The notes under the pieces are model-generated. The model had not been told where the DNA came from. It worked only from the letters and a program-made list of their open reading frames with translations, and made no database searches. The position numbers and the translations under genes are program-made. A DNA stretch of 64,000 bases. Source: Eledone cirrhosa (lineage: Eukaryota). The stretch lies in NCBI GenBank assembly GCA_964016885.1, contig OZ024741.1, positions 143,778,001 through 143,842,000 on the forward strand, written 5' to 3'. Positions 1 to 64,000 of this stretch are shown piece after piece (positions within the stretch are counted from its first letter, which is position 1; every line of letters starts with the position of its first letter).

Positions 1-638
1 TTTTGTTTTTTGTTTTTTGTTTTGAAAGTGTTCGTTGTAAGAAACGAGAAACATATATATATATATCGTGAAATGCGACAGTTAGTTGATGCGTGAGAGA
101 AAAAGTCTGTCTGCACGAAAGTTTCACATGTGCGTGGTGTGTTCGTTTCTTTGACTGAGTATTTTCATAGTTTGTCAATAAATTTGCTGTGTATTCGTAA
201 TGTTACTCACACAACACCAGATTCTGCTATTTTTTTCTTTTTTCGGAGTGACCACTTATAACAATGAACGGCTGCGTGTTCGTATCACGTCAGGGTTACC
301 AATGTAGCGGAGAACTAGTGTGTATCAAATGTACAGGGAGACATGGTTTGTGTGTATAATATTTAATCAACAATTTAACAGTATAGTTGACATGTCAATG
401 AATAAACGAAAGAATGAAGCAAAGTTAGTAGTTACCGTTTTGATTGCCAGGCAAACGCAGGCTGGCAGAAGACGCCTGGCGAAGGCCAGGCGCCGGAAGG
501 GCAAATGAGAGAGTGAGAACTTAAAGTTGTTAGTTTTATAGGGTTCTGACCGGAAGTTACAGAAAGGGTTCTACTTCCCGTCTAGATGTTGTTAATCTAT
601 TGGGGTTGTGAGTCACAACAAGGGAGGCAACTGCTACA
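1..638 (-). mobile_element. Gypsy-type non-coding LTR element: 5' LTR (303-638), tRNA-Trp PBS and leader, running off the window edge
   Basis: LTR bounded by TGTAGC...GCTACA with an internal CTATAAAA. PBS TGGTAACCCTGACGTGAT follows directly. Homologous, inverted, to 51765-52560. Confidence 0.85.
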
Positions 639-653
639 AACACTTTACCAAAT

Positions 654-812
654 AATTGTTTCTTCTTTTGGCACAAGACCAGCAATTACCCAGTGCATTA
701 CTGGTACTTTATTTTATCGACCCCGTAAGAATGAAAGGCAAAGTTAACCTCGGCGGGATTTGAACTCAGAATTGCAAGGGCCGTAACTCTATGCGTCAAA
801 GCATGGTGTCCG
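654..812 (-). mobile_element. tRNA-derived SINE, 5'-truncated copy
   Basis: B-box GAGTTCAAATCC, central GCCTTTCAT..GGGGTCGATAAAATAAAGTACCAG, tail GGTCTTGTGCCAAAAGAAGAAAC; many copies in the window. Confidence 0.9.
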
Positions 813-886
813 CAAATAACGAAATAAAAAAAAACCCATACGATATTTACTACACACAGACACATGTAGTGAATATCGTATATAAT

Positions 887-1087
887 AATTTCTACTATAG
901 GCACAAGGCCAGCAATTTGAAGGCGAGGGAAGTGTCGATTAAATCGACTCCAGTGCATTACTAGTGCTTTATTTTACCGATCCCGTAAGGATGAAAGGCA
1001 AAGTTAACCACAGCGTGATTTGAACTCAGAAGTAAAGGGCCGTAACTCTATGCTGCTAGCATGTCTGACGCTCTACCGATTCTGCTA
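887..1087 (-). mobile_element. tRNA-derived SINE, longer variant with an extra ~30-bp segment
   Basis: Same head, core and tail as the other copies, plus GAAGGCGAGGGAAGTGTCGATTAAATCGAC. Confidence 0.85.
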
Positions 1088-1872
1088 GAAATCAATGCAT
1101 CATTTCATTGATTAATTGGTTAAATATATTTCAGTCGTATCGTGTAATAGATATTACCAGCTGTTGTGCAATCGTTCAACAGAGGATGTTGAATTTTCGT
1201 TCCGATTTGTACATATTTTTGAGATATGTATTAATATATTCAAATTGAAATTGAAAACGAAATGTAGTAATGGTTAATTGCTTAGAAGTGATATACAATG
1301 AAACTCCGTAAATCTAGTTGTTTTTTTAAAATAATTTTTATTTGAAACTCATGTCATGTTAATTTTTAATGATCAGCAAGAGTTGGAAGAGCTTGTGAAG
1401 GTTTGGTCAAATTCAGAATGAATGGTGTAACGCAAACGGAGATGAGTAATATTGGTGTAGCAGATAATTAGAATTGGGAGTTAGTATGTCTTTTGGGAAG
1501 AACACATGGAATGGTATAACCCATTTGTAAAAAAGATTTATATTTTTTTTAAATTGAAGAAAAGAAATAATTTATTTCAAAAGCTCATCTCTCCCTCACA
1601 CCACTGCCACCAACAACATTAGGTGATATTTGCCCTACTGACAAATGGCAAGAGAGTCGTAGGTCATGTGAGAAGAACATGTGGAATGGTAAAATATATT
1701 TGTAAAAAAAAGACTTATATAAAAACATAGAAGAAAAGAAATAAAGCGATGAAAAACATCTCCTCCCTCCCACTGTTACCAAGAAAACTTAGTGATATAT
1801 GACTATTCTATTGACAAGTGATAAGAAGGGCATATACCCCATTGACATGAGTAGTGTGGTTATGCATCAAGT

Positions 1873-2039
1873 TTACCACCAATTTATAGAGAATATCTGC
1901 TTGATATCAACTTTGAGATCAATTAACTTATCTTCAATTTCATTGCACATTTCAACTGGTAAAGAGAGAAACACTCTACATTTGCTTTCATCAACCATTT
2001 TAAGCGCGTCTTTCAAAGCTTCGCTGTTGATTCGAAAAT
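1873..2039 (-). CDS. OXNAD1: OXNAD1-like terminal coding exon E (FRINSEALK...RVFLSLPVEMCNEIEDKL...QIFSINWW-stop)
   Basis: tacAG acceptor in phase 1; ends in WW-stop like OXNAD1 (FEKWW). Confidence 0.8.
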
Positions 2040-2435
2040 CTGTATAGGGGAGACAGAAACAAAGCAAATAAAGGAGGAGTTAGAATTGAAAACAATAGAA
2101 AATCAGAAGCACACACTCACACATATATATAATATCATCATCATCATCATCACCGTTTTACGTCCGTTCTTCCACGCTAGCATGGGTTAGACGGGTTGTC
2201 CTGTTGTGGGCAGTGTCTGGTCGGCTGACCATGCCTTGCTCATACAGGAACTGATCTGGCTTGATTTCTACAGCTGGATGCCCTTCCTAACACCAACCTC
2301 ATTTACAGTGAGTGCTGGGTGCTTTTTCGTGGCGCCTACACGTCCACTTTACAGTGTGGGCTGGGTGCTTTTTTGCCGTGGCACCTCCACGACCACCTTG
2401 CGGTGGGGGGGGGGGGGGCATATTGTTTATATGCT

Positions 2436-5400
2436 TCAGCATGTACCCATGGGAGGTCGGGTACCCTGTATTACTGCGTGACGCCAGAAGTCACGGTCGT
2501 GTGTCATTGACTTTGAGAGGTGTAGTTGGGTAAGGTCGGCTTTTATCACCTCATCCCAAGTCATCTTGGGTCTCCCCACTCCGCGGTTTCCATCAACTTC
2601 TAGTGCTCTGCACCTTTTTATGCAGCTGTCATCCTTCATACGCATCACATGTCCATACCAGCGTAACCGCCTCTCCTGCACGCAGCATTTGATTCCTCTT
2701 ATGCTCAGTCTCTCTCTCAATTCATTTATGCTTTGTCGTTCACGTATATTACTGTTACACATCCATCGGAGCATGCAGGCTTCGTTTCTCTCTAATCTAC
2801 GTAGGTCTTCCACCTTCAGCGCCCAGGTCTCACTACCATGCAACATCGCTGTTCGGATACACGCATCATACAGTCTGCCTTTCATTCTGAGGGAGAAGCC
2901 TTTTGCAGCTAGCAGTGGTAGTAGTTCCCTAAACTTCTTCCATCCCGTTCTTACCCTAGTTATTGTACTTTCTGAGCACCCACCTCCGCTGCTAATTCGG
3001 TCACCTAGGTAGCAGAAGCTGTCTACTGTTTCTACAGGGCCCTCCCAGAGATTGGTGGTACTTGTTTCCTGTGGCTGTTTGCTTGCTGTTTCAGCACAGC
3101 TGCTGCATGTGAATCCTACATTCTTAATTAAGCTTCCTGAGATCCCGCTACATCTCTTGTGTACCCATTGTTTGCATTTGGGGCAAAGAATGGAGTTCCT
3201 ACCTACACCTTTCCTACATACTGAGCAAGGCCATTTCCCTGAGGGGATCTGGGTTCTGTTTTCTCGTCTACTTATAAGGACCTTAGTCTTTGTCATGTTG
3301 ACTTTGAGGCCCTTTCTCTCTAGTCCCTGCTTCCAGGTTTGGAATTTATTCTCTAGTTCTACCATAGATTCAGCTATGAGTGCGAGGTCATCAGCATACA
3401 GGAGTTCCCATGGGCATCCGGTCTTAAACTCCTCCGTTATTGCCTGCAGGACTATGATGAACAGGAGAGGGCTAAGAACAGAGCCCTGGTGGACCCCAAC
3501 CTGTACGCTAAATTCCTCGCTATACTCATTGCCAATCCTAACTTTGCTGACTGCTCCCCTATACATGGCTTGTACCGCTTTCACAAGCCATTCATCTACT
3601 CCTAGTTTTCTAAGAGCCCACCAGATTACTGCACGTGGAACTCTGTCAAAGGCTTTCTCAAGGTCGACAAATGCCAAGTAGAGTGGCTTACTTTTAGCTA
3701 GGTACTTTTCCTGTAATTGCCTCACAAGGAAGAGCGCATCAGTGGTGCCTTTCCCTGGAACAAACCCAAATTGCATCTCGTCTATATTCACCCGGTCCCT
3801 AATCAGCTGTGCTATAACTCTTTCTGTTACTTTCATGACCTGGTCCATCAACTTTATACCTCTATAGTTTCCTCTATCTAGTGCATCGCCTTTACCTTTG
3901 TAGCAGTTGACAATGATGCTACTGCACCAATCTTTTGGTATGGCCCCCTCTAGTATTACCTGGTTAACGATACGTGTGGTTATAGTGTGACCTACAGACC
4001 CAGATGCCTTCAGCATCTCGGCAGCTATACCCGATGGACCGGTTGCCTTCCCTATCTTCATATCTCTGATTGCCTTACTTACTACGCTGCCGCTGACTTG
4101 TACTGCTGGTCCCTCTATAGGGTCTACGTGGGGTAGGGTCTCTTCTTCCCATGCATTCTCCTCATTTAGTAATCTATCATAATGACTCTTCCATGCATCT
4201 TTCTTCTCAGCACTTGTGAGGGCAAGCTCACCTTTATCATTCCGGATACACTTCTCTCCAATGACATCACAACTATCTCTGACACACTGCCTCGCAATCT
4301 TGAATACCTCCTGTTTCTGGTCCTCACGTTGTAAAACATGCTTGAATTTTCTATCCTCTGCTTCCCTCCTAGCTAAGTATACTTGTCGCCTAGCTTCCCT
4401 CTTGGTCTCTATGTAATGTACCCTGCTCCCCCCGTTCTTCCATTCTTTCCATGCCTGTCTCTTGGCCTTGACTGCTTCATCTACCTTATTGTTCCACCAC
4501 CAAGTCACTCTCCTCCTGCTTGAAGTCTTACTCCAGCCACAAACCTCATCCGTCGCCTCTAGTAAGTTATTTTTTAGGAACTCCCAGTTCTCTTCTACGT
4601 TAAATGTCTCTATCTGTTCTTCTTTACTGTCGTAGGCGTTGAGTAAAATATCTTTAAATCTGTTACTGGTTGAGGGGACTTTCAGCTTCCAGATCTTTCT
4701 TCTCCAGGTTGGCCTCTGTTTCAGGGCTCGTCTAGTTCTGACCGTGAGGTCGCTGACAACTAAGCTATGTTGGGATATACATTCCTCACTAGGGAAGGCT
4801 TTTGTGTTTACGACCGTCCATCTGTCACGTCCTCTGATGAGGATAAAATCTAACTGACTAGAGTGCTCCCCTGATCTATAGGTGATCAGGTGGTTGTCGG
4901 GTTTTTTAAAGTTTGTGTTACATATCGACATGTCATTGGCGTCGCAGAATTCTAGAAGTCTGAATCCTTCCTCATTCCTTGTGCCAACTCCATGGCCTCC
5001 ATGTACTCTATTGAAGCCGTCGCAGTGTTTACCTACGTGTCCGTTAAAATCTCCTGCAATGATTAGGAAGTCCTTGTCGTCTGTTAGAGCAGTAGTGTGT
5101 ATTAGGGACTCGTAAAACCTATCCTTAAGTTCGTCTGGCAGCCCCGATTGGGGTGCGTAAGCTGATATTATTGTGGTAATTGTCTTATTCAGGACTAGTC
5201 TGAGTTTAATGATTCTTGCATTTACCCTGTACACTGAGATTACTTTATCTACCCACTTGCCAGCTAATAGTATACCTACACCACCCATCCCATCGTCATT
5301 TCCCACCCAGAAAAATTTGTAGCACTGGCTTTTTCCTACAAGGACTCTAGCAGACCCTCCTCTCCATCTAGTCTCTTGCACACAGCATACATCAACTTCC

Positions 5401-5555
5401 TTTCGCTCTAGCATTTCTACGATTTCTCCTGCTCTTCCTTTCATTGAGCCTACATTGATGGTACCAACTCGGAGTTTTGGGCATTTGTCGACACTCGTAG
5501 GGGAGGGTCTCTGGGTTGGCGCTTCACGTGGGTGCTTGGTAGCTCGCAGATTCAT
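2436..5555 (-). CDS. RTE ORF: APE endonuclease, reverse transcriptase and a PHD-type C4HC3 finger
   Basis: Endonuclease motifs CVQETRW, SAYAPQ, GDFNGH, LDFIL, SQH; RT motifs FVDLEKAFD, GVHQGSVLSP, LYADD; CxxC-CxxC-HxxC-CxxC at ~3096-3228; HGSETW and RLRWYGHV. No stops. Confidence 0.97.
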   Translation of the reverse strand: MNLRATKHPREAPTQRPSPTSVDKCPKLRVGTINVGSMKGRAGEIVEMLERKEVDVCCVQETRWRGGSARVLVGKSQCYKFFWVGNDDGMGGVGILLAGKWVDKVISVYRVNARIIKLRLVLNKTITTIISAYAPQSGLPDELKDRFYESLIHTTALTDDKDFLIIAGDFNGHVGKHCDGFNRVHGGHGVGTRNEEGFRLLEFCDANDMSICNTNFKKPDNHLITYRSGEHSSQLDFILIRGRDRWTVVNTKAFPSEECISQHSLVVSDLTVRTRRALKQRPTWRRKIWKLKVPSTSNRFKDILLNAYDSKEEQIETFNVEENWEFLKNNLLEATDEVCGWSKTSSRRRVTWWWNNKVDEAVKAKRQAWKEWKNGGSRVHYIETKREARRQVYLARREAEDRKFKHVLQREDQKQEVFKIARQCVRDSCDVIGEKCIRNDKGELALTSAEKKDAWKSHYDRLLNEENAWEEETLPHVDPIEGPAVQVSGSVVSKAIRDMKIGKATGPSGIAAEMLKASGSVGHTITTRIVNQVILEGAIPKDWCSSIIVNCYKGKGDALDRGNYRGIKLMDQVMKVTERVIAQLIRDRVNIDEMQFGFVPGKGTTDALFLVRQLQEKYLAKSKPLYLAFVDLEKAFDRVPRAVIWWALRKLGVDEWLVKAVQAMYRGAVSKVRIGNEYSEEFSVQVGVHQGSVLSPLLFIIVLQAITEEFKTGCPWELLYADDLALIAESMVELENKFQTWKQGLERKGLKVNMTKTKVLISRRENRTQIPSGKWPCSVCRKGVGRNSILCPKCKQWVHKRCSGISGSLIKNVGFTCSSCAETASKQPQETSTTNLWEGPVETVDSFCYLGDRISSGGGCSESTITRVRTGWKKFRELLPLLAAKGFSLRMKGRLYDACIRTAMLHGSETWALKVEDLRRLERNEACMLRWMCNSNIRERQSINELRERLSIRGIKCCVQERRLRWYGHVMRMKDDSCIKRCRALEVDGNRGVGRPKMTWDEVIKADLTQLHLSKSMTHDRDFWRHAVIQGTRPPMGTC

Positions 5556-5804
5556 ATTTCATCTATTGATTCAGAGTTGCTCGTGTATTCCCAGCTCATC
5601 CATCCATAACGGTGGGAAAATTGAGGGCTAGAAGGACAGTGGTGGTGGGGTAATGGCAGGGTGTGTTGGGATGCGCCAGAGGAGGAGAGAGTTAGTTAGG
5701 CAGGTAGTAGCAGCAGCAGCAGTGGAAATGGCATGCTAGGTTTGATTGGTCGAATAGACTATGGTGGTGTGTGGGGGTGGGGGGGAGGGGGAGGGAAATT
5801 GTGA

Positions 5805-8800
5805 GGTAGGAACTGAGGGTCGCATGGTAAATATCCAAGTTAATACTACATCAGTAAAATTAACAATAATAACGTCATGAAAAAAGCTACTAAGAGAAAC
5901 CCTCGAAAATTTATCGCTAATACAGCAGGGAAAATTTAACGCTAATACAGCAGGGAACATCATAATATTAACGACATGAAAAAGCTACTAAGAGAAACCC
6001 TCGAAAATTTATCGCTAATACAGCAGGGAAAATTTAACGCTAATACAGCAGGGAACATCATAATATTAACGACAATATGTAGGCTAAAATACCTTCGTAG
6101 ATTAGGTGGATGGCTGGCTGGGAAAATTTGAAACAGCTCTACTGGTACATTTTAGCAGAGAAGAATGGCAAAGTGTCTTATCTCTTCAATATTTTCAGAT
6201 TGAATGAATTAGGTTAAAGACAGGGTAGTAAGCCTTAAAGAAGTGCATAGAGGGGGGGGGGGTAGGAACTGAGGGTCGCATGGTAAATAACTGAGAGAGA
6301 TACAATAGGATTAGAATACCGCATGGTAAATATCCAAGTTAATAAGTTAATACTACATCAGTAAAATTAACAATAATAACGTCATGAAAAAAGCTACTAA
6401 GAGAAACCCTCGAAAATTTATCGCTAATACAGCAGGGAAAATTTAACGCTAATACAGCAGGGAACATCATAATATTAACGACATGAAAAAGCTACTAAGA
6501 GAAACCCTCGAAAATTTATCGCTAATACAGCAGGGAAAATTTAACGCTAATACAGCAGGGAACATCATAATATTAACGACAATATGTAGGCTAAAATACC
6601 TTCGTAGATTAGGTGGATGGCTGGCTGGGAAAATTTGAAACAGCTCTACTGGTACATTTTAGCAGAGAAGAATGGCAAAGTGTCTTATCTCTTCAATATT
6701 TTCAGATTGAATGAATTAGGTTAAAGACAGGGTAGTAAGCCTTAAAGAAGTGCATAGAGGGGGGGGGGGGGGTAGGAACTGAGGGTCGCATGGTAAATAA
6801 CTGAGAGAGATACAATAGGATTAGAATACCGCATGGTAAATATCCAAGTTAATAAGTTAATACTACATCAGTAAAATTAACAATAATAACGTCATGAAAA
6901 AAGCTACTAAGAGAAACCCTCGAAAATTTATCGCTAATACAGCAGGGAAAATTTAACGCTAATACAGCAGGGAACATCATAATATTAACGACATGAAAAA
7001 GCTACTAAGAGAAACCCTCGAAAATTTATCGCTAATACAGCAGGGAAAATTTAACGCTAATACAGCAGGGAACATCATAATATTAACGACAATATGTAGG
7101 CTAAAATACCTTCGTAGATTAGGTGGATGGCTGGCTGGGAAAATTTGAAACAGCTCTACTGGTACATTTTAGCAGAGAAGAATGGCAAAGTGTCTTATCT
7201 CTTCAATATTTTCAGATTGAATGAATTAGGTTAAAGACAGGGTAGTAAGCCTTAAAGAAGTGCATAGAGGGGGGGGGGTAGGAACTGAGGGTCGCATGGT
7301 AAATAACTGAGAGAGATACAATAGGATTAGAATACCGCATGGTAAATATCCAAGTTAATAAGTTAATACTACATCAGTAAAATTAACAATAATAACGTCA
7401 TGAAAAAAGCTACTAAGAGAAACCCTCGAAAATTTATCGCTAATACAGCAGGGAAAATTTAACGCTAATACAGCAGGGAACATCATAATATTAACGACAT
7501 GAAAAAGCTACTAAGAGAAACCCTCGAAAATTTATCGCTAATACAGCAGGGAAAATTTAACGCTAATACAGCAGGGAACATCATAATATTAACGACAATA
7601 TGTAGGCTAAAATACCTTCGTAGATTAGGTGGATGGCTGGCTGGGAAAATTTGAAACAGCTCTACTGGTACATTTTAGCAGAGAAGAATGGCAAAGTGTC
7701 TTATCTCTTCAATATTTTCAGATTGAATGAATTAGGTTAAAGACAGGGTAGTAAGCCTTAAAGAAGTGCATAGAGGGGGGGGGGGTAGGAACTGAGGGTC
7801 GCATGGTAAATAACTGAGAGAGATACAATAGGATTAGAATACCGCATGGTAAATATCCAAGTTAATAAGTTAATACTACATCAGTAAAATTAACAATAAT
7901 AACGTCATGAAAAAAGCTACTAAGAGAAACCCTCGAAAATTTATCGCTAATACAGCAGGGAAAATTTAACGCTAATACAGCAGGGAACATCATAATATTA
8001 ACGACATGAAAAAGCTACTAAGAGAAACCCTCGAAAATTTATCGCTAATACAGCAGGGAAAATTTAAAGCTAATACAGCAGGGAACATCATAATATTAAC
8101 GACAATATGTAGGCTAAAATACCTTCGTAGATTAGGTGGATGGCTGGCTGGGAAAATTTGAAACAGCTCTACTGGTACATTTTAGCAGAGAAGAATGGCA
8201 AAGTGTCTTATCTCTTCAATATTTTCAGATTGAATGAATTAGGTTAAAGACAGGGTAGTAAGCCTTAAAGAAGTGCATAGAGGGGGGGGGGGGGGGGTAG
8301 GAACTGAGGGTCGCATGGTAAATAACTGAGAGAGATACAATAGGATTAGAATACCGCATGGTAAATATCCAAGTTAATAAGTTAATACTACATCAGTAAA
8401 ATTAACAATAATAACGTCATGAAAAAAGCTACTAAGAGAAACCCTCGAAAATTTATCGCTAATACAGCAGGGAAAATTTAACGCTAATACAGCAGGGAAC
8501 ATCATAATATTAACGACATGAAAAAGCTACTAAGAGAAACCCTCGAAAATTTATCGCTAATACAGCAGGGAAAATTTAACGCTAATACAGCAGGGAACAT
8601 CATAATATTAACGACAATATGTAGGCTAAAATACCTTCGTAGATTAGGTGGATGGCTGGCTGGGAAAATTTGAAACAGCTCTACTGGTACATTTTAGCAG
8701 AGAAGAATGGCAAAGTGTCTTATCTCTTCAATATTTTCAGATTGAATGAATTAGGTTAAAGACAGGGTAGTAAGCCTTAAAGAAGTGCATAGAGGGGGGG

Positions 8801-11800
8801 GGGTAGGAACTGAGGGTCGCATGGTAAATAACTGAGAGAGATACAATAGGATTAGAATACCGCATGGTAAATATCCAAGTTAATAAGTTAATACTACATC
8901 AGTAAAATTAACAATAATAACGTCATGAAAAAAGCTACTAAGAGAAACCCTCGAAAATTTATCGCTAATACAGCAGGGAAAATTTAACGCTAATACAGCA
9001 GGGAACATCATAATATTAACGACATGAAAAAGCTACTAAGAGAAACCCTCGAAAATTTATCGCTAATACAGCAGGGAAAATTTAACGCTAATACAGCAGG
9101 GAACATCATAATATTAACGACAATATGTAGGCTAAAATACCTTCGTAGATTAGGTGGATGGCTGGCTGGGAAAATTTGAAACAGCTCTACTGGTACATTT
9201 TAGCAGAGAAGAATGGCAAAGTGTCTTATCTCTTCAATATTTTCAGATTGAATGAATTAGGTTAAAGACAGGGTAGTAAGCCTTAAAGAAGTGCATAGAG
9301 GGGGGGGGGGGGTAGGAACTGAGGGTCGCATGGTAAATAACTGAGAGAGATACAATAGGATTAGAATACCGCATGGTAAATATCCAAGTTAATAAGTTAA
9401 TACTACATCAGTAAAATTAACAATAATAACGTCATGAAAAAAGCTACTAAGAGAAACCCTCGAAAATTTATCGCTAATACAGCAGGGAAAATTTAACGCT
9501 AATACAGCAGGGAACATCATAATATTAACGACATGAAAAAGCTACTAAGAGAAACCCTCGAAAATTTATCGCTAATACAGCAGGGAAAATTTAACGCTAA
9601 TACAGCAGGGAACATCATAATATTAACGACAATATGTAGGCTAAAATACCTTCGTAGATTAGGTGGATGGCTGGCTGGGAAAATTTGAAACAGCTCTACT
9701 GGTACATTTTAGCAGAGAAGAATGGCAAAGTGTCTTATCTCTTCAATATTTTCAGATTGAATGAATTAGGTTAAAGACAGGGTAGTAAGCCTTAAAGAAG
9801 TGCATAGAGGGGGGGGGGGGGGTAGGAACTGAGGGTCGCATGGTAAATAACTGAGAGAGATACAATAGGATTAGAATACCGCATGGTAAATATCCAAGTT
9901 AATAAGTTAATACTACATCAGTAAAATTAACAATAATAACGTCATGAAAAAAGCTACTAAGAGAAACCCTCGAAAATTTATCGCTAATACAGCAGGGAAA
10001 ATTTAACGCTAATACAGCAGGGAACATCATAATATTAACGACATGAAAAAGCTACTAAGAGAAACCCTCGAAAATTTATCGCTAATACAGCAGGGAAAAT
10101 TTAACGCTAATACAGCAGGGAACATCATAATATTAACGACATGAAAAAGCTACTAAGAGAAACCCTCGAAAATTTATCGCTAATACAGCAGGGAAAATTT
10201 AACGCTAATACAGCAGGGAACATCATAATATTAACGACAATATGTAGGCTAAAATACCTTCGTAGATTAGGTGGATGGCTGGCTGGGAAAATTTGAAACA
10301 GCTCTACTGGTACATTTTAGCAGAGAAGAATGGCAAAGTGTCTTATCTCTTCAATATTTTCAGATTGAATGAATTAGGTTAAAGACAGGGTAGTAAGCCT
10401 TAAAGAAGTGCATAGAGGGGGGGGGGGGGGTAGGAACTGAGGGTCGCATGGTAAATAACTGAGAGAGATACAATAGGATTAGAATACCGCATGGTAAATA
10501 TCCAAGTTAATAAGTTAATACTACATCAGTAAAATTAACAATAATAACGTCATGAAAAAAGCTACTAAGAGAAACCCTCGAAAATTTATCGCTAATACAG
10601 CAGGGAAAATTTAACGCTAATACAGCAGGGAACATCATAATATTAACGACATGAAAAAGCTACTAAGAGAAACCCTCGAAAATTTATCGCTAATACAGCA
10701 GGGAAAATTTAACGCTAATACAGCAGGGAACATCATAATATTAACGACAATATGTAGGCTAAAATACCTTCGTAGATTAGGTGGATGGCTGGCTGGGAAA
10801 ATTTGAAACAGCTCTACTGGTACATTTTAGCAGAGAAGAATGGCAAAGTGTCTTATCTCTTCAATATTTTCAGATTGAATGAATTAGGTTAAAGACAGGG
10901 TAGTAAGCCTTAAAGAAGTGCATAGAGGGGGGGGGTAGGAACTGAGGGTCGCATGGTAAATAACTGAGAGAGATACAATAGGATTAGAATACCGCATGGT
11001 AAATATCCAAGTTAATAAGTTAATACTACATCAGTAAAATTAACAATAATAACGTCATGAAAAAAGCTACTAAGAGAAACCCTCGAAAATTTATCGCTAA
11101 TACAGCAGGGAAAATTTAACGCTAATACAGCAGGGAACATCATAATATTAACGACATGAAAAAGCTACTAAGAGAAACCCTCGAAAATTTATCGCTAATA
11201 CAGCAGGGAAAATTTAACGCTAATACAGCAGGGAACATCATAATATTAACGACATGAAAAAGCTACTAAGAGAAACCCTCGAAAATTTATCGCTAATACA
11301 GCAGGGAAAATTTAACGCTAATACAGCAGGGAACATCATAATATTAACGACAATATGTAGGCTAAAATACCTTCGTAGATTAGGTGGATGGCTGGCTGGG
11401 AAAATTTGAAACAGCTCTACTGGTACATTTTAGCAGAGAAGAATGGCAAAGTGTCTTATCTCTTCAATATTTTCAGATTGAATGAATTAGGTTAAAGACA
11501 GGGTAGTAAGCCTTAAAGAAGTGCATAGAGGGGGGGGGGGGTAGGAACTGAGGGTCGCATGGTAAATAACTGAGAGAGATACAATAGGATTAGAATACCG
11601 CATGGTAAATATCCAAGTTAATAAGTTAATACTACATCAGTAAAATTAACAATAATAACGTCATGAAAAAAGCTACTAAGAGAAACCCTCGAAAATTTAT
11701 CGCTAATACAGCAGGGAAAATTTAACGCTAATACAGCAGGGAACATCATAATATTAACGACATGAAAAAGCTACTAAGAGAAACCCTCGAAAATTTATCG

Positions 11801-12408
11801 CTAATACAGCAGGGAAAATTTAACGCTAATACAGCAGGGAACATCATAATATTAACGACATGAAAAAGCTACTAAGAGAAACCCTCGAAAATTTATCGCT
11901 AATACAGCAGGGAAAATTTAACGCTAATACAGCAGGGAACATCATAATATTAACGACAATATGTAGGCTAAAATACCTTCGTAGATTAGGTGGATGGCTG
12001 GCTGGGAAAATTTGAAACAGCTCTACTGGTACATTTTAGCAGAGAAGAATGGCAAAGTGTCTTATCTCTTCAATATTTTCAGATTGAATGAATTAGGTTA
12101 AAGACAGGGTAGTAAGCCTTAAAGAAGTGCATAGAGGGGGGGGGGGGGTAGGAACTGAGGGTCGCATGGTAAATATCCAAGTTAATACTACATCAGTAAA
12201 ATTAACAATAATAACGTCATGAAAAAAGCTACTAAGAGAAACCCTCGAAAATTTATCGCTAATACAGCAGGGAAAATTTAACGCTAATACAGCAGGGAAC
12301 ATCATAATATTAACGACATGAAAAAGCTACTAAGAGAAACCCTCGAAAATTTATCGCTAATACAGCAGGGAAAATTTAACGCTAATACAGCAGGGAACAT
12401 CATAATAT
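5805..12408. repeat. Higher-order tandem array of ~13 units of ~510 bp (three of ~605 bp)
   Basis: The marker GTGCATAGA(G)n occurs 12 times (6243 to 12127). Each unit has 2 or 3 copies of a ~98-bp subunit, which itself holds two CGCTAATACAGCAGGGAA copies. Confidence 0.98.
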
Positions 12409-12419
12409 ATATGTGTGTC

Positions 12420-12780
12420 TGTGTGTGTTTATGTATTTGTTTTGCATGATTCTTGATGGGAAATCGTGTGTTGAAACCGATATTGTTATATATGTGGATG
12501 GTCATATTGCTAGGATTGCCAATAAAAAGAAACCTACGCACCATATGATTTTTACTTTTTTATTTTATCTTTATTATTAGTTATTTGTTTTTTTGTCAAA
12601 GTTCTTTTGCCTCACATTCTGTGACATCATCAATGACTATCTGTTACTTCATCTTCTCTTTTCAAAGACTAAAATAGAGTTACAGATTGAAACCAGAAAG
12701 AAGAGGGTGCACAAAATAGGAGAGATAGTCATTGAGGGGGTCACAGAATGTGTGGCGAAACAACTTCGACAAACTAAAGA
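12420..12780. mobile_element. Decayed Penelope-like terminal-repeat fragments, including an inverted pair of degenerate hammerheads
   Basis: 12440-12545 is the reverse complement of 15440-15540. 12593-12665 and 12700-12775 are inverted arms resembling the 15281 hammerhead. Confidence 0.6.
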
Positions 12781-12814
12781 ATGAACTGGTATTAAAGATA
12801 AAGTGATCTATCTA

Positions 12815-12849
<35 letters not shown>

Positions 12850-13114
12850 GTGTGTGTGTGTGGGGGGGGGGGATGTTTGACGCATCATTAAACAAAAAAG
12901 TTCTCTAAACAATCTAAAAGGAGCAGATAATTTATCATAGGAGCAGCTTATACCACAGGATCAATTTCTGGTGGGATGATATCAAAAGGGGGTAACAGCA
13001 AATAATTGGATGTTTTAATATAAATATGAACACTTTAAAGGGACCTTTTTTTATATCATAGAACCAGAAGCGGTTTTAGGTGGGTTGGTATTAAAAGGGT
13101 TAAGAGATACATAC

Positions 13115-13205
13115 TTTTAACATTTGGTTCATCCATTTTCTGTTGTGTCACAAAAAATTGGCAACTTATATTTTGGTAGGTTTTCTCCATTTCTTCAAGT
13201 TTCTC
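13115..13205 (-). CDS. OXNAD1: OXNAD1-like coding exon D (EKLEEMEKTYQNISCQFFVTQQKMDEPNVK)
   Basis: ggcAG acceptor, A|GTATGT donor, 91 nt, phase 0 to 1, compatible with exons C and E. Resembles OXNAD1 ..I.C...VTKQ. Confidence 0.75.
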
Positions 13206-14235
13206 CTGCCGAAAGAGAGGGACAATTAAAATCATACTAAAGAAATGTGAACAGAGAAAGATGGTCAATTAGAGAGCCTTTACATGGTCACTCGACTTGC
13301 TATAAATAACCAACTCTCTTTCAAATCCTGATATTTAGGTGTTCCAGTTGTTTGGTAAACGGAAATGTCCATTCGTTAATTTATCATTTAAGTAGCTGAG
13401 TATTCCTCAGAGACGTGTACTTTTCACCTAATTCCCAGGGAAACTCAACATAACACAGCGGACAAGATTGGTCCTTCCTTTGAATTTTACGAACAGTCAA
13501 ATCAGCTAACTTAATTTAACTCACAGGGCTTGGATCGACATGATGCTATTTGTAAAAATACACTTGCTTTCCTAAGTGGCCACACTGTCTGACTAAACTA
13601 AAAACCTTATGGTTGCAAAGCGAAATTAGTAACCATTCGGCCATGCTAGTTTCTTAAAAATGGGAAGATACATCAGATAATATTTGTTTTAAATACACTT
13701 GGGTCATAGTTGACCTAAGGCTAAACAACAACAACGACTAGAACAGCGACAACAAAAGAGCAACAACAAAAGCAACAACATCAATAAGACAACAGCAATA
13801 GCAGCAACAACAGTAACGACAACAGCAAGGGTAACAATAACAGCAATAACAACAAATCCAATGGGAAATGTTTTAAGAAGTGCAATGTTAAACGGTAATG
13901 AGACGTATACTAGATACATAGGATTTGTAGAGACTAGAGAAGATGTACGTTGAGTACGATCCCCTTTCCATGTTTTGGTGGAGCACAAATGAACTGGGAG
14001 AATAGTTTGACATTAGAGTCATTAATTGTATACTTTTTTGATTGGAAGAAGAGGATAGTATACATGCCTTCTCCAAGCCTACTTTAGACACATGGACAGT
14101 CATTTTGAAGGTGAAAGTTGATTAAATTGACCTGTAACGGAATTCTTCTATGTTAATTCTTCCAATGTGAAATAAAGTGTCTTGCTCAAGGAAACAACAC
14201 ATATACATATATACATATACATATAAATACATATA

Positions 14236-14267
<32 letters not shown>

Positions 14268-14332
14268 CATATATATATACATATACATATATATATATAT
14301 ATACACACATATATACATATACATATATACAT

Positions 14333-15546
14333 ATGGTAAATAATGACATAAATGGGACCTGCCCCTTGTATAGGAGCAAATTTGGAATAGAATAGAAAGA
14401 ACTAGGAACAAGGCCAATAGAATAAACTCATGGTATGATAGCAATAAATACCAGAGTGTAATTTTCATCAATACAACCCCTAGAGGCGAACTAGCCTACA
14501 AATTTAGAAGGGCCCTAAATAAACATAATCTCAATATTAAGATAGTAGAAACACCTGGTACCTCCGTAAAAACACTTATTAGCAAGACATACCCGTTCCA
14601 AAGACCCTCATGTATAGATAAGAAATGTATAACCTGTAAAATAAGCCCCCATATTAACTGTAAAACTAGAAATGTAGTGTATAGCATAAGATGTACTGAA
14701 GGACAATGTAGAAACAAAAATATAGTGTACATAGGTGAGACAGCTCGTAGTATAGGGGAACGAATAAATGAACACTGGCGAGACCTCCAAGATAATAAAG
14801 AATCATCTGTGCTCTACCAACATGCTAAGATAGAACACAGGGGTAGATTAGAGAGCATAGAAATAAAAATAGAATCCACACACAGAAAAGACGCAATGTT
14901 TAGGCAAATTACAGAGGCAGTAAGCATAAAAGGATTAAAACCAAAATTAAATAGAAAATATGAGTGGAACAGCAACATCACAACTTACAATTAAGGACAA
15001 AATGAAAACACACACACACATAGAACAAACAACTTACAATTGAAAACACACACAAAATGAAAACACACACAGGACAAAATGAAAACAAACAACCAACCAA
15101 CAATAAATAAATAAATAAACAAATAGAAAAATATAAATAGAAAAATAGAAAAATGAACACCAACACACACAGACACCCGGATGTGGCGCATGCGCAAACT
15201 GAGCACACAACACACACACAGAAACAAAATGGCGTAGGATAGAAGAAAGGAAAGGCACAGAAACGAAGAGGGGAATCCCCAGTCACTGAAGAGGTCACAG
15301 AGTGTGTGACGAAAGGACTATGACTATATATATAAACAACTATCTGGTTGTGGGACCAACCAACCAACCGGAAATTTATAAGTTTGTAAATTTGTAAATT
15401 TATAAATTTATAAATATATAATAAATTGAAGTGAAAGCAACTGGTGCGTGTGTTTCTTATTGGCAACATGACCCTCCCAAAGTATAACAATATCGGTTTC
15501 AACACACGATTTCAGATAAAGAATCTTGCTAAACAAATTCAGAAAC

Positions 15547-15548
<2 letters not shown>
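14333..15548 (+). mobile_element. 5'-truncated Penelope-like element with GIY-YIG endonuclease and terminal repeat
   Basis: Open frame 14383-14994 with SVIFINTTP, IKIVETPG, a Cys-rich linker, NVVYSIRC...VYIGETARSIGERINEH and RQITEAV. One frameshift near 14380. Flanked by (TA)n. Subclade (Naiad-like) is tentative. Confidence 0.9.
15281..15325 (+). ncRNA. Minimal type I hammerhead ribozyme in the Penelope terminal repeat
   Basis: AGTCA-CTGAAGA-G-GTCAC(AGAGTGT)GTGAC-GAAA-GGAC-TA-TGACT. Stems I and II pair; stem III is vestigial. Confidence 0.7.
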
Positions 15549-16425
<877 letters not shown>

Positions 16426-16485
16426 GTTGATTTAAAACTGCACTATCCACAAGTGTTTTTTTAGCCTTCATATCATGTTCTCCTG

Positions 16486-16552
16486 TTTTATCTGATGAAA
16501 ACACAAATATTATTGCATGATGATGTTTGTTTTTGAAATGCGCATAATAAAA
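16486..16552 (+). ncRNA. Type I hammerhead ribozyme with palindromic stem III
   Basis: TTTTAT-CTGATGA-long stem II (ACAAATATTATT/GATGATGTTTGT)-GAAA-TGCGCA-TA-ATAAAA. Second copy at 61535-61601. Confidence 0.8.
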
Positions 16553-16590
16553 TACATGGAACTCCTTTAACCATCTTTTGATCTTATATT

Positions 16591-16621
<31 letters not shown>

Positions 16622-17139
16622 AATGGAATAGAATGAAACAAAATTTCATTTCTCACTCTTAGTATGGCACTTACTTAAATGTAAGTATGTATGTATACGT
16701 ACATACATATATGTATACAGACGTACAGTAGCATGTATATATATACATACAGGCACACATATATATATATGCACGTATCAGTTTACCGAACATTTATTAT
16801 AATGCTCGGTTTGTTCGTTTGTAAACAAACAAACAGCCTGAATTACGCCGTACAGTGTTTAGGCAACCACGTCACCTCTTTGCTCAACACTGACACAGGA
16901 ACGATGTACTAGTTTTGAGCAGTAGCACTACCAAGCAAGGAATTTTTGGAAGTTATCCATAGATCCTGGCTTGAAAGTCCTGCGGAACAGACAGGTCAGT
17001 TTGACTTCGTCGACGACCAGAGCCACTTCGAGAGCGTCATTGCACTTGCCCAACTCCTGATAGGATGGTAGAGTAATGACATTTTAAAACCGGTGGAGCC
17101 CCTCACACTTCAGGTCTGAACACAGACGATATCTTTGAA

Positions 17140-17712
17140 AGAAAGGAGAGCAAGGATAGTAAGGAGAGTGAGAAGTGAAAGGAGAGTAAGGAGAATAGGG
17201 ACAGCAAGGAGCAAGGAGTGTAAGGAAAACAAGGAGAGCAAAGAGCAAGGAGACTAGGGAGAGTAAGTTGAGTAAGGAGAGCAAGGAGAGTAAGGAGAGC
17301 GAGCTGTGTAAAGAGAGCAAGGAGAGCAAGGAGAGCAAGCAGAGCAAAAAGACTAAGGACAGTAAAGAGAGCAAGGAGTGTAAGGAGGGTAAGGAGAGTA
17401 AGAGGAGAAAGGGGAGTTAGGCAAGCAAGGAGAGCAAGGAGGGCAAGGAAAGTAAGGAGAGTAAGGAGAGCAAGGAACAAGGAGTGTCCCTCTTCCTCCC
17501 CTTCTCACAACATCCTGTTCCTTTCTTCATTTTCCTCCCCATTCTCCCCTTCTACCCATCTTTTTCATCACCAGGAAGAAAGAAGGGAAGTGGAGTAAGG
17601 GAAGAAAGGGGAGGAGAGTGAAGAAGGGGAAGAAGGGAGGAAAGGAAGGAAGAGGGCAGGGGAGGAAGGGAACGAGTGTGAAGAAGGGGAGCAACGAGAG
17701 TAAGGAGAACAT
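17140..17712. repeat. 9-bp AAGGAGAGY minisatellite with a short pyrimidine-rich (inverted) segment
   Basis: Direct inspection. Confidence 0.9.
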
Positions 17713-17772
17713 TGTAAAATAAAGAAAAAAAACTTAATTTCTTAAAGTTACTCCCTCTCTAGTCAGCATTAC

Positions 17773-18009
17773 CTTGTACAGAAGTTCCTCTTTTGTCTTA
17801 GAAGAGTACATGAGGTGTACTTTTTCTGGAAGATCGGTTTTGTCGACACCAGATGCTTCTCTCTCGGTTACCAAGTTAAGAATGCTAAAAATTGAATTCA
17901 TACCAATTCCAGCTGCAATTAAAAGTAAGTCGTGCTGGGGTTCTTTTAGTTGAGGATCATAAAAAGTTGTACCACCAAATTCAACGAGAACTGTGTCGCC
18001 GACTTTACT
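17773..18009 (-). CDS. OXNAD1: OXNAD1-like coding exon C (SKVGDTVLVEFGGTTFYDPQ...LLLIAAGIGMNSIFSIL...LMYSSKTKEELLYK)
   Basis: ttctcAG acceptor, AAG|GTAATG donor, 237 nt open frame. Contains an IAxGxG NAD-binding motif and YSxKxxxELLxK as in OXNAD1. Not in the supplied ORF track. Confidence 0.88.
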
Positions 18010-18061
18010 CTGAGAAAATTAATAAAACAAAAGAAAAAATCAAAAACAGATACATTTATTA

Positions 18062-18718
18062 CACTGGTCAACAAAATTTTGCTTCTTTTCTACTGACCTA
18101 AGTTTGAGACATGTTCATGAGTAATTTGGGATTGCTGAGTTTTAAAATGACAATACTTTTTTCTATCACGTCTTTTACTTGGCCAACAAATGGAAGGAGG
18201 GGGGGGGGGGTATACAAAATATCCGTGTTTCATGTGTTTATGGGATAGCCGAGCGAAAGACAAACATTGGGAACAGAAGCACTGGTCAGTTAGAAAAAGG
18301 GTGACTGTTGAGGAAAAGAATATCATACACCAACCACTTGTTGGGCGAGAGAAAATCATTTTCCCACCCTTTCATATTAAACTAGGACTAATGAAACAGT
18401 TTGTCAAAGCTCTTAATGTGGAGGGTGGCTGTTTCATATTCATATGTACAACATTTCTTGGCCTAAGTTATGATAAAATAAAGGCTGGTGTTTTTGACGA
18501 GACACAAATCAGAGAGTTAATGAAATGTCAAAACTTCTTGAGCTCGATGACTGATGTAGAAAAAAGAGCATGGGATTCATTTGTTGTGAAAAGTTTTGGG
18601 GGCAAGAAAAAGGCTGCGAACTATAAGGATTTGGTGGAGACATTGCAACATGAGCATAAAGATTCATTTCCTCAAGAGCCATCTCGATGAATTTCCTGTT
18701 AATCTTGGACACATGAGA
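18062..18718 (+). mobile_element. Chapaev3-like (CMC) DNA transposon remnant, internally deleted
   Basis: CACTG start; GGYTKYPCFMCLWDSRA and PPFHIKLGLMKQFVKAL. The frame ..FPVNLGHM is interrupted at 18718 and resumes as EGGER near 19327. Confidence 0.8.
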
Positions 18719-18751
18719 GATAGAAAGACAGATAGATAGAAAGATAGATAG

Positions 18752-19302
18752 ATATATTTCTTTATTAACCACAAGGGCGCACAAGAAAAGGGGACAATAC
18801 AAAGACATGCCGGGGATTTTACATACAGTCGTGTAAAAAATATAAAAACAAACAATTACAACAATCGAAATCCCTAATAGGGGGGAGGCGCCACAAATGG
18901 GTTGTTTAATACCCCGTCGATAGAACAACTCTCAACTCCAGGAGCGTGTTGTGCAAGTGCTCATTTCTTCCTTTTGCTCTCTTCTTCAACCTACAGGCTT
19001 ATAAACAGAAAAGGCCCAATCACTCGGGCCATTTTCGCTTCATTCACCCACCTTTCAGTAAATTTACTGGGGTGCAGTGCCTCTCTCTCCACCCTGATTC
19101 TCCTTCTAAAGTGATACTTAAAGAAGGGAATCAATTGTTGTTCGGAGAGAAAAGCATCTCTCCTCAGTCCTCTCAACCTCGTCCACCATATAACTTCTTT
19201 CACCATAGCTACTGTACAGAAGAAAACCGCCTCTCTTTTGTTTTTGAAAGAGGCTGGCAGTTTGATCCTTACTATGGACTCGGCAGTCAACTGTATTTGA
19301 AA
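18752..19302 (-). mobile_element. 3' end of an L1/Tx1-type LINE between (GATA)n tracts
   Basis: C-terminal ORF ..VAMVKEVIWWTR...RIRVER....F.ERW, then 3' UTR with AATAAA; (GATA)n on both sides. Confidence 0.7.
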
Positions 19303-19414
19303 GATAGATAGATAGACAGATAGATAGAAGGAGGGGAGCGAATGAAAGGAACAATTCTCTAAATAGAAAAAGAAATCCTGTCAAAAGAAACAAATATATA
19401 TTTTAATCAAATAC

Positions 19415-19556
19415 CTCAGAGTTCATCCAGTGTGAGCTGGCATGTTTACTATATTTTACTGCGAGTTGAATGATACCCGTTCTAGCAAATTCTAAAGGAC
19501 TGTTACATACTGTGTAACCCCCTAAGCGATCAATAGATGGTATACTGACGTGGATC
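19415..19556 (-). CDS. OXNAD1: OXNAD1-like coding exon B (IHVSIPSIDRLGGYTVCNSPLEFARTGIIQLAVKYSKHASSHWMNSE)
   Basis: ttttccAG acceptor, GAG|GTATTT donor, 142 nt; its first base completes the Trp codon of exon A. Aligns by eye to OXNAD1 IPG..VGGFSICSSP...IELAVK...HPPA.W. Confidence 0.85.
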
Positions 19557-19599
19557 CTGGAAAAGAAAACAGCAAAGGAAATATATTTTAATTAAAACA

Positions 19600-19705
<106 letters not shown>

Positions 19706-19759
19706 TCATCATCATCATCATTTCATTTTACGTCCGCTTTTCCCTGCTATAGTAAAAAA

Positions 19760-20968
19760 TTGAACGGAAACAAAACAGAGAGGCAGTACGAACAAAGGTT
19801 TATTAGTTTCACGCTCTTGAGAGTGGGGTGGTGGTGGGGAACGATGTTTCGGGCATAAGCCCTTCTTCAGGTGAAAAGTGTATGGGAAGAGAGTTCCAAG
19901 GGTGTGTAGGGGAGTGGTGGAGAGACATATAGAAAAAAGGGAGTGAGAGGAAACGGTACAAATGAAATTAAATATAAAAGCATAATAAAAATAAAAATAA
20001 ATATGAAGTAAAACAGGTGGTGGAAGGGTGTGGGGTGTGTAGGGGTGGTGGCGAGTGGAGTGTGGAGGCGGGGTGTCCGAGCGGGGAGGGCTGAAGGTGG
20101 TGTGTGTATGTGTAGGTGTAGGTGTGTTGTGTGTGTGTGTGTGTGTGTAGGTGAAAGTAAGAGTTGGGGAAGAACGGGGTTGCATGTTCAGGAAGAGGTG
20201 TGTGTGGGGTGGGGTGTAGGTCGGAGTGTGTGTGCGTGTGTAGGGTGGGGAGGGGTCAGAGGGGTGGGGGGAGAGGATTTCGGAGGCTGAGTGTGTAAAT
20301 ATGTGGTGGTACGCACGTGTGTGTGTGGTGTTTATGTGTGTTGTGGATGTAGGTGGCGTGTGGGAAAAAATTTTTTTTGAGTGTATTTCAGTGGGTGAGT
20401 CCTTAAGGTAGTTCCGTAGAGGATGTGGTGGAATGCTGGGTAATATCCTTGGGATGTGGTGGATTCTAGGGATCGATGTTCAATATGTGTAATCCGTGAA
20501 GAGATTGGTCGGAAGAGGGGAGATGTGGGGTGCGCGCGCAACAGGAAGTGGTCAGAGAGTCAAGGCAGGAGGAGGGTTGTGTGTCTGTGTGTGCGGGGAG
20601 CTGATCAGAGATAAGGGCATAGCAGCAATCGGGTAGAATGGTAAGTGAAGAAAGTCGGTGTGTCAGTGTGTGCGGAGGTGCGGTGGACAGGGGAGAGGAT
20701 GGGTAGGTGTGAAAGTTGGAGTGAGGAGGGTGTGTGTGTGTATTAGTAGAGGTGTTAGTGGGATGTGTGTGTGTGTGAGAAAGGGTGTGGGTGGAGCGGG
20801 GAGAGAAGGGTGTGGGGACGGTGGAGGAAGTGTAGTGTACTGGTGTGTGTGTGCGTGTTTGGATGAGTGTGTGTGTGGTGAAGGGGGTGTTAGTGGGTGT
20901 TAGTATACTGGAGGTGGGGAAAGGGTTGAATGCGGATAGTGTAAGAGGGTGTGTGTAGGGTTGGGGGA
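19760..20968 (-). mobile_element. Non-autonomous Penelope-like element, CA-rich, with a hammerhead core
   Basis: Minus strand CTGAAGA-A-GGGC(TTAT)GCCC-GAAA-CATCG at 19870-19842; no convincing stem I. Confidence 0.5.
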
Positions 20969-20982
20969 TATATATATATATA

Positions 20983-21115
20983 TTTGCAAAAAAAGGAAAA
21001 GAATGACTTCACTTGTAGTGTTAACAAATTTTGATTTAATTTTATAATATTATAAAATTAAATCAAAATTTTTTAACACTACAAGTGAAGTCATTCTTTT
21101 CCTTTTTTTTCAAAT
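20983..21115. repeat. Near-perfect ~130-bp palindrome beside (TA)n
   Basis: AAAAGGAAAAGAATGACTTCACTTGTAGTGTTAA... is mirrored about ~21048. Confidence 0.95.
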
Positions 21116-21296
21116 ATACCTAACTGTACCAAGGATCTTACACATTTTCCAATATATATATAATATATTGGAAAAGGGAAGTGAGGTTCTATACAAAACA
21201 GTGGATATAGAGAAAAGATGAAGTTGGAAATAGCACGGGAGATATATTTAAGGGTCTGTTTTTCTTTTTTGATTCGTCAAAGTGACATTATTGAAA

Positions 21297-21426
21297 AGAG
21301 TTACGGCCCTTTATGGTCTGAGTTCAAATCCCGCTTTTGCCTTTCATCCTTACGGAGTCGATAAAATAAAGTACCAGTAATGTACTGAGTAATTGCTGGC
21401 CTTGTGCCAAAGTAGAAACAATTATT
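21297..21426 (+). mobile_element. tRNA-derived SINE, truncated
   Basis: Core and tail match the family; lies tail-to-tail with the next copy. Confidence 0.9.
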
Positions 21427-21454
21427 GAAAAAATAGTGTTATTAAAAAGATAAT

Positions 21455-21640
21455 TGTTTCTACTTTTGGCACAAGGCCAGCAATTACCCAGTACATTACT
21501 GGTACTTTATTTTATCGACCCCGTAAGGATGAAAGGCAAAGTTAACCTCGGCGGGATTTGAACTCAGAATGGCAAGGGCCGTAACTCTATGCGTCAAAGC
21601 ATGGCGTCCGACCCTCTACCGACGCTGCCAATCCACCGCC
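21455..21640 (-). mobile_element. Full-length tRNA-derived SINE with 20-bp TSD
   Basis: TSD AGTGTTATTAAAAAGATAAT at 21435-21454 and 21641-21660; head has A- and B-box-like motifs. Confidence 0.95.
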
Positions 21641-21911
21641 AGTGTTATTAAAAAGATAATGTTATTAAAAAAGAGAGGGACAATTCTTTTTTAAAAATTT
21701 TTTTATGAAGTATATAAAGTATATGAGAAAATTACTGGTTTCGATGTATTAAGATCCATCTTGTCAAATTCAGTGAAAAAAGTTAATTAAAAAGAGTTGG
21801 TAGGAGTAAATAAAGGTTTAAAATTAAAATCAAAATCGAATGTTTGAGTAAAATTTCTTCCATCATGCTTCCTTAAAAGTTGGCTGGGAATGAGATATAT
21901 ATATATATAAA

Positions 21912-22621
21912 TGTATGTATAGTATATTTGGCAATATACCGTATGCTTAATTAAAAACATTTTGAAGACCATACGCTATCAGTTTTAAAGTAGTGACTAT
22001 GTCACTTACTTCTTTTCTTCGGCGAAAGAAGGGAGAGAAGCTAACAAACTGTCTGTTGGCGATCATCAGAGCAACGTACTTTCCGCCTTCGCCGAAGATT
22101 ATAGACGCTGGATTCTTATAGAATTCCAGTAATAATCAGCGATTGCCGGTCCAGCAAAAATTAGGTGTTAGGATTGGTGCTCTGAAATAGCGATGTATAC
22201 ATGAATACATGAATGTATGTATAGTATATTTGGCAATATACCGTATGCTTAATTAAAAACATTTTGAAGACCATACGGTATATTGCCAAATATACTATAC
22301 ATACATTCATGTATACATCGCTATTTCAGAGCACCAATCCTAATACCTAATTTTTGCTGGACCGGCAATCGCTCTGTATAATCAGCTCCTGATTATTACT
22401 GAAATTCTATAAAAATCCAGTTTCTGTAATCTTCGGCGAAGGAGTACGTTGTTAGCTTCTGTCCCTTCTTTCGCCGAAGAAAAGAAGTAAGTGACATAGT
22501 CACTACTTTAAAACTGATAGCGTATGGTCTTCAAAATGTTTTAAATTAAGCATACGGTATATTGCCAAATACACTATACATATATTCATGTATACATCGC
22601 TATTTCAGAGCACCAATCCTA
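21912..22621. repeat. Compound foldback (direct plus inverted copies of a ~290-bp unit) in (TA)n
   Basis: 21912-22200 is inverted at ~22310-22580, with partial re-duplications. Confidence 0.9.
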
Positions 22622-22630
22622 ATATATATA

Positions 22631-24365
22631 TCTATACTATAAAGCTGACGGCCGTATGTAAGTAACAAACTTTCCGCCAAGCGGTTGGACCAAACGGCAC
22701 CAAATTTGTACCATAGATGTAACTTTTTCCAAGTAAGAAAGTGAGGGTATTTTTGTCTACTGAATGTTGTTAAAAGATTAAAGACATTATTTAAATATTC
22801 ACTTCTTTAACATTTTCAAATGTCAACACCTCCGGTTATACGACATTCCCAACGTCTTCACGAACCAAAGTATCATCTTCCTGTTTTCTTTAGGTTGCAA
22901 CGTTTTTCGAAATATTTACTTCTGCGTTCACTGATTGATTTTTTTAGTTTCAGAGATCCCGTTAAGAGTGAAAGCAGCGATTCTTTGCTTAAACTTTAAT
23001 CTGTTATTTTAATATATATATATATAATTATATATTTGTGTACAGATATTTTTGCATCCACAAAAACAAAATATAACAAACGTATTTATTTCACGAAAGC
23101 ACAGACGGCTTATCGTCATTGTTACTCCCGAGATGCCACCCAAAAAGTCCCAGCCTGGCCGCAAGATCAGATTTTCTAGAAGAAAAAATGTTATAACAAA
23201 CGTATTTATTTCACGAAAGCACAGACGACTTATCGTCATTGTTACTGTCGAGATGCCACCCGAAAAGTCCTAGCCTGGCCGCAAGATCAGATTTTTCAGA
23301 AGAAAAAATGTTACTAGAGCAACAGAGAGACTAAGCTTCGCGATTTCCATCAACAAAGCTCACGGTCAAACCCTAAAAGTGGCTGGCTTTCATCTGGGAA
23401 AACCATGGTCAAGTGTATGTAGGATGCTCTGGGTTGAGCTCGCCAAACAATCTCTTCATCTCCCGAGGGCCTAACAAAAAATATTGTATACTCTGAGGCT
23501 CTAACAAAGTAATTTATGTATTTTCTGTTACTTGGAATTTCCATTATGGTTGTACATATTATTGTAAAGTTTGTTAAAAAATTTGTTCTCTGTTCAATCT
23601 TTATTGTTGTAACTATCAATTTTCTTTAACATACTAGCTGAGAGAAGAAACCTACAATGAAAGAACATCTTAAAGTTTACCCAAGCCAAATGTATTTATT
23701 ATCATTTCTATCTGCAGGTTCTTAGCAAGCTTACTGGCGCTTTAGTATGGTATTCAATTCTCATATCGTTTTTGATTGATATGGTGCATATATCGCAGCT
23801 ATTCATATGTTTTAAACATTAGATAACGATTGCTGATGTATATTGTACGACAGAATTAGCTGAAAAATATTTTGAATGAACAAATAAAAGAGATATAAAA
23901 GAGAGATGTTTGTTGGTTGGTTCCTTCGCGTATCACACTAAAAAAACGGAAAGTGACAATCGGAAAGTATGTACAGGATTGGGATAAGAGTATATCCAGG
24001 TAAGTTTATTGATACTAATTTTATAACACCAAAGAAGAAAGACATACACCGTATGCTAACCAACCTGACTGCTATTTCTAGCAGGTTGGGAATCAACCAT
24101 AAGGGATTCTCTCTGCAAGTTCGTTGTCAGTGATGATCGTGTTTCGCGGCCTATGTCTCCGATTCCAACGGTGGTTTACACACACACGCGCGCGCGCACA
24201 CGCACACACACACACGAACACTCACACACACACATATATACACAAACAACACACACACACACTGTAAACAAGACAATGCATTCAATACAGACGTTTTCTC
24301 TTCTGCCGGTCTTCTCTTATCATTTGTTAACCTTGGCGAAGCTGGGTACCGAAGCCGGGTACTAG
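22631..24365 (+). mobile_element. Internally deleted Helitron
   Basis: A|TC start (TCTATACTATAAAG) and GC-rich subterminal hairpin followed by CTAG|T. 23328-23512 reads RLSFAISINKAHGQTLKVAG..HGQVYVGCS..TKNIVYSEAL (Pif1-type helicase end). 120-bp tandem duplication containing MPPKK at 23073-23312. Confidence 0.85.
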
Positions 24366-24399
24366 TATATATATATATGAAAAAAGAGAAAACTGACTT

Positions 24400-25090
24400 C
24401 ACTGGTGGTATATCTCTCCGAAGACACTCACTCTGCCTATTGCAGACTGCGCATCAACATGAAATATCCTTCTTCACAAAGTTTGATCACCTACAACAGA
24501 GTTTCCTTCTAGGCATAACGAGTTGATCTTTTGATATGACCACACAGTTTAAGTACTCTTGACTTGATAACTGATGTGATTGGTTTAAACTTGGTAATGT
24601 TGAGTAGCTATTCATAGAGATATGTTCTCCGAGTCGTTTGTTAGTCATAAGTCTCATGGTTCTGGAATGTAAAGAGCTTCTGAAGTGACCTTGCTGTTCA
24701 GTTAACACAATGAAGACCATATAACACAACTAGTAGGATGTAAGTGTCAAAGATCTTAGCCTTCAAATGATAGGAAACCTGTTTTGATGTTAGCACGTCT
24801 TTGTTCCTGTTAAAAGCTTCTCAACCCAGAGAGATGGGATACTGCACAGCGGCCGCTCCATTATTGATGATAGTTTGTGACCGAGGTATACAAACTACGT
24901 AACTTGAGCAGTTTGCTGGTTGTAAATTGTGATTGGCATTGTTTTTATCAGTTGTCAAACACTTCGTATTGGAGATGATGTATAAGCCAACCTCAGGAAG
25001 TTTTGCAGATCTAAGGTTTTTATTTAGAGCAATCGAGTGCTGTCATAGATTCCCACGTTTTCAAATCACCCAAGTACGCCGATAATCCAT
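24400..25090 (-). mobile_element. Highly decayed Penelope-like GIY-YIG remnant
   Basis: Broken-frame motifs KNLRSAKL, TSCVIW and RLGEH occur in the expected order. Confidence 0.4.
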
Positions 25091-25755
25091 AATTTATATA
25101 TATATGCAGACAGTAGATGTTGTACGCTCTCTTGCTGCATTAAGTGTGGCCAAAACTCGAGTACGGTATAAATTTGTGGTATCCATTTACGTGTGTTGTA
25201 TTGAGGCAAATAACTTCTGTCTACGCTGGGATTTTTACATAACCTTACCTATTGAGTACGGTGAGATGCAACCAGTACTAGCAGGGAAACCTTATGCTAG
25301 TCCCGTCAACTTCTTATATATATATATATATATATATATCCCTTGTTGGAAATAACACGTGACAACTAAGTGTTTGCTGGCTGCCTCTAGCGGCCGCATT
25401 TAACTCGTCCACTCCGATTTATGGCAGAACGGAATCCCTGTTGAAATGAATCCTCTGTTCGATCATGGAATACCACGAGCGTGCCTGTTACGTAAGTTGG
25501 ATAACTGATTTTGTATTCATAGAAACACTTTAAGCGTATATCGTTTGATTTGTCCAGGTGTATCTTTTTAACCTGTTAATTTTTTTCGTTACTTTGGTAT
25601 TGTGTGGTTAGGTTTTGCCTACCACAATTTGTCAAGCTATTTAAACGTATGTTATTACTCTAAGGACCTACCCTTATTGAGTGCTTTGCTAACTCATTCA
25701 TATTGTAGGTCGACTTTGCCCACAGCCAAAGCTTCGATTTTACTAAGCTTCCACT

Positions 25756-25803
<48 letters not shown>

Positions 25804-26019
25804 TTAGAACCCTGTAACCATTAAGCTCTAAGTATAAAGTACAAATAAATACTGAGCCGATTAACAATATATAGTAAGAAACACAGTAAACCGTGTGTCT
25901 AAAATTACAAGGGTTGAAAAACCACATATGCTTGAAATATTTAACCAAGAAACAGACAGGATGACAAAATGAAAATAAAAATATATTATCATAATACAAA
26001 CCGCCTCAATAACCATTAT

Positions 26020-26101
26020 ATCTCTCGGACAGATTATCCCTAATCTGTTTCGCCCTGAGTGTGTTTGTAACAGATAATCCTGGGCTTCATCAGCGAGAGA
26101 T
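26020..26101 (-). ncRNA. Complete type I hammerhead ribozyme with GUC cleavage site
   Basis: ATCTCTCG-CTGATGA-A-GCCC(26 nt)GGGC-GAAA-CAGATTA(GGGA)TAATCTG-TC-CGAGAGAT. All three stems are Watson-Crick and the core is intact. Confidence 0.9.
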
Positions 26102-26214
26102 TGCAATTAAATGTCACAAACACTATTTGCCAACGTTCACACAGAAAGATGAATTTATCACCTCGTGCGCCGCCAGTCAAACGTGGTAAGCGCGTATTGA
26201 ACAGAAATAACAGT

Positions 26215-26286
<72 letters not shown>

Positions 26287-26822
26287 TAAAAATTCTTAGA
26301 AGTATATTTACAGAGTCCACTTGAAAGTTACGCTAAAGGTGTACACGTGATTGGAATACTCAGCCGCCTTGCACGTTAATTCATTGACTGGGTTGTTCAG
26401 TTGAGGGAACATCTAGACCAAAGGTTCTCAACGGCCGGCGTTTCGGAGCTCCAAGGGGGGGGGGGGGCGTTTCGGAGCAAGGGGCGCGCGGGGAGGGGGG
26501 GGGGGGGTCTGGAGGCTATTTACTTAGGCAAGTTTTATAAGCCATATTTGTACGTCTCTGAGACAGCCAGTGTGAGTGCATTTGAATGAAGAAAACGAAG
26601 AAAATAAATAAAAGAAGCTTGTCAACGAATCCCCCTAGGGAGATAAAAGAAAAACGAAAGAAATCAAAGAAAAGGAAAATAAGGACAACGTCAACTTTGA
26701 CAACAGTTACAAGAACAACAGAAACGACAAGAAAAAAAAACGATGGTGATGAAAGGTGTGGGTGTATACATATACATACATACAATCATACACACACATG
26801 CATACGTACATACATACATACA

Positions 26823-26854
<32 letters not shown>

Positions 26855-27068
26855 CACACACAGGCCGGCGTTGGTGTTTGATGAGGTTGAGAACCTGGTC
26901 AGCTTTCAACCAGAGCTGTGGTATTTAATCTCCGTAAGTAATAAAATCTGGAGACAACATTCTCTCCTTACCCCCCCCCCCCCACCCCTAAAAAAGAAAA
27001 CATAAATCATGTCAACATCCTTACACACTTAAATATAAATGCATGTATATATACAAATGTATAAATAC

Positions 27069-27955
27069 ATAAACGGAAAAAATGAAACGAAATTTCATTT
27101 CCCACTCTTAGTACGGCTGTTACTTAAATATAAGTATGTACACGTACATACATATATGTATACAGACGTACAGTAGTATGTATATATATACATACATGCA
27201 CACATATATATATATATGTACGTATGGATTCACCGAACATTTATTATAATGCTCGGTGTGTTTGTAAACAAACATCCCGTATTAAGCCGTAGTGTCTAGC
27301 AACCATCGTTGCTCGTTTGTTCAACACTGACAAAGGAACGCTGTACTAGTTTCAAGCTTATTAGCTTTCGTCAGCAACGTATACCTTCCTGCCAGATTGT
27401 TGAACGTATATAATTACCTTATGCATATTAACGGCTGAGTAGCCCAATTTGCATATCGAGTGGGTTAATCGGCCGGGGTACCGAAAACGATAAACGGAAA
27501 AAATGAAACGAAATTTAATTTCCCACTCTTAGTACGGCTGTTACTTAAATATAAGTATGTACACGTACATACATATATGTATACAGACGTACAGTACTAT
27601 GTATATATATACATACATGCACACATATATATATGTACGTATGGATTCACCGAACATTTATTATAATGCTCGGTGTGTTTGTAAACAAACATCCCGTATT
27701 AAGCCGTAGTGTCCAGCAACCATCGTTGCTCGTTTGTTCAGCGTTCCTTTGTCAGTGTTGAACAAACGAGCAATGATGGTTGCTGGACACTACGGCTTAA
27801 TACGGGATGTTTGTTTACAAACACACCGAGCATTATAATAAATGTTCGGTGAATCCATACGTACATATATATATATATGTGTGCATGTATGTATATATAT
27901 ATACATACTACTGTACGTCTGTATACATATATGTATGTACGTGTACATACTTATA
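27069..27955. mobile_element. Penelope-type terminal repeat: copy, partial tandem copy and inverted copy
   Basis: 27069-27490, 27491-27740 and inverted ~27741-27955; further copies at 16619-16930 and 33322-33640. Confidence 0.8.
27338..27380 (-). ncRNA. Minimal type I hammerhead ribozyme with palindromic stem III
   Basis: ACGTTG-CTGACGA-AAGCT(AATA)AGCTT-GAAA-CTAG-TA-CAGCGT. Confidence 0.85.
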
Positions 27956-28007
27956 TAAATACATAGCTATATACATAGGTAAATGTATGTATGTATATAT
28001 ATATTAT

Positions 28008-28060
<53 letters not shown>

Positions 28061-28321
28061 CTTTTTTCAGTCTGGTCTACCTCTGGTGGTAGGGTCCGTA
28101 CCGTAGATAGGACTCAATGTACTATTGTAAAATTCATAGAGAAGTTCTATGTTTCGCTGAATTAATTCTTTAGATACAGAGTCAGATATTAGGTATTAAA
28201 TTAACAATAAAAATAAAAACAACAAAATAAAAACAAAGTTATAAAGTAACTTGACTTTCTTATTTTTATTTTCATTGTTAACTTGATAACACACACACAC
28301 GCATATATATATATATATATA

Positions 28322-28445
28322 TGCGCAGTGTGACAAGAAGCTTGCTTCCCAACCACATGTTTCCGGGTTCAGTCCCACTGCCCGAGCCAACCAAAGCCCT
28401 GTGAGTGGCTTTGATAGACCGAAACTAAAAGAAGCGCGTCGTATA
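28322..28445 (+). mobile_element. Second tRNA-derived SINE family, deleted copy
   Basis: AAGAAGCTTGCTTCCCAACCACATG..GGGTTCAGTCCCACTG..AAAGAAGCGCGTCGTATAT. Older related SINE fragments near 13270-13640, 37480-37680, 38940-39245, 43560-44230 and 49200-49740. Confidence 0.7.
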
Positions 28446-28469
28446 TATGCATATATATGTCTGTGTGTG

Positions 28470-31400
28470 GGGGCATAGGGGGTTTGGACAGGGGTATTAC
28501 CCTTGATGGTTGACAGCTGCACCCTAACTGGCCCCCACCCATCCCCTAAATCTCTCACGTGTGGCTCCAAGCGCCATGCCCCGGCACACCGCTTCAGCTG
28601 GTGGACTGAACCACGTGAGGGGGTGGTGTTGACACGGCACCACTAGGCGTATGAGCTTGTAGTGACCTACATTCCGCGGGCTCACATACATTCTCTGTGC
28701 GTGATTTGGCTCAGTTCAGCCAATCAGCGCCAGTAGAAGAGGATGTATCCCTACGCGCCCTGAGGAAGAAATTCCCCGCGAAGATTTGAAGAATCTCTCT
28801 CTTGTACCAGAAACTTCAAGCCAGCAACACGCATAATGTAACAGTGAGATATTGCACCCTAGCCTCGCCGGCTTAACGGCGCAATGGCACATTCCCTTTT
28901 GTAACCGCTTTTTATCTGTAACTTCAACCATATAAATAAACAAACATTTCATCTCTAATTACTGCTGTTGAAATCATTGTTATGTTACTCGTGTCTCAAT
29001 AACATCTATAATCCATGCTGCTGGAATTGGCGACCTGACGAAAGGAATATTGTAAATAGATGGTAAATAGATCGAGGGACCTTCCCTCACGTCTATGTCA
29101 ACAAGATAATCCAACGAGGATACTATCACTTACCACACTGGCAACTAACGACCTTCAATCATCTACCCTGTTAAAGTAACGACCACTGATTCTACCACCC
29201 TGCTAAAGTGGCGACTACAATAATAACTAATACTGTTAAAAGCTTCAACAAGGAAGCCACTGGTTAAAGCAGAAGGAAATCCTCCCTCGGCACCGGTCCA
29301 GGACTGAAGGCGACCCACACCATATTCCATGGCCATCTGTTTGCAGTTCTACCAGAGACTACTCCACTTACTGTCTCTTTACTAAATGTCAGTGGTTGGG
29401 CTTCAGGTTAGCGACCTGTTCCCGGTAAAACTCTCCTGCTACGAAAACAATTCATAGTGCATCAGATTCAAATTCCAAGCAGTCAGGAGAACGGTTGTCT
29501 CTAACCGGAGATTGTGTGACGTGTGTCGGCAAAGGTCTCAATGAGGAAGCCGACATCCTGAGGACCAGAATTCTGTCTGCAAAAACAACCACACGTATTG
29601 GATATTGGAACATAAGAACTATGTACCAACCATCCAAACTTGCGCAAGTTATCGGAGAAATCGAGGCCTACAAAATTAACATCCTGGGCCTCAGCGAGGT
29701 CCGCTGGACTGACTCTGGGAAGTTTGTCCATGAAAACAAGACCATCCTGTTCTCGGGCCGTCAGAACGGGACCCACCGAGATGAAGTTGCAATCATCATG
29801 GACAGGGCTGCCAGTAGTGCCCTTGAGGAGTGGACTCCTATCAACGAACGCCTAATGACAGCAAGATTCACCACATCACATGCAAAGGTCACCATAGCTC
29901 AGTGCTATGCTCCAACCAACGAACATAACGACGATGACAAGGACGCTTTCTACCAGCAACTACAAGATGTTGTCAACAAAACCCCACGTCATGACATCCC
30001 GATCATCATGGGAGACATGAACGCACAGATCGAGGGAAGCAGGGTTGGCTTTGAACATGTCCTTGGCCCCCATGCTTATGGAAACCGCACGGACAACGGG
30101 GACAGGTTTGTCCAGTTCTGTTCCATGAACAATATGAAAATCGGCTCGTCACTATTTGACCACAAGAACATCCACAAGGTCACATGGGCTTCGAACGACC
30201 ACAGGACCAAGACGCAAATAGACCACATTGCAATTGGCCCAAGTTGGAGAACTCCTTACCTGCAGGACGTCCGAGTCTACCGAGGCGCAGATGTCTGCAG
30301 TGACCTCTATCTATCTGTTACCAAACTTAAAATCAGACTGAGGAAGCAGAAGAAGAAAGCATCCACTACAAGGCGTTTTGACACTACCAAGCTGAAGAAC
30401 GGTTACACAGAAGCACAGTTCGAGGCTGCTTTGAGGAACAGATTTGCTGTCCTTGAGGAGTCTGCGCCAGGCTCGGTCAATTGGTGGGAGGAAATGAAGA
30501 AGACCATGGAAGCTGCAGGGGAAGAAATCCTGGGCTACAGGAAGTCCCTCAGAGAAGCTTGGGTCAGCGACAACACCTGGCAGCTGATTAATGAAAGGAA
30601 AGCCCTACACCAGCAGAGGCATGCCACTACCCCAGAGGCCATCAAAGTTTATCAGCAGTATGTTGAGAAGGACAAGGAGGTGAAACGCAGCGCCCAAAAG
30701 GACAAACGAATGTGGCTTGAGAGTAAGGCAGAGGAGGCACAAGCAGCTGCGGCACGCAATGACATGCGCTCTGTGTACCAAATTGCCAAGAAAATCACCG
30801 GCAGCTCTAGAGCTAATTCAGGCCCGGTGGAAGCGAAAGATGGGCTGAACATTTCAAGGAAGTCCTCAACCGAGCGGAGCCACGTATGCCAGCAGACACT
30901 AAGGAACCTACTAGTTTGTTACCTATCAATACTGATGACTTCACCGAGAAGGAAGTCCGCATGGCCATCAAAACCCTTAAGAATAACAAGTCACCAGGTA
31001 TGGATGGCATTTCTGCTGAAATGCTGAAGTCAGGAGGCGATAGCATGGTCAAGTGGATGGGCCACTTATGTAATCTTGTGTGGAACACGGGTGAAGTCCC
31101 AGAAGACTGGAGAAACGGAGCGGTTGTGTATCCCCAAGAAGGGCAACCTTGCCGATTGTGACAACTGGAGGGGAGTGACACTTCTCTCCATACCGGGGAA
31201 GGTCTATTGTCTGGTGATCCTGAACCGCATACGTGGCATGGTAGACCGGGGACTGCGAGAACAACAGGCAGGGTTCCGACCAAAACGTTCCTGTGCAGAG
31301 CAGATCTTTACGCTACACCGCATCATTGAGAGGTACAACGAATTCAAGAGGCCCCTCGCCATCAGTTTCATCGATTTCTCCAAAGCATTCGATAGCATTC

Positions 31401-32082
31401 ATCGACCGTCACTCTGGAGCATCATGCATGAGTATGGTCTGCCCCAGAAAGTCATTTCGGCAATCAAACAGATTTACGCAAACTCCAAGTGCTGCATACG
31501 GACAGAGGATGGTTACAGTGACTGGTTTGAGGTGGTTACTGGCGTGCGTCAAGGTTGCTCGCTCTCTCCAATTCTCTTTGCCATAGCCATTGACTGGGTA
31601 CTAAGAAGAGCGTCTAAAGACCAGGGTATATCTTGGGTGGGAGAGCAAAAGTTGTCTGACCTGGACTTTGCGGACGATATTGCTGCACTTGCAGAGAGCA
31701 CAGCTGACCTGCAAATCATTGTGAACAATATCAATGTCGAAGCAGGAAGCTTAGGTCTCAATATCAGTGCCAAGAAGACCAAAAGTATGTTATCTGGGAC
31801 ACACCCATCACCAACTAGTGTCTTCATTGAACAGGGGGAGGTGGAGATAGTGGACAACTTCACCTACCTAGGAAGCTCCATTAACAATGAGGGCACCATG
31901 GACAGTGAACTGCAATGTAGAATGGGAAAGGCTTCAGCAGCATTTAACCAGCTTGACAAGATCTGGAAGAGCAGGAAGTTCACCCTCAAAACAAAGATGA
32001 GATTCTATAACAGCAACATGCTGTCCACACTCTTGTACGGAAGTGAAACATGGCACCTTAAGACCAGCCAAGAGAAGAAGTT
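28470..32082 (+). mobile_element. Decayed RTE-clade LINE (APE plus RT), frameshifted and 3'-truncated
   Basis: GYWNIRTM, LSEVRW, QCYAPT, GDMNA, IDHIA; then IDFSKAFDS, GVRQGCSLSP, DFADD, YGSETW across three frames (29495, 30886, 31076). Confidence 0.92.
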
Positions 32083-32220
32083 GATAATAAATTTAAAATG
32101 ATTTGATTGAAATAAAAAGACACGCCGAAATTATTTCTACATAAAAAAATTATATCAAAAATTTTAATGTTTTGGTATATCATTAAGGTGGAATTTATTA
32201 TAAAAGGTTGGGAACCGCTG
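32081..32220. mobile_element. Right end of a hAT/Charlie-like MITE
   Basis: AAAAGGTTGGGAACCGCTG terminus followed by the typical target ATCTAGAC. Confidence 0.65.
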
Positions 32221-32242
32221 ATCTAGACGATCATGCGTGAGA

Positions 32243-32387
<145 letters not shown>

Positions 32388-32972
32388 TGTGTGTGTGTGT
32401 GTGTGCGAGTGGGTGCACTTATCCATTTTTTTATGTATATGTATATTTATAGCTGTAACAAAACTTGCAATCATATAATCATCTCTATACGTATATGTGT
32501 GAATATGTAAATGTATGTACGTGTGTATGTTTCTGTGAGTGTGGTTATATGCGCGTGCAGTATGCATTAATTACATCAAACACGCTCTATTAGCCCTTAG
32601 CTCCTGGTGTTATTGTAGCGGCGCCATCATCTTTTCAGGTCTGAATACAGTAGATTTCTTCTAGTGAAAGAGAATGAGTAACGGTGATAGGAAGTGAGAA
32701 GGAGGTATAGAGGTGGGGGTGCAATTGACCTTTATACTGTACTGGTTCTTTATTTATTGACCTCGAAAGGATGAAAAGCAAAGCTGACCTGCGCGAGATT
32801 TGAATTCTAGAGTTGGAATGATGCTCCAACGTATTTTTTCAGGTGTTCTAACACTACTCTGCCAGTTCGCCGAGACTTTAAAAGACAAGACAGCCACATC
32901 AGGAATTCTTCTTATCATAGGTCTGATTGATCAGGTTCGAAATGGACTTAACAATAAGAACATTCAACTCAC

Positions 32973-33076
32973 CATTGTCCGGCCTTAAAAGACACATCCT
33001 TGTTCCAGTCTGCGAGTAATTTAATTCCTTTTACTGTCGGGGACAACTCCCAAATTTCTATAATTTGAGTTCGACG
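32973..33076 (-). CDS. OXNAD1: OXNAD1-like oxidoreductase, internal coding exon A (RRTQIIEIWELSPTVKGIKLLADWNKDVSFKAGQ-W)
   Basis: Poly-T/AG acceptor, TG|GTGAGT donor, 104 nt (phase 0 to 2). SPTVK...SFKAGQW matches the start of the OXNAD1 FAD-binding domain and splices in frame to the next exon. Confidence 0.85.
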
Positions 33077-33153
33077 CTTAAAAAAAAAGTTTGATACAAG
33101 GGAAAAAAAACTGCGTTTTAATTCATATAAATCCTGGGTTTCTCCCCTGGAAC

Positions 33154-33245
<92 letters not shown>

Positions 33246-33993
33246 CAAAGAATGAGAAATAAAATAGTTTAAGGGGACGAACGTGATGGAATTGGAAAAA
33301 ATGTCTTTATATATATATATATATAAACGGAAAAAATGAAACGAAATTCATTTCCCACTCTTAGTACGGCTGTTACTTAAATATAAGCATGTACACGTAC
33401 ATACATATATGTATACAGACGTACAGTAGTATGTATATATATATATACATACATGCACACATATATATATGTACGTATGGATTCACCGAACATTTATTAT
33501 AATGCTCGGTGTATTTGTAAACAAACATCCCGTATTAAGCCGTAGTGTCCAGCAACCATCGCTGCTCGTTTGTGTGGCAACAATCTGGCTTGTAGTGATG
33601 GTTGCAGGACACTACGGCTTAATACGGGATGTTTGTTTGGCAACAATCTGGCTTGTAGTGGGTCTCTTCTTGCTTACATCTCACACACATCGGACGGTCT
33701 GTACCTCTCTCGCTCATGAAATCCACCCAGCTTATGCTGACCGGACAACCATGTTGCTTGCTTATTTTCCTATCTTCGGTTTGCTTTTATCCTTCTATGT
33801 TGTTTACTTGTCCCCCTCGCTTTACGCGAATTACTGGTCCCAATAACTTTTTTTAGTTATTGCTCGCACCAACCTGAGGTATCTGATTTTTAATGCGATG
33901 AAATACCAATGATGGTTGGAAAATCACTGACGAAGGACTATTTTTATCATATGTAACCCATGTGCAAACCACACAGTATTCTTCTTTCTTCTC

Positions 33994-34052
<59 letters not shown>

Positions 34053-34058
<6 letters not shown>

Positions 34059-34560
34059 AAAAAAGTTCATTATTTAACGATCGTTTCTAGGATATATATG
34101 TGTTAGAATTGGCATGCATATTCAACAGATCTATGTACAAAATTATACAAAATTATACAAACTATCAAAATTAAATATACATACCAACACATATATATGC
34201 CGTCTTCAGAAATAATCTGAAGACGGCATATATATGTGTTGGTATGTATATTTAATTTTGATAGTTTGTATAATTTTGTATAATTTTGTACATAGATCTG
34301 TTGAATATGCATGCCAATTCTAACACATATATATCCTAGAAATGATCGTTAAATAATGAACTTTTTTTGTTTAATATAAGGAACTGTTTCATTGTTTTAT
34401 TCATTATTTTTTTAATATTTTATCTTGACTCTGTATTCCGTTTATCTTTCACCGAAAGTGATTTTTCATTGTATCTCTTCTTTCCATGATATCCGGATTA
34501 CATTGAGTTCTTCATACGGATTGGACACTACCGTAAACTCTTGGTAGATTTATCTACATA
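34053..34560. mobile_element. Foldback of a hammerhead-like terminal repeat (arms ~34053-34209 and 34217-34372)
   Basis: Near-perfect inversion; same family as 55735-55950 and 61136-61485. Confidence 0.85.
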
Positions 34561-35185
34561 TATATATATAAAGACATTTTTTCCAATTCCATCCCGTCCG
34601 TCCGTCCCCTTAAACTATTTTATTTCTCATTCTTTCTTCTAAGTGGGAGCATCACTGCGACAATTCTCTTTATACATAAAAAAAACAACATATATAACAA
34701 AAAAGTACATTACTAGAAATCTCATACGTTATAAAATAATTATGATGAGTTGGGGGCCTCAATATGTAAACTAAATGACTAATTCTGGTTTGTAAACATA
34801 TCAAAAATCAACGGAGACAGCCAAAAAAATTAACAAAACCCCGCACTTATTCTACTCACTCCTATTATTTCGAACCCTAGAGTATATATATATACACATA
34901 TATATATACACCAGGTGGTGTTAATACGTTAGACATGGCCTGGGCCTATACTGGCCGAAACCTATCTCTGTCTCTCTCTCTCTCTATATATATATATATG
35001 TTTTGCAAGGTTTTTGATATGAAATCGTGTGTCGGAAAAAATATTGTTATACTTGGGGAGGGTCATATTGTAATAATATTGCCAGAAATAATAACAGAAC
35101 ACACTCACTGTGAGTGTGTTCTGTGATTAACCATACCCACAATTATTTCTGGCAATATTATAACAATATGACCCTCCCCAAGTAT

Positions 35186-35237
<52 letters not shown>

Positions 35238-35481
35238 GATATTAATAAATGGAAACTATATTTATAAAACCATATTTATTTCATTATACATATTTCAGGG
35301 ATACCAAATTAAAATATGGTATGCCTTCATCAGACAAAATACAATATATAAACAGTTTTATAAATAATTTTGACGTACCCTATTAAATGCAACCATTATT
35401 TTGGGAAGCTGTCTGGATAGTGCTTTATATCAGTTATAAAATATTTACTTGTTGTATCCCAACGATTTTAAATAGAACTTT

Positions 35482-35540
<59 letters not shown>

Positions 35541-36313
35541 GATAACAAGTTAACGTTATAGGTAATCCAGTTAGAGGTTGTGAGTACCCTGCGTCGTGGA
35601 TAGTTTTAACTTTAGTTTTAACGTGGATAGTTTGACTCAACAAGATGCTTCCATAGTTAAGCAGCGAGTTCGCGGTAATTTCTATGCAGGTTATACTTGG
35701 AATAATAATAGTTAAGGAATGAAGAGTAGCATGGTTGGCTGTACAATAAGGGGCTTTATTTAAAGTACTGACAATTGTTTCGTTGATCTGATGAGTCTAG
35801 AGTTCGCTAATCGCTTGAGGTTATATAGTCTTGCCTCAAGTGAATTACTTTCATATCTATGTACGCTGATGTGTTGACTAGAGGTAAATAATGTATTGGA
35901 GATCGAATGACGCAACCTCAAGTGTATCCCGGGTTCAATAGGGTGTAACCACAGTAAGTAAGGTACTCAATAATACATAGCAGAGTATAAATATTTAATA
36001 TAGAAATGACTTCTACAGGACTAGAGTTGTTTCATTCGGGAGAATGATGATTTCTCCCGAATGAAACAGTTCTATCCTGTAGAAGCCATTTTCTCCCCCC
36101 CCCTCTCTCTCTCTCTATATATATATATTTATATTTAATTACATAATAAACAACACAATATAATTATTCCATTATCAAAGGTTTCAAGAAACTAGACGTT
36201 CCTTACAGAAACGCCCAGTAATGGAATAATTATATTGTTGTTTATTACATAATTAAATAGCTCTGTATTATACATAGAGCACTCTTCTTTCCTTTACCTT
36301 GTGGAAATACTTA

Positions 36314-36345
<32 letters not shown>

Positions 36346-36555
36346 TTAGAGAAATGACTTCTACAGGACTAGAAAAGTTTCATTTGTATGAAATCATCAG
36401 AAATGCCCATTCCTGGTGGTTTCATATGAATAAAACAGTTCTAACCTGTCGAAGTCATTTCTATATATAATAAAGATGCCTACACTCTACCAACGTATTG
36501 AGTACCGCTCTCACTTTCAACTGTAGTTAGCCCCCGACACAACTCTCGAGAATTT

Positions 36556-36662
<107 letters not shown>

Positions 36663-37900
36663 AGACAGAACGATGAAGTTAAGTAGCTTGACAGAAAGCT
36701 ATATTACGGCTAGGTTGTTAGCTAATATCTTTCTATGTGAAAAAAAAAAGAAGAGAAAAGAATAGAAAAGAATGACGTTGAGTGTTGTGAAGTATTCCAT
36801 TGTATGTTGATGAGAAGTTCTTCGTTGAAGAAACGTGTGAGTTATTCTAGCCATTGTGTTATGGGCCTCAAGTTTAGTGATAATAAAGACACTCAGTCAT
36901 ATTATTATGACAATTTGGAGTTAAGTGTATAATTAAGGTAGTTTGAAAGTATTCCAAGCGGAACCAGCAACTGGGTCATCTATTTATGTGAGTTACAGTA
37001 ATGATGACAATGAGATGACGGTAGGGAGAGATGTCCATCTGGGATAGTTGCATTCTCAAATTTCTAATGAAACACACTATCTATGACTTTCAAATCATTT
37101 TGAAAATTAACAAGAATTTGGAAGGATTTAGTAATATAACAATCTTTCTCATTATTTGGCTGGTGCTTACATAACATTATGATAGAAGGCTTTTAGATAT
37201 ATATAAACACTTAAACTCCTTCTTTACAATATTTCTAATGAAAGACACTGCCTATTGTTTTCAAATGGATTTGTAATTTAACCAGAATTTGAAGGGATAT
37301 AGTAATATAACTAACTCTCTCATTATTAGACTGGTGTTTGGGACACCACATATAAAATTATGATGGAAGGTTTTTAGATGACTATAAACACTTAAAAACA
37401 ATAGCTTTGTATCGTAGAACCAAGGACTGTTCCAGGCGGTTTGGTATCAAAAGTGTCATTGTGATGATGAGGTGCAAGTGGCCAGGCATTCCACTGACAC
37501 GTGATTCTTAACATAGTTCTCAGGGAGATTCATCATGATAGTGGGTGGCACAGCTGCCAGCTGAGTTGAATGGAGCCACGTAAAGTAAAGTGTCTCGCTC
37601 ACGAACACAACACACTACCGTGGATTAAACTCACGACCTTCCGATCGTGAGCCAAACGTCCTAACCACAAAGCCATGTGCTCTATTGTGACGATAAGGTG
37701 GTGATATACTAGTTAAAATGGGGCAGGCAAGGGAAATATGATATAATCTGTAGTGACTGGTGTGTCAGTACTATTGCTGACCACTGCAAGGTTGTGGAGT
37801 CATGAGGGATCCTTTGCATTGTCGCTCAACCTGCTAGAAATAGCTACTAAACCCTCCTCAGATTACACCCTATGCGCCTATATTAGGACAGGACACATTA

Positions 37901-38068
37901 AATAATTGTTTCTACTTTTTGGCACAAGGCCAGCAATTATCCCAGTGTATTACTGGTACTTTATTTTATCGACCCCGTAAGGATGAAAGGCAAAGTCAAC
38001 CTCCGCGGGATTTGAACTCAGTCCGTAAAGGGACGTAACTGTGCTGCAAAGCATGGCGTCCGACCCTA
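37901..38068 (-). mobile_element. tRNA-derived SINE
   Basis: Family core and tail. Confidence 0.9.
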
Positions 38069-38192
38069 TAATGTAGTCCTATATACCATACAAAAAGACA
38101 GGATGGCCGTGGCTAGAAACTCTTTGGTCGTAGGTTTGCTTGGAAAGGGCTGATCCACTGCTAAACAACAACTACTATGGCCACCTACAAAG

Positions 38193-38385
38193 GGCGGGGG
38201 ATTGGCAGTATCGGTAGAGAGTCGGACACCATGCTGTGAAGCATAGAGTTACGTCCTTTTATGATCTGGGTTCAAATCCCGCCGAGGTTGACTTTGTCTT
38301 TCATCCTTACAGGGTCGATAAAATAAAGTACCAGTAATGTACTGGGTAATTGCTGGCCTTGTGCCAAAAGTAGAAACAACTATTA
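38193..38385 (+). mobile_element. tRNA-derived SINE with TSD
   Basis: Flanked by CCACCTAYAAAG; head-to-head with the previous copy. Confidence 0.92.
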
Positions 38386-39269
38386 CCACCTATAAAGGTG
38401 AAGGAGATGAACTGGAGTGAAATAATTACAAAACTATTGTAACCACAAATATCGTGTTTTCATGCAAAGTGCTTCACTATAAATAAATCCCACTCTACCT
38501 AACAATGTTTTTTATCTGCAGAAAGTCAAACAGGTGTTAAACCAATTATATGATAAGGAAGAGGAGGAAACAGAAGAAGGGAGGAGGAAGAAGATCGGAA
38601 GAGATGAGGAAAAAGAGAAGAGGTAGAAAGGAGAGGAGAAAGAATGGTAGAGGAACAAGAGTGGAAGAGGAAGAACAAAGGAAGAGAAAGAAGAGCAGAA
38701 GAGGAATATGAGGGGGTGATGCATGAGGAAAAGGCGTGTATGCTACACAACTACAGTATCTATTTTTCTACATGTCTCATCAAAAGAAATCTATAATATA
38801 AATACTTACAAATTTTGATTTGTTTGTTGCCATGGCTTCTTAAAATATCTAAAAGAAAAATGTAAATGGTAAATAAATAAATAAATGCAATTATATTCGG
38901 GGATTTTTTTTGTTTTTTTTGGAGAGGTATATTTAGTATTGTGAAGGTACGTGGCTTTGTGGTTAGAGAGTTCAACTCAAGATCGTTAGGTCAAGAGTTC
39001 GATTTCTGGCGGCGTGATGTCTTTAAGCAAGGCGCTTTATTTCACGTTGCTCCGATCCAGTCAACTGGTAAAATTGAATTGTGCCTGGAATTCAAAGGGC
39101 CAACCTTGTCAAATTCTGTGCCAGGCTGAATCTCCTGGAGAACTACGTCTGTGGAATGCTCAGCCACTTACACATTATTTTCACAAGCAGGTTGTTTTGT
39201 TCGAACAGTTGGAAAATTCGTCGTCGAAATTGATGGATGTCCAACAACGTATGTATGTATGTATTTATA

Positions 39270-39476
39270 TCTGGAGATCTCTCTGCACTTGTCGTCACAT
39301 GGTACCATGGACCCAGCACTATGTGTCTATAATTGTCACAAGTGTAGTGTTTGTACCAGAGTTTTCAAGTCGCTGGCTGGACTAAAAAGTCACACTCGTC
39401 CAGCGCATCGGTAGGGATTCTCCTACATGGATATAAAGTAGTGGCCGTACTCGAAAACGAGTTGGCAGCCACCATG
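39270..39476 (+). mobile_element. Short RTE 3' fragment (C2H2 finger and 3' hairpin)
   Basis: CSVCTRVFKSLAGLKSH; end GGCCGTACTCGAAAACGAG..GGCAGCCA is shared with the next element. Confidence 0.75.
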
Positions 39477-39540
39477 TATGTATGTATGTATGTATGTATG
39501 TATGTATGTATGTATGTATGTATGTATGTATGTATGTATG

Positions 39541-41620
39541 TACAAGGGAAAAGGTAACAGGAATGATTGTGGGAACTACAGAGGTATATCATTGCTTTCT
39601 GTCGTAGGGAAAGTTTTATGTAGGGTGCTTCTGGACCGTCTGCTGACACACATTGCAGATTGTATTCTTCCTGAAAGTCAATCTGGTTTTCGTGCTGGAC
39701 GCGGCACTACTGATATGATCTTCTCAACTAGACAGCTCCAGAAGAAGTGAATGGAACAAGGTTTGGATCTGTATCAGGTTTTTGTCGATCTGACAAAAGC
39801 TTTCGATACTGTTAACAGAAATGCATTATGGAAGATTCTCCAGAATCTTGGTTGCCCTGATAAGTTCCTTGCTTTAGTTAGGTCTTTCCATGACGACATG
39901 AAGGCTTGGGTTAATGTCGGAGCCTATCTCAGTAAAAAATGGAGTGAAACAGGGGGATATTCCAGCACCGACCCTCTTTGCCATATACTTTGCAATAGTT
40001 TTCTATATTGCATTCAGGAATTGCGAGCATGGTGTTTACATCCGATATCGAACCTCAGGCAGCATATTTAACATCAGGCGCTTTGCTGCAAAGACAAAAG
40101 TATTTACATCAATCATAAGAGACCTCTTGTATGCAGATGATTGCGATCTTGTAGCGCACACAGAGAGTGATATGCAGCACATTTTGAATGCATTTTCTGA
40201 CGCTTGCACTGCCCTAGGATTGACTGTCAGTCTCAAGAAAACCGTCGTCATGTACCAACCTTCCCCTGGTAAGCAGTACAGTGAACCAAATATCTATGTG
40301 TATGGTAAACGACTTGGAGTGGTTGATCAGTTTGTCTACCTGGGAAGCACTGTCAATCGATACGGCAACCCTGATAGTGAAATCTCACTTAGGATTAGGA
40401 AAGCAAGTGATGCTTTCGGAAAGCTAGAAAGGCAACTCTGGGGTCGGCGAGACATATGCAAGAAGACAAAGGTAAAGGTGTACAGGGCATGTGTGCTCTC
40501 TTCTCTTCTTTATGCCTGCGAGACCTGGGTCACATATCGACACCACCTTAAGCAATTGGAGCGTTTCCATCAGATGTGTCTCAGACGGATCCATGGCGTT
40601 CACTGGAGGGACCACATCAGTGATATCGAGATTTTGAAAAGCTCTATGTGTGACAGTATAGAAGCTCTTGTGCTTAAGCAACGACTCCGTTGGAGTGGTC
40701 ACCTTGCCAGGATGAAGGATTCTAGAATACCAAAACAACTCTTTTGTGGAGAGTTAGTTAAAGGAAAACGACCTCCACATAAACCAAAAAAGGATTCGTT
40801 GAAAACCTCTTTGAAAGACGCTAACATTTGTGCTGATACATGGAAAAATGTTGCTGCTGATCGTAATAAATGGAGAAAGACTGTATACGAGGGGAAAGTT
40901 GCCTTTGAGGCATCTCGAATCGCATACGAGAAAGTAAAGAGGGATGTGAGGAAGGGCATTACTGTTGCATTTCCAGACAGCGAAGGTCCTCCTATGGCGC
41001 TTCTGTGCGAGACTCTGCTTCAGCAAAGCTGGACCCGAAAGTCATCTTTGCAGTTATAAAGTGAGACCAGTGGTTGGCTATCAGGCTGCTGTTGGAGATG
41101 CTACTCATCATGCCTGCCAAACATGTGGTAGAGAATGTAAATCAGCAGGAGGGCTCAAACGGCATGCAAACGTACATGAACTCCAACCACAGCCGGCTAT
41201 TCCCAGTGAATGTTTTGGTTGCCAACTCTGTGCAAGACATTTTAGATCATTGGCTGGGCTAAAAAGTCACATCCGATCGCAGCACTGTTAATTGTTATCG
41301 CGCACGCGCGCATATGTGTGTGCATTATTATTATTATTGTCGGTCGTGGATTAGCAGTATCGGTAGAGGGTCGGACGCCATGCTTTCCAGCATAGTTACG
41401 TCCCTTTACGATCTGAGTTCAAATCCCGCCGAGGTTGACTTTGCCTTTCATCCTTACGGGGTCGATAAAATAAAGTACCAGTAATGCACTGGGTAATTGC
41501 TGGCCTTGTGCCTAAAGTAGAAACAATTATTATTATTATTGTCGTTATTATGTTGTTTTTTTTTTGTTTTTTCGTGCAATGGCCATACTCGATAACGAGG
41601 GGGCAGCCATCATCATCATG
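39541..41620 (+). mobile_element. 5'-truncated RTE (BovB-like) LINE with RT and C-terminal C2H2 fingers
   Basis: [41 protein letters not shown]; CxxC..H fingers at ~41115-41285; stops and frameshifts; (CAT)n tail. Confidence 0.93.
41341..41535 (+). mobile_element. tRNA-derived SINE nested in the RTE 3' UTR
   Basis: Full family match, flanked by (TTA)n. Confidence 0.92.
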
Positions 41621-41640
41621 TATGTATGTATGTATGTATG

Positions 41641-42512
41641 TGTAGCGAAATCTGTCCGCGCCTTGAACTTTGGGTGATACCTAGAGATCAAATTTTAGGT
41701 CACCACATTTATTGTGTTAACAAGTTCATGCGTGAGCTGACCCTTCAGGTTGGGGGACAAGAAGTGACAGCTATATATAGACCATGTACAAGCCATTCCA
41801 CACAGAGACATCGAAGCGATAGGATATACAACTAAATATGTAAGGATTTTCTGCTATTAATAGACCCCCAGTGGTCTACACACAGAGATATCGAAGCACT
41901 AGGATACACAACTAATATGTAAGGATTTACTGCTACCAATAGACCACCAGTGGTCTACAGCCAGAGACATCGGAGCACCCCACTACAGAACAAGCTATGT
42001 AAAGATTCACCACTATTCAACAGACCCCATGAAGTCTACAGATACACCCAGAGCGATTGGAACCCTGCTATACAGAACACAAATGTGGAAGATTCACCGC
42101 TGTATGCAGTTTACGGTATTTCTCAGTTACTACAGACCATTCAGAGCTATACATACCATACTCTCTAACTAACACGGTCTAACAACTATTACCACGAATT
42201 CCAACAACAACAACAATTATCTGTAACTCGCTGTTTTAACACCAACAACAACAGACTTCAACAGCCTACACTTCAACAACAAAATAATATTGTCAATCTT
42301 TACAACTTATGGTAACTGTATTATTGTACTTAATTAATTCACGGGAAGTAAACCATATATATAACCAAATAATTTATTCTTATATTCTTCCTATTCTTAA
42401 TATTCTTATATTCTTTATATTCATGTTATTACATTTAACAATCTTGTTATTATCACATATCTAAATAACCACATATAATCATTCTAACTTTCCATTTATA
42501 CCTTTCGTTAAA
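41641..42512 (+). mobile_element. Probable solo LTR with internal ~80-bp tandem repeats
   Basis: Ends TGTAGCGAAA...TTTCGTTAAA (imperfect inverted termini), TATG on both sides, about 4 diverging repeats at 41800-42110. Confidence 0.65.
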
Positions 42513-42539
42513 TATGTATGTATGTTCTCTCTTTCTCTT

Positions 42540-43175
42540 AATTTTAAGTTTATTTTTACCGGCCAGCTTCCTGGTGGCAAGGATGTAAAGAAAGGAAATT
42601 ATTGTCCTCTCGTGTGTAAGCATTCGTCCTTTGAATCATTAGAGCGTTTTACAAATTTTGAAGGTTCCAGATATCGCGGCCGTTTGAAGCTTATGAATTA
42701 AGGAGCGATGTTCTTTCTCCACAAATCTTTGGTCCAGGCGGGTTGGGTTATAACTTGTAGCTCCAATAATTGTTTCTACGTTTGGCACAAGGCCAGCAAT
42801 TACCCAGAGCATTACTGGTACTTTATTTTATCGACCCCGTAAGGATGAAAGGCAAAGTTAACCTCGGCGGGATTTGAACTCAGATCATAAACGGCCGTAA
42901 CTCTTTGCTGCAAAGCATGGCGTCCGACCCTCTACCGATACTGCCAAACCACCGCCCACTTGTAGCTCCAATAATGACTACTAAGAAGCTGAACGTGTAT
43001 ATTTGGATAGTGGATCTGCAAACTCCTCAGCAATTGTCCGTTGATATCCTCCTTGTACTGCATTTTTTTAACCACATTGATATCAAGTGGGCTGCTGACT
43101 TCTTCAACAGAGTATGTTTTTAATGTGTGATCCCAAACAACAATGCCAGGCCAGTTGTGCTTTAATTTGGTAACA
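42540..43175 (-). mobile_element. 3' fragment of an RLE-encoding LINE (R4/Dong-like)
   Basis: HNWPGIVVWD..K...EEVSSPLDINV..K resembles a decayed HNRPD..IEV.CP.D restriction-like endonuclease; abuts (CAA)n. Confidence 0.65.
42771..42957 (-). mobile_element. tRNA-derived SINE with 18-bp TSD
   Basis: ACTTGTAGCTCCAATAAT at 42753-42770 and 42958-42975. Confidence 0.95.
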
Positions 43176-44234
43176 ACAACAATAGCATGATAAACTACAA
43201 TAACATCAACTACAACTACCAAAGCAACAACATCATTAACAACATCAGCAACAGCTACAACAACCACAACAATAACAACTAGAACAACGTCAACAACAAC
43301 AACAGCAAATGCAAATGCAGTTAGTAACAACATCAACGACTACAGCATGAACAACTATAATGTTATCAACTACAACTACCGAAACAACAACAACAACAAT
43401 CTTGTTAAAGTAAACTGTTAAAGAACAGGCTCACTCGCGCATCTACTCCCATATTTAATTAATTTTAATTAATTAATTAATTAAAATATTCAGAGTTATC
43501 TCCCCTACCTTCTTACCCGAAAATAATTTTCATCACTGAGGCAGTAATTTTTTAATTAACTTTGTTGGACCTCTACCGGTTCCAACGATGAGTATTCACG
43601 TTATTTGATCACGGAACTGCAACCTCGTGAAATTTACGTGTAATGAGCATTCCGTAGGCACATGCACCTTCAACGTAATTCACAGGGAGATTCAGCATGA
43701 CACAGTATGTGTGTGACACGGCTGGCCTTTTTAATTACATTTGCAACTAACTTTTTACCATCTGAATGTACTGGAGCAACGTGAAATAAAGTGTCTTGCT
43801 TAAGGATACAACACGCTGCAGTAAATCGAACTTGACCTTAAGGTCGTGATGCGAACACCCTAATAACCCATTCATATTTTTTGATTTAGCACAAATATAC
43901 TGTCCTTAGATGAAGGCAATACGGAATAAGAAATGGACCTCCATCAGTTACGACGACGGGTGTTCCAGTCGATACTATCAACGGAACAGCCCATTCACGA
44001 AATTAACGTGTAAATGGCTGAGCATTCTACAGACACGCGAACGCTTAACATAATTCTCAGGAAGATTCAGCATGACATTGTGATTGACAAAGCTAGAATT
44101 CCAAACAGTTTCCATCTACCCAACTTCACTCACATGACATAGGTCGATACGAGGCTATAATAAATGGCATTTGTCCAAATACCAAGCAGTGGGATGGAAT
44201 CCGTAACCTACTGATTACGAAACGAAAATCTTAA

Positions 44235-44816
44235 CAGGGGCGGTGGAAGCATTTCAGAATTGTCAGTGGTTGGGTGAGGCAAATTTGGTCAATTTAGTTG
44301 TAGTGATTAGTTTAGCTGTTATCAAATATCAACCAAGATATTATAAATAATTCGATATGCGATAAACATAACATGTGCATAAATTGTAGCGCATATACAA
44401 TAGAAGTATGTTTGGTATTTTGGGGAGAAAAATAAAATATAATCGGGGGGGGGGGGGGGGGACATTTTCAGAAAATGCAATCTGAGTCCAAGCAAGCCAT
44501 ATTACATTTACAGCTTTCAATAATTATAAATTGATTATAGCCAAATGATCTATGAAATCTTTCACTGAATACACATAGTAGCGATTGGTAAATATGTGAA
44601 GAAAAGGTTATGACATAAAAAAATTTACTTGGAAAGTTAACATAATATATTATGAAATATCAACCAAGATACAAAACTTCGAAATGCGATAAACATAACA
44701 TTTAGATAAATTGTAGTGCATACACAAATAGATGTGTGTTTTGGTAGTTTGAGGAAAAAATATAATTATGGGGTGGGGTGTGGGGGGTGGGGGGGATCCC
44801 CTCCCCGTTTCACCAC

Positions 44817-44820
<4 letters not shown>
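44235..44820. mobile_element. MITE with imperfect TIRs
   Basis: CAGGGGCGGTGGAAGC ... GTTTCACCACCCCT; internal duplication; partial copy at 55437-55640. Confidence 0.55.
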
Positions 44821-44873
<53 letters not shown>

Positions 44874-44882
44874 AACAAACAT

Positions 44883-44919
<37 letters not shown>

Positions 44920-45232
44920 ATATATATAAACATACATAAGTATGTATGTATATAAATATATGTGTGTTTGTGCGTGTAATGTGAATATGAAGTAAGTTTT
45001 TAAAAGAAAACATGAATCCTTGAAAACTCCCAGATAAATGATGAATATATCTAAAAAGTACACACCCTTTTTTTCCTCTTTCTCTCTCTGTGTCTGTGTG
45101 TAAAATGGTATTTAGTTCAAGAGATTGTTGGACAAGTCAACTGTAACAAACTCTCAGCTAATGACAGCCAATATCCGTCTTCATACCAATGTATATAATG
45201 AATAAACAGTATATATTACATAGTATATAAAA

Positions 45233-45417
45233 GGGCGGTGGATTGGCAGTATCGGTGGAGGGGCGGACGCCAAGCTTTCAAGCATAGTTACGTCCCTTTA
45301 CGATCTGAGTTCAAATCCCGCCGAGGTTAACTTTGCCTTTCATCCTTACGGGGTCGATAAAATAAAGTACCAGTAATGCACTGGGTAATTGCTGGCCTTG
45401 TGCCTAAAGTAGAAGCA
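45233..45417 (+). mobile_element. tRNA-derived SINE with 22-bp TSD
   Basis: AGTATATATTACATAGTATATA at 45208-45229 and 45418-45439. Confidence 0.95.
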
Positions 45418-45693
45418 AGTATATATTACATAGTATATAGTCAGTAGTTCATTGTAATCTACTGAAGTGTTTCTGAGAATGACTATACACACACACGTAC
45501 ATATATGTATATATATATAACTGCTTGTGAGTGTATACGTGAATATGTGTGGGTGGCTATACGTCTGCGAATTGTCACATCTGGTTGTATATGATGTTCG
45601 GTTGGTTGATGTGTTTATGTTCATTTTATAGATCTCTGATGGATGTGTGTGTGTGCGTGTATATATGTGTATGTATATAAATATATATATGTA

Positions 45694-45728
<35 letters not shown>

Positions 45729-45822
45729 TTCACACACATATATATATATATATTTATATATGTATATATATATGTGTGTGTGTGGGTGTGTATATAATCC
45801 TTATCGAGCCCTCTTCGGATTT

Positions 45823-45854
<32 letters not shown>

Positions 45855-45963
45855 TACACACATTACACACACACACACACTCACACATATATATATATTT
45901 ATATATATATGTGTGTGTGTATAATCCTTATCGAGCCCTCTTCGGATTTCTCATTTATTATGA

Positions 45964-45997
<34 letters not shown>

Positions 45998-46849
45998 CAC
46001 ACATACACACACACATACATACACATACATGTAGATATAATTTTACTCCCGCTCTGCATGATATATATACAAACGCTTGAGGGTGTATATAGTCATACTT
46101 ACTTCTAAACAGGCCAATGTGAATTAGTCCACATTTTCTCAGAACAGAGCAGATGACGTTCCCAACTCTACAGCAATATTCATGCATTATAAATAATGTA
46201 GATATAGATATAGATAATTAATATAAAAGATGTCCGTCAATGTAAAAAAGATCCCTATTTACTCCCTTCACAACTCTGTGTATGTTAGACTGACAGACAG
46301 GCACACAGACAGATAAACTGCGTGGCGATTGTGGGATGCCGCACGTACACACACATACACACATGGAAACGCGCACACGCACGCAAACACTCACACATGT
46401 TGATAGTTTTTACTTTCTGTGGAACGCTGCACGCACGCGCACACACATAAACATACGCGCACGTACATACACACGCACACATGTTAATAGTTATTGCTTT
46501 CCTTCCCTTCTTATTTCCACACACATCACACACACACATGTCTCTACACTGACACATATACATAGTCTTCACTTTGCCTCCCCCCTCTCACTCCCTCATT
46601 GGCATTATGCATATTAATTTAAGTTTGGGGTCGTTGAGGTGGGCGGAGTCGTTTGAAACTTATGAACCAATGATAATCGAGAATTATGACACACGGAATA
46701 ATGACATTGTTGAAATTAATATATAGATTATATATGTATACATATATATATATATATACATGTATATATATATACATATATATAATAAACGACATAGTGA
46801 AGGTGTGTGCGTATATTGATAGTTTACTAATCGATTCCTGTGTATTATA

Positions 46850-47263
46850 TACTAGACCTGAAAAATGCACAAGTTCAAAAGTGTGGGACTAGAGTTGTTG
46901 CTCAAAAATATTGTAATCATTATCTATCGTACACTCTGTGGCATCCTTTTATATAAAAGAGACTCATAACGAACTCAAGACGACACAATAATTATTTAAG
47001 CTAATGTTCAATATCTCATATTAGATGTTTAGTAATGATTAATACGAAATGCACTTAAACGGAATTCTATATTATAAATTCACTTAAATAATTATCGTGT
47101 CGTCTTGAGTTCGTTATGGTCTCTTTTTTATAAAAGGATGCCACAGAGTGTACGATAGATAATGATTACAATATTTTTGAGCAACAACTCTAGTTTCACA
47201 CTTTTGAAGTTTTTTTATAACATTCTGTGTCTCTTTTGAGCTTGCGCATTTTTCAGGTCTAGT
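46850..47263. repeat. Foldback with ~160-bp arms
   Basis: 46850-47010 is inverted at 47082-47263. Confidence 0.9.
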
Positions 47264-47715
47264 TTAATATTTTTTTTAAGGCAACGCTTGTAATAACTCT
47301 AGTTAAACATGATATATATTAATAATAAATTATCGTTGTAATGTAATTAGATTATATAATTGTTATTTTATAAATGATCTTATAAATATTATTGTAAGAT
47401 GTCTAAAAATATTTTCAGACTTTTAATACAAATAACTACAAAAAACAATCAATATTAAATAAATATATTTTACATAATAATTGTTATAGTTGAATTAATA
47501 AAAATTAAATATTACATACAAATAGTCTAACATAATAATAAAAAAATAATCTAACATAATAATAATAAAATAATCTAACATAAAACGAACAATAATATGG
47601 ACAAATATACAAGTAAATATGATACAACCAATATTATAAGCATGTTATAACGAACTGAAAAAAAAAAATAGTTAATATAAATTTAAAAAATCATATATAA
47701 ATTAATATAACTTAC

Positions 47716-47855
47716 CAAAACGAGAAAAATATTTTGATGATAAACGATAAAATACAAGAGGAAGATTTGAAAGCGAAACGATAAATAAACGTGCAAACAA
47801 AGTGGCGGATGCTTTTGAGCAATAATTACTCTCATTGGTTGATTAGCCAATAAGA
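47716..47855 (-). promoter_or_regulatory. Candidate promoter and non-coding first exon of the OXNAD1-like gene
   Basis: Non-repetitive island with a strong G|GTAAGT donor at 47715 and two opposed CCAAT boxes (ATTGG ~47834, CCAAT ~47847) upstream on the minus strand. No transcript evidence. Confidence 0.3.
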
Positions 47856-48039
47856 CGATACATTACAAAAGATGTTTGGCAGGGATCACCACGGCCAGCG
47901 AAAACCTTTGACTATTTTATTCACAAGCTACGCATATATGTCAGACATGCAGACTTAAAACGTTCTGTTGTTAGTCACTGCGTGTCTAACAGATAGATAT
48001 GTTCGCCTGTTTCATAGTGTTGATATATATATATTAATA

Positions 48040-48665
48040 CAGTAATCCCCCCCCCCCCCCCCCGCCCCCACTATATCGCAGTTCACTTTTCGCTGTCCCG
48101 CTACATCGCGGATTTTTTTTTGGAATGTATCTAATTTCCTATCGCGGTAATCCTCGCTACATTGCTGATTAGAACATATTTATTTTCTTATCACGGTACG
48201 TACGTCTGAATAAAAAGTGTTTAAAATGTTAAACTTATTAAATAAGTTTCAATGTGATTTAAAGTGTATAGCGTAAGGAAGGCGTCTTTAGGCTTTAACT
48301 ATAAAAAAAATGTTTTTATTTTTCATTCCATTACTGTTTTATTGATTGTGTTTTTCTTTAATTTACTACAAACCCTTCATAGATTGACGGGAGGTGTGCA
48401 GTGCATTACCATGTGGCTACCGTGACTGGCAATGGTCGTCATTGGTAACTAGTGGTACGATCGTTGGTGGTAGTTTCTATATGATTGTTACTGGCTGTTT
48501 TTGGTGTTAAATACAAAAGTGTGTTTTAATGTGTTTATATGTGCTTAACGCGTGTAGGAGAGGTATTTTAAGGCTTAAACTATGAAAACGATGGTTGTCT
48601 ATATGGTCTCTCAATATCGCGGTTGGCTCTGGAACGTATCCCCCGCAATAAACGGGGGAATACTG
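48040..48665. mobile_element. Tigger/pogo-like MITE
   Basis: TA|CAGTAATCCCCC ... GGGGGAATACTG|TA. Confidence 0.8.
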
Positions 48666-50645
48666 TATATATAAACACATGCGGGAGAAAATGCATGTCA
48701 GTATAAGTGGATACACACACAAGTATAATTAGGTTGTACTACATACTACCTTTAAGAAAGAAAACATTATGTTGGTCCGTGAAGCATACATATACACCAG
48801 GTCCGAACACAAAAGAATCAAACTCCCACTGTCATTGCCTCTGTCTCACCCACCCTCCCCATCTCTCACTATCATGAGCAAATAGGGCCCATGCGCTGGC
48901 CGCTCCGCGGCCCCGGCAGACAGAATAAAGAAAGCGTTTCACCGGAGGATGGTGAGGGAAATGCGCTGAAAGAGCCATTCTAGCTCGCGAAGCTCACACA
49001 TGCGGGTAGCCAACTCTGTGCCGATGGTGGTATATAATTATAAATATATATAAAATTGTATATACAGATATTTATATATTTAAATCTATATCTTTATAAA
49101 AAGGAAGTTTGTTTGTACATTGACCCCTAATAACACTAAATAAAATTGAAAATAATTAAGGTTTTTTCGTGTTTTCAACTAATCTGACCTCCATCAAGCT
49201 CACTGGGGACTCACTGGCCGAATGGTTAAAGAGTTCATTTCGTAATCACAGACCTGCCAGCCTCTAAAAACTCAAACATGGAGTACCGTGAAAAAAGTGC
49301 ACCCAAAACGGTAGAAATGAGCCAAAACGGGGAAATTTTATATAATGAAAGCTATACCCATTTTGACAAGAGAAGACATCTCTCATCCACCCCAAAGTGG
49401 ATGGAAGATGTCTCCGTCGGACTGAGAGAGTTGACAGGTCAGTAATCAGTATGTCCCAAGTTCAATCTCACTGCGTGGCATTTTGAACAAATGTTATTTA
49501 CCATAGCCTCGGGTCGACACATATCATGTGAGTGAATTTAGGTAGACGGAAATTATTTAGAAGCCTGTTGAATTGACTGTATCTGTAATGTCAAACACTG
49601 TCTGGCACTGAATCTCCCTGGAAATTACTTTATGGGTACATGTGTCTATGGAATACTCATCCAGTTGCACCTTGATTTCACGAGTAGGTTGTTCAATTGT
49701 TCGAACAACTGGAAAACTCATCGTCGGAACCGACGGAGTTCTATTCCATTTAATTCCACTTTTATGTCACACTATAAACTACTTAAAGGCGGCGAATTGG
49801 CAGAGTCGTTAGAATGTCGGAAAGAATTCCTTGGGGTATTCGTTCCGGTTCTCTGCACTCTGGGTTCAAATCGCGCTGAGGTTAACTTTGCCTTTCATAC
49901 TTTTGAAGTCCATAAAGTAAAAGTACCAGTCCAGTATTGATATTGATATGTCCAGGTTGATATTTCCTCTCTCCCTTTTTTCTTTTCTCTCTCTCTCTCT
50001 CTCTCTCTCCAGTGCCCCTACGACACCATCAGGAGTTACGGGTCCATACATACATACATCCAAATGGGACCATGTGTCGCTCTCCTATTACTGTGGATTT
50101 ATAACAGTAGTTCTAGATAAAGCGTACTACATTACTCTGAGTCTATTTAAGACAATGGAATGTGATTTGGTAGCTGTTTCTAACAGGCTTAATGACCATG
50201 TAGACCAGTGGTTCTCAACCTTTTTTTACCCATGGACCACTTTTACTCTTAATTTTTTTTTTTTTTTTTAGTGGACCCTCAATAACCATTCAATGAACAA
50301 AAAAATTTATTTCATTTATTATTTTATGTATAGATAAGTTCACACTATTGATATTTAAGACATTTTAATGTCTATATTTATTTATGGAATATATCATGTA
50401 AATACAGTACAATAGAAAAAGAAATAAAGAAAATTTAGATTGAGAAGAAAGAACGGAATGTAAAATAAGAAAATATTTTTAAAAAACGGAAAAGGGAGGG
50501 AATGGCAACAACTCTTGTGTCACAGAAGAATGTGGAGGGTGAGGGTGATTGGGTTCTGGACCTAGGGCGCGGCGGTAATAGGGCTGCGCCCCGTAGACAA
50601 GACCGCAAATGGATATGCTTTATTTTGAAGTAAAACTAATTTAAT

Positions 50646-50820
50646 TGTTTCTACTTTTGGCACAAGGTCAGCAATTATCCCAGTGCATTACTGGTGCTTT
50701 ATTTATCGACCCTGTAAGGATGAAAGGCAAAGTTAACTTCGACGGGATTTGAACTCAGACCGTAAAAGGCCGTAACTCTATGCTGCAAAGCATAATGTCC
50801 GACCCTCTACCGATACTGCC
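50646..50820 (-). mobile_element. tRNA-derived SINE with 13-bp TSD
   Basis: AAACTAATTTAAT on both sides. Confidence 0.92.
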
Positions 50821-51195
50821 AAACTAATTTAATGATTATAAACTTGTATTTAAAGACTAAATTTTATGGAACATTTATGCACATAGTAAAATAATTCATA
50901 ATAAACCATTTTAGATATCTGAGATAAATTTATCTACATTGTAGAGAAATTCACTTTCAAATAAAAATAACATGTATAAACATGAACCAACAAAGGCTAA
51001 GACAAGTACAAGTAAACTACTTGCCAAACCTGATTGACCAACCGTCTGTATACACGTGAACTGAAGCATTGAAAACTAATACTACTGACAAGCCTCTTTT
51101 TCACTATAATCTTGTTTTATTTATTTTTTAGATTCACACAGTATTTTATTTTACAAGGGTCACCCTCCATTACCCTATATACTGTATATGTTTTT

Positions 51196-54016
51196 GGCAT
51201 AGGTTAATTATAACGTCCGCGAAAGTGAAAGTCAATTTTCTGACAAGTGAATGTGTTTTTTGTTTTTTTTTACAGTGAAATTTACGATAAACTCTTTGTT
51301 TATTTACAACAGGTCTCTATAGTGATATGGTGTTAATTAGTATTGCGTGTGTGATTATTTTCTCTTATATATATATATATATGTGTGGGTGTGTATATGT
51401 GTGTATATATATATGTGTGTCTGTATGTATATATATGTGTGTGTTTGTATATATATATGTGTTTGTGTCATCATCATCGTTTAGATGTTTTTGTAATATC
51501 TTGCCAAAGTTGGCACCAACTATAAACAAATTAAGGCCGGGTCATAAGAAGGACAGAGAATGATAAGGGATTTGGGTAAAAACATCTAAACGATGATGAT
51601 GACACAAACACATATATATATACAAACACACATATATATATACATACAAACACACATATATATACACACATATACACACCCACACATATATATATAAGAG
51701 AAAATAATCACACACGCAATACTAATTAACACCATATCACTATAGAGACCTGTTGTAAATAAACTGTAGCGGTTGTCTCCCTTGTTTTGATTAGGATCTA
51801 GACGGGAAGTGGAACCCTTTCTGCAACTTCCGGTCAGAGCCCTATAAAACTAACAACTTTAAGCTTCCTTTCTCTCTTTGCCTTTTCGGCACCAGGTTGA
51901 AGAGTCTTCTCATTTGGCTCTGCCATTAAATTGGCCAATAGGCGCCTGGCCTTAGCCAGGCGCCCTCTGCCAGCCGCGTTTGCCTGGCAATCCAAACGGT
52001 AACTACTAACTTTGTTTCATTCTAACATCTATCTTTGACATGTCAAGTATTCTATCTACCGTTAATTAAATATTATATACACAAACCATGTCTCGTTTTG
52101 TTACATTCATACCCCCAGTATCCTCTATATTGGTAACCCTGACGTGATACGAACACGCAGCCGTTCATCGCTATATTGGTAACCCTGACGTGATACGAAC
52201 ACGCAGCCGTTCATCGCTATAAGTGGTCATCACCCCCCCCCCCCCAAAAAAAAAAGAAAAAATAGCACATCTGGTTTTGTGAGTAACATTACGAATACAC
52301 AGCAAATTTAGCGACAAACTATGAAAATACTCAAGGACACGCACACACGCACATGTGGAATTCGCACAGACATACTTTTTCTCTCACGCATCAATTAACT
52401 GTCGCATTTCACCAATATATATATATATGTTTCTCGTTTCTTACAACGAACACTTTCAAAACAAAAAAAACATTTCACGATATATATATATATATGTTTC
52501 TCGTTTCTTACAACGAACTCTTTCAAAACACAAAAAAAAAAAAAAAAAAAAAAAAAGAAATTTGATATTCTTTAAAAAACATTTCAACATTTATTTTCGA
52601 TGAACCATTGCCTTTTGTTCTTCGTTTTCTTCATCGTTCAAGTTTTTTGTTTTTTTCCAAAGTTCACACCTATAATTATGCTGATTGAAGCCTTTCTTTT
52701 TCATCATTGTCACTTTCAAAATTGCACTATCATTTTCTCGCGCGTTAGAAATATTTTTTTTTCAACCTTGTATTGGCACGTGTAGGCAGCATAAATTCTC
52801 GATTCACTGAGATGTCTCTACTCACAGACAGCCGCACGCCATTTATCACCAGGGATTCTTCAGCCTTAAGCTATATTCTTCTATTTGCCGGTTTATAAAT
52901 TTACAATGTAAATTTACCGTTGATGACCGCGCATTTATTAAGAATGCTTATTTCTCTGGTCGCTGGCCTCTTGACCCTTCCAGGTCAACGCATTCTCAAC
53001 ATCGACCATCAACTTCGGCTGCTATTTCTAGCACTTTGCGCAACTCATTTTTTCTAAAAAAAAATTTTTTACTGTGAATTTAAACACCGAATACGCTCAC
53101 TCAGCGAGACAACAGCAGCAGCAACAGCAATACATCAATACAGCTTCACCAAAGCCAGAGAATTCATTTTTGCAGCACTCTTCCTGTGAGAAAATCCATT
53201 CGGAGGTTGGAAATTTCACGATATACCACAGAACAGAAACCACCTGCATTCATTCTCTGGAACACACTTTCTTTCCTGCTGTCATGTGATTGCACACCTG
53301 TGAACTATATTTTGAACTTTGAGCTCTTCTATTACTTTTACTTTATTACATTGTATCTTTGGGTGATGGATAGATGGATGTCCAGTCGTTCTCTGGCCAA
53401 GAGCGGTTGGCTACCTTGATATCTATCATTGATTTTTCCAAACATTCTTTTGTCGTAATTTTCATGCCTGTTACAACATTCTCGCCAACTTGCTACATAT
53501 TTTCATTTCGATTTTTATACACTAAAATTCTGGCGGGAGGTTATGTAGCGGTTGTCTCCCTTGTTTTGATTAGGATCTAGACGGGAAGTGGAACCCTTTC
53601 TGCAACTTCCGGTCAGAGCCCTATAAAACTAACAACTTTAAGCTTCCTTTCTCTCTTTGCCTTTTCGGCACCAGGTCGAAGAGTCTTCTCATTTGGCTCT
53701 GCCATTAAATTGGCCAATAGGCGCCTGGCCTTAGCCAGGCGCCCTCTGCCAGCCGCGTTTGCCTGGCAATCCAAACGGTAACTACTAACTTTGTTTCATT
53801 CTAACATCTATCTTTGACATGTCAAGTATTCTATCTACCGTTAATTAAATATTATATACACAAACCATGTCTCGTTTTGTTACATTCATACACCCAGAAT
53901 GCTCGCTATAAAACAAAGAGTTTATCGTAAATTTCACTGTAAAAAACAAAAACAAACACATTCACTTATCAGAAAAGTGACTTTCACTTTCGCGGACGTT
54001 ATAATTAACCTATGCC
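51196..54016. repeat. Foldback with ~300-bp arms; right arm split by the LTR element
   Basis: 51196-51492 is inverted at 51578-51764 plus 53915-54016. Confidence 0.92.
51765..53910 (+). mobile_element. Complete non-autonomous (TRIM-like) LTR retrotransposon, 2146 bp
   Basis: LTRs 51765-52129 and 53544-53910, 4-bp TSD AAAC, tRNA-Trp PBS at 52131 (duplicated at 52177), purine-rich GGCGGGAGG before the 3' LTR, no long ORF. Confidence 0.95.
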
Positions 54017-54106
54017 TATGTTTTTTTTTTATTTATGTATTGATTTTTGCCCACTTCAAAAATGTAGTTTTCACACACATGCGCACCCTCCCTCCCCACA
54101 CACTAT

Positions 54107-54410
54107 CTCTTTCACACACACATACACACACACGCGCGCATGTAAACACGACATCCAATTCTACATTTTACGGATATTTCCACACTAATTAAACGCTTAC
54201 ACTTCGCAAACCATTGCTATCCCATTCCCCACACACTTTCAAGATGTTAATCAGTGTCTCTTTCACACACACATACACACACGCGCGCGCATGTAAACAC
54301 GACATCCAATTTTACATTTTATGCATATTTCCACACTAATTAAACGCTTACACTACGCAAACCATTGCTATCCCATTCCCCACACACTTTCAAGATGTTA
54401 ATCAGTGTCT
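54107..54410. repeat. Two ~150-bp tandem copies
   Basis: CTCTTTCACACACACATAC...GTTAATCAGTGT is repeated. Confidence 0.9.
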
Positions 54411-54419
54411 CAGCCTGAA

Positions 54420-55400
54420 CAAAATGTCAACATCCACGTTGCTGAACAGTGTTCCAATGTCACCTGTCATCCCCACAAGGAGCTACAGGGAGCTACAGGC
54501 GGAAAAGAAGCCAGAACTGTTCAGCGTGCGACGATTTCCACCATCTCTCTTTTGTCGGCTTGACACGACTAGCCTCGAACGGACTCCCAACGTGAAGCTG
54601 CAACAGCTTCCTCATCTTCTCGCCCGCGCAGCAGCGGTTACCCACCACACCCCCAGATGACACAGCATGCCTGTCCGACACCAATCCCTCGCTGGTCAAC
54701 ATTACTCGGCTCAGGCGACTTCGAAAGATCTCCTTTTAGAATCCCCAAAACAAGCCTGGTTGCCTGTGGTCAATGCCCTCGCAGCCTTAATCTGGAAAGC
54801 CTTGGACATAGATCGACACAGTGATTAGAAGAGATTGTTTTATTTCGTTCCATTGATCCCCAGCTTCCCCAACTCTGATGCTGATCGACGCGGCCCTGAT
54901 CAAGGCCATCATCTCGACCTTTGGACAGGTACCAATACCCAGTGTATCCGAGCAGGGTACACTCCACTTCTGATGCTAGCTCAAAGCGTTTTCGTGACCG
55001 AGAAAACGCCAAACTTAACGAGGGTGATGTCTCAGCTGCCGTCAGAATAGTCGCCTCTGACAAAACCACCCTCTACCCCACTGAGAAGGTTTTGGCTACT
55101 TTTCCTCACGCTTGTTTTCCGCTCTACCCTCAGGTCCAGTCTTTGCTAATCGCCAGGCCGAAGAGGGCAAACTGTCAAGTATCGACTGTTCTCTAATAAG
55201 TTTGTGGTTGAGCCTGTAGCAGTGGAAACTTCCGGTGTTATTGGCCCCCGGACCACCTTTCTGTTCACTGCTACTGGAGCGGAGCTGGCAGCCCCGCGAG
55301 GTGGAGTAGTTGTTCCAGCGCGTCCCCTTCGCCGTCGTCTGGGGTAATGTCTTCTCCATCCCTTTGGCCGGGACCACGAGGCGGACATATTATGGTAGGA
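54420..55400 (+). mobile_element. CRE-clade LINE remnant with the RT domain deleted
   Basis: RIPK motif and AKLNEGDVSAAVRIVAS, followed directly by RLE-like KY...EPVAVETSGVIGP and LFQRV.FAVV.GN. Confidence 0.7.
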
Positions 55401-55697
55401 GTAGGGTGGCAGTCTACAGACGTAAGTGTTAATAATACAGGGTGGTGGAAGCATTTCTGAATTGAGGGTGGGGAAAATTTGATCAATTTAGTTGTAGTGA
55501 TTAGTTTAGCTCTTTGTACTCTAAAATGGCCAGAAAACTTTGATATGCGATAAACATAACATGTACATAAATTGTAGCGCATATCCAAATACATGTGTGT
55601 TATAGTAGTTTGGAGAGAAAATATAATTATTGGGGTTAATATATCGAGCTTTATCGCATTTGGTAAGAAACTGGTATTATACCCAATTTATTCATCT

Positions 55698-61485
<5,788 letters not shown>

Positions 61486-61534
61486 ATATATATATATATA
61501 TAAGATCAAAAGATGGTTAAAAGAGTTCAATGTA

Positions 61535-61601
61535 TTTTATTAGGCGCATTTCAAAAACAAATATCATCATGGGATGACATTTGCGTTCTCATCAGATAAA
61601 A
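61535..61601 (-). ncRNA. Type I hammerhead ribozyme, same family as 16486
   Basis: TTTTAT-CTGATGA-GAACGCAAATGTCATC(CCAT)GATGATATTTGTTTTT-GAAA-TGCGCC-TA-ATAAAA. Confidence 0.75.
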
Positions 61602-61701
61602 TAGGAAGACATGATATGAAGCTTAAAAACACTTGCGAGCAGTGAAGTGTTAAATCAACATTTTGAAATGCGCATAATATATATATATATATATATATAT
61701 A

Positions 61702-62984
61702 CAGGGTGCGGACGATATTTGTTCGCAAGATTACTGTCTAGGAAAAAATAACACAGTAGTTTTATTTTTTAAGATATATTTATCAAACTTGGGTCAGTTT
61801 GTCTTCATGACTTGTTCTTTCGATCTCACTCGATAAACCCGCCATTGGCTTTGATGACGGCCTCAAGGCGGCCTTGAAACTGACTACAAGCCTTCGTCAC
61901 TGTCCCCCGACTTAGGCCCTTAAAGGCACTTGTGATCCTGGCCTTCAGATCGTCTTTCGTATTGCAGCTAGATCTGTTTGTGTTTCGTTCCACTGCGCCC
62001 CACACAAAGAATTTGAGGGGGTTGCAGTCTGGTGAGCTGGGCGGCCAGATGTCAGGTGAAGTGTGGTCGACGAAGTTCTCTGACAGCCAGGCTTGGGTCT
62101 TTCGGCTGGTATGGCAGGGCGCTGAGTCTTGCTGCCACACGTACAGCCTACCTGCAGCTACCTGGTCGATCCAGGGCTTTACTACTTCGCCCAGAACGTG
62201 GATGTAGCCATCGGTGTTCAGCTTGAGCCCTCAGGGAAGAAGTTAGGTGGCATGACGTTCCCTTGACTGCTGACGACACCTAAGACCAATGTTGTCGCTG
62301 GAAACTTTGTCTGCATGTATCTGGGCACGTCTTTCGATGAGACAGCGAGCCACCTGTTGTTCTGGGAGTTGATCTTCTGGTCTTGGCAGAAGTTTTTCTC
62401 GTCGGAGAAAAACCACAGCTTGTCTGGCTCCAGTGGGTGTTTCAACTTGTTGATCAGCTTCTTTGCGTGCTTCAGTCGCTTTTCTTGCATCGCCTTTGAC
62501 AGAAATTGTCCTTTCCTCATCTTGTATGAAACGTAGCGAATGTCTTCATGTACCACCAGCCTAATGAGCTTTTCGTCCACGCCTTTCTCCCTTGCAATGG
62601 CACACATCGACTTGCTAGGTTCATTGTTGATGATATCCTGAACTTCAGCGACGAACTCGGGCGTTCTGAAGGCGTCAGATCATCGATCATGTGTTTTCCT
62701 CTCTGATGTTGCTTCATAGTCGAATCCTGAATCTTCCAATTCCTTTCTGACCTTTTCCACCATTCTCCTGCTGACGCTGAGAAAGTCTGAAATTTCTTTA
62801 TTTGTCCTCCCGGCGCGGATTTCCCAAATTTGGAGGTTCAAAATTATTCATAATCAATTATTCTGAAAATAAATAATGGAAATATAGTCACTGTTTTTAT
62901 GAAGACAAGAGTGACAAAGGAAGTAAAAAAAATTTTCATAAAATTTGCAGTTGAAAATTGCGAACAAATATCGTCCACACCCTG
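61702..62984 (-). mobile_element. Tc1/mariner DD37D (maT-type) transposon, inactive
   Basis: ~27-bp TIRs CAGGGTGYGGACGATATTTGTTCGCAA in TA. Motifs WFFSDEKNF, WQQDSAPCH and WPPSSPDCNPLK, with 37 residues between the second Asp and the third position (now Lys); frameshifts. Confidence 0.93.
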
Positions 62985-63054
62985 TATATATATATACAGG
63001 GTGTGGACGATATATATATATATATATACATACATTATATATATATATACATAC

Positions 63055-63205
63055 ATACATTTATTATGGCTATTGGTGAGCTTTGTTACTCTAAAGTTTC
63101 ACCTGCGCACTTAAAGTATGACCAGTCTTGTCTGATGATCCTGTGAGTACGTAGGTGAAACTCCATGACAAAAAGGCTCGTCACTTAGCCATAATAAATG
63201 AATAT
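63055..63205. repeat. Foldback with a degenerate hammerhead in each arm
   Basis: Plus arm TTGT-CTGATGA-TCCTGTG(AGTA)CGTAGGT-GAAA; minus arm ..GCAGGT-GAAA-CTTTAGAG-TA-ACAA. Confidence 0.6.
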
Positions 63206-63259
63206 TTAAACTCTATTTCGGTATTGAGTTTTCATTCTTATGTCCATCAATAATTCCTG

Positions 63260-63544
63260 TACTGTAAGGTCTTGAATAATGCCCACCCACCTTCGCTTAT
63301 TGATTTTATCCCCTCCCTCCGCTTATTAAACTTTGCTAATCTATCTCCTTCGAAATTTTATTGTGATTCGTATTGATACAGCAGTTGGAGAATCTAATAA
63401 TTTTATTTTACAAAAACATTATATATGACAAAAAAAGAACATCACCTAGAAATCCCATATTTATGAACGTTCACTATACAATTACTGATTTCCCAAGCTC
63501 CAGCCATTATTGCCAAACCTCCTATTATTAGGGACCCGAGAGTA
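63260..63544. mobile_element. MITE-like repeat
   Basis: Ends CCTCCTATTATTAGGGACCCGAGAGTA; related copy at 34670-34885. Confidence 0.5.
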
Positions 63545-64000
63545 CCACCAAACTCTCTTCCTCTCTATGTCTATCACACAAAACTCTCTTTTAATCCCCC
63601 CTCTATCTACTACCACCAAACTCTCCCTTCTCTATATCTACCACGACACCGCCTCTCTTATCTCACTCTCTATATCTAAAACCAATACAATCTCCCCTCT
63701 CTATAAATATCTACACTTATCTCTCCCAATCCCTCTCTCTATATATCAATCACTCCTAAGCTCTCTCTATATATATATCTACTACACAGCACTCTCCCAA
63801 TCTACAACCACCAAATTCTCCCCCTCTCTATATCTAACCTACAACACACTCTCCCAATCTCTCTCTCTCTCTTTATATCAATCATCCCCAAACTCTCCCC
63901 CTCGCCACCTCTACCACATGGCACTCTCTCATTATCCCCCCTCATTCTATCCATCACCAGCAAACCCTCACCCCCTCTATACCCAATATACACCACTCTA
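63545..64000. repeat. Degenerate CT-rich ~30-bp minisatellite
   Basis: Recurrent CTCTCTATATCTACYACC-like units. Confidence 0.8.

Follow-up and report, generated by a model that had tools for sequence, protein, structure and literature searches.

The tandem array at 5805..12408 of the window (the whole stretch of 64,000 nucleotides of Eledone cirrhosa DNA analysed here) lies on the minus strand and is, almost certainly, an integral part of the LINE next to it (Table 1). With moderate confidence, we propose that it represents the 5′ terminal part of an RTE-like LINE family that is young, that its units are likely promoters, and that the stack likely came from one template at or just after insertion.

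Table 1. Positions of the LINE, its tether and its 5′ array within the window
Feature	Positions	Strand	Remarks
LINE 3′ UTR with a terminal (GAT)5 tail, adjoining an (AT)n run	2136..2435	-	no clear target-site duplication
Intact single ORF of 1039 aa, with APE endonuclease and reverse transcriptase followed by a PHD finger	2436..5555	-	ATG at 5555
Tether, 249 bp, non-repeated, C-rich, between array and ATG	5556..5804	-	CCAAT box 5743-5751 also kept in the sister RTE family
Proximal unit, short head (without 43 + 8 bp)	5805..6260	-	short head is proximal in 92/106 arrays
Predicted core promoter, proximal unit: initiator TCATTC, A+1 = 6205, G at +24, DPE AGACA at +28 to +32	6173..6207	-	motif
11 inner units, long head	6261..12146	-	two or three 98-bp subunits of 25-bp repeats plus a G/C run of variable length
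Distal partial unit, short head; 5′ end of the insertion	12147..12408	-	joined to an AT/GT microsatellite

The array contains 12 complete units and a partial 13th of 262 bp, cut at 12408, with heads at 5805, 6261, 6771, 7277, 7784, 8296, 8802, 9311, 9821, 10429, 10934, 11540, and 12147. The initial annotation had described about 13 nested units of ~23, ~98, and ~510 bp: the 13 heads were found and the two larger periods hold, whereas the innermost period is 25 bp, not 23. Inner units measure 505-512 bp, or 606-608 bp in the three that contain a third 98-mer. They were said to differ almost only in G-run length, subunit number, and one substitution near 8067. This is what we observed, with G-runs changing from unit to unit and the sole substitution among window units (C>A) placed at 8068. 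The shorter variant reported for the first and last units (~50 bp missing) corresponds to the same 51 bp absent from both, as two separate pieces of 43 and 8 bp, and the distance to the ORF start, given as about 250 bp, was measured as 249 bp. The unit is 36% GC and presents 12 CpG, with 16 expected. An Rfam search of the array and unit matched no family, and no ribozyme was seen in the unit.

At the family level, an assembly artefact –a concern that the initial annotation had raised– is ruled out by the junction between tether and unit, which recurs at more than 150 other loci, and by short-read contigs from an independent run, which cross this junction, loop from unit to unit, and include the long-head insert; the count of 13 units is the reading of the assembly. 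A contig from another run joins window position 2039 to 13115 and thus represents an allele without element and array, which may be either the empty site or a deletion.

The LINE beside the array was correctly annotated as intact; its 1039-aa ORF on the minus strand encodes an endonuclease, a reverse transcriptase, and a PHD finger. The ORF is intact (1030 aa or more) in 67 of the 96 copies in full view, and the family is very young. Two features expected of RTE elements were found: a single ORF with APE endonuclease and reverse transcriptase and without ORF1, and a microsatellite 3′ tail, which is (GAT)2-8 at copies with the 3′ end in view. No second ORF of 150 aa or more was found between 5558 and 14374, and Pfam detected no RNase H domain in the reverse transcriptase ORF. 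From this architecture and the general features of the clade, we take the element to be a probable RTE; the 120 listed homologs (45-55% identity) carry no clade names. No clear target-site duplication was seen at the window. Since (AT)n adjoins many 3′ ends (46 of 87), short duplications could be hidden there.

Bov-B and RTE-2_OV, as described in the accessible parts of PMC13295347, PMC9115989, and PMC10294476, also combine endonuclease and reverse transcriptase in one ORF, with a body of ~3.4-3.7 kb and a microsatellite 3′ tail. Our element differs from them in its PHD finger after the reverse transcriptase, and its long 5′ array, and no clear target-site duplication was seen for it. For RTE-2_OV, a 5′ UTR of ~600 nt is given, and the word 'tandem' is absent from the accessible text of its paper, which is one of those three. 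The titles and abstract openings listed by literature searches, together with the accessible parts of PMC9115989, PMC13282606, PMC10294476, PMC13295347, and PMC2861651, contain no 5′ monomer array of an RTE; supplements, Repbase, or Dfam could hold one.

The initial annotation let its reading depend on whether the unit goes with other copies of this RTE. It accompanies the element genome-wide, in variable number. There are at least 500 near-full copies of the element and 519 exact matches of the tether pattern. A search with the unit gave 279 matches from the 38 places scored among 354 candidates. At 35 other loci selected in this way, 33 share the junction with the same LINE (98-99.8% identity), one is joined to it via a deletion, and the remaining one extended beyond the fetched sequence. 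Selecting loci by the tether escapes the selection bias of unit-selected loci, and we took the first 84 tether matches on chromosome C1, in order (4 already in the set and 80 new). In this sample, 74 of the 80 copies run into the unit at the same junction and six stop at the tether end; at least one full unit was present at 52, at least two at 34, and at least five at 12. In a further 60 loci, the unit follows the tether in 53, and the other seven are truncated in the tether. Overall, array size ranges from a fragment to 15 or more units.

Given the shared junction at 74/80 and 53/60 loci, we rejected a chance neighbour or a satellite born at this locus. The tail of the unit has 1742 exact matches genome-wide, and the first 100 all lie beside an RTE (by eye; two were confirmed on fetched sequence), which led us to reject free satellite DNA as well. 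The other option of the initial annotation, a satellite being born here from a LINE 5′ UTR, is not needed: five or more units are found at 12 of the 80 copies, and none of those first 100 unit copies is away from an RTE.

Regarding its origin, the stack at the window descends from one template unit. We conclude this because one base variant fills 12/12 window units and is found elsewhere only at a single near-identical locus, L212. This copy presents 3 differences over 3290 body bases against the window copy, bears a single unit followed by an incomplete long head, and carries a base otherwise unique to the window copy among 113 bodies. Other arrays behave similarly, with locus-specific variants in all units at L052, L053, L117, and L121, and in all but the proximal unit at L118 and L048, where the variants are located in the head. 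Repeated copying of a template that consists of one whole and one partial unit would produce this pattern. Since 113 bodies were compared out of more than 500, the sample may have missed a parent whose array was uniform beforehand.

Growth long after insertion should leave the units of an array more alike than the divergence of the bodies would predict. Across the 41 arrays that contain at least three full units, we counted 51 unit-private substitutions, with 48.9 predicted from the divergence of the bodies (31 against 37 without the two richest loci), the body-private counts coming from a partial family sample (113 of 500+ bodies). The unit-private and expected rates were 0.156% vs. 0.166% in the 7 oldest arrays and 0.050% vs. 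0.056% in the 17 middle ones, and unit and body rates correlate across loci (rho 0.45). Moreover, copies without any private body change already have a mean of 6 units, and array length drops with copy age (rho -0.47, n = 72), a fall that could also come from subfamily differences or loss. These results fit arrays that date from their insertions and speak for stacks built at that moment; we think it likely that each array was built then or just after. For these analyses, duplicate rows (L075, L116, L130) were dropped; L072-L075, L092, L108, L137 (mis-called ends), and L133 were left out of the age correlation; and the copies at L073, L112, L129, L136, and 10 replicate loci extended past the fetched sequence.

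Later change in unit number does occur. L129 and L130 are the two copies of one duplicated locus, 750 kb from each other, and they differ by 3 units. A SINE-like insertion of 192 bp is restricted to their unit 5, and its persistence in 1 of 15 units speaks for building at insertion. The 3-unit difference looks like loss, because the extra units bear their own private changes. Across arrays, 18 variants are common to subsets of units, some of them in nested periods (L136), which counts against building at insertion.

At the functional level, the motifs in the sequence make it rather probable that each unit carries an internal promoter with an initiator plus a downstream promoter element (DPE). 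The consensus strings are TCAKTY for the initiator and RGWYV for the DPE at +28 to +32, and the unit contains both. The predicted A+1 in the other full units lies at 6712, 7222, 7728, 8235, 8747, 9253, 9762, 10370, 10880, 11483, and 12089. Initiator and DPE stand at the exact spacing on the element strand, with a chance in shuffles of 0.8% (0.12% when the G at +24 is included), and the motif is intact in 344 of 350 units. An older subfamily, with 166 pattern matches, has TCACTC at this place, which departs from the strict initiator by one base, and keeps the motif spacing in 10 of 16 units. Its identity with our unit is 82% in the motif block, 24% just upstream (43% gapped), and 47% just downstream. 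The accessible part of PMC4748587 gives the same initiator-DPE spacing (DPE at +28 to +32).

The 5′ ends of copies were also compared with the predicted start. Two older-subfamily copies end at +1, and the inverted arm of L162 begins within 5 bases of it. In the discovery set, 12 of 56 loci have their 5′ end within 21 bases around +1 (3.7 expected, scan p = 0.024), and the initiator-DPE motif was spotted after this pile-up. A replicate fixed beforehand gave 5/38 (2.5 expected, p = 0.11), which is not significant, and 7 ends there lie a short way upstream of the initiator; pooling both sets gives 17/94. The test left out ends in the 98-mer block (71 of 165), and most ends lie elsewhere than +1. 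AT microhomology was rejected as the cause of the pile-up, since weighting by end dinucleotides barely moves the expectation (6.8 vs. 6.3). Because the replicate is not significant, we consider the promoter likely rather than demonstrated. The one RNA run holds 0.07 of the words of the stretch, and runs X6 and X7 give partial cover. The monomeric 5′ promoter array that the initial annotation suggested by analogy with rodent L1 stands for its structure –tandem monomers that travel with the element genome-wide–, while motif, conservation, and end positions suggest its promoter function.

We envisage that transcription would start inside a unit, giving an RNA in which a partial unit at the 5′ end precedes a whole one. 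The copying polymerase, most likely the reverse transcriptase of the element, would then slip back repeatedly, each time leaving the partial unit for the corresponding position in the next unit downstream. At each slip the unit would be copied again, and the stack would grow during insertion, the RNA template being left intact by a reverse transcriptase without a Pfam RNase H domain. A slip in the 98-bp block would produce a long-head unit and a varied 98-mer count. Slipping within the identical 29 bp of the head would yield a short-head unit, like the one found distally in the window array; in 15/90 arrays, short heads recur out of order. Slips of this kind would restock the promoter units lost to internal starts and 5′ truncation. 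We put forward slipping of the reverse transcriptase on linear RNA as a tentative route, at slightly under even chances. We are equally cautious about its consequence, that the LINE's own reverse transcriptase might re-copy the leading half-kilobase of its RNA as many as a dozen times, or more, per insertion, writing a fresh promoter stack. The sequence fits first-strand slips and second-strand mispairing alike. At L162, L163, and L034, the 5′ end bears unit sequence in inverted arms, which resemble twin-priming inversions and suggest that the units were on the RNA; a script detected fold-backs in 1/102, and those noted by eye were therefore set aside.

Some junctions are harder to reconcile with this route. 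At L057, L062, L171, L133, and L047, one non-homologous junction within the unit is amplified 4-17 times (14-17 at the first three). Those at L062 and L057 present 1-5 bp of microhomology and are repeated 16-17 times, and the same kind of junction is repeated 4 times at L047. The amplified junctions form new short tandem arrays inside the 5′ end at these five loci. Independent slips on linear RNA explain them poorly; a circular or DNA template, or later growth, does so better.

Growth of the arrays after insertion, as DNA, by unequal exchange or replication slippage from one unit plus a fragment, with the units still being promoter monomers, seems unlikely to us. It would yield the same single-template pattern, and it was proposed for a 50-monomer mouse array (in the accessible part of PMC6454616); L129 and L130 differ by 3 units, and the nested shared variants of L136, like the repeated odd junctions, fit copies of copies. 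However, old arrays are un-homogenised, with as many unit-private as body changes; copies without private body change are already at their mean of 6 units; length falls with age; the difference between L129 and L130 looks like loss; and a distal short-head unit requires two events. Building at insertion by another path, either rolling around a circular one-unit RNA or cDNA or second-strand mispairing, is in our judgement quite improbable. It accounts for the 14-17 exact repeats of one non-homologous junction at L057, L062, and L171, and there are precedents in the accessible parts of two sources: for mouse L1, mispairing of the second strand has been put forward as a route (10.1101/2022.08.06.500894), and a bacterial reverse transcriptase makes tandem repeats from one RNA region (PMC12039810). 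Yet a fixed circle should give constant units, and both 98-mer number and head type vary within arrays; the lack of an Rfam match or visible ribozyme in the unit also speaks against it.

We give very little credence to the units being passengers without promoter function, read through from a source element downstream of a tandem repeat, or an assembly error at this locus. In favour of this, the majority of 5′ ends are spread over the unit, the end test did not reach significance in the replicate, and the G-run differences may include sequencing error. Against this, the initiator-DPE block is selectively conserved across subfamilies, one master array cannot yield fixed variants specific to each locus, and a sister family bears a different monomer at the same position; as for an artefact, independent short-read contigs contain both the junction and the unit loop.

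That sister, a more distant RTE family of the same genome, shares the C-rich sequence and CCAAT motif of the tether. Its monomer, apparently unrelated to ours, recurs at 530-666 bp in 9 of 30 loci, and its 57 matches across the genome include 6 pairs and no triple. Homology between both monomers was considered and is unsupported (score 36 vs. 31.6 +/- 4.9). In the older subfamily, units occur as pairs at 274-592 bp. Long arrays are a mark of the youngest family.

The layout found here –tandem 5′ monomers in variable number, a tether, and transmission with the element– is that of rodent L1. Mouse L1Md (A, Tf, and Gf; ~200 bp) and rat L1 (~650 bp) have a monomeric 5′ UTR and a tether of ~250 bp, according to the accessible parts of PMC5381506, PMC6454616, and 10.1101/2022.08.06.500894. 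As in them, unit number varies per copy, the outermost unit is partial, the proximal variant is position-specific, the tether is ~250 bp long, and related lineages have different monomers. By class they differ: rodent L1 belongs to the L1 clade with two ORFs, and its monomers are CpG islands with YY1 sites, whereas this is a single-ORF RTE-like element of an invertebrate host, with AT-rich units (36% GC) and a predicted initiator and DPE. The nested 25/98/510-bp structure and the near-identical units per locus, traceable to one template, are further differences. By analogy, the element would work like a rodent L1 monomer promoter, outside that family.

Internal initiator and DPE promoters are described in the accessible parts of PMC4748587 and PMC2861651 for jockey, Doc, G, I, and F of Drosophila and for Bombyx SART1/TRAS1. 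The promoter predicted here is likewise TATA-less, with its DPE at +28 to +32 inside the element; unlike those LINEs, described with one promoter at the 5′ end, it repeats the motif in every unit. The bacterial reverse transcriptase DRT2 would offer a parallel in building, from one RNA region, tandem repeats that recreate a promoter (which for our element is inferred); it belongs to a prokaryotic defence system with unrelated role and sequence, and we use it as an analogy only, from the accessible part of PMC12039810.

A LINE with its promoter in 5′ monomers loses some at each jump, and this family bears on how mouse LINE-1 regains them. In the accessible part of 10.1101/2022.08.06.500894, the daughters of five mouse L1 donor-daughter pairs lost monomers and four regain routes are given as speculation; that of PMC6454616 calls the regain mechanism unclear. 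Here, hundreds of near-identical and often intact copies make the source unit of each array traceable and datable, and a 3.7-kb single-ORF element is of a size that can be tested in cells. The monomer-and-tether design is thereby extended to a second LINE lineage, in which related families within a single genome carry three different monomer sequences. If the proposed mechanism is true, stacks made by reverse transcriptase would be a natural, high-copy demonstration of the template-switch route so far only proposed for mouse L1.

Regarding the flanks, (AT)n abuts the distal end at 61 of the fetched loci, a strong tie of insertions to this repeat. Other short tandem repeats flank L040, L045, L061, and L101, and copies stand head to tail with another RTE or within a satellite at L072-L076 and L117. 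To the right of the window array, Penelope-like remnants occupy 12409-15546, with a GIY-YIG ORF at 14374-14994, and two hammerhead-like folds, one at 15279-15330 and the other, degenerate, at 12725-12775; 12427-12574 is ~75% like 15410-15546 inverted. A tie between the array and these remnants was rejected, as they have no similarity to the unit and other loci are flanked differently.

Elsewhere in the window, at least a fifth of the words of 4800-6300 occur in runs under six organism labels, which may reflect relatives, horizontal transfer, or contamination. At 17515-17635, an almost perfect inverted repeat of ~110 bp gave weak scores against many microRNA models. Two further broken LINE ORFs of other families are found on the plus strand (29429-32101 and 39902-41059), and an AT-rich 109-bp tandem repeat at 58511-58887 also flanks the insertion at L117.

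What the first reader, a model, noticed from the sequence alone, without database searches (positions are those of the whole stretch)
26020..26101. Textbook GUC hammerhead, sense to the host pre-mRNA
Seen: intact core, 8-bp stem I, 4-bp stem II with a 26-nt loop, and a full stem III, unlike the minimal stem III of the other motifs here. It lies on the minus strand inside the 13.4-kb intron between OXNAD1-like exons A and B. Inference: it could cleave as a monomer co-transcriptionally and affect splicing or output of the host gene.
Basis: partly seen in the sequence, partly recalled or inferred. Interest (0 to 1): 0.75.

Follow-up and report, generated by a model that had tools for sequence, protein, structure and literature searches.

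The report
Hammerhead retrozyme copy inside an intron
The self-cutting-RNA motif is real, but it belongs to one recent, truncated copy of a 467-base non-coding repeat with hundreds of copies in this animal genome, likely pasted in by a Penelope-type jumping gene, and a neighbouring stretch of the repeat is predicted to pair with it and slow or block cutting, so it is unlikely to be a regulator of the host gene.

Summary
The type I hammerhead at 26020-26101(-) is confirmed: 8-bp stem I, 4-bp stem II with a 26-nt loop, 8-bp stem III, GUC site 26028^26027. It has one extra A after A9, so it is not quite textbook. The host gene (OXNAD1-like), its strand and the 13,416-bp intron are confirmed.

The motif is not a lone intronic ribozyme. 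It sits in a 5'-truncated copy (25791-26217) of a 467-bp ORF-less repeat. The genome holds at least 438 motif copies in three subfamilies, in tandem arrays ending in (TA)n. 66 of 78 two-armed insertions have one long and one short end, the Penelope 'tail' signature. The window copy is identical to copies elsewhere, so it is young.

New here: (1) a 5' flank pairs with loop II over 12+5 bp, and nested folding drops the active share from 0.55 to 0.002; this is an off-switch or a pseudoknot, and covariation cannot decide. (2) One insertion (L056) joins a unit arm head-to-head to a young Neptune-like element, a hint at the helper.

Cleavage, circles and host effects are untested. The scan found such retrozymes before on other DNA of this genome. 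Verdict: new member of the non-LTR retrozymes.

The parts
25791..26217 (-). 5'-truncated single copy (unit nt 41-467) of the 467-bp retrozyme, subfamily A
   Evidence: 100% to the L001 unit; 0 differences to copies in L001-L003
26020..26101 (-). Type I hammerhead: stem I 8 bp, CUGAUGA plus extra A, stem II 4 bp, stem III 8 bp with GGGA loop
26027..26028 (-). Predicted cleavage site, after GUC (26030-26028)
   Evidence: hammerhead consensus; not assayed
26056..26081 (-). 26-nt loop II; 26079-26075 and 26072-26061 are complementary to the 5' flank
26105..26123 (-). 5' flank that pairs with loop II (12 bp at 26123-26112 plus 5 bp at 26109-26105): predicted off-switch, or in part a stem I-stem II pseudoknot
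   Evidence: duplex -20 kcal/mol, reached by 0.1% of 2000 shuffles; active share 0.55 to 0.002
25866..25873 (-). Internal AUAUAU motif: the short 3' end of family insertions (inferred second reverse-transcription start)
   Evidence: 102 of 238 arms end here; predicted unpaired 0.93
25760..25800 (.). (TA)n tract at the long 3' end: target site and inferred primer
   Evidence: 114 of 238 arms end at this unit position
26217..26280 (.). (AG)32 tract at the truncated 5' end; the empty site was likely a compound (CT)n(AT)n microsatellite like those at 19605-19703 and 33157-33244
   Evidence: inference
19557..32972 (-). Host intron, 13,416 bp, GT..AG
32973..33077 (-). OXNAD1-like exon A (3' end shown by the X4 contig; 5' end inferred from the AG)
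19415..19556 (-). OXNAD1-like exon B
17772..18009 (-). OXNAD1-like exon C (NAD-binding part)
14333..15549 (+). 5'-truncated Neptune-like Penelope element (GIY-YIG frame 14374-14994, minimal hammerhead 15281-15325): a copy of the candidate helper family

Best explanation
The motif is the hammerhead of a 467-bp non-coding repeat with hundreds of genomic copies, a non-LTR retrozyme likely copied into TA microsatellites by a Penelope-like reverse transcriptase, and the window copy is a recent truncated insertion that would cut the host intron slowly if at all.

Shown: repeat nature, tandem arrays, two fixed 3' ends about 75 nt apart at AUAUAU motifs, (TA)n targets, head-to-head arms, copies that run through the cut site, and no long ORF.

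Inferred: (1) tandem loci are transcribed and the ribozyme releases unit RNAs that are ligated into circles; (2) the 5' flank pairs with loop II and holds the ribozyme mostly off, which would keep the circle or multimer intact as a template; (3) a Penelope-like RT/GIY-YIG protein, most likely the young Neptune-like family, breaks (TA)n DNA, primes one end at each start site and copies the same RNA more than once round, giving tandem arms joined at their truncated 5' ends; (4) the window copy has one ribozyme, cannot release a unit, and is a dead end.
For: Copy number: 213 exact 27-mers and 438 stem III motifs, reversed controls 0. Arrays reach 6-8 pieces per arm. Of 78 two-armed insertions among 146 loci, 66 pair a long with a short end, 0 long-long, 1 short-short and 11 have one irregular end; 176 of 216 anchored arm ends abut TA repeats. 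This matches the one-sided 'tail', inverted 5'-truncated copy and two internal RT starts described for PLEs (10.1101/2021.04.23.441226 passages; PMC11167929), and the local Neptune-like family shows the same pattern. Only 3 of 238 arm 5' ends lie within 5 nt of the cut site; among 80 shorter arms, 40 cross it and 2 stop there, so templates were circular or uncut. 30 locus-private variants are shared by all covering copies, 17 of them by both opposite arms (16 loci); 9 of 30 are A>G against 18 of 267 single-copy variants (Fisher p 4e-4), which fits A-to-I-edited RNA templates. The circle folds at z -4.7 (0 of 100 shuffles as stable). GC 36%, longest ATG frame 62-88 aa. In L056 a Neptune-like arm and a unit arm are joined 5'-to-5' inside the PLE ORF with a 2-nt overlap, both 3' ends in (TA)n. 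That family has 98-100% identical copies and stop-free frames over 1000 aa.
Against: No cleavage, circle or cut-site RNA end was seen: only contigs were available. The one abundant family contig in X4 (287 nt, depth 246) is a subfamily C copy with 6 of 29 diagnostic letters found in none of the best-matching subfamily C copies compared, so it may be an old copy inside a host transcript; window-type pieces have depth 3-13. No covariation supports any helix (1 both-sided change; 283 of 500 shuffles as high). Loci were picked by ribozyme motifs, which inflates ribozyme conservation and read-through counts. A>G over T>C among shared variants is only 9 vs 5 (p 0.058), and most private variants are single-copy. 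The helper link rests on 1 of 146 loci; 0 of 49 other Neptune-like stretches held a unit; the PLE end in L056 is 15 nt short of its usual end; L055 joins units to another PLE lineage. In PMC11167929 uncut linear RNA is the main PLE substrate and ribozyme cutting is dispensable in vitro, so the circle is not proven.
Confidence: 0.8

Rival explanations
1. Same mobile family, but the flank-loop II pairing is an activating pseudoknot that aligns stems I and II, so the ribozyme cuts fast as a monomer, also in the host intron.
For: About 40% of hammerheads are predicted to use a stem I-stem II pseudoknot, and the human C10orf118 intronic one needs a 5-bp one (PMC3088659 passages). The 5-bp part lies 4 nt from stem I and 2 nt above stem II. 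A crude sum for active fold plus 12-bp helix is -41.5 kcal/mol before any pseudoknot penalty, against -36.1 nested. Changes between subfamilies mostly keep pairing on one side. ViennaRNA cannot model pseudoknots.
Against: The full 17-bp pairing leaves only 2+5 linker nt, likely too short to coexist with stem II (geometric inference). The helix forms before stems I and II can (prefixes). One pair is broken in 28 of 69 sequences. Genomic copies read through the cut site.
Confidence: 0.3
2. Non-autonomous Penelope passenger copied from linear, uncut multimeric transcripts; no circle is needed and the ribozyme matters little for mobility.
For: [quoted passage not shown] Most arms are 1-2 pieces long (229 of 238). 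The predicted block would keep RNA uncut.
Against: Three subfamilies only 79-83% alike keep 75 of 82 ribozyme columns against 270 of 392 elsewhere (biased by how copies were picked). What differs is the bulged base (A/U), loop III, the loop II closing bases and the outermost stem I pair. Related retrozymes give circles in vivo (PMC7229834).
Confidence: 0.25
3. The unit is the pseudo-LTR of an autonomous Penelope-like element not sampled here.
For: Extra base after A9, tails and inversions are PLE traits (PMC4209133). Xenopus retrozymes are related to pLTRs (10.64898/2026.07.22.740005). Only 146 loci were examined.
Against: In 146 loci, 47 with PLE-like coding pieces nearby, none has the unit as a direct repeat behind an intact ORF end. 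No similarity to the Neptune-like 3' repeat beyond 13-nt matches.
Confidence: 0.1
4. A domesticated intronic ribozyme that tunes splicing or output of the OXNAD1-like gene.
For: Sense to a transcribed intron, complete monomeric fold; conserved intronic hammerheads exist in RECK and C10orf118 (PMC3088659 passage).
Against: One of at least 438 copies, identical to copies elsewhere; predicted blocked in context; A-B splicing seen; the intron also holds other mobile elements.
Confidence: 0.05

Closest known systems
Metazoan non-LTR retrozymes (coral, mussel, axolotl: PMC7229834; vertebrates: bioRxiv 10.64898/2026.07.22.740005)
   Same: Non-coding, low-GC tandem units each with a type I hammerhead; monomers, dimers and multimers; strongly self-paired circle predicted; PLEs present in the same genome.
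   Different: Unit 457-470 bp, at or above the 150-450 bp range of PMC7229834 (inside the 51-972 bp of the preprint); 8-bp stem III instead of 1-2 bp; ribozyme predicted blocked in the circle, which PMC7229834 reports for plant retrozymes, viroids and only some mussel circles; strict (TA)n targeting with paired long and short ends; no target duplication readable.
Penelope-like element pLTRs and tails (Neptune, Poseidon; PMC4209133, PMC11167929, 10.1101/2021.04.23.441226)
   Same: Extra nucleotide between A9 and G10.1; two 3' ends defining a one-sided tail; inverted 5'-truncated arm; AT-rich or microsatellite targets.
   Different: No ORF; full stem III instead of a minimal dimer-type one; tail about 75 nt against 30-40; both start sites are AUAUAU motifs complementary to the target, whereas Poseidon starts in an AC-rich hairpin without homology.
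Conserved intronic hammerheads of RECK (HH9) and C10orf118 (PMC3088659)
   Same: Type I, long stem III, intronic and sense; a possible flank pseudoknot as in C10orf118.
   Different: Those are isolated and conserved across vertebrates; this one is a young copy of a large repeat family; the Rfam HH9 score is 15.6 against a threshold of 52.

Membership tests
Type I hammerhead ribozyme | Core CUGANGA / GAAA / NUH at a three-stem junction with stem I open | tested here: met
   extra A at 26086 is a known variant (PMC3705267, PMC4209133)
Type I hammerhead ribozyme | Helices supported by covariation | tested here: inconclusive
   96% of cells paired, 1 both-sided change, not above shuffles; family too young
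Type I hammerhead ribozyme | [quoted passage not shown] | tested here: inconclusive
   stem I is 8 bp without a bulge; flank-loop II pairing could be a pseudoknot or a block
Type I hammerhead ribozyme | Self-cleavage at the NUH site | not testable with these tools
   no raw RNA reads
Non-LTR retrozyme | Tandem units of a few hundred bp, each with a type I hammerhead | tested here: met
   457-470-bp units, arrays to 6-8 pieces
Non-LTR retrozyme | Non-coding, GC under 50%, no LTR architecture | tested here: met
   GC 36%, longest ATG frame 62-88 aa; head-to-tail units only; PBS and PPT not searched
Non-LTR retrozyme | Dispersed, many copies, PLEs in the same genome | tested here: met
Non-LTR retrozyme | Highly self-paired predicted circle | tested here: met
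   z -4.7, 0 of 100 shuffles
Non-LTR retrozyme | Expressed as unit-length linear and circular RNA | tested here: inconclusive
   X4 contigs bridge the cut site but cannot show ends or circles
Non-LTR retrozyme | Long target-site duplications when present | tested here: inconclusive
   flanks are TA repeats, so a duplication cannot be read
PLE pseudo-LTR | Direct repeat flanking an RT plus GIY-YIG ORF | tested here: not met
   0 of 146 loci
PLE-type insertion | One-sided tail, inverted truncated arm, microsatellite target | tested here: met
   66 of 78 two-armed insertions; 176 of 216 ends at TA
Domesticated intronic ribozyme | Single copy, conserved at the orthologous intron | tested here: not met
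   at least 438 copies, identical ones elsewhere; orthologous site in other species not available

The most novel reading that the evidence does not exclude
An animal retrozyme with a built-in RNA switch: one flank sequence either locks the hammerhead (17-bp helix) to protect the circular template or, partly paired, braces it as a pseudoknot. The genome also records its helper directly, in a single insertion whose one arm was copied from a Neptune-type Penelope RNA and the other from the retrozyme RNA. That would name a specific retrozyme-PLE pair that can be reconstituted in vitro.
Probability: 0.3. Interest if true: 0.62.

Novelty: new member of a known kind. Interest (0 to 1): 0.36.

Why it matters
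As an intronic regulator it matters little. As a family it bears on two open points in the papers read: which enzyme moves animal retrozymes (PLEs are proposed from co-occurrence and homology, not shown), and how their circles avoid cutting themselves (PMC7229834 had to invoke something other than self-pairing for most animals). Paired long and short ends, variants shared by both arms, a mixed Neptune-retrozyme insertion and a predicted flank lock give a concrete, testable pair of RNA and protein. For annotation it is a caution: in this genome a well-formed sense intronic hammerhead is expected from mobile copies alone.

Tried and rejected
Rfam: nothing at gathering score; E-value mode gave microsatellite-driven miRNA hits and a weak HH9.
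The repeat finder on the window was swamped by TA repeats.
The first OXNAD1 motif scan found nothing because motifs are split by introns; PF00970 in the genome hit only another contig.
Sequencing runs: no RNA holder listed; X4 was recognised as RNA only by its splice joints. X5 does not cover the host exons, so the orthologous site could not be checked; holes in contig cover were not used.
One search used a mis-registered structure and is void; one search replaces it.
I first called the L055/L044 element 'Naiad'; it has a C-terminal GIY-YIG-like motif (read by eye; no Pfam hit), so the label was dropped and the clade is not determined.
L055 was rejected as helper evidence: the PLE lacks its 3' end and the short arm is cut, which fits a later deletion. 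Units 19-75 bp from PLE pieces across TA (L033, L044, L135) were read as shared targets.
The 1152-aa Neptune-like frame in L195 gave no Pfam hit at E 0.01; its 624-aa counterpart in L056 hits RVT_1 and GIY-YIG at E about 1e-4, below curated cut-offs. 'Neptune-like' rests on the CxxxxCxxC motif before GIY-YIG, read by eye; no tree was built.
Pairing of loop II with the stem III 5' strand was considered but did not appear in the predicted folds. A Pol III B-box-like 9-mer is not kept across subfamilies.
Rows dropped: 16 overlapping or unrelated loci; L143 (old, diverged) and 12 nt at piece ends.
Literature: searches listed no paper on cephalopod retrozymes or on a mixed retrozyme-PLE junction (listings and abstracts only); supplements were not read and could hold octopus families.

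Full report
1. Observation. The minus strand at 26101-26020 reads as a type I hammerhead: 8-bp stem I, CUGAUGA, one extra A (26086), 4-bp stem II, 26-nt loop II, GAAA, 8-bp stem III with a GGGA loop, and GUC with the cut at 26028^26027. The 82-mer folds this way. A strict descriptor finds it once in the window and in 0 of 100 shuffles; a loose one finds 5 motifs against 0.12 per shuffle, and the other four have 2-4-bp stems III. The extra base is common in Penelope hammerheads (PMC4209133, passages). In a viroid hammerhead A there slows cutting moderately and U speeds it up (PMC3705267, passage); the family uses A or U.

2. Host gene. Exon 18009-17773 is 71% identical to an OXNAD1-like protein of Argonauta hians, so the animal is likely an octopod. 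Run X4, not on record as RNA, has a 1247-nt contig (depth 71.6) that skips 18010-19414 at GT..AG on the minus strand and continues past 19557 into exon A. The intron is 32972-19557, 13,416 bp. It is transcribed on the ribozyme strand and spliced normally in that sample; whether the sample carries the insertion is unknown.

3. What the motif belongs to. 241 bp around it match many genomic places at 98-100% (44 matches from 40 of 1315 candidates scored). Exact patterns give 213, 230 and 438 copies with 0 controls, 40 of them with loop III inverted to UCCC. The unit is 467 bp; the window holds nt 41-467 between (TA)n and (AG)n and is identical over 427 nt to copies in L001-L003. Three reference copies (467, 457, 469 bp) are 79-83% alike; 75 of 82 ribozyme columns are invariant against 270 of 392 elsewhere, with the caveat that copies were found by ribozyme patterns. 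GC is 36% and no ATG frame exceeds 88 aa.

4. Insertion anatomy (146 distinct loci, 238 arms). 114 arms end at the unit end and 102 at an internal AUAUAU about 75 nt earlier; 176 of these 216 abut TA repeats. Of 78 two-armed insertions, 66 have one long and one short end, none two long. This is the PLE pattern of an inverted truncated arm and a one-sided tail (10.1101/2021.04.23.441226, passages), which PMC11167929 (parts 1-2 of 4 read) traces to two internal reverse-transcription starts. Both start motifs are mostly predicted unpaired (0.73-0.93, except 0.37 for the end motif of subfamily A). Arm 5' ends do not gather at the cut site (3 of 238 within 5 nt); among 80 shorter arms, less affected by selection, 40 cross the site and 2 stop there. 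So templates were circular or uncut. 17 locus-private variants sit in both opposite arms (16 loci; some lie near the inversion point, and gene conversion is possible), and shared variants are enriched for A>G (9 of 30 vs 18 of 267, p 4e-4; against T>C only p 0.058). The editing lead came from earlier notes and was tested here.

5. Helper. No locus has the unit as a direct repeat behind an ORF. In L056 a Neptune-like element (RVT_1 and GIY-YIG at E about 1e-4) and a unit arm point outward from a joint inside the PLE ORF, with a 2-nt overlap, and each ends in (TA)n. This is the family's two-armed layout with one arm from another RNA. The Neptune-like family is young, has stop-free frames of 1041-1152 aa, two 3' ends and two-armed insertions, and has a copy in the window (14333-15549). 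Against: one case in 146; none in 49 other Neptune-like stretches (some overlapping); a deletion between two neighbouring insertions is not excluded; L055 touches another PLE lineage.

6. The flank. 26123-26112 pairs with 26072-26061 in loop II (12 bp) and 26109-26105 with 26079-26075 (5 bp): -20 kcal/mol, reached by 0.1% of 2000 shuffles, and kept in all three references. In nested models the active share is 0.55 without the flank, 0.002 with it and 0.0002 in the circle (0.004 and 0.019 for the other two circles). The helix can form before stems I and II are complete. It could instead, in part, be the stem I-stem II pseudoknot known from many hammerheads (PMC3088659, passages). Covariation does not decide. 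I put lock over brace at about 60:40. PMC7229834 (parts 2-4 of 6 read) notes that most animal retrozyme circles leave the ribozyme free, so a lock would be a variant.

7. Expression. In X4 a 287-nt contig at depth 246 spans the cut site and matches subfamily C at 23 of 29 diagnostic letters, the rest not found in the best-matching copies; window-type pieces have depth 3-13. Contigs show neither ends nor circles, so this shows presence in RNA only.

8. Mechanism, committed. Tandem loci are transcribed (inferred), cut and ligated to circles (inferred by analogy), held mostly off by the flank (predicted), and copied by a Penelope-like protein from both ends of a break in (TA)n (anatomy shown, enzyme inferred). 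The window copy is a one-armed, single-ribozyme dead end. An effect on the host is unlikely: hammerhead cutting within an intron left splicing intact in mammalian reporters while a faster ribozyme did not (second-hand in PMC2995048, passages).

9. Novelty. The class and its proposed PLE origin are published (PMC7229834; 10.64898/2026.07.22.740005, parts 1-3 of 5 read). Searches listed no paper on cephalopod retrozymes or mixed junctions; supplements were not read. This scan has described several other retrozyme families with paired ends in this genome; a sequence look-up found no note on this family. Verdict: new member of a known kind, with two testable extras. Interest 0.36.

Noticed in passing
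window 27069-27956: Second hammerhead repeat family, period about 421 bp with an inverted arm; minimal motif at 27338-27380(-), also sense in the same intron. A similar-looking piece lies near 33330-33500.
   Followed up: partly
window 14333-15549: Truncated Neptune-like Penelope element with GIY-YIG frame and minimal hammerhead (15281-15325), between TA tracts; family young, with long open frames elsewhere.
   Followed up: yes
window 16484-16554(+) and 35277-35341(-): Two further hammerhead-like motifs with AT-rich stem I and 4-bp stem III.
   Followed up: no
window 5747-12522: Tandem array of about 13 near-identical 507-bp units with an internal 98-bp duplication, inside a later intron of the host gene.
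   Followed up: no
window 2436-5558(-), 29429-32101(+), 39442-41059(+): LINE-like endonuclease/RT frames, the first open for 1040 aa (RTE-type resemblance is recalled, not tested).
   Followed up: no
window 55733-56392 and 60690-61349: 660-nt inverted repeat, 99% complementary, around 4.3 kb of TA-rich DNA; transposase-like frames at 61826-62679 (resemblance recalled).
   Followed up: no
L092-L121 (subfamily C): Loop III is the exact reverse complement (GGGA to UCCC) with the 8-bp stem unchanged: a hairpin-loop micro-inversion fixed in a subfamily.
   Followed up: partly
run X5 on L001:1332-1798: A run labelled as a second organism holds four contigs 95-100% identical to the unit but does not cover the host exons: related species, transfer or mislabel not resolved.
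   Followed up: no
L045-L048: Four loci within 240 kb carry the same two-armed insertion with identical break points, so it was amplified later as part of a larger duplication.
   Followed up: no
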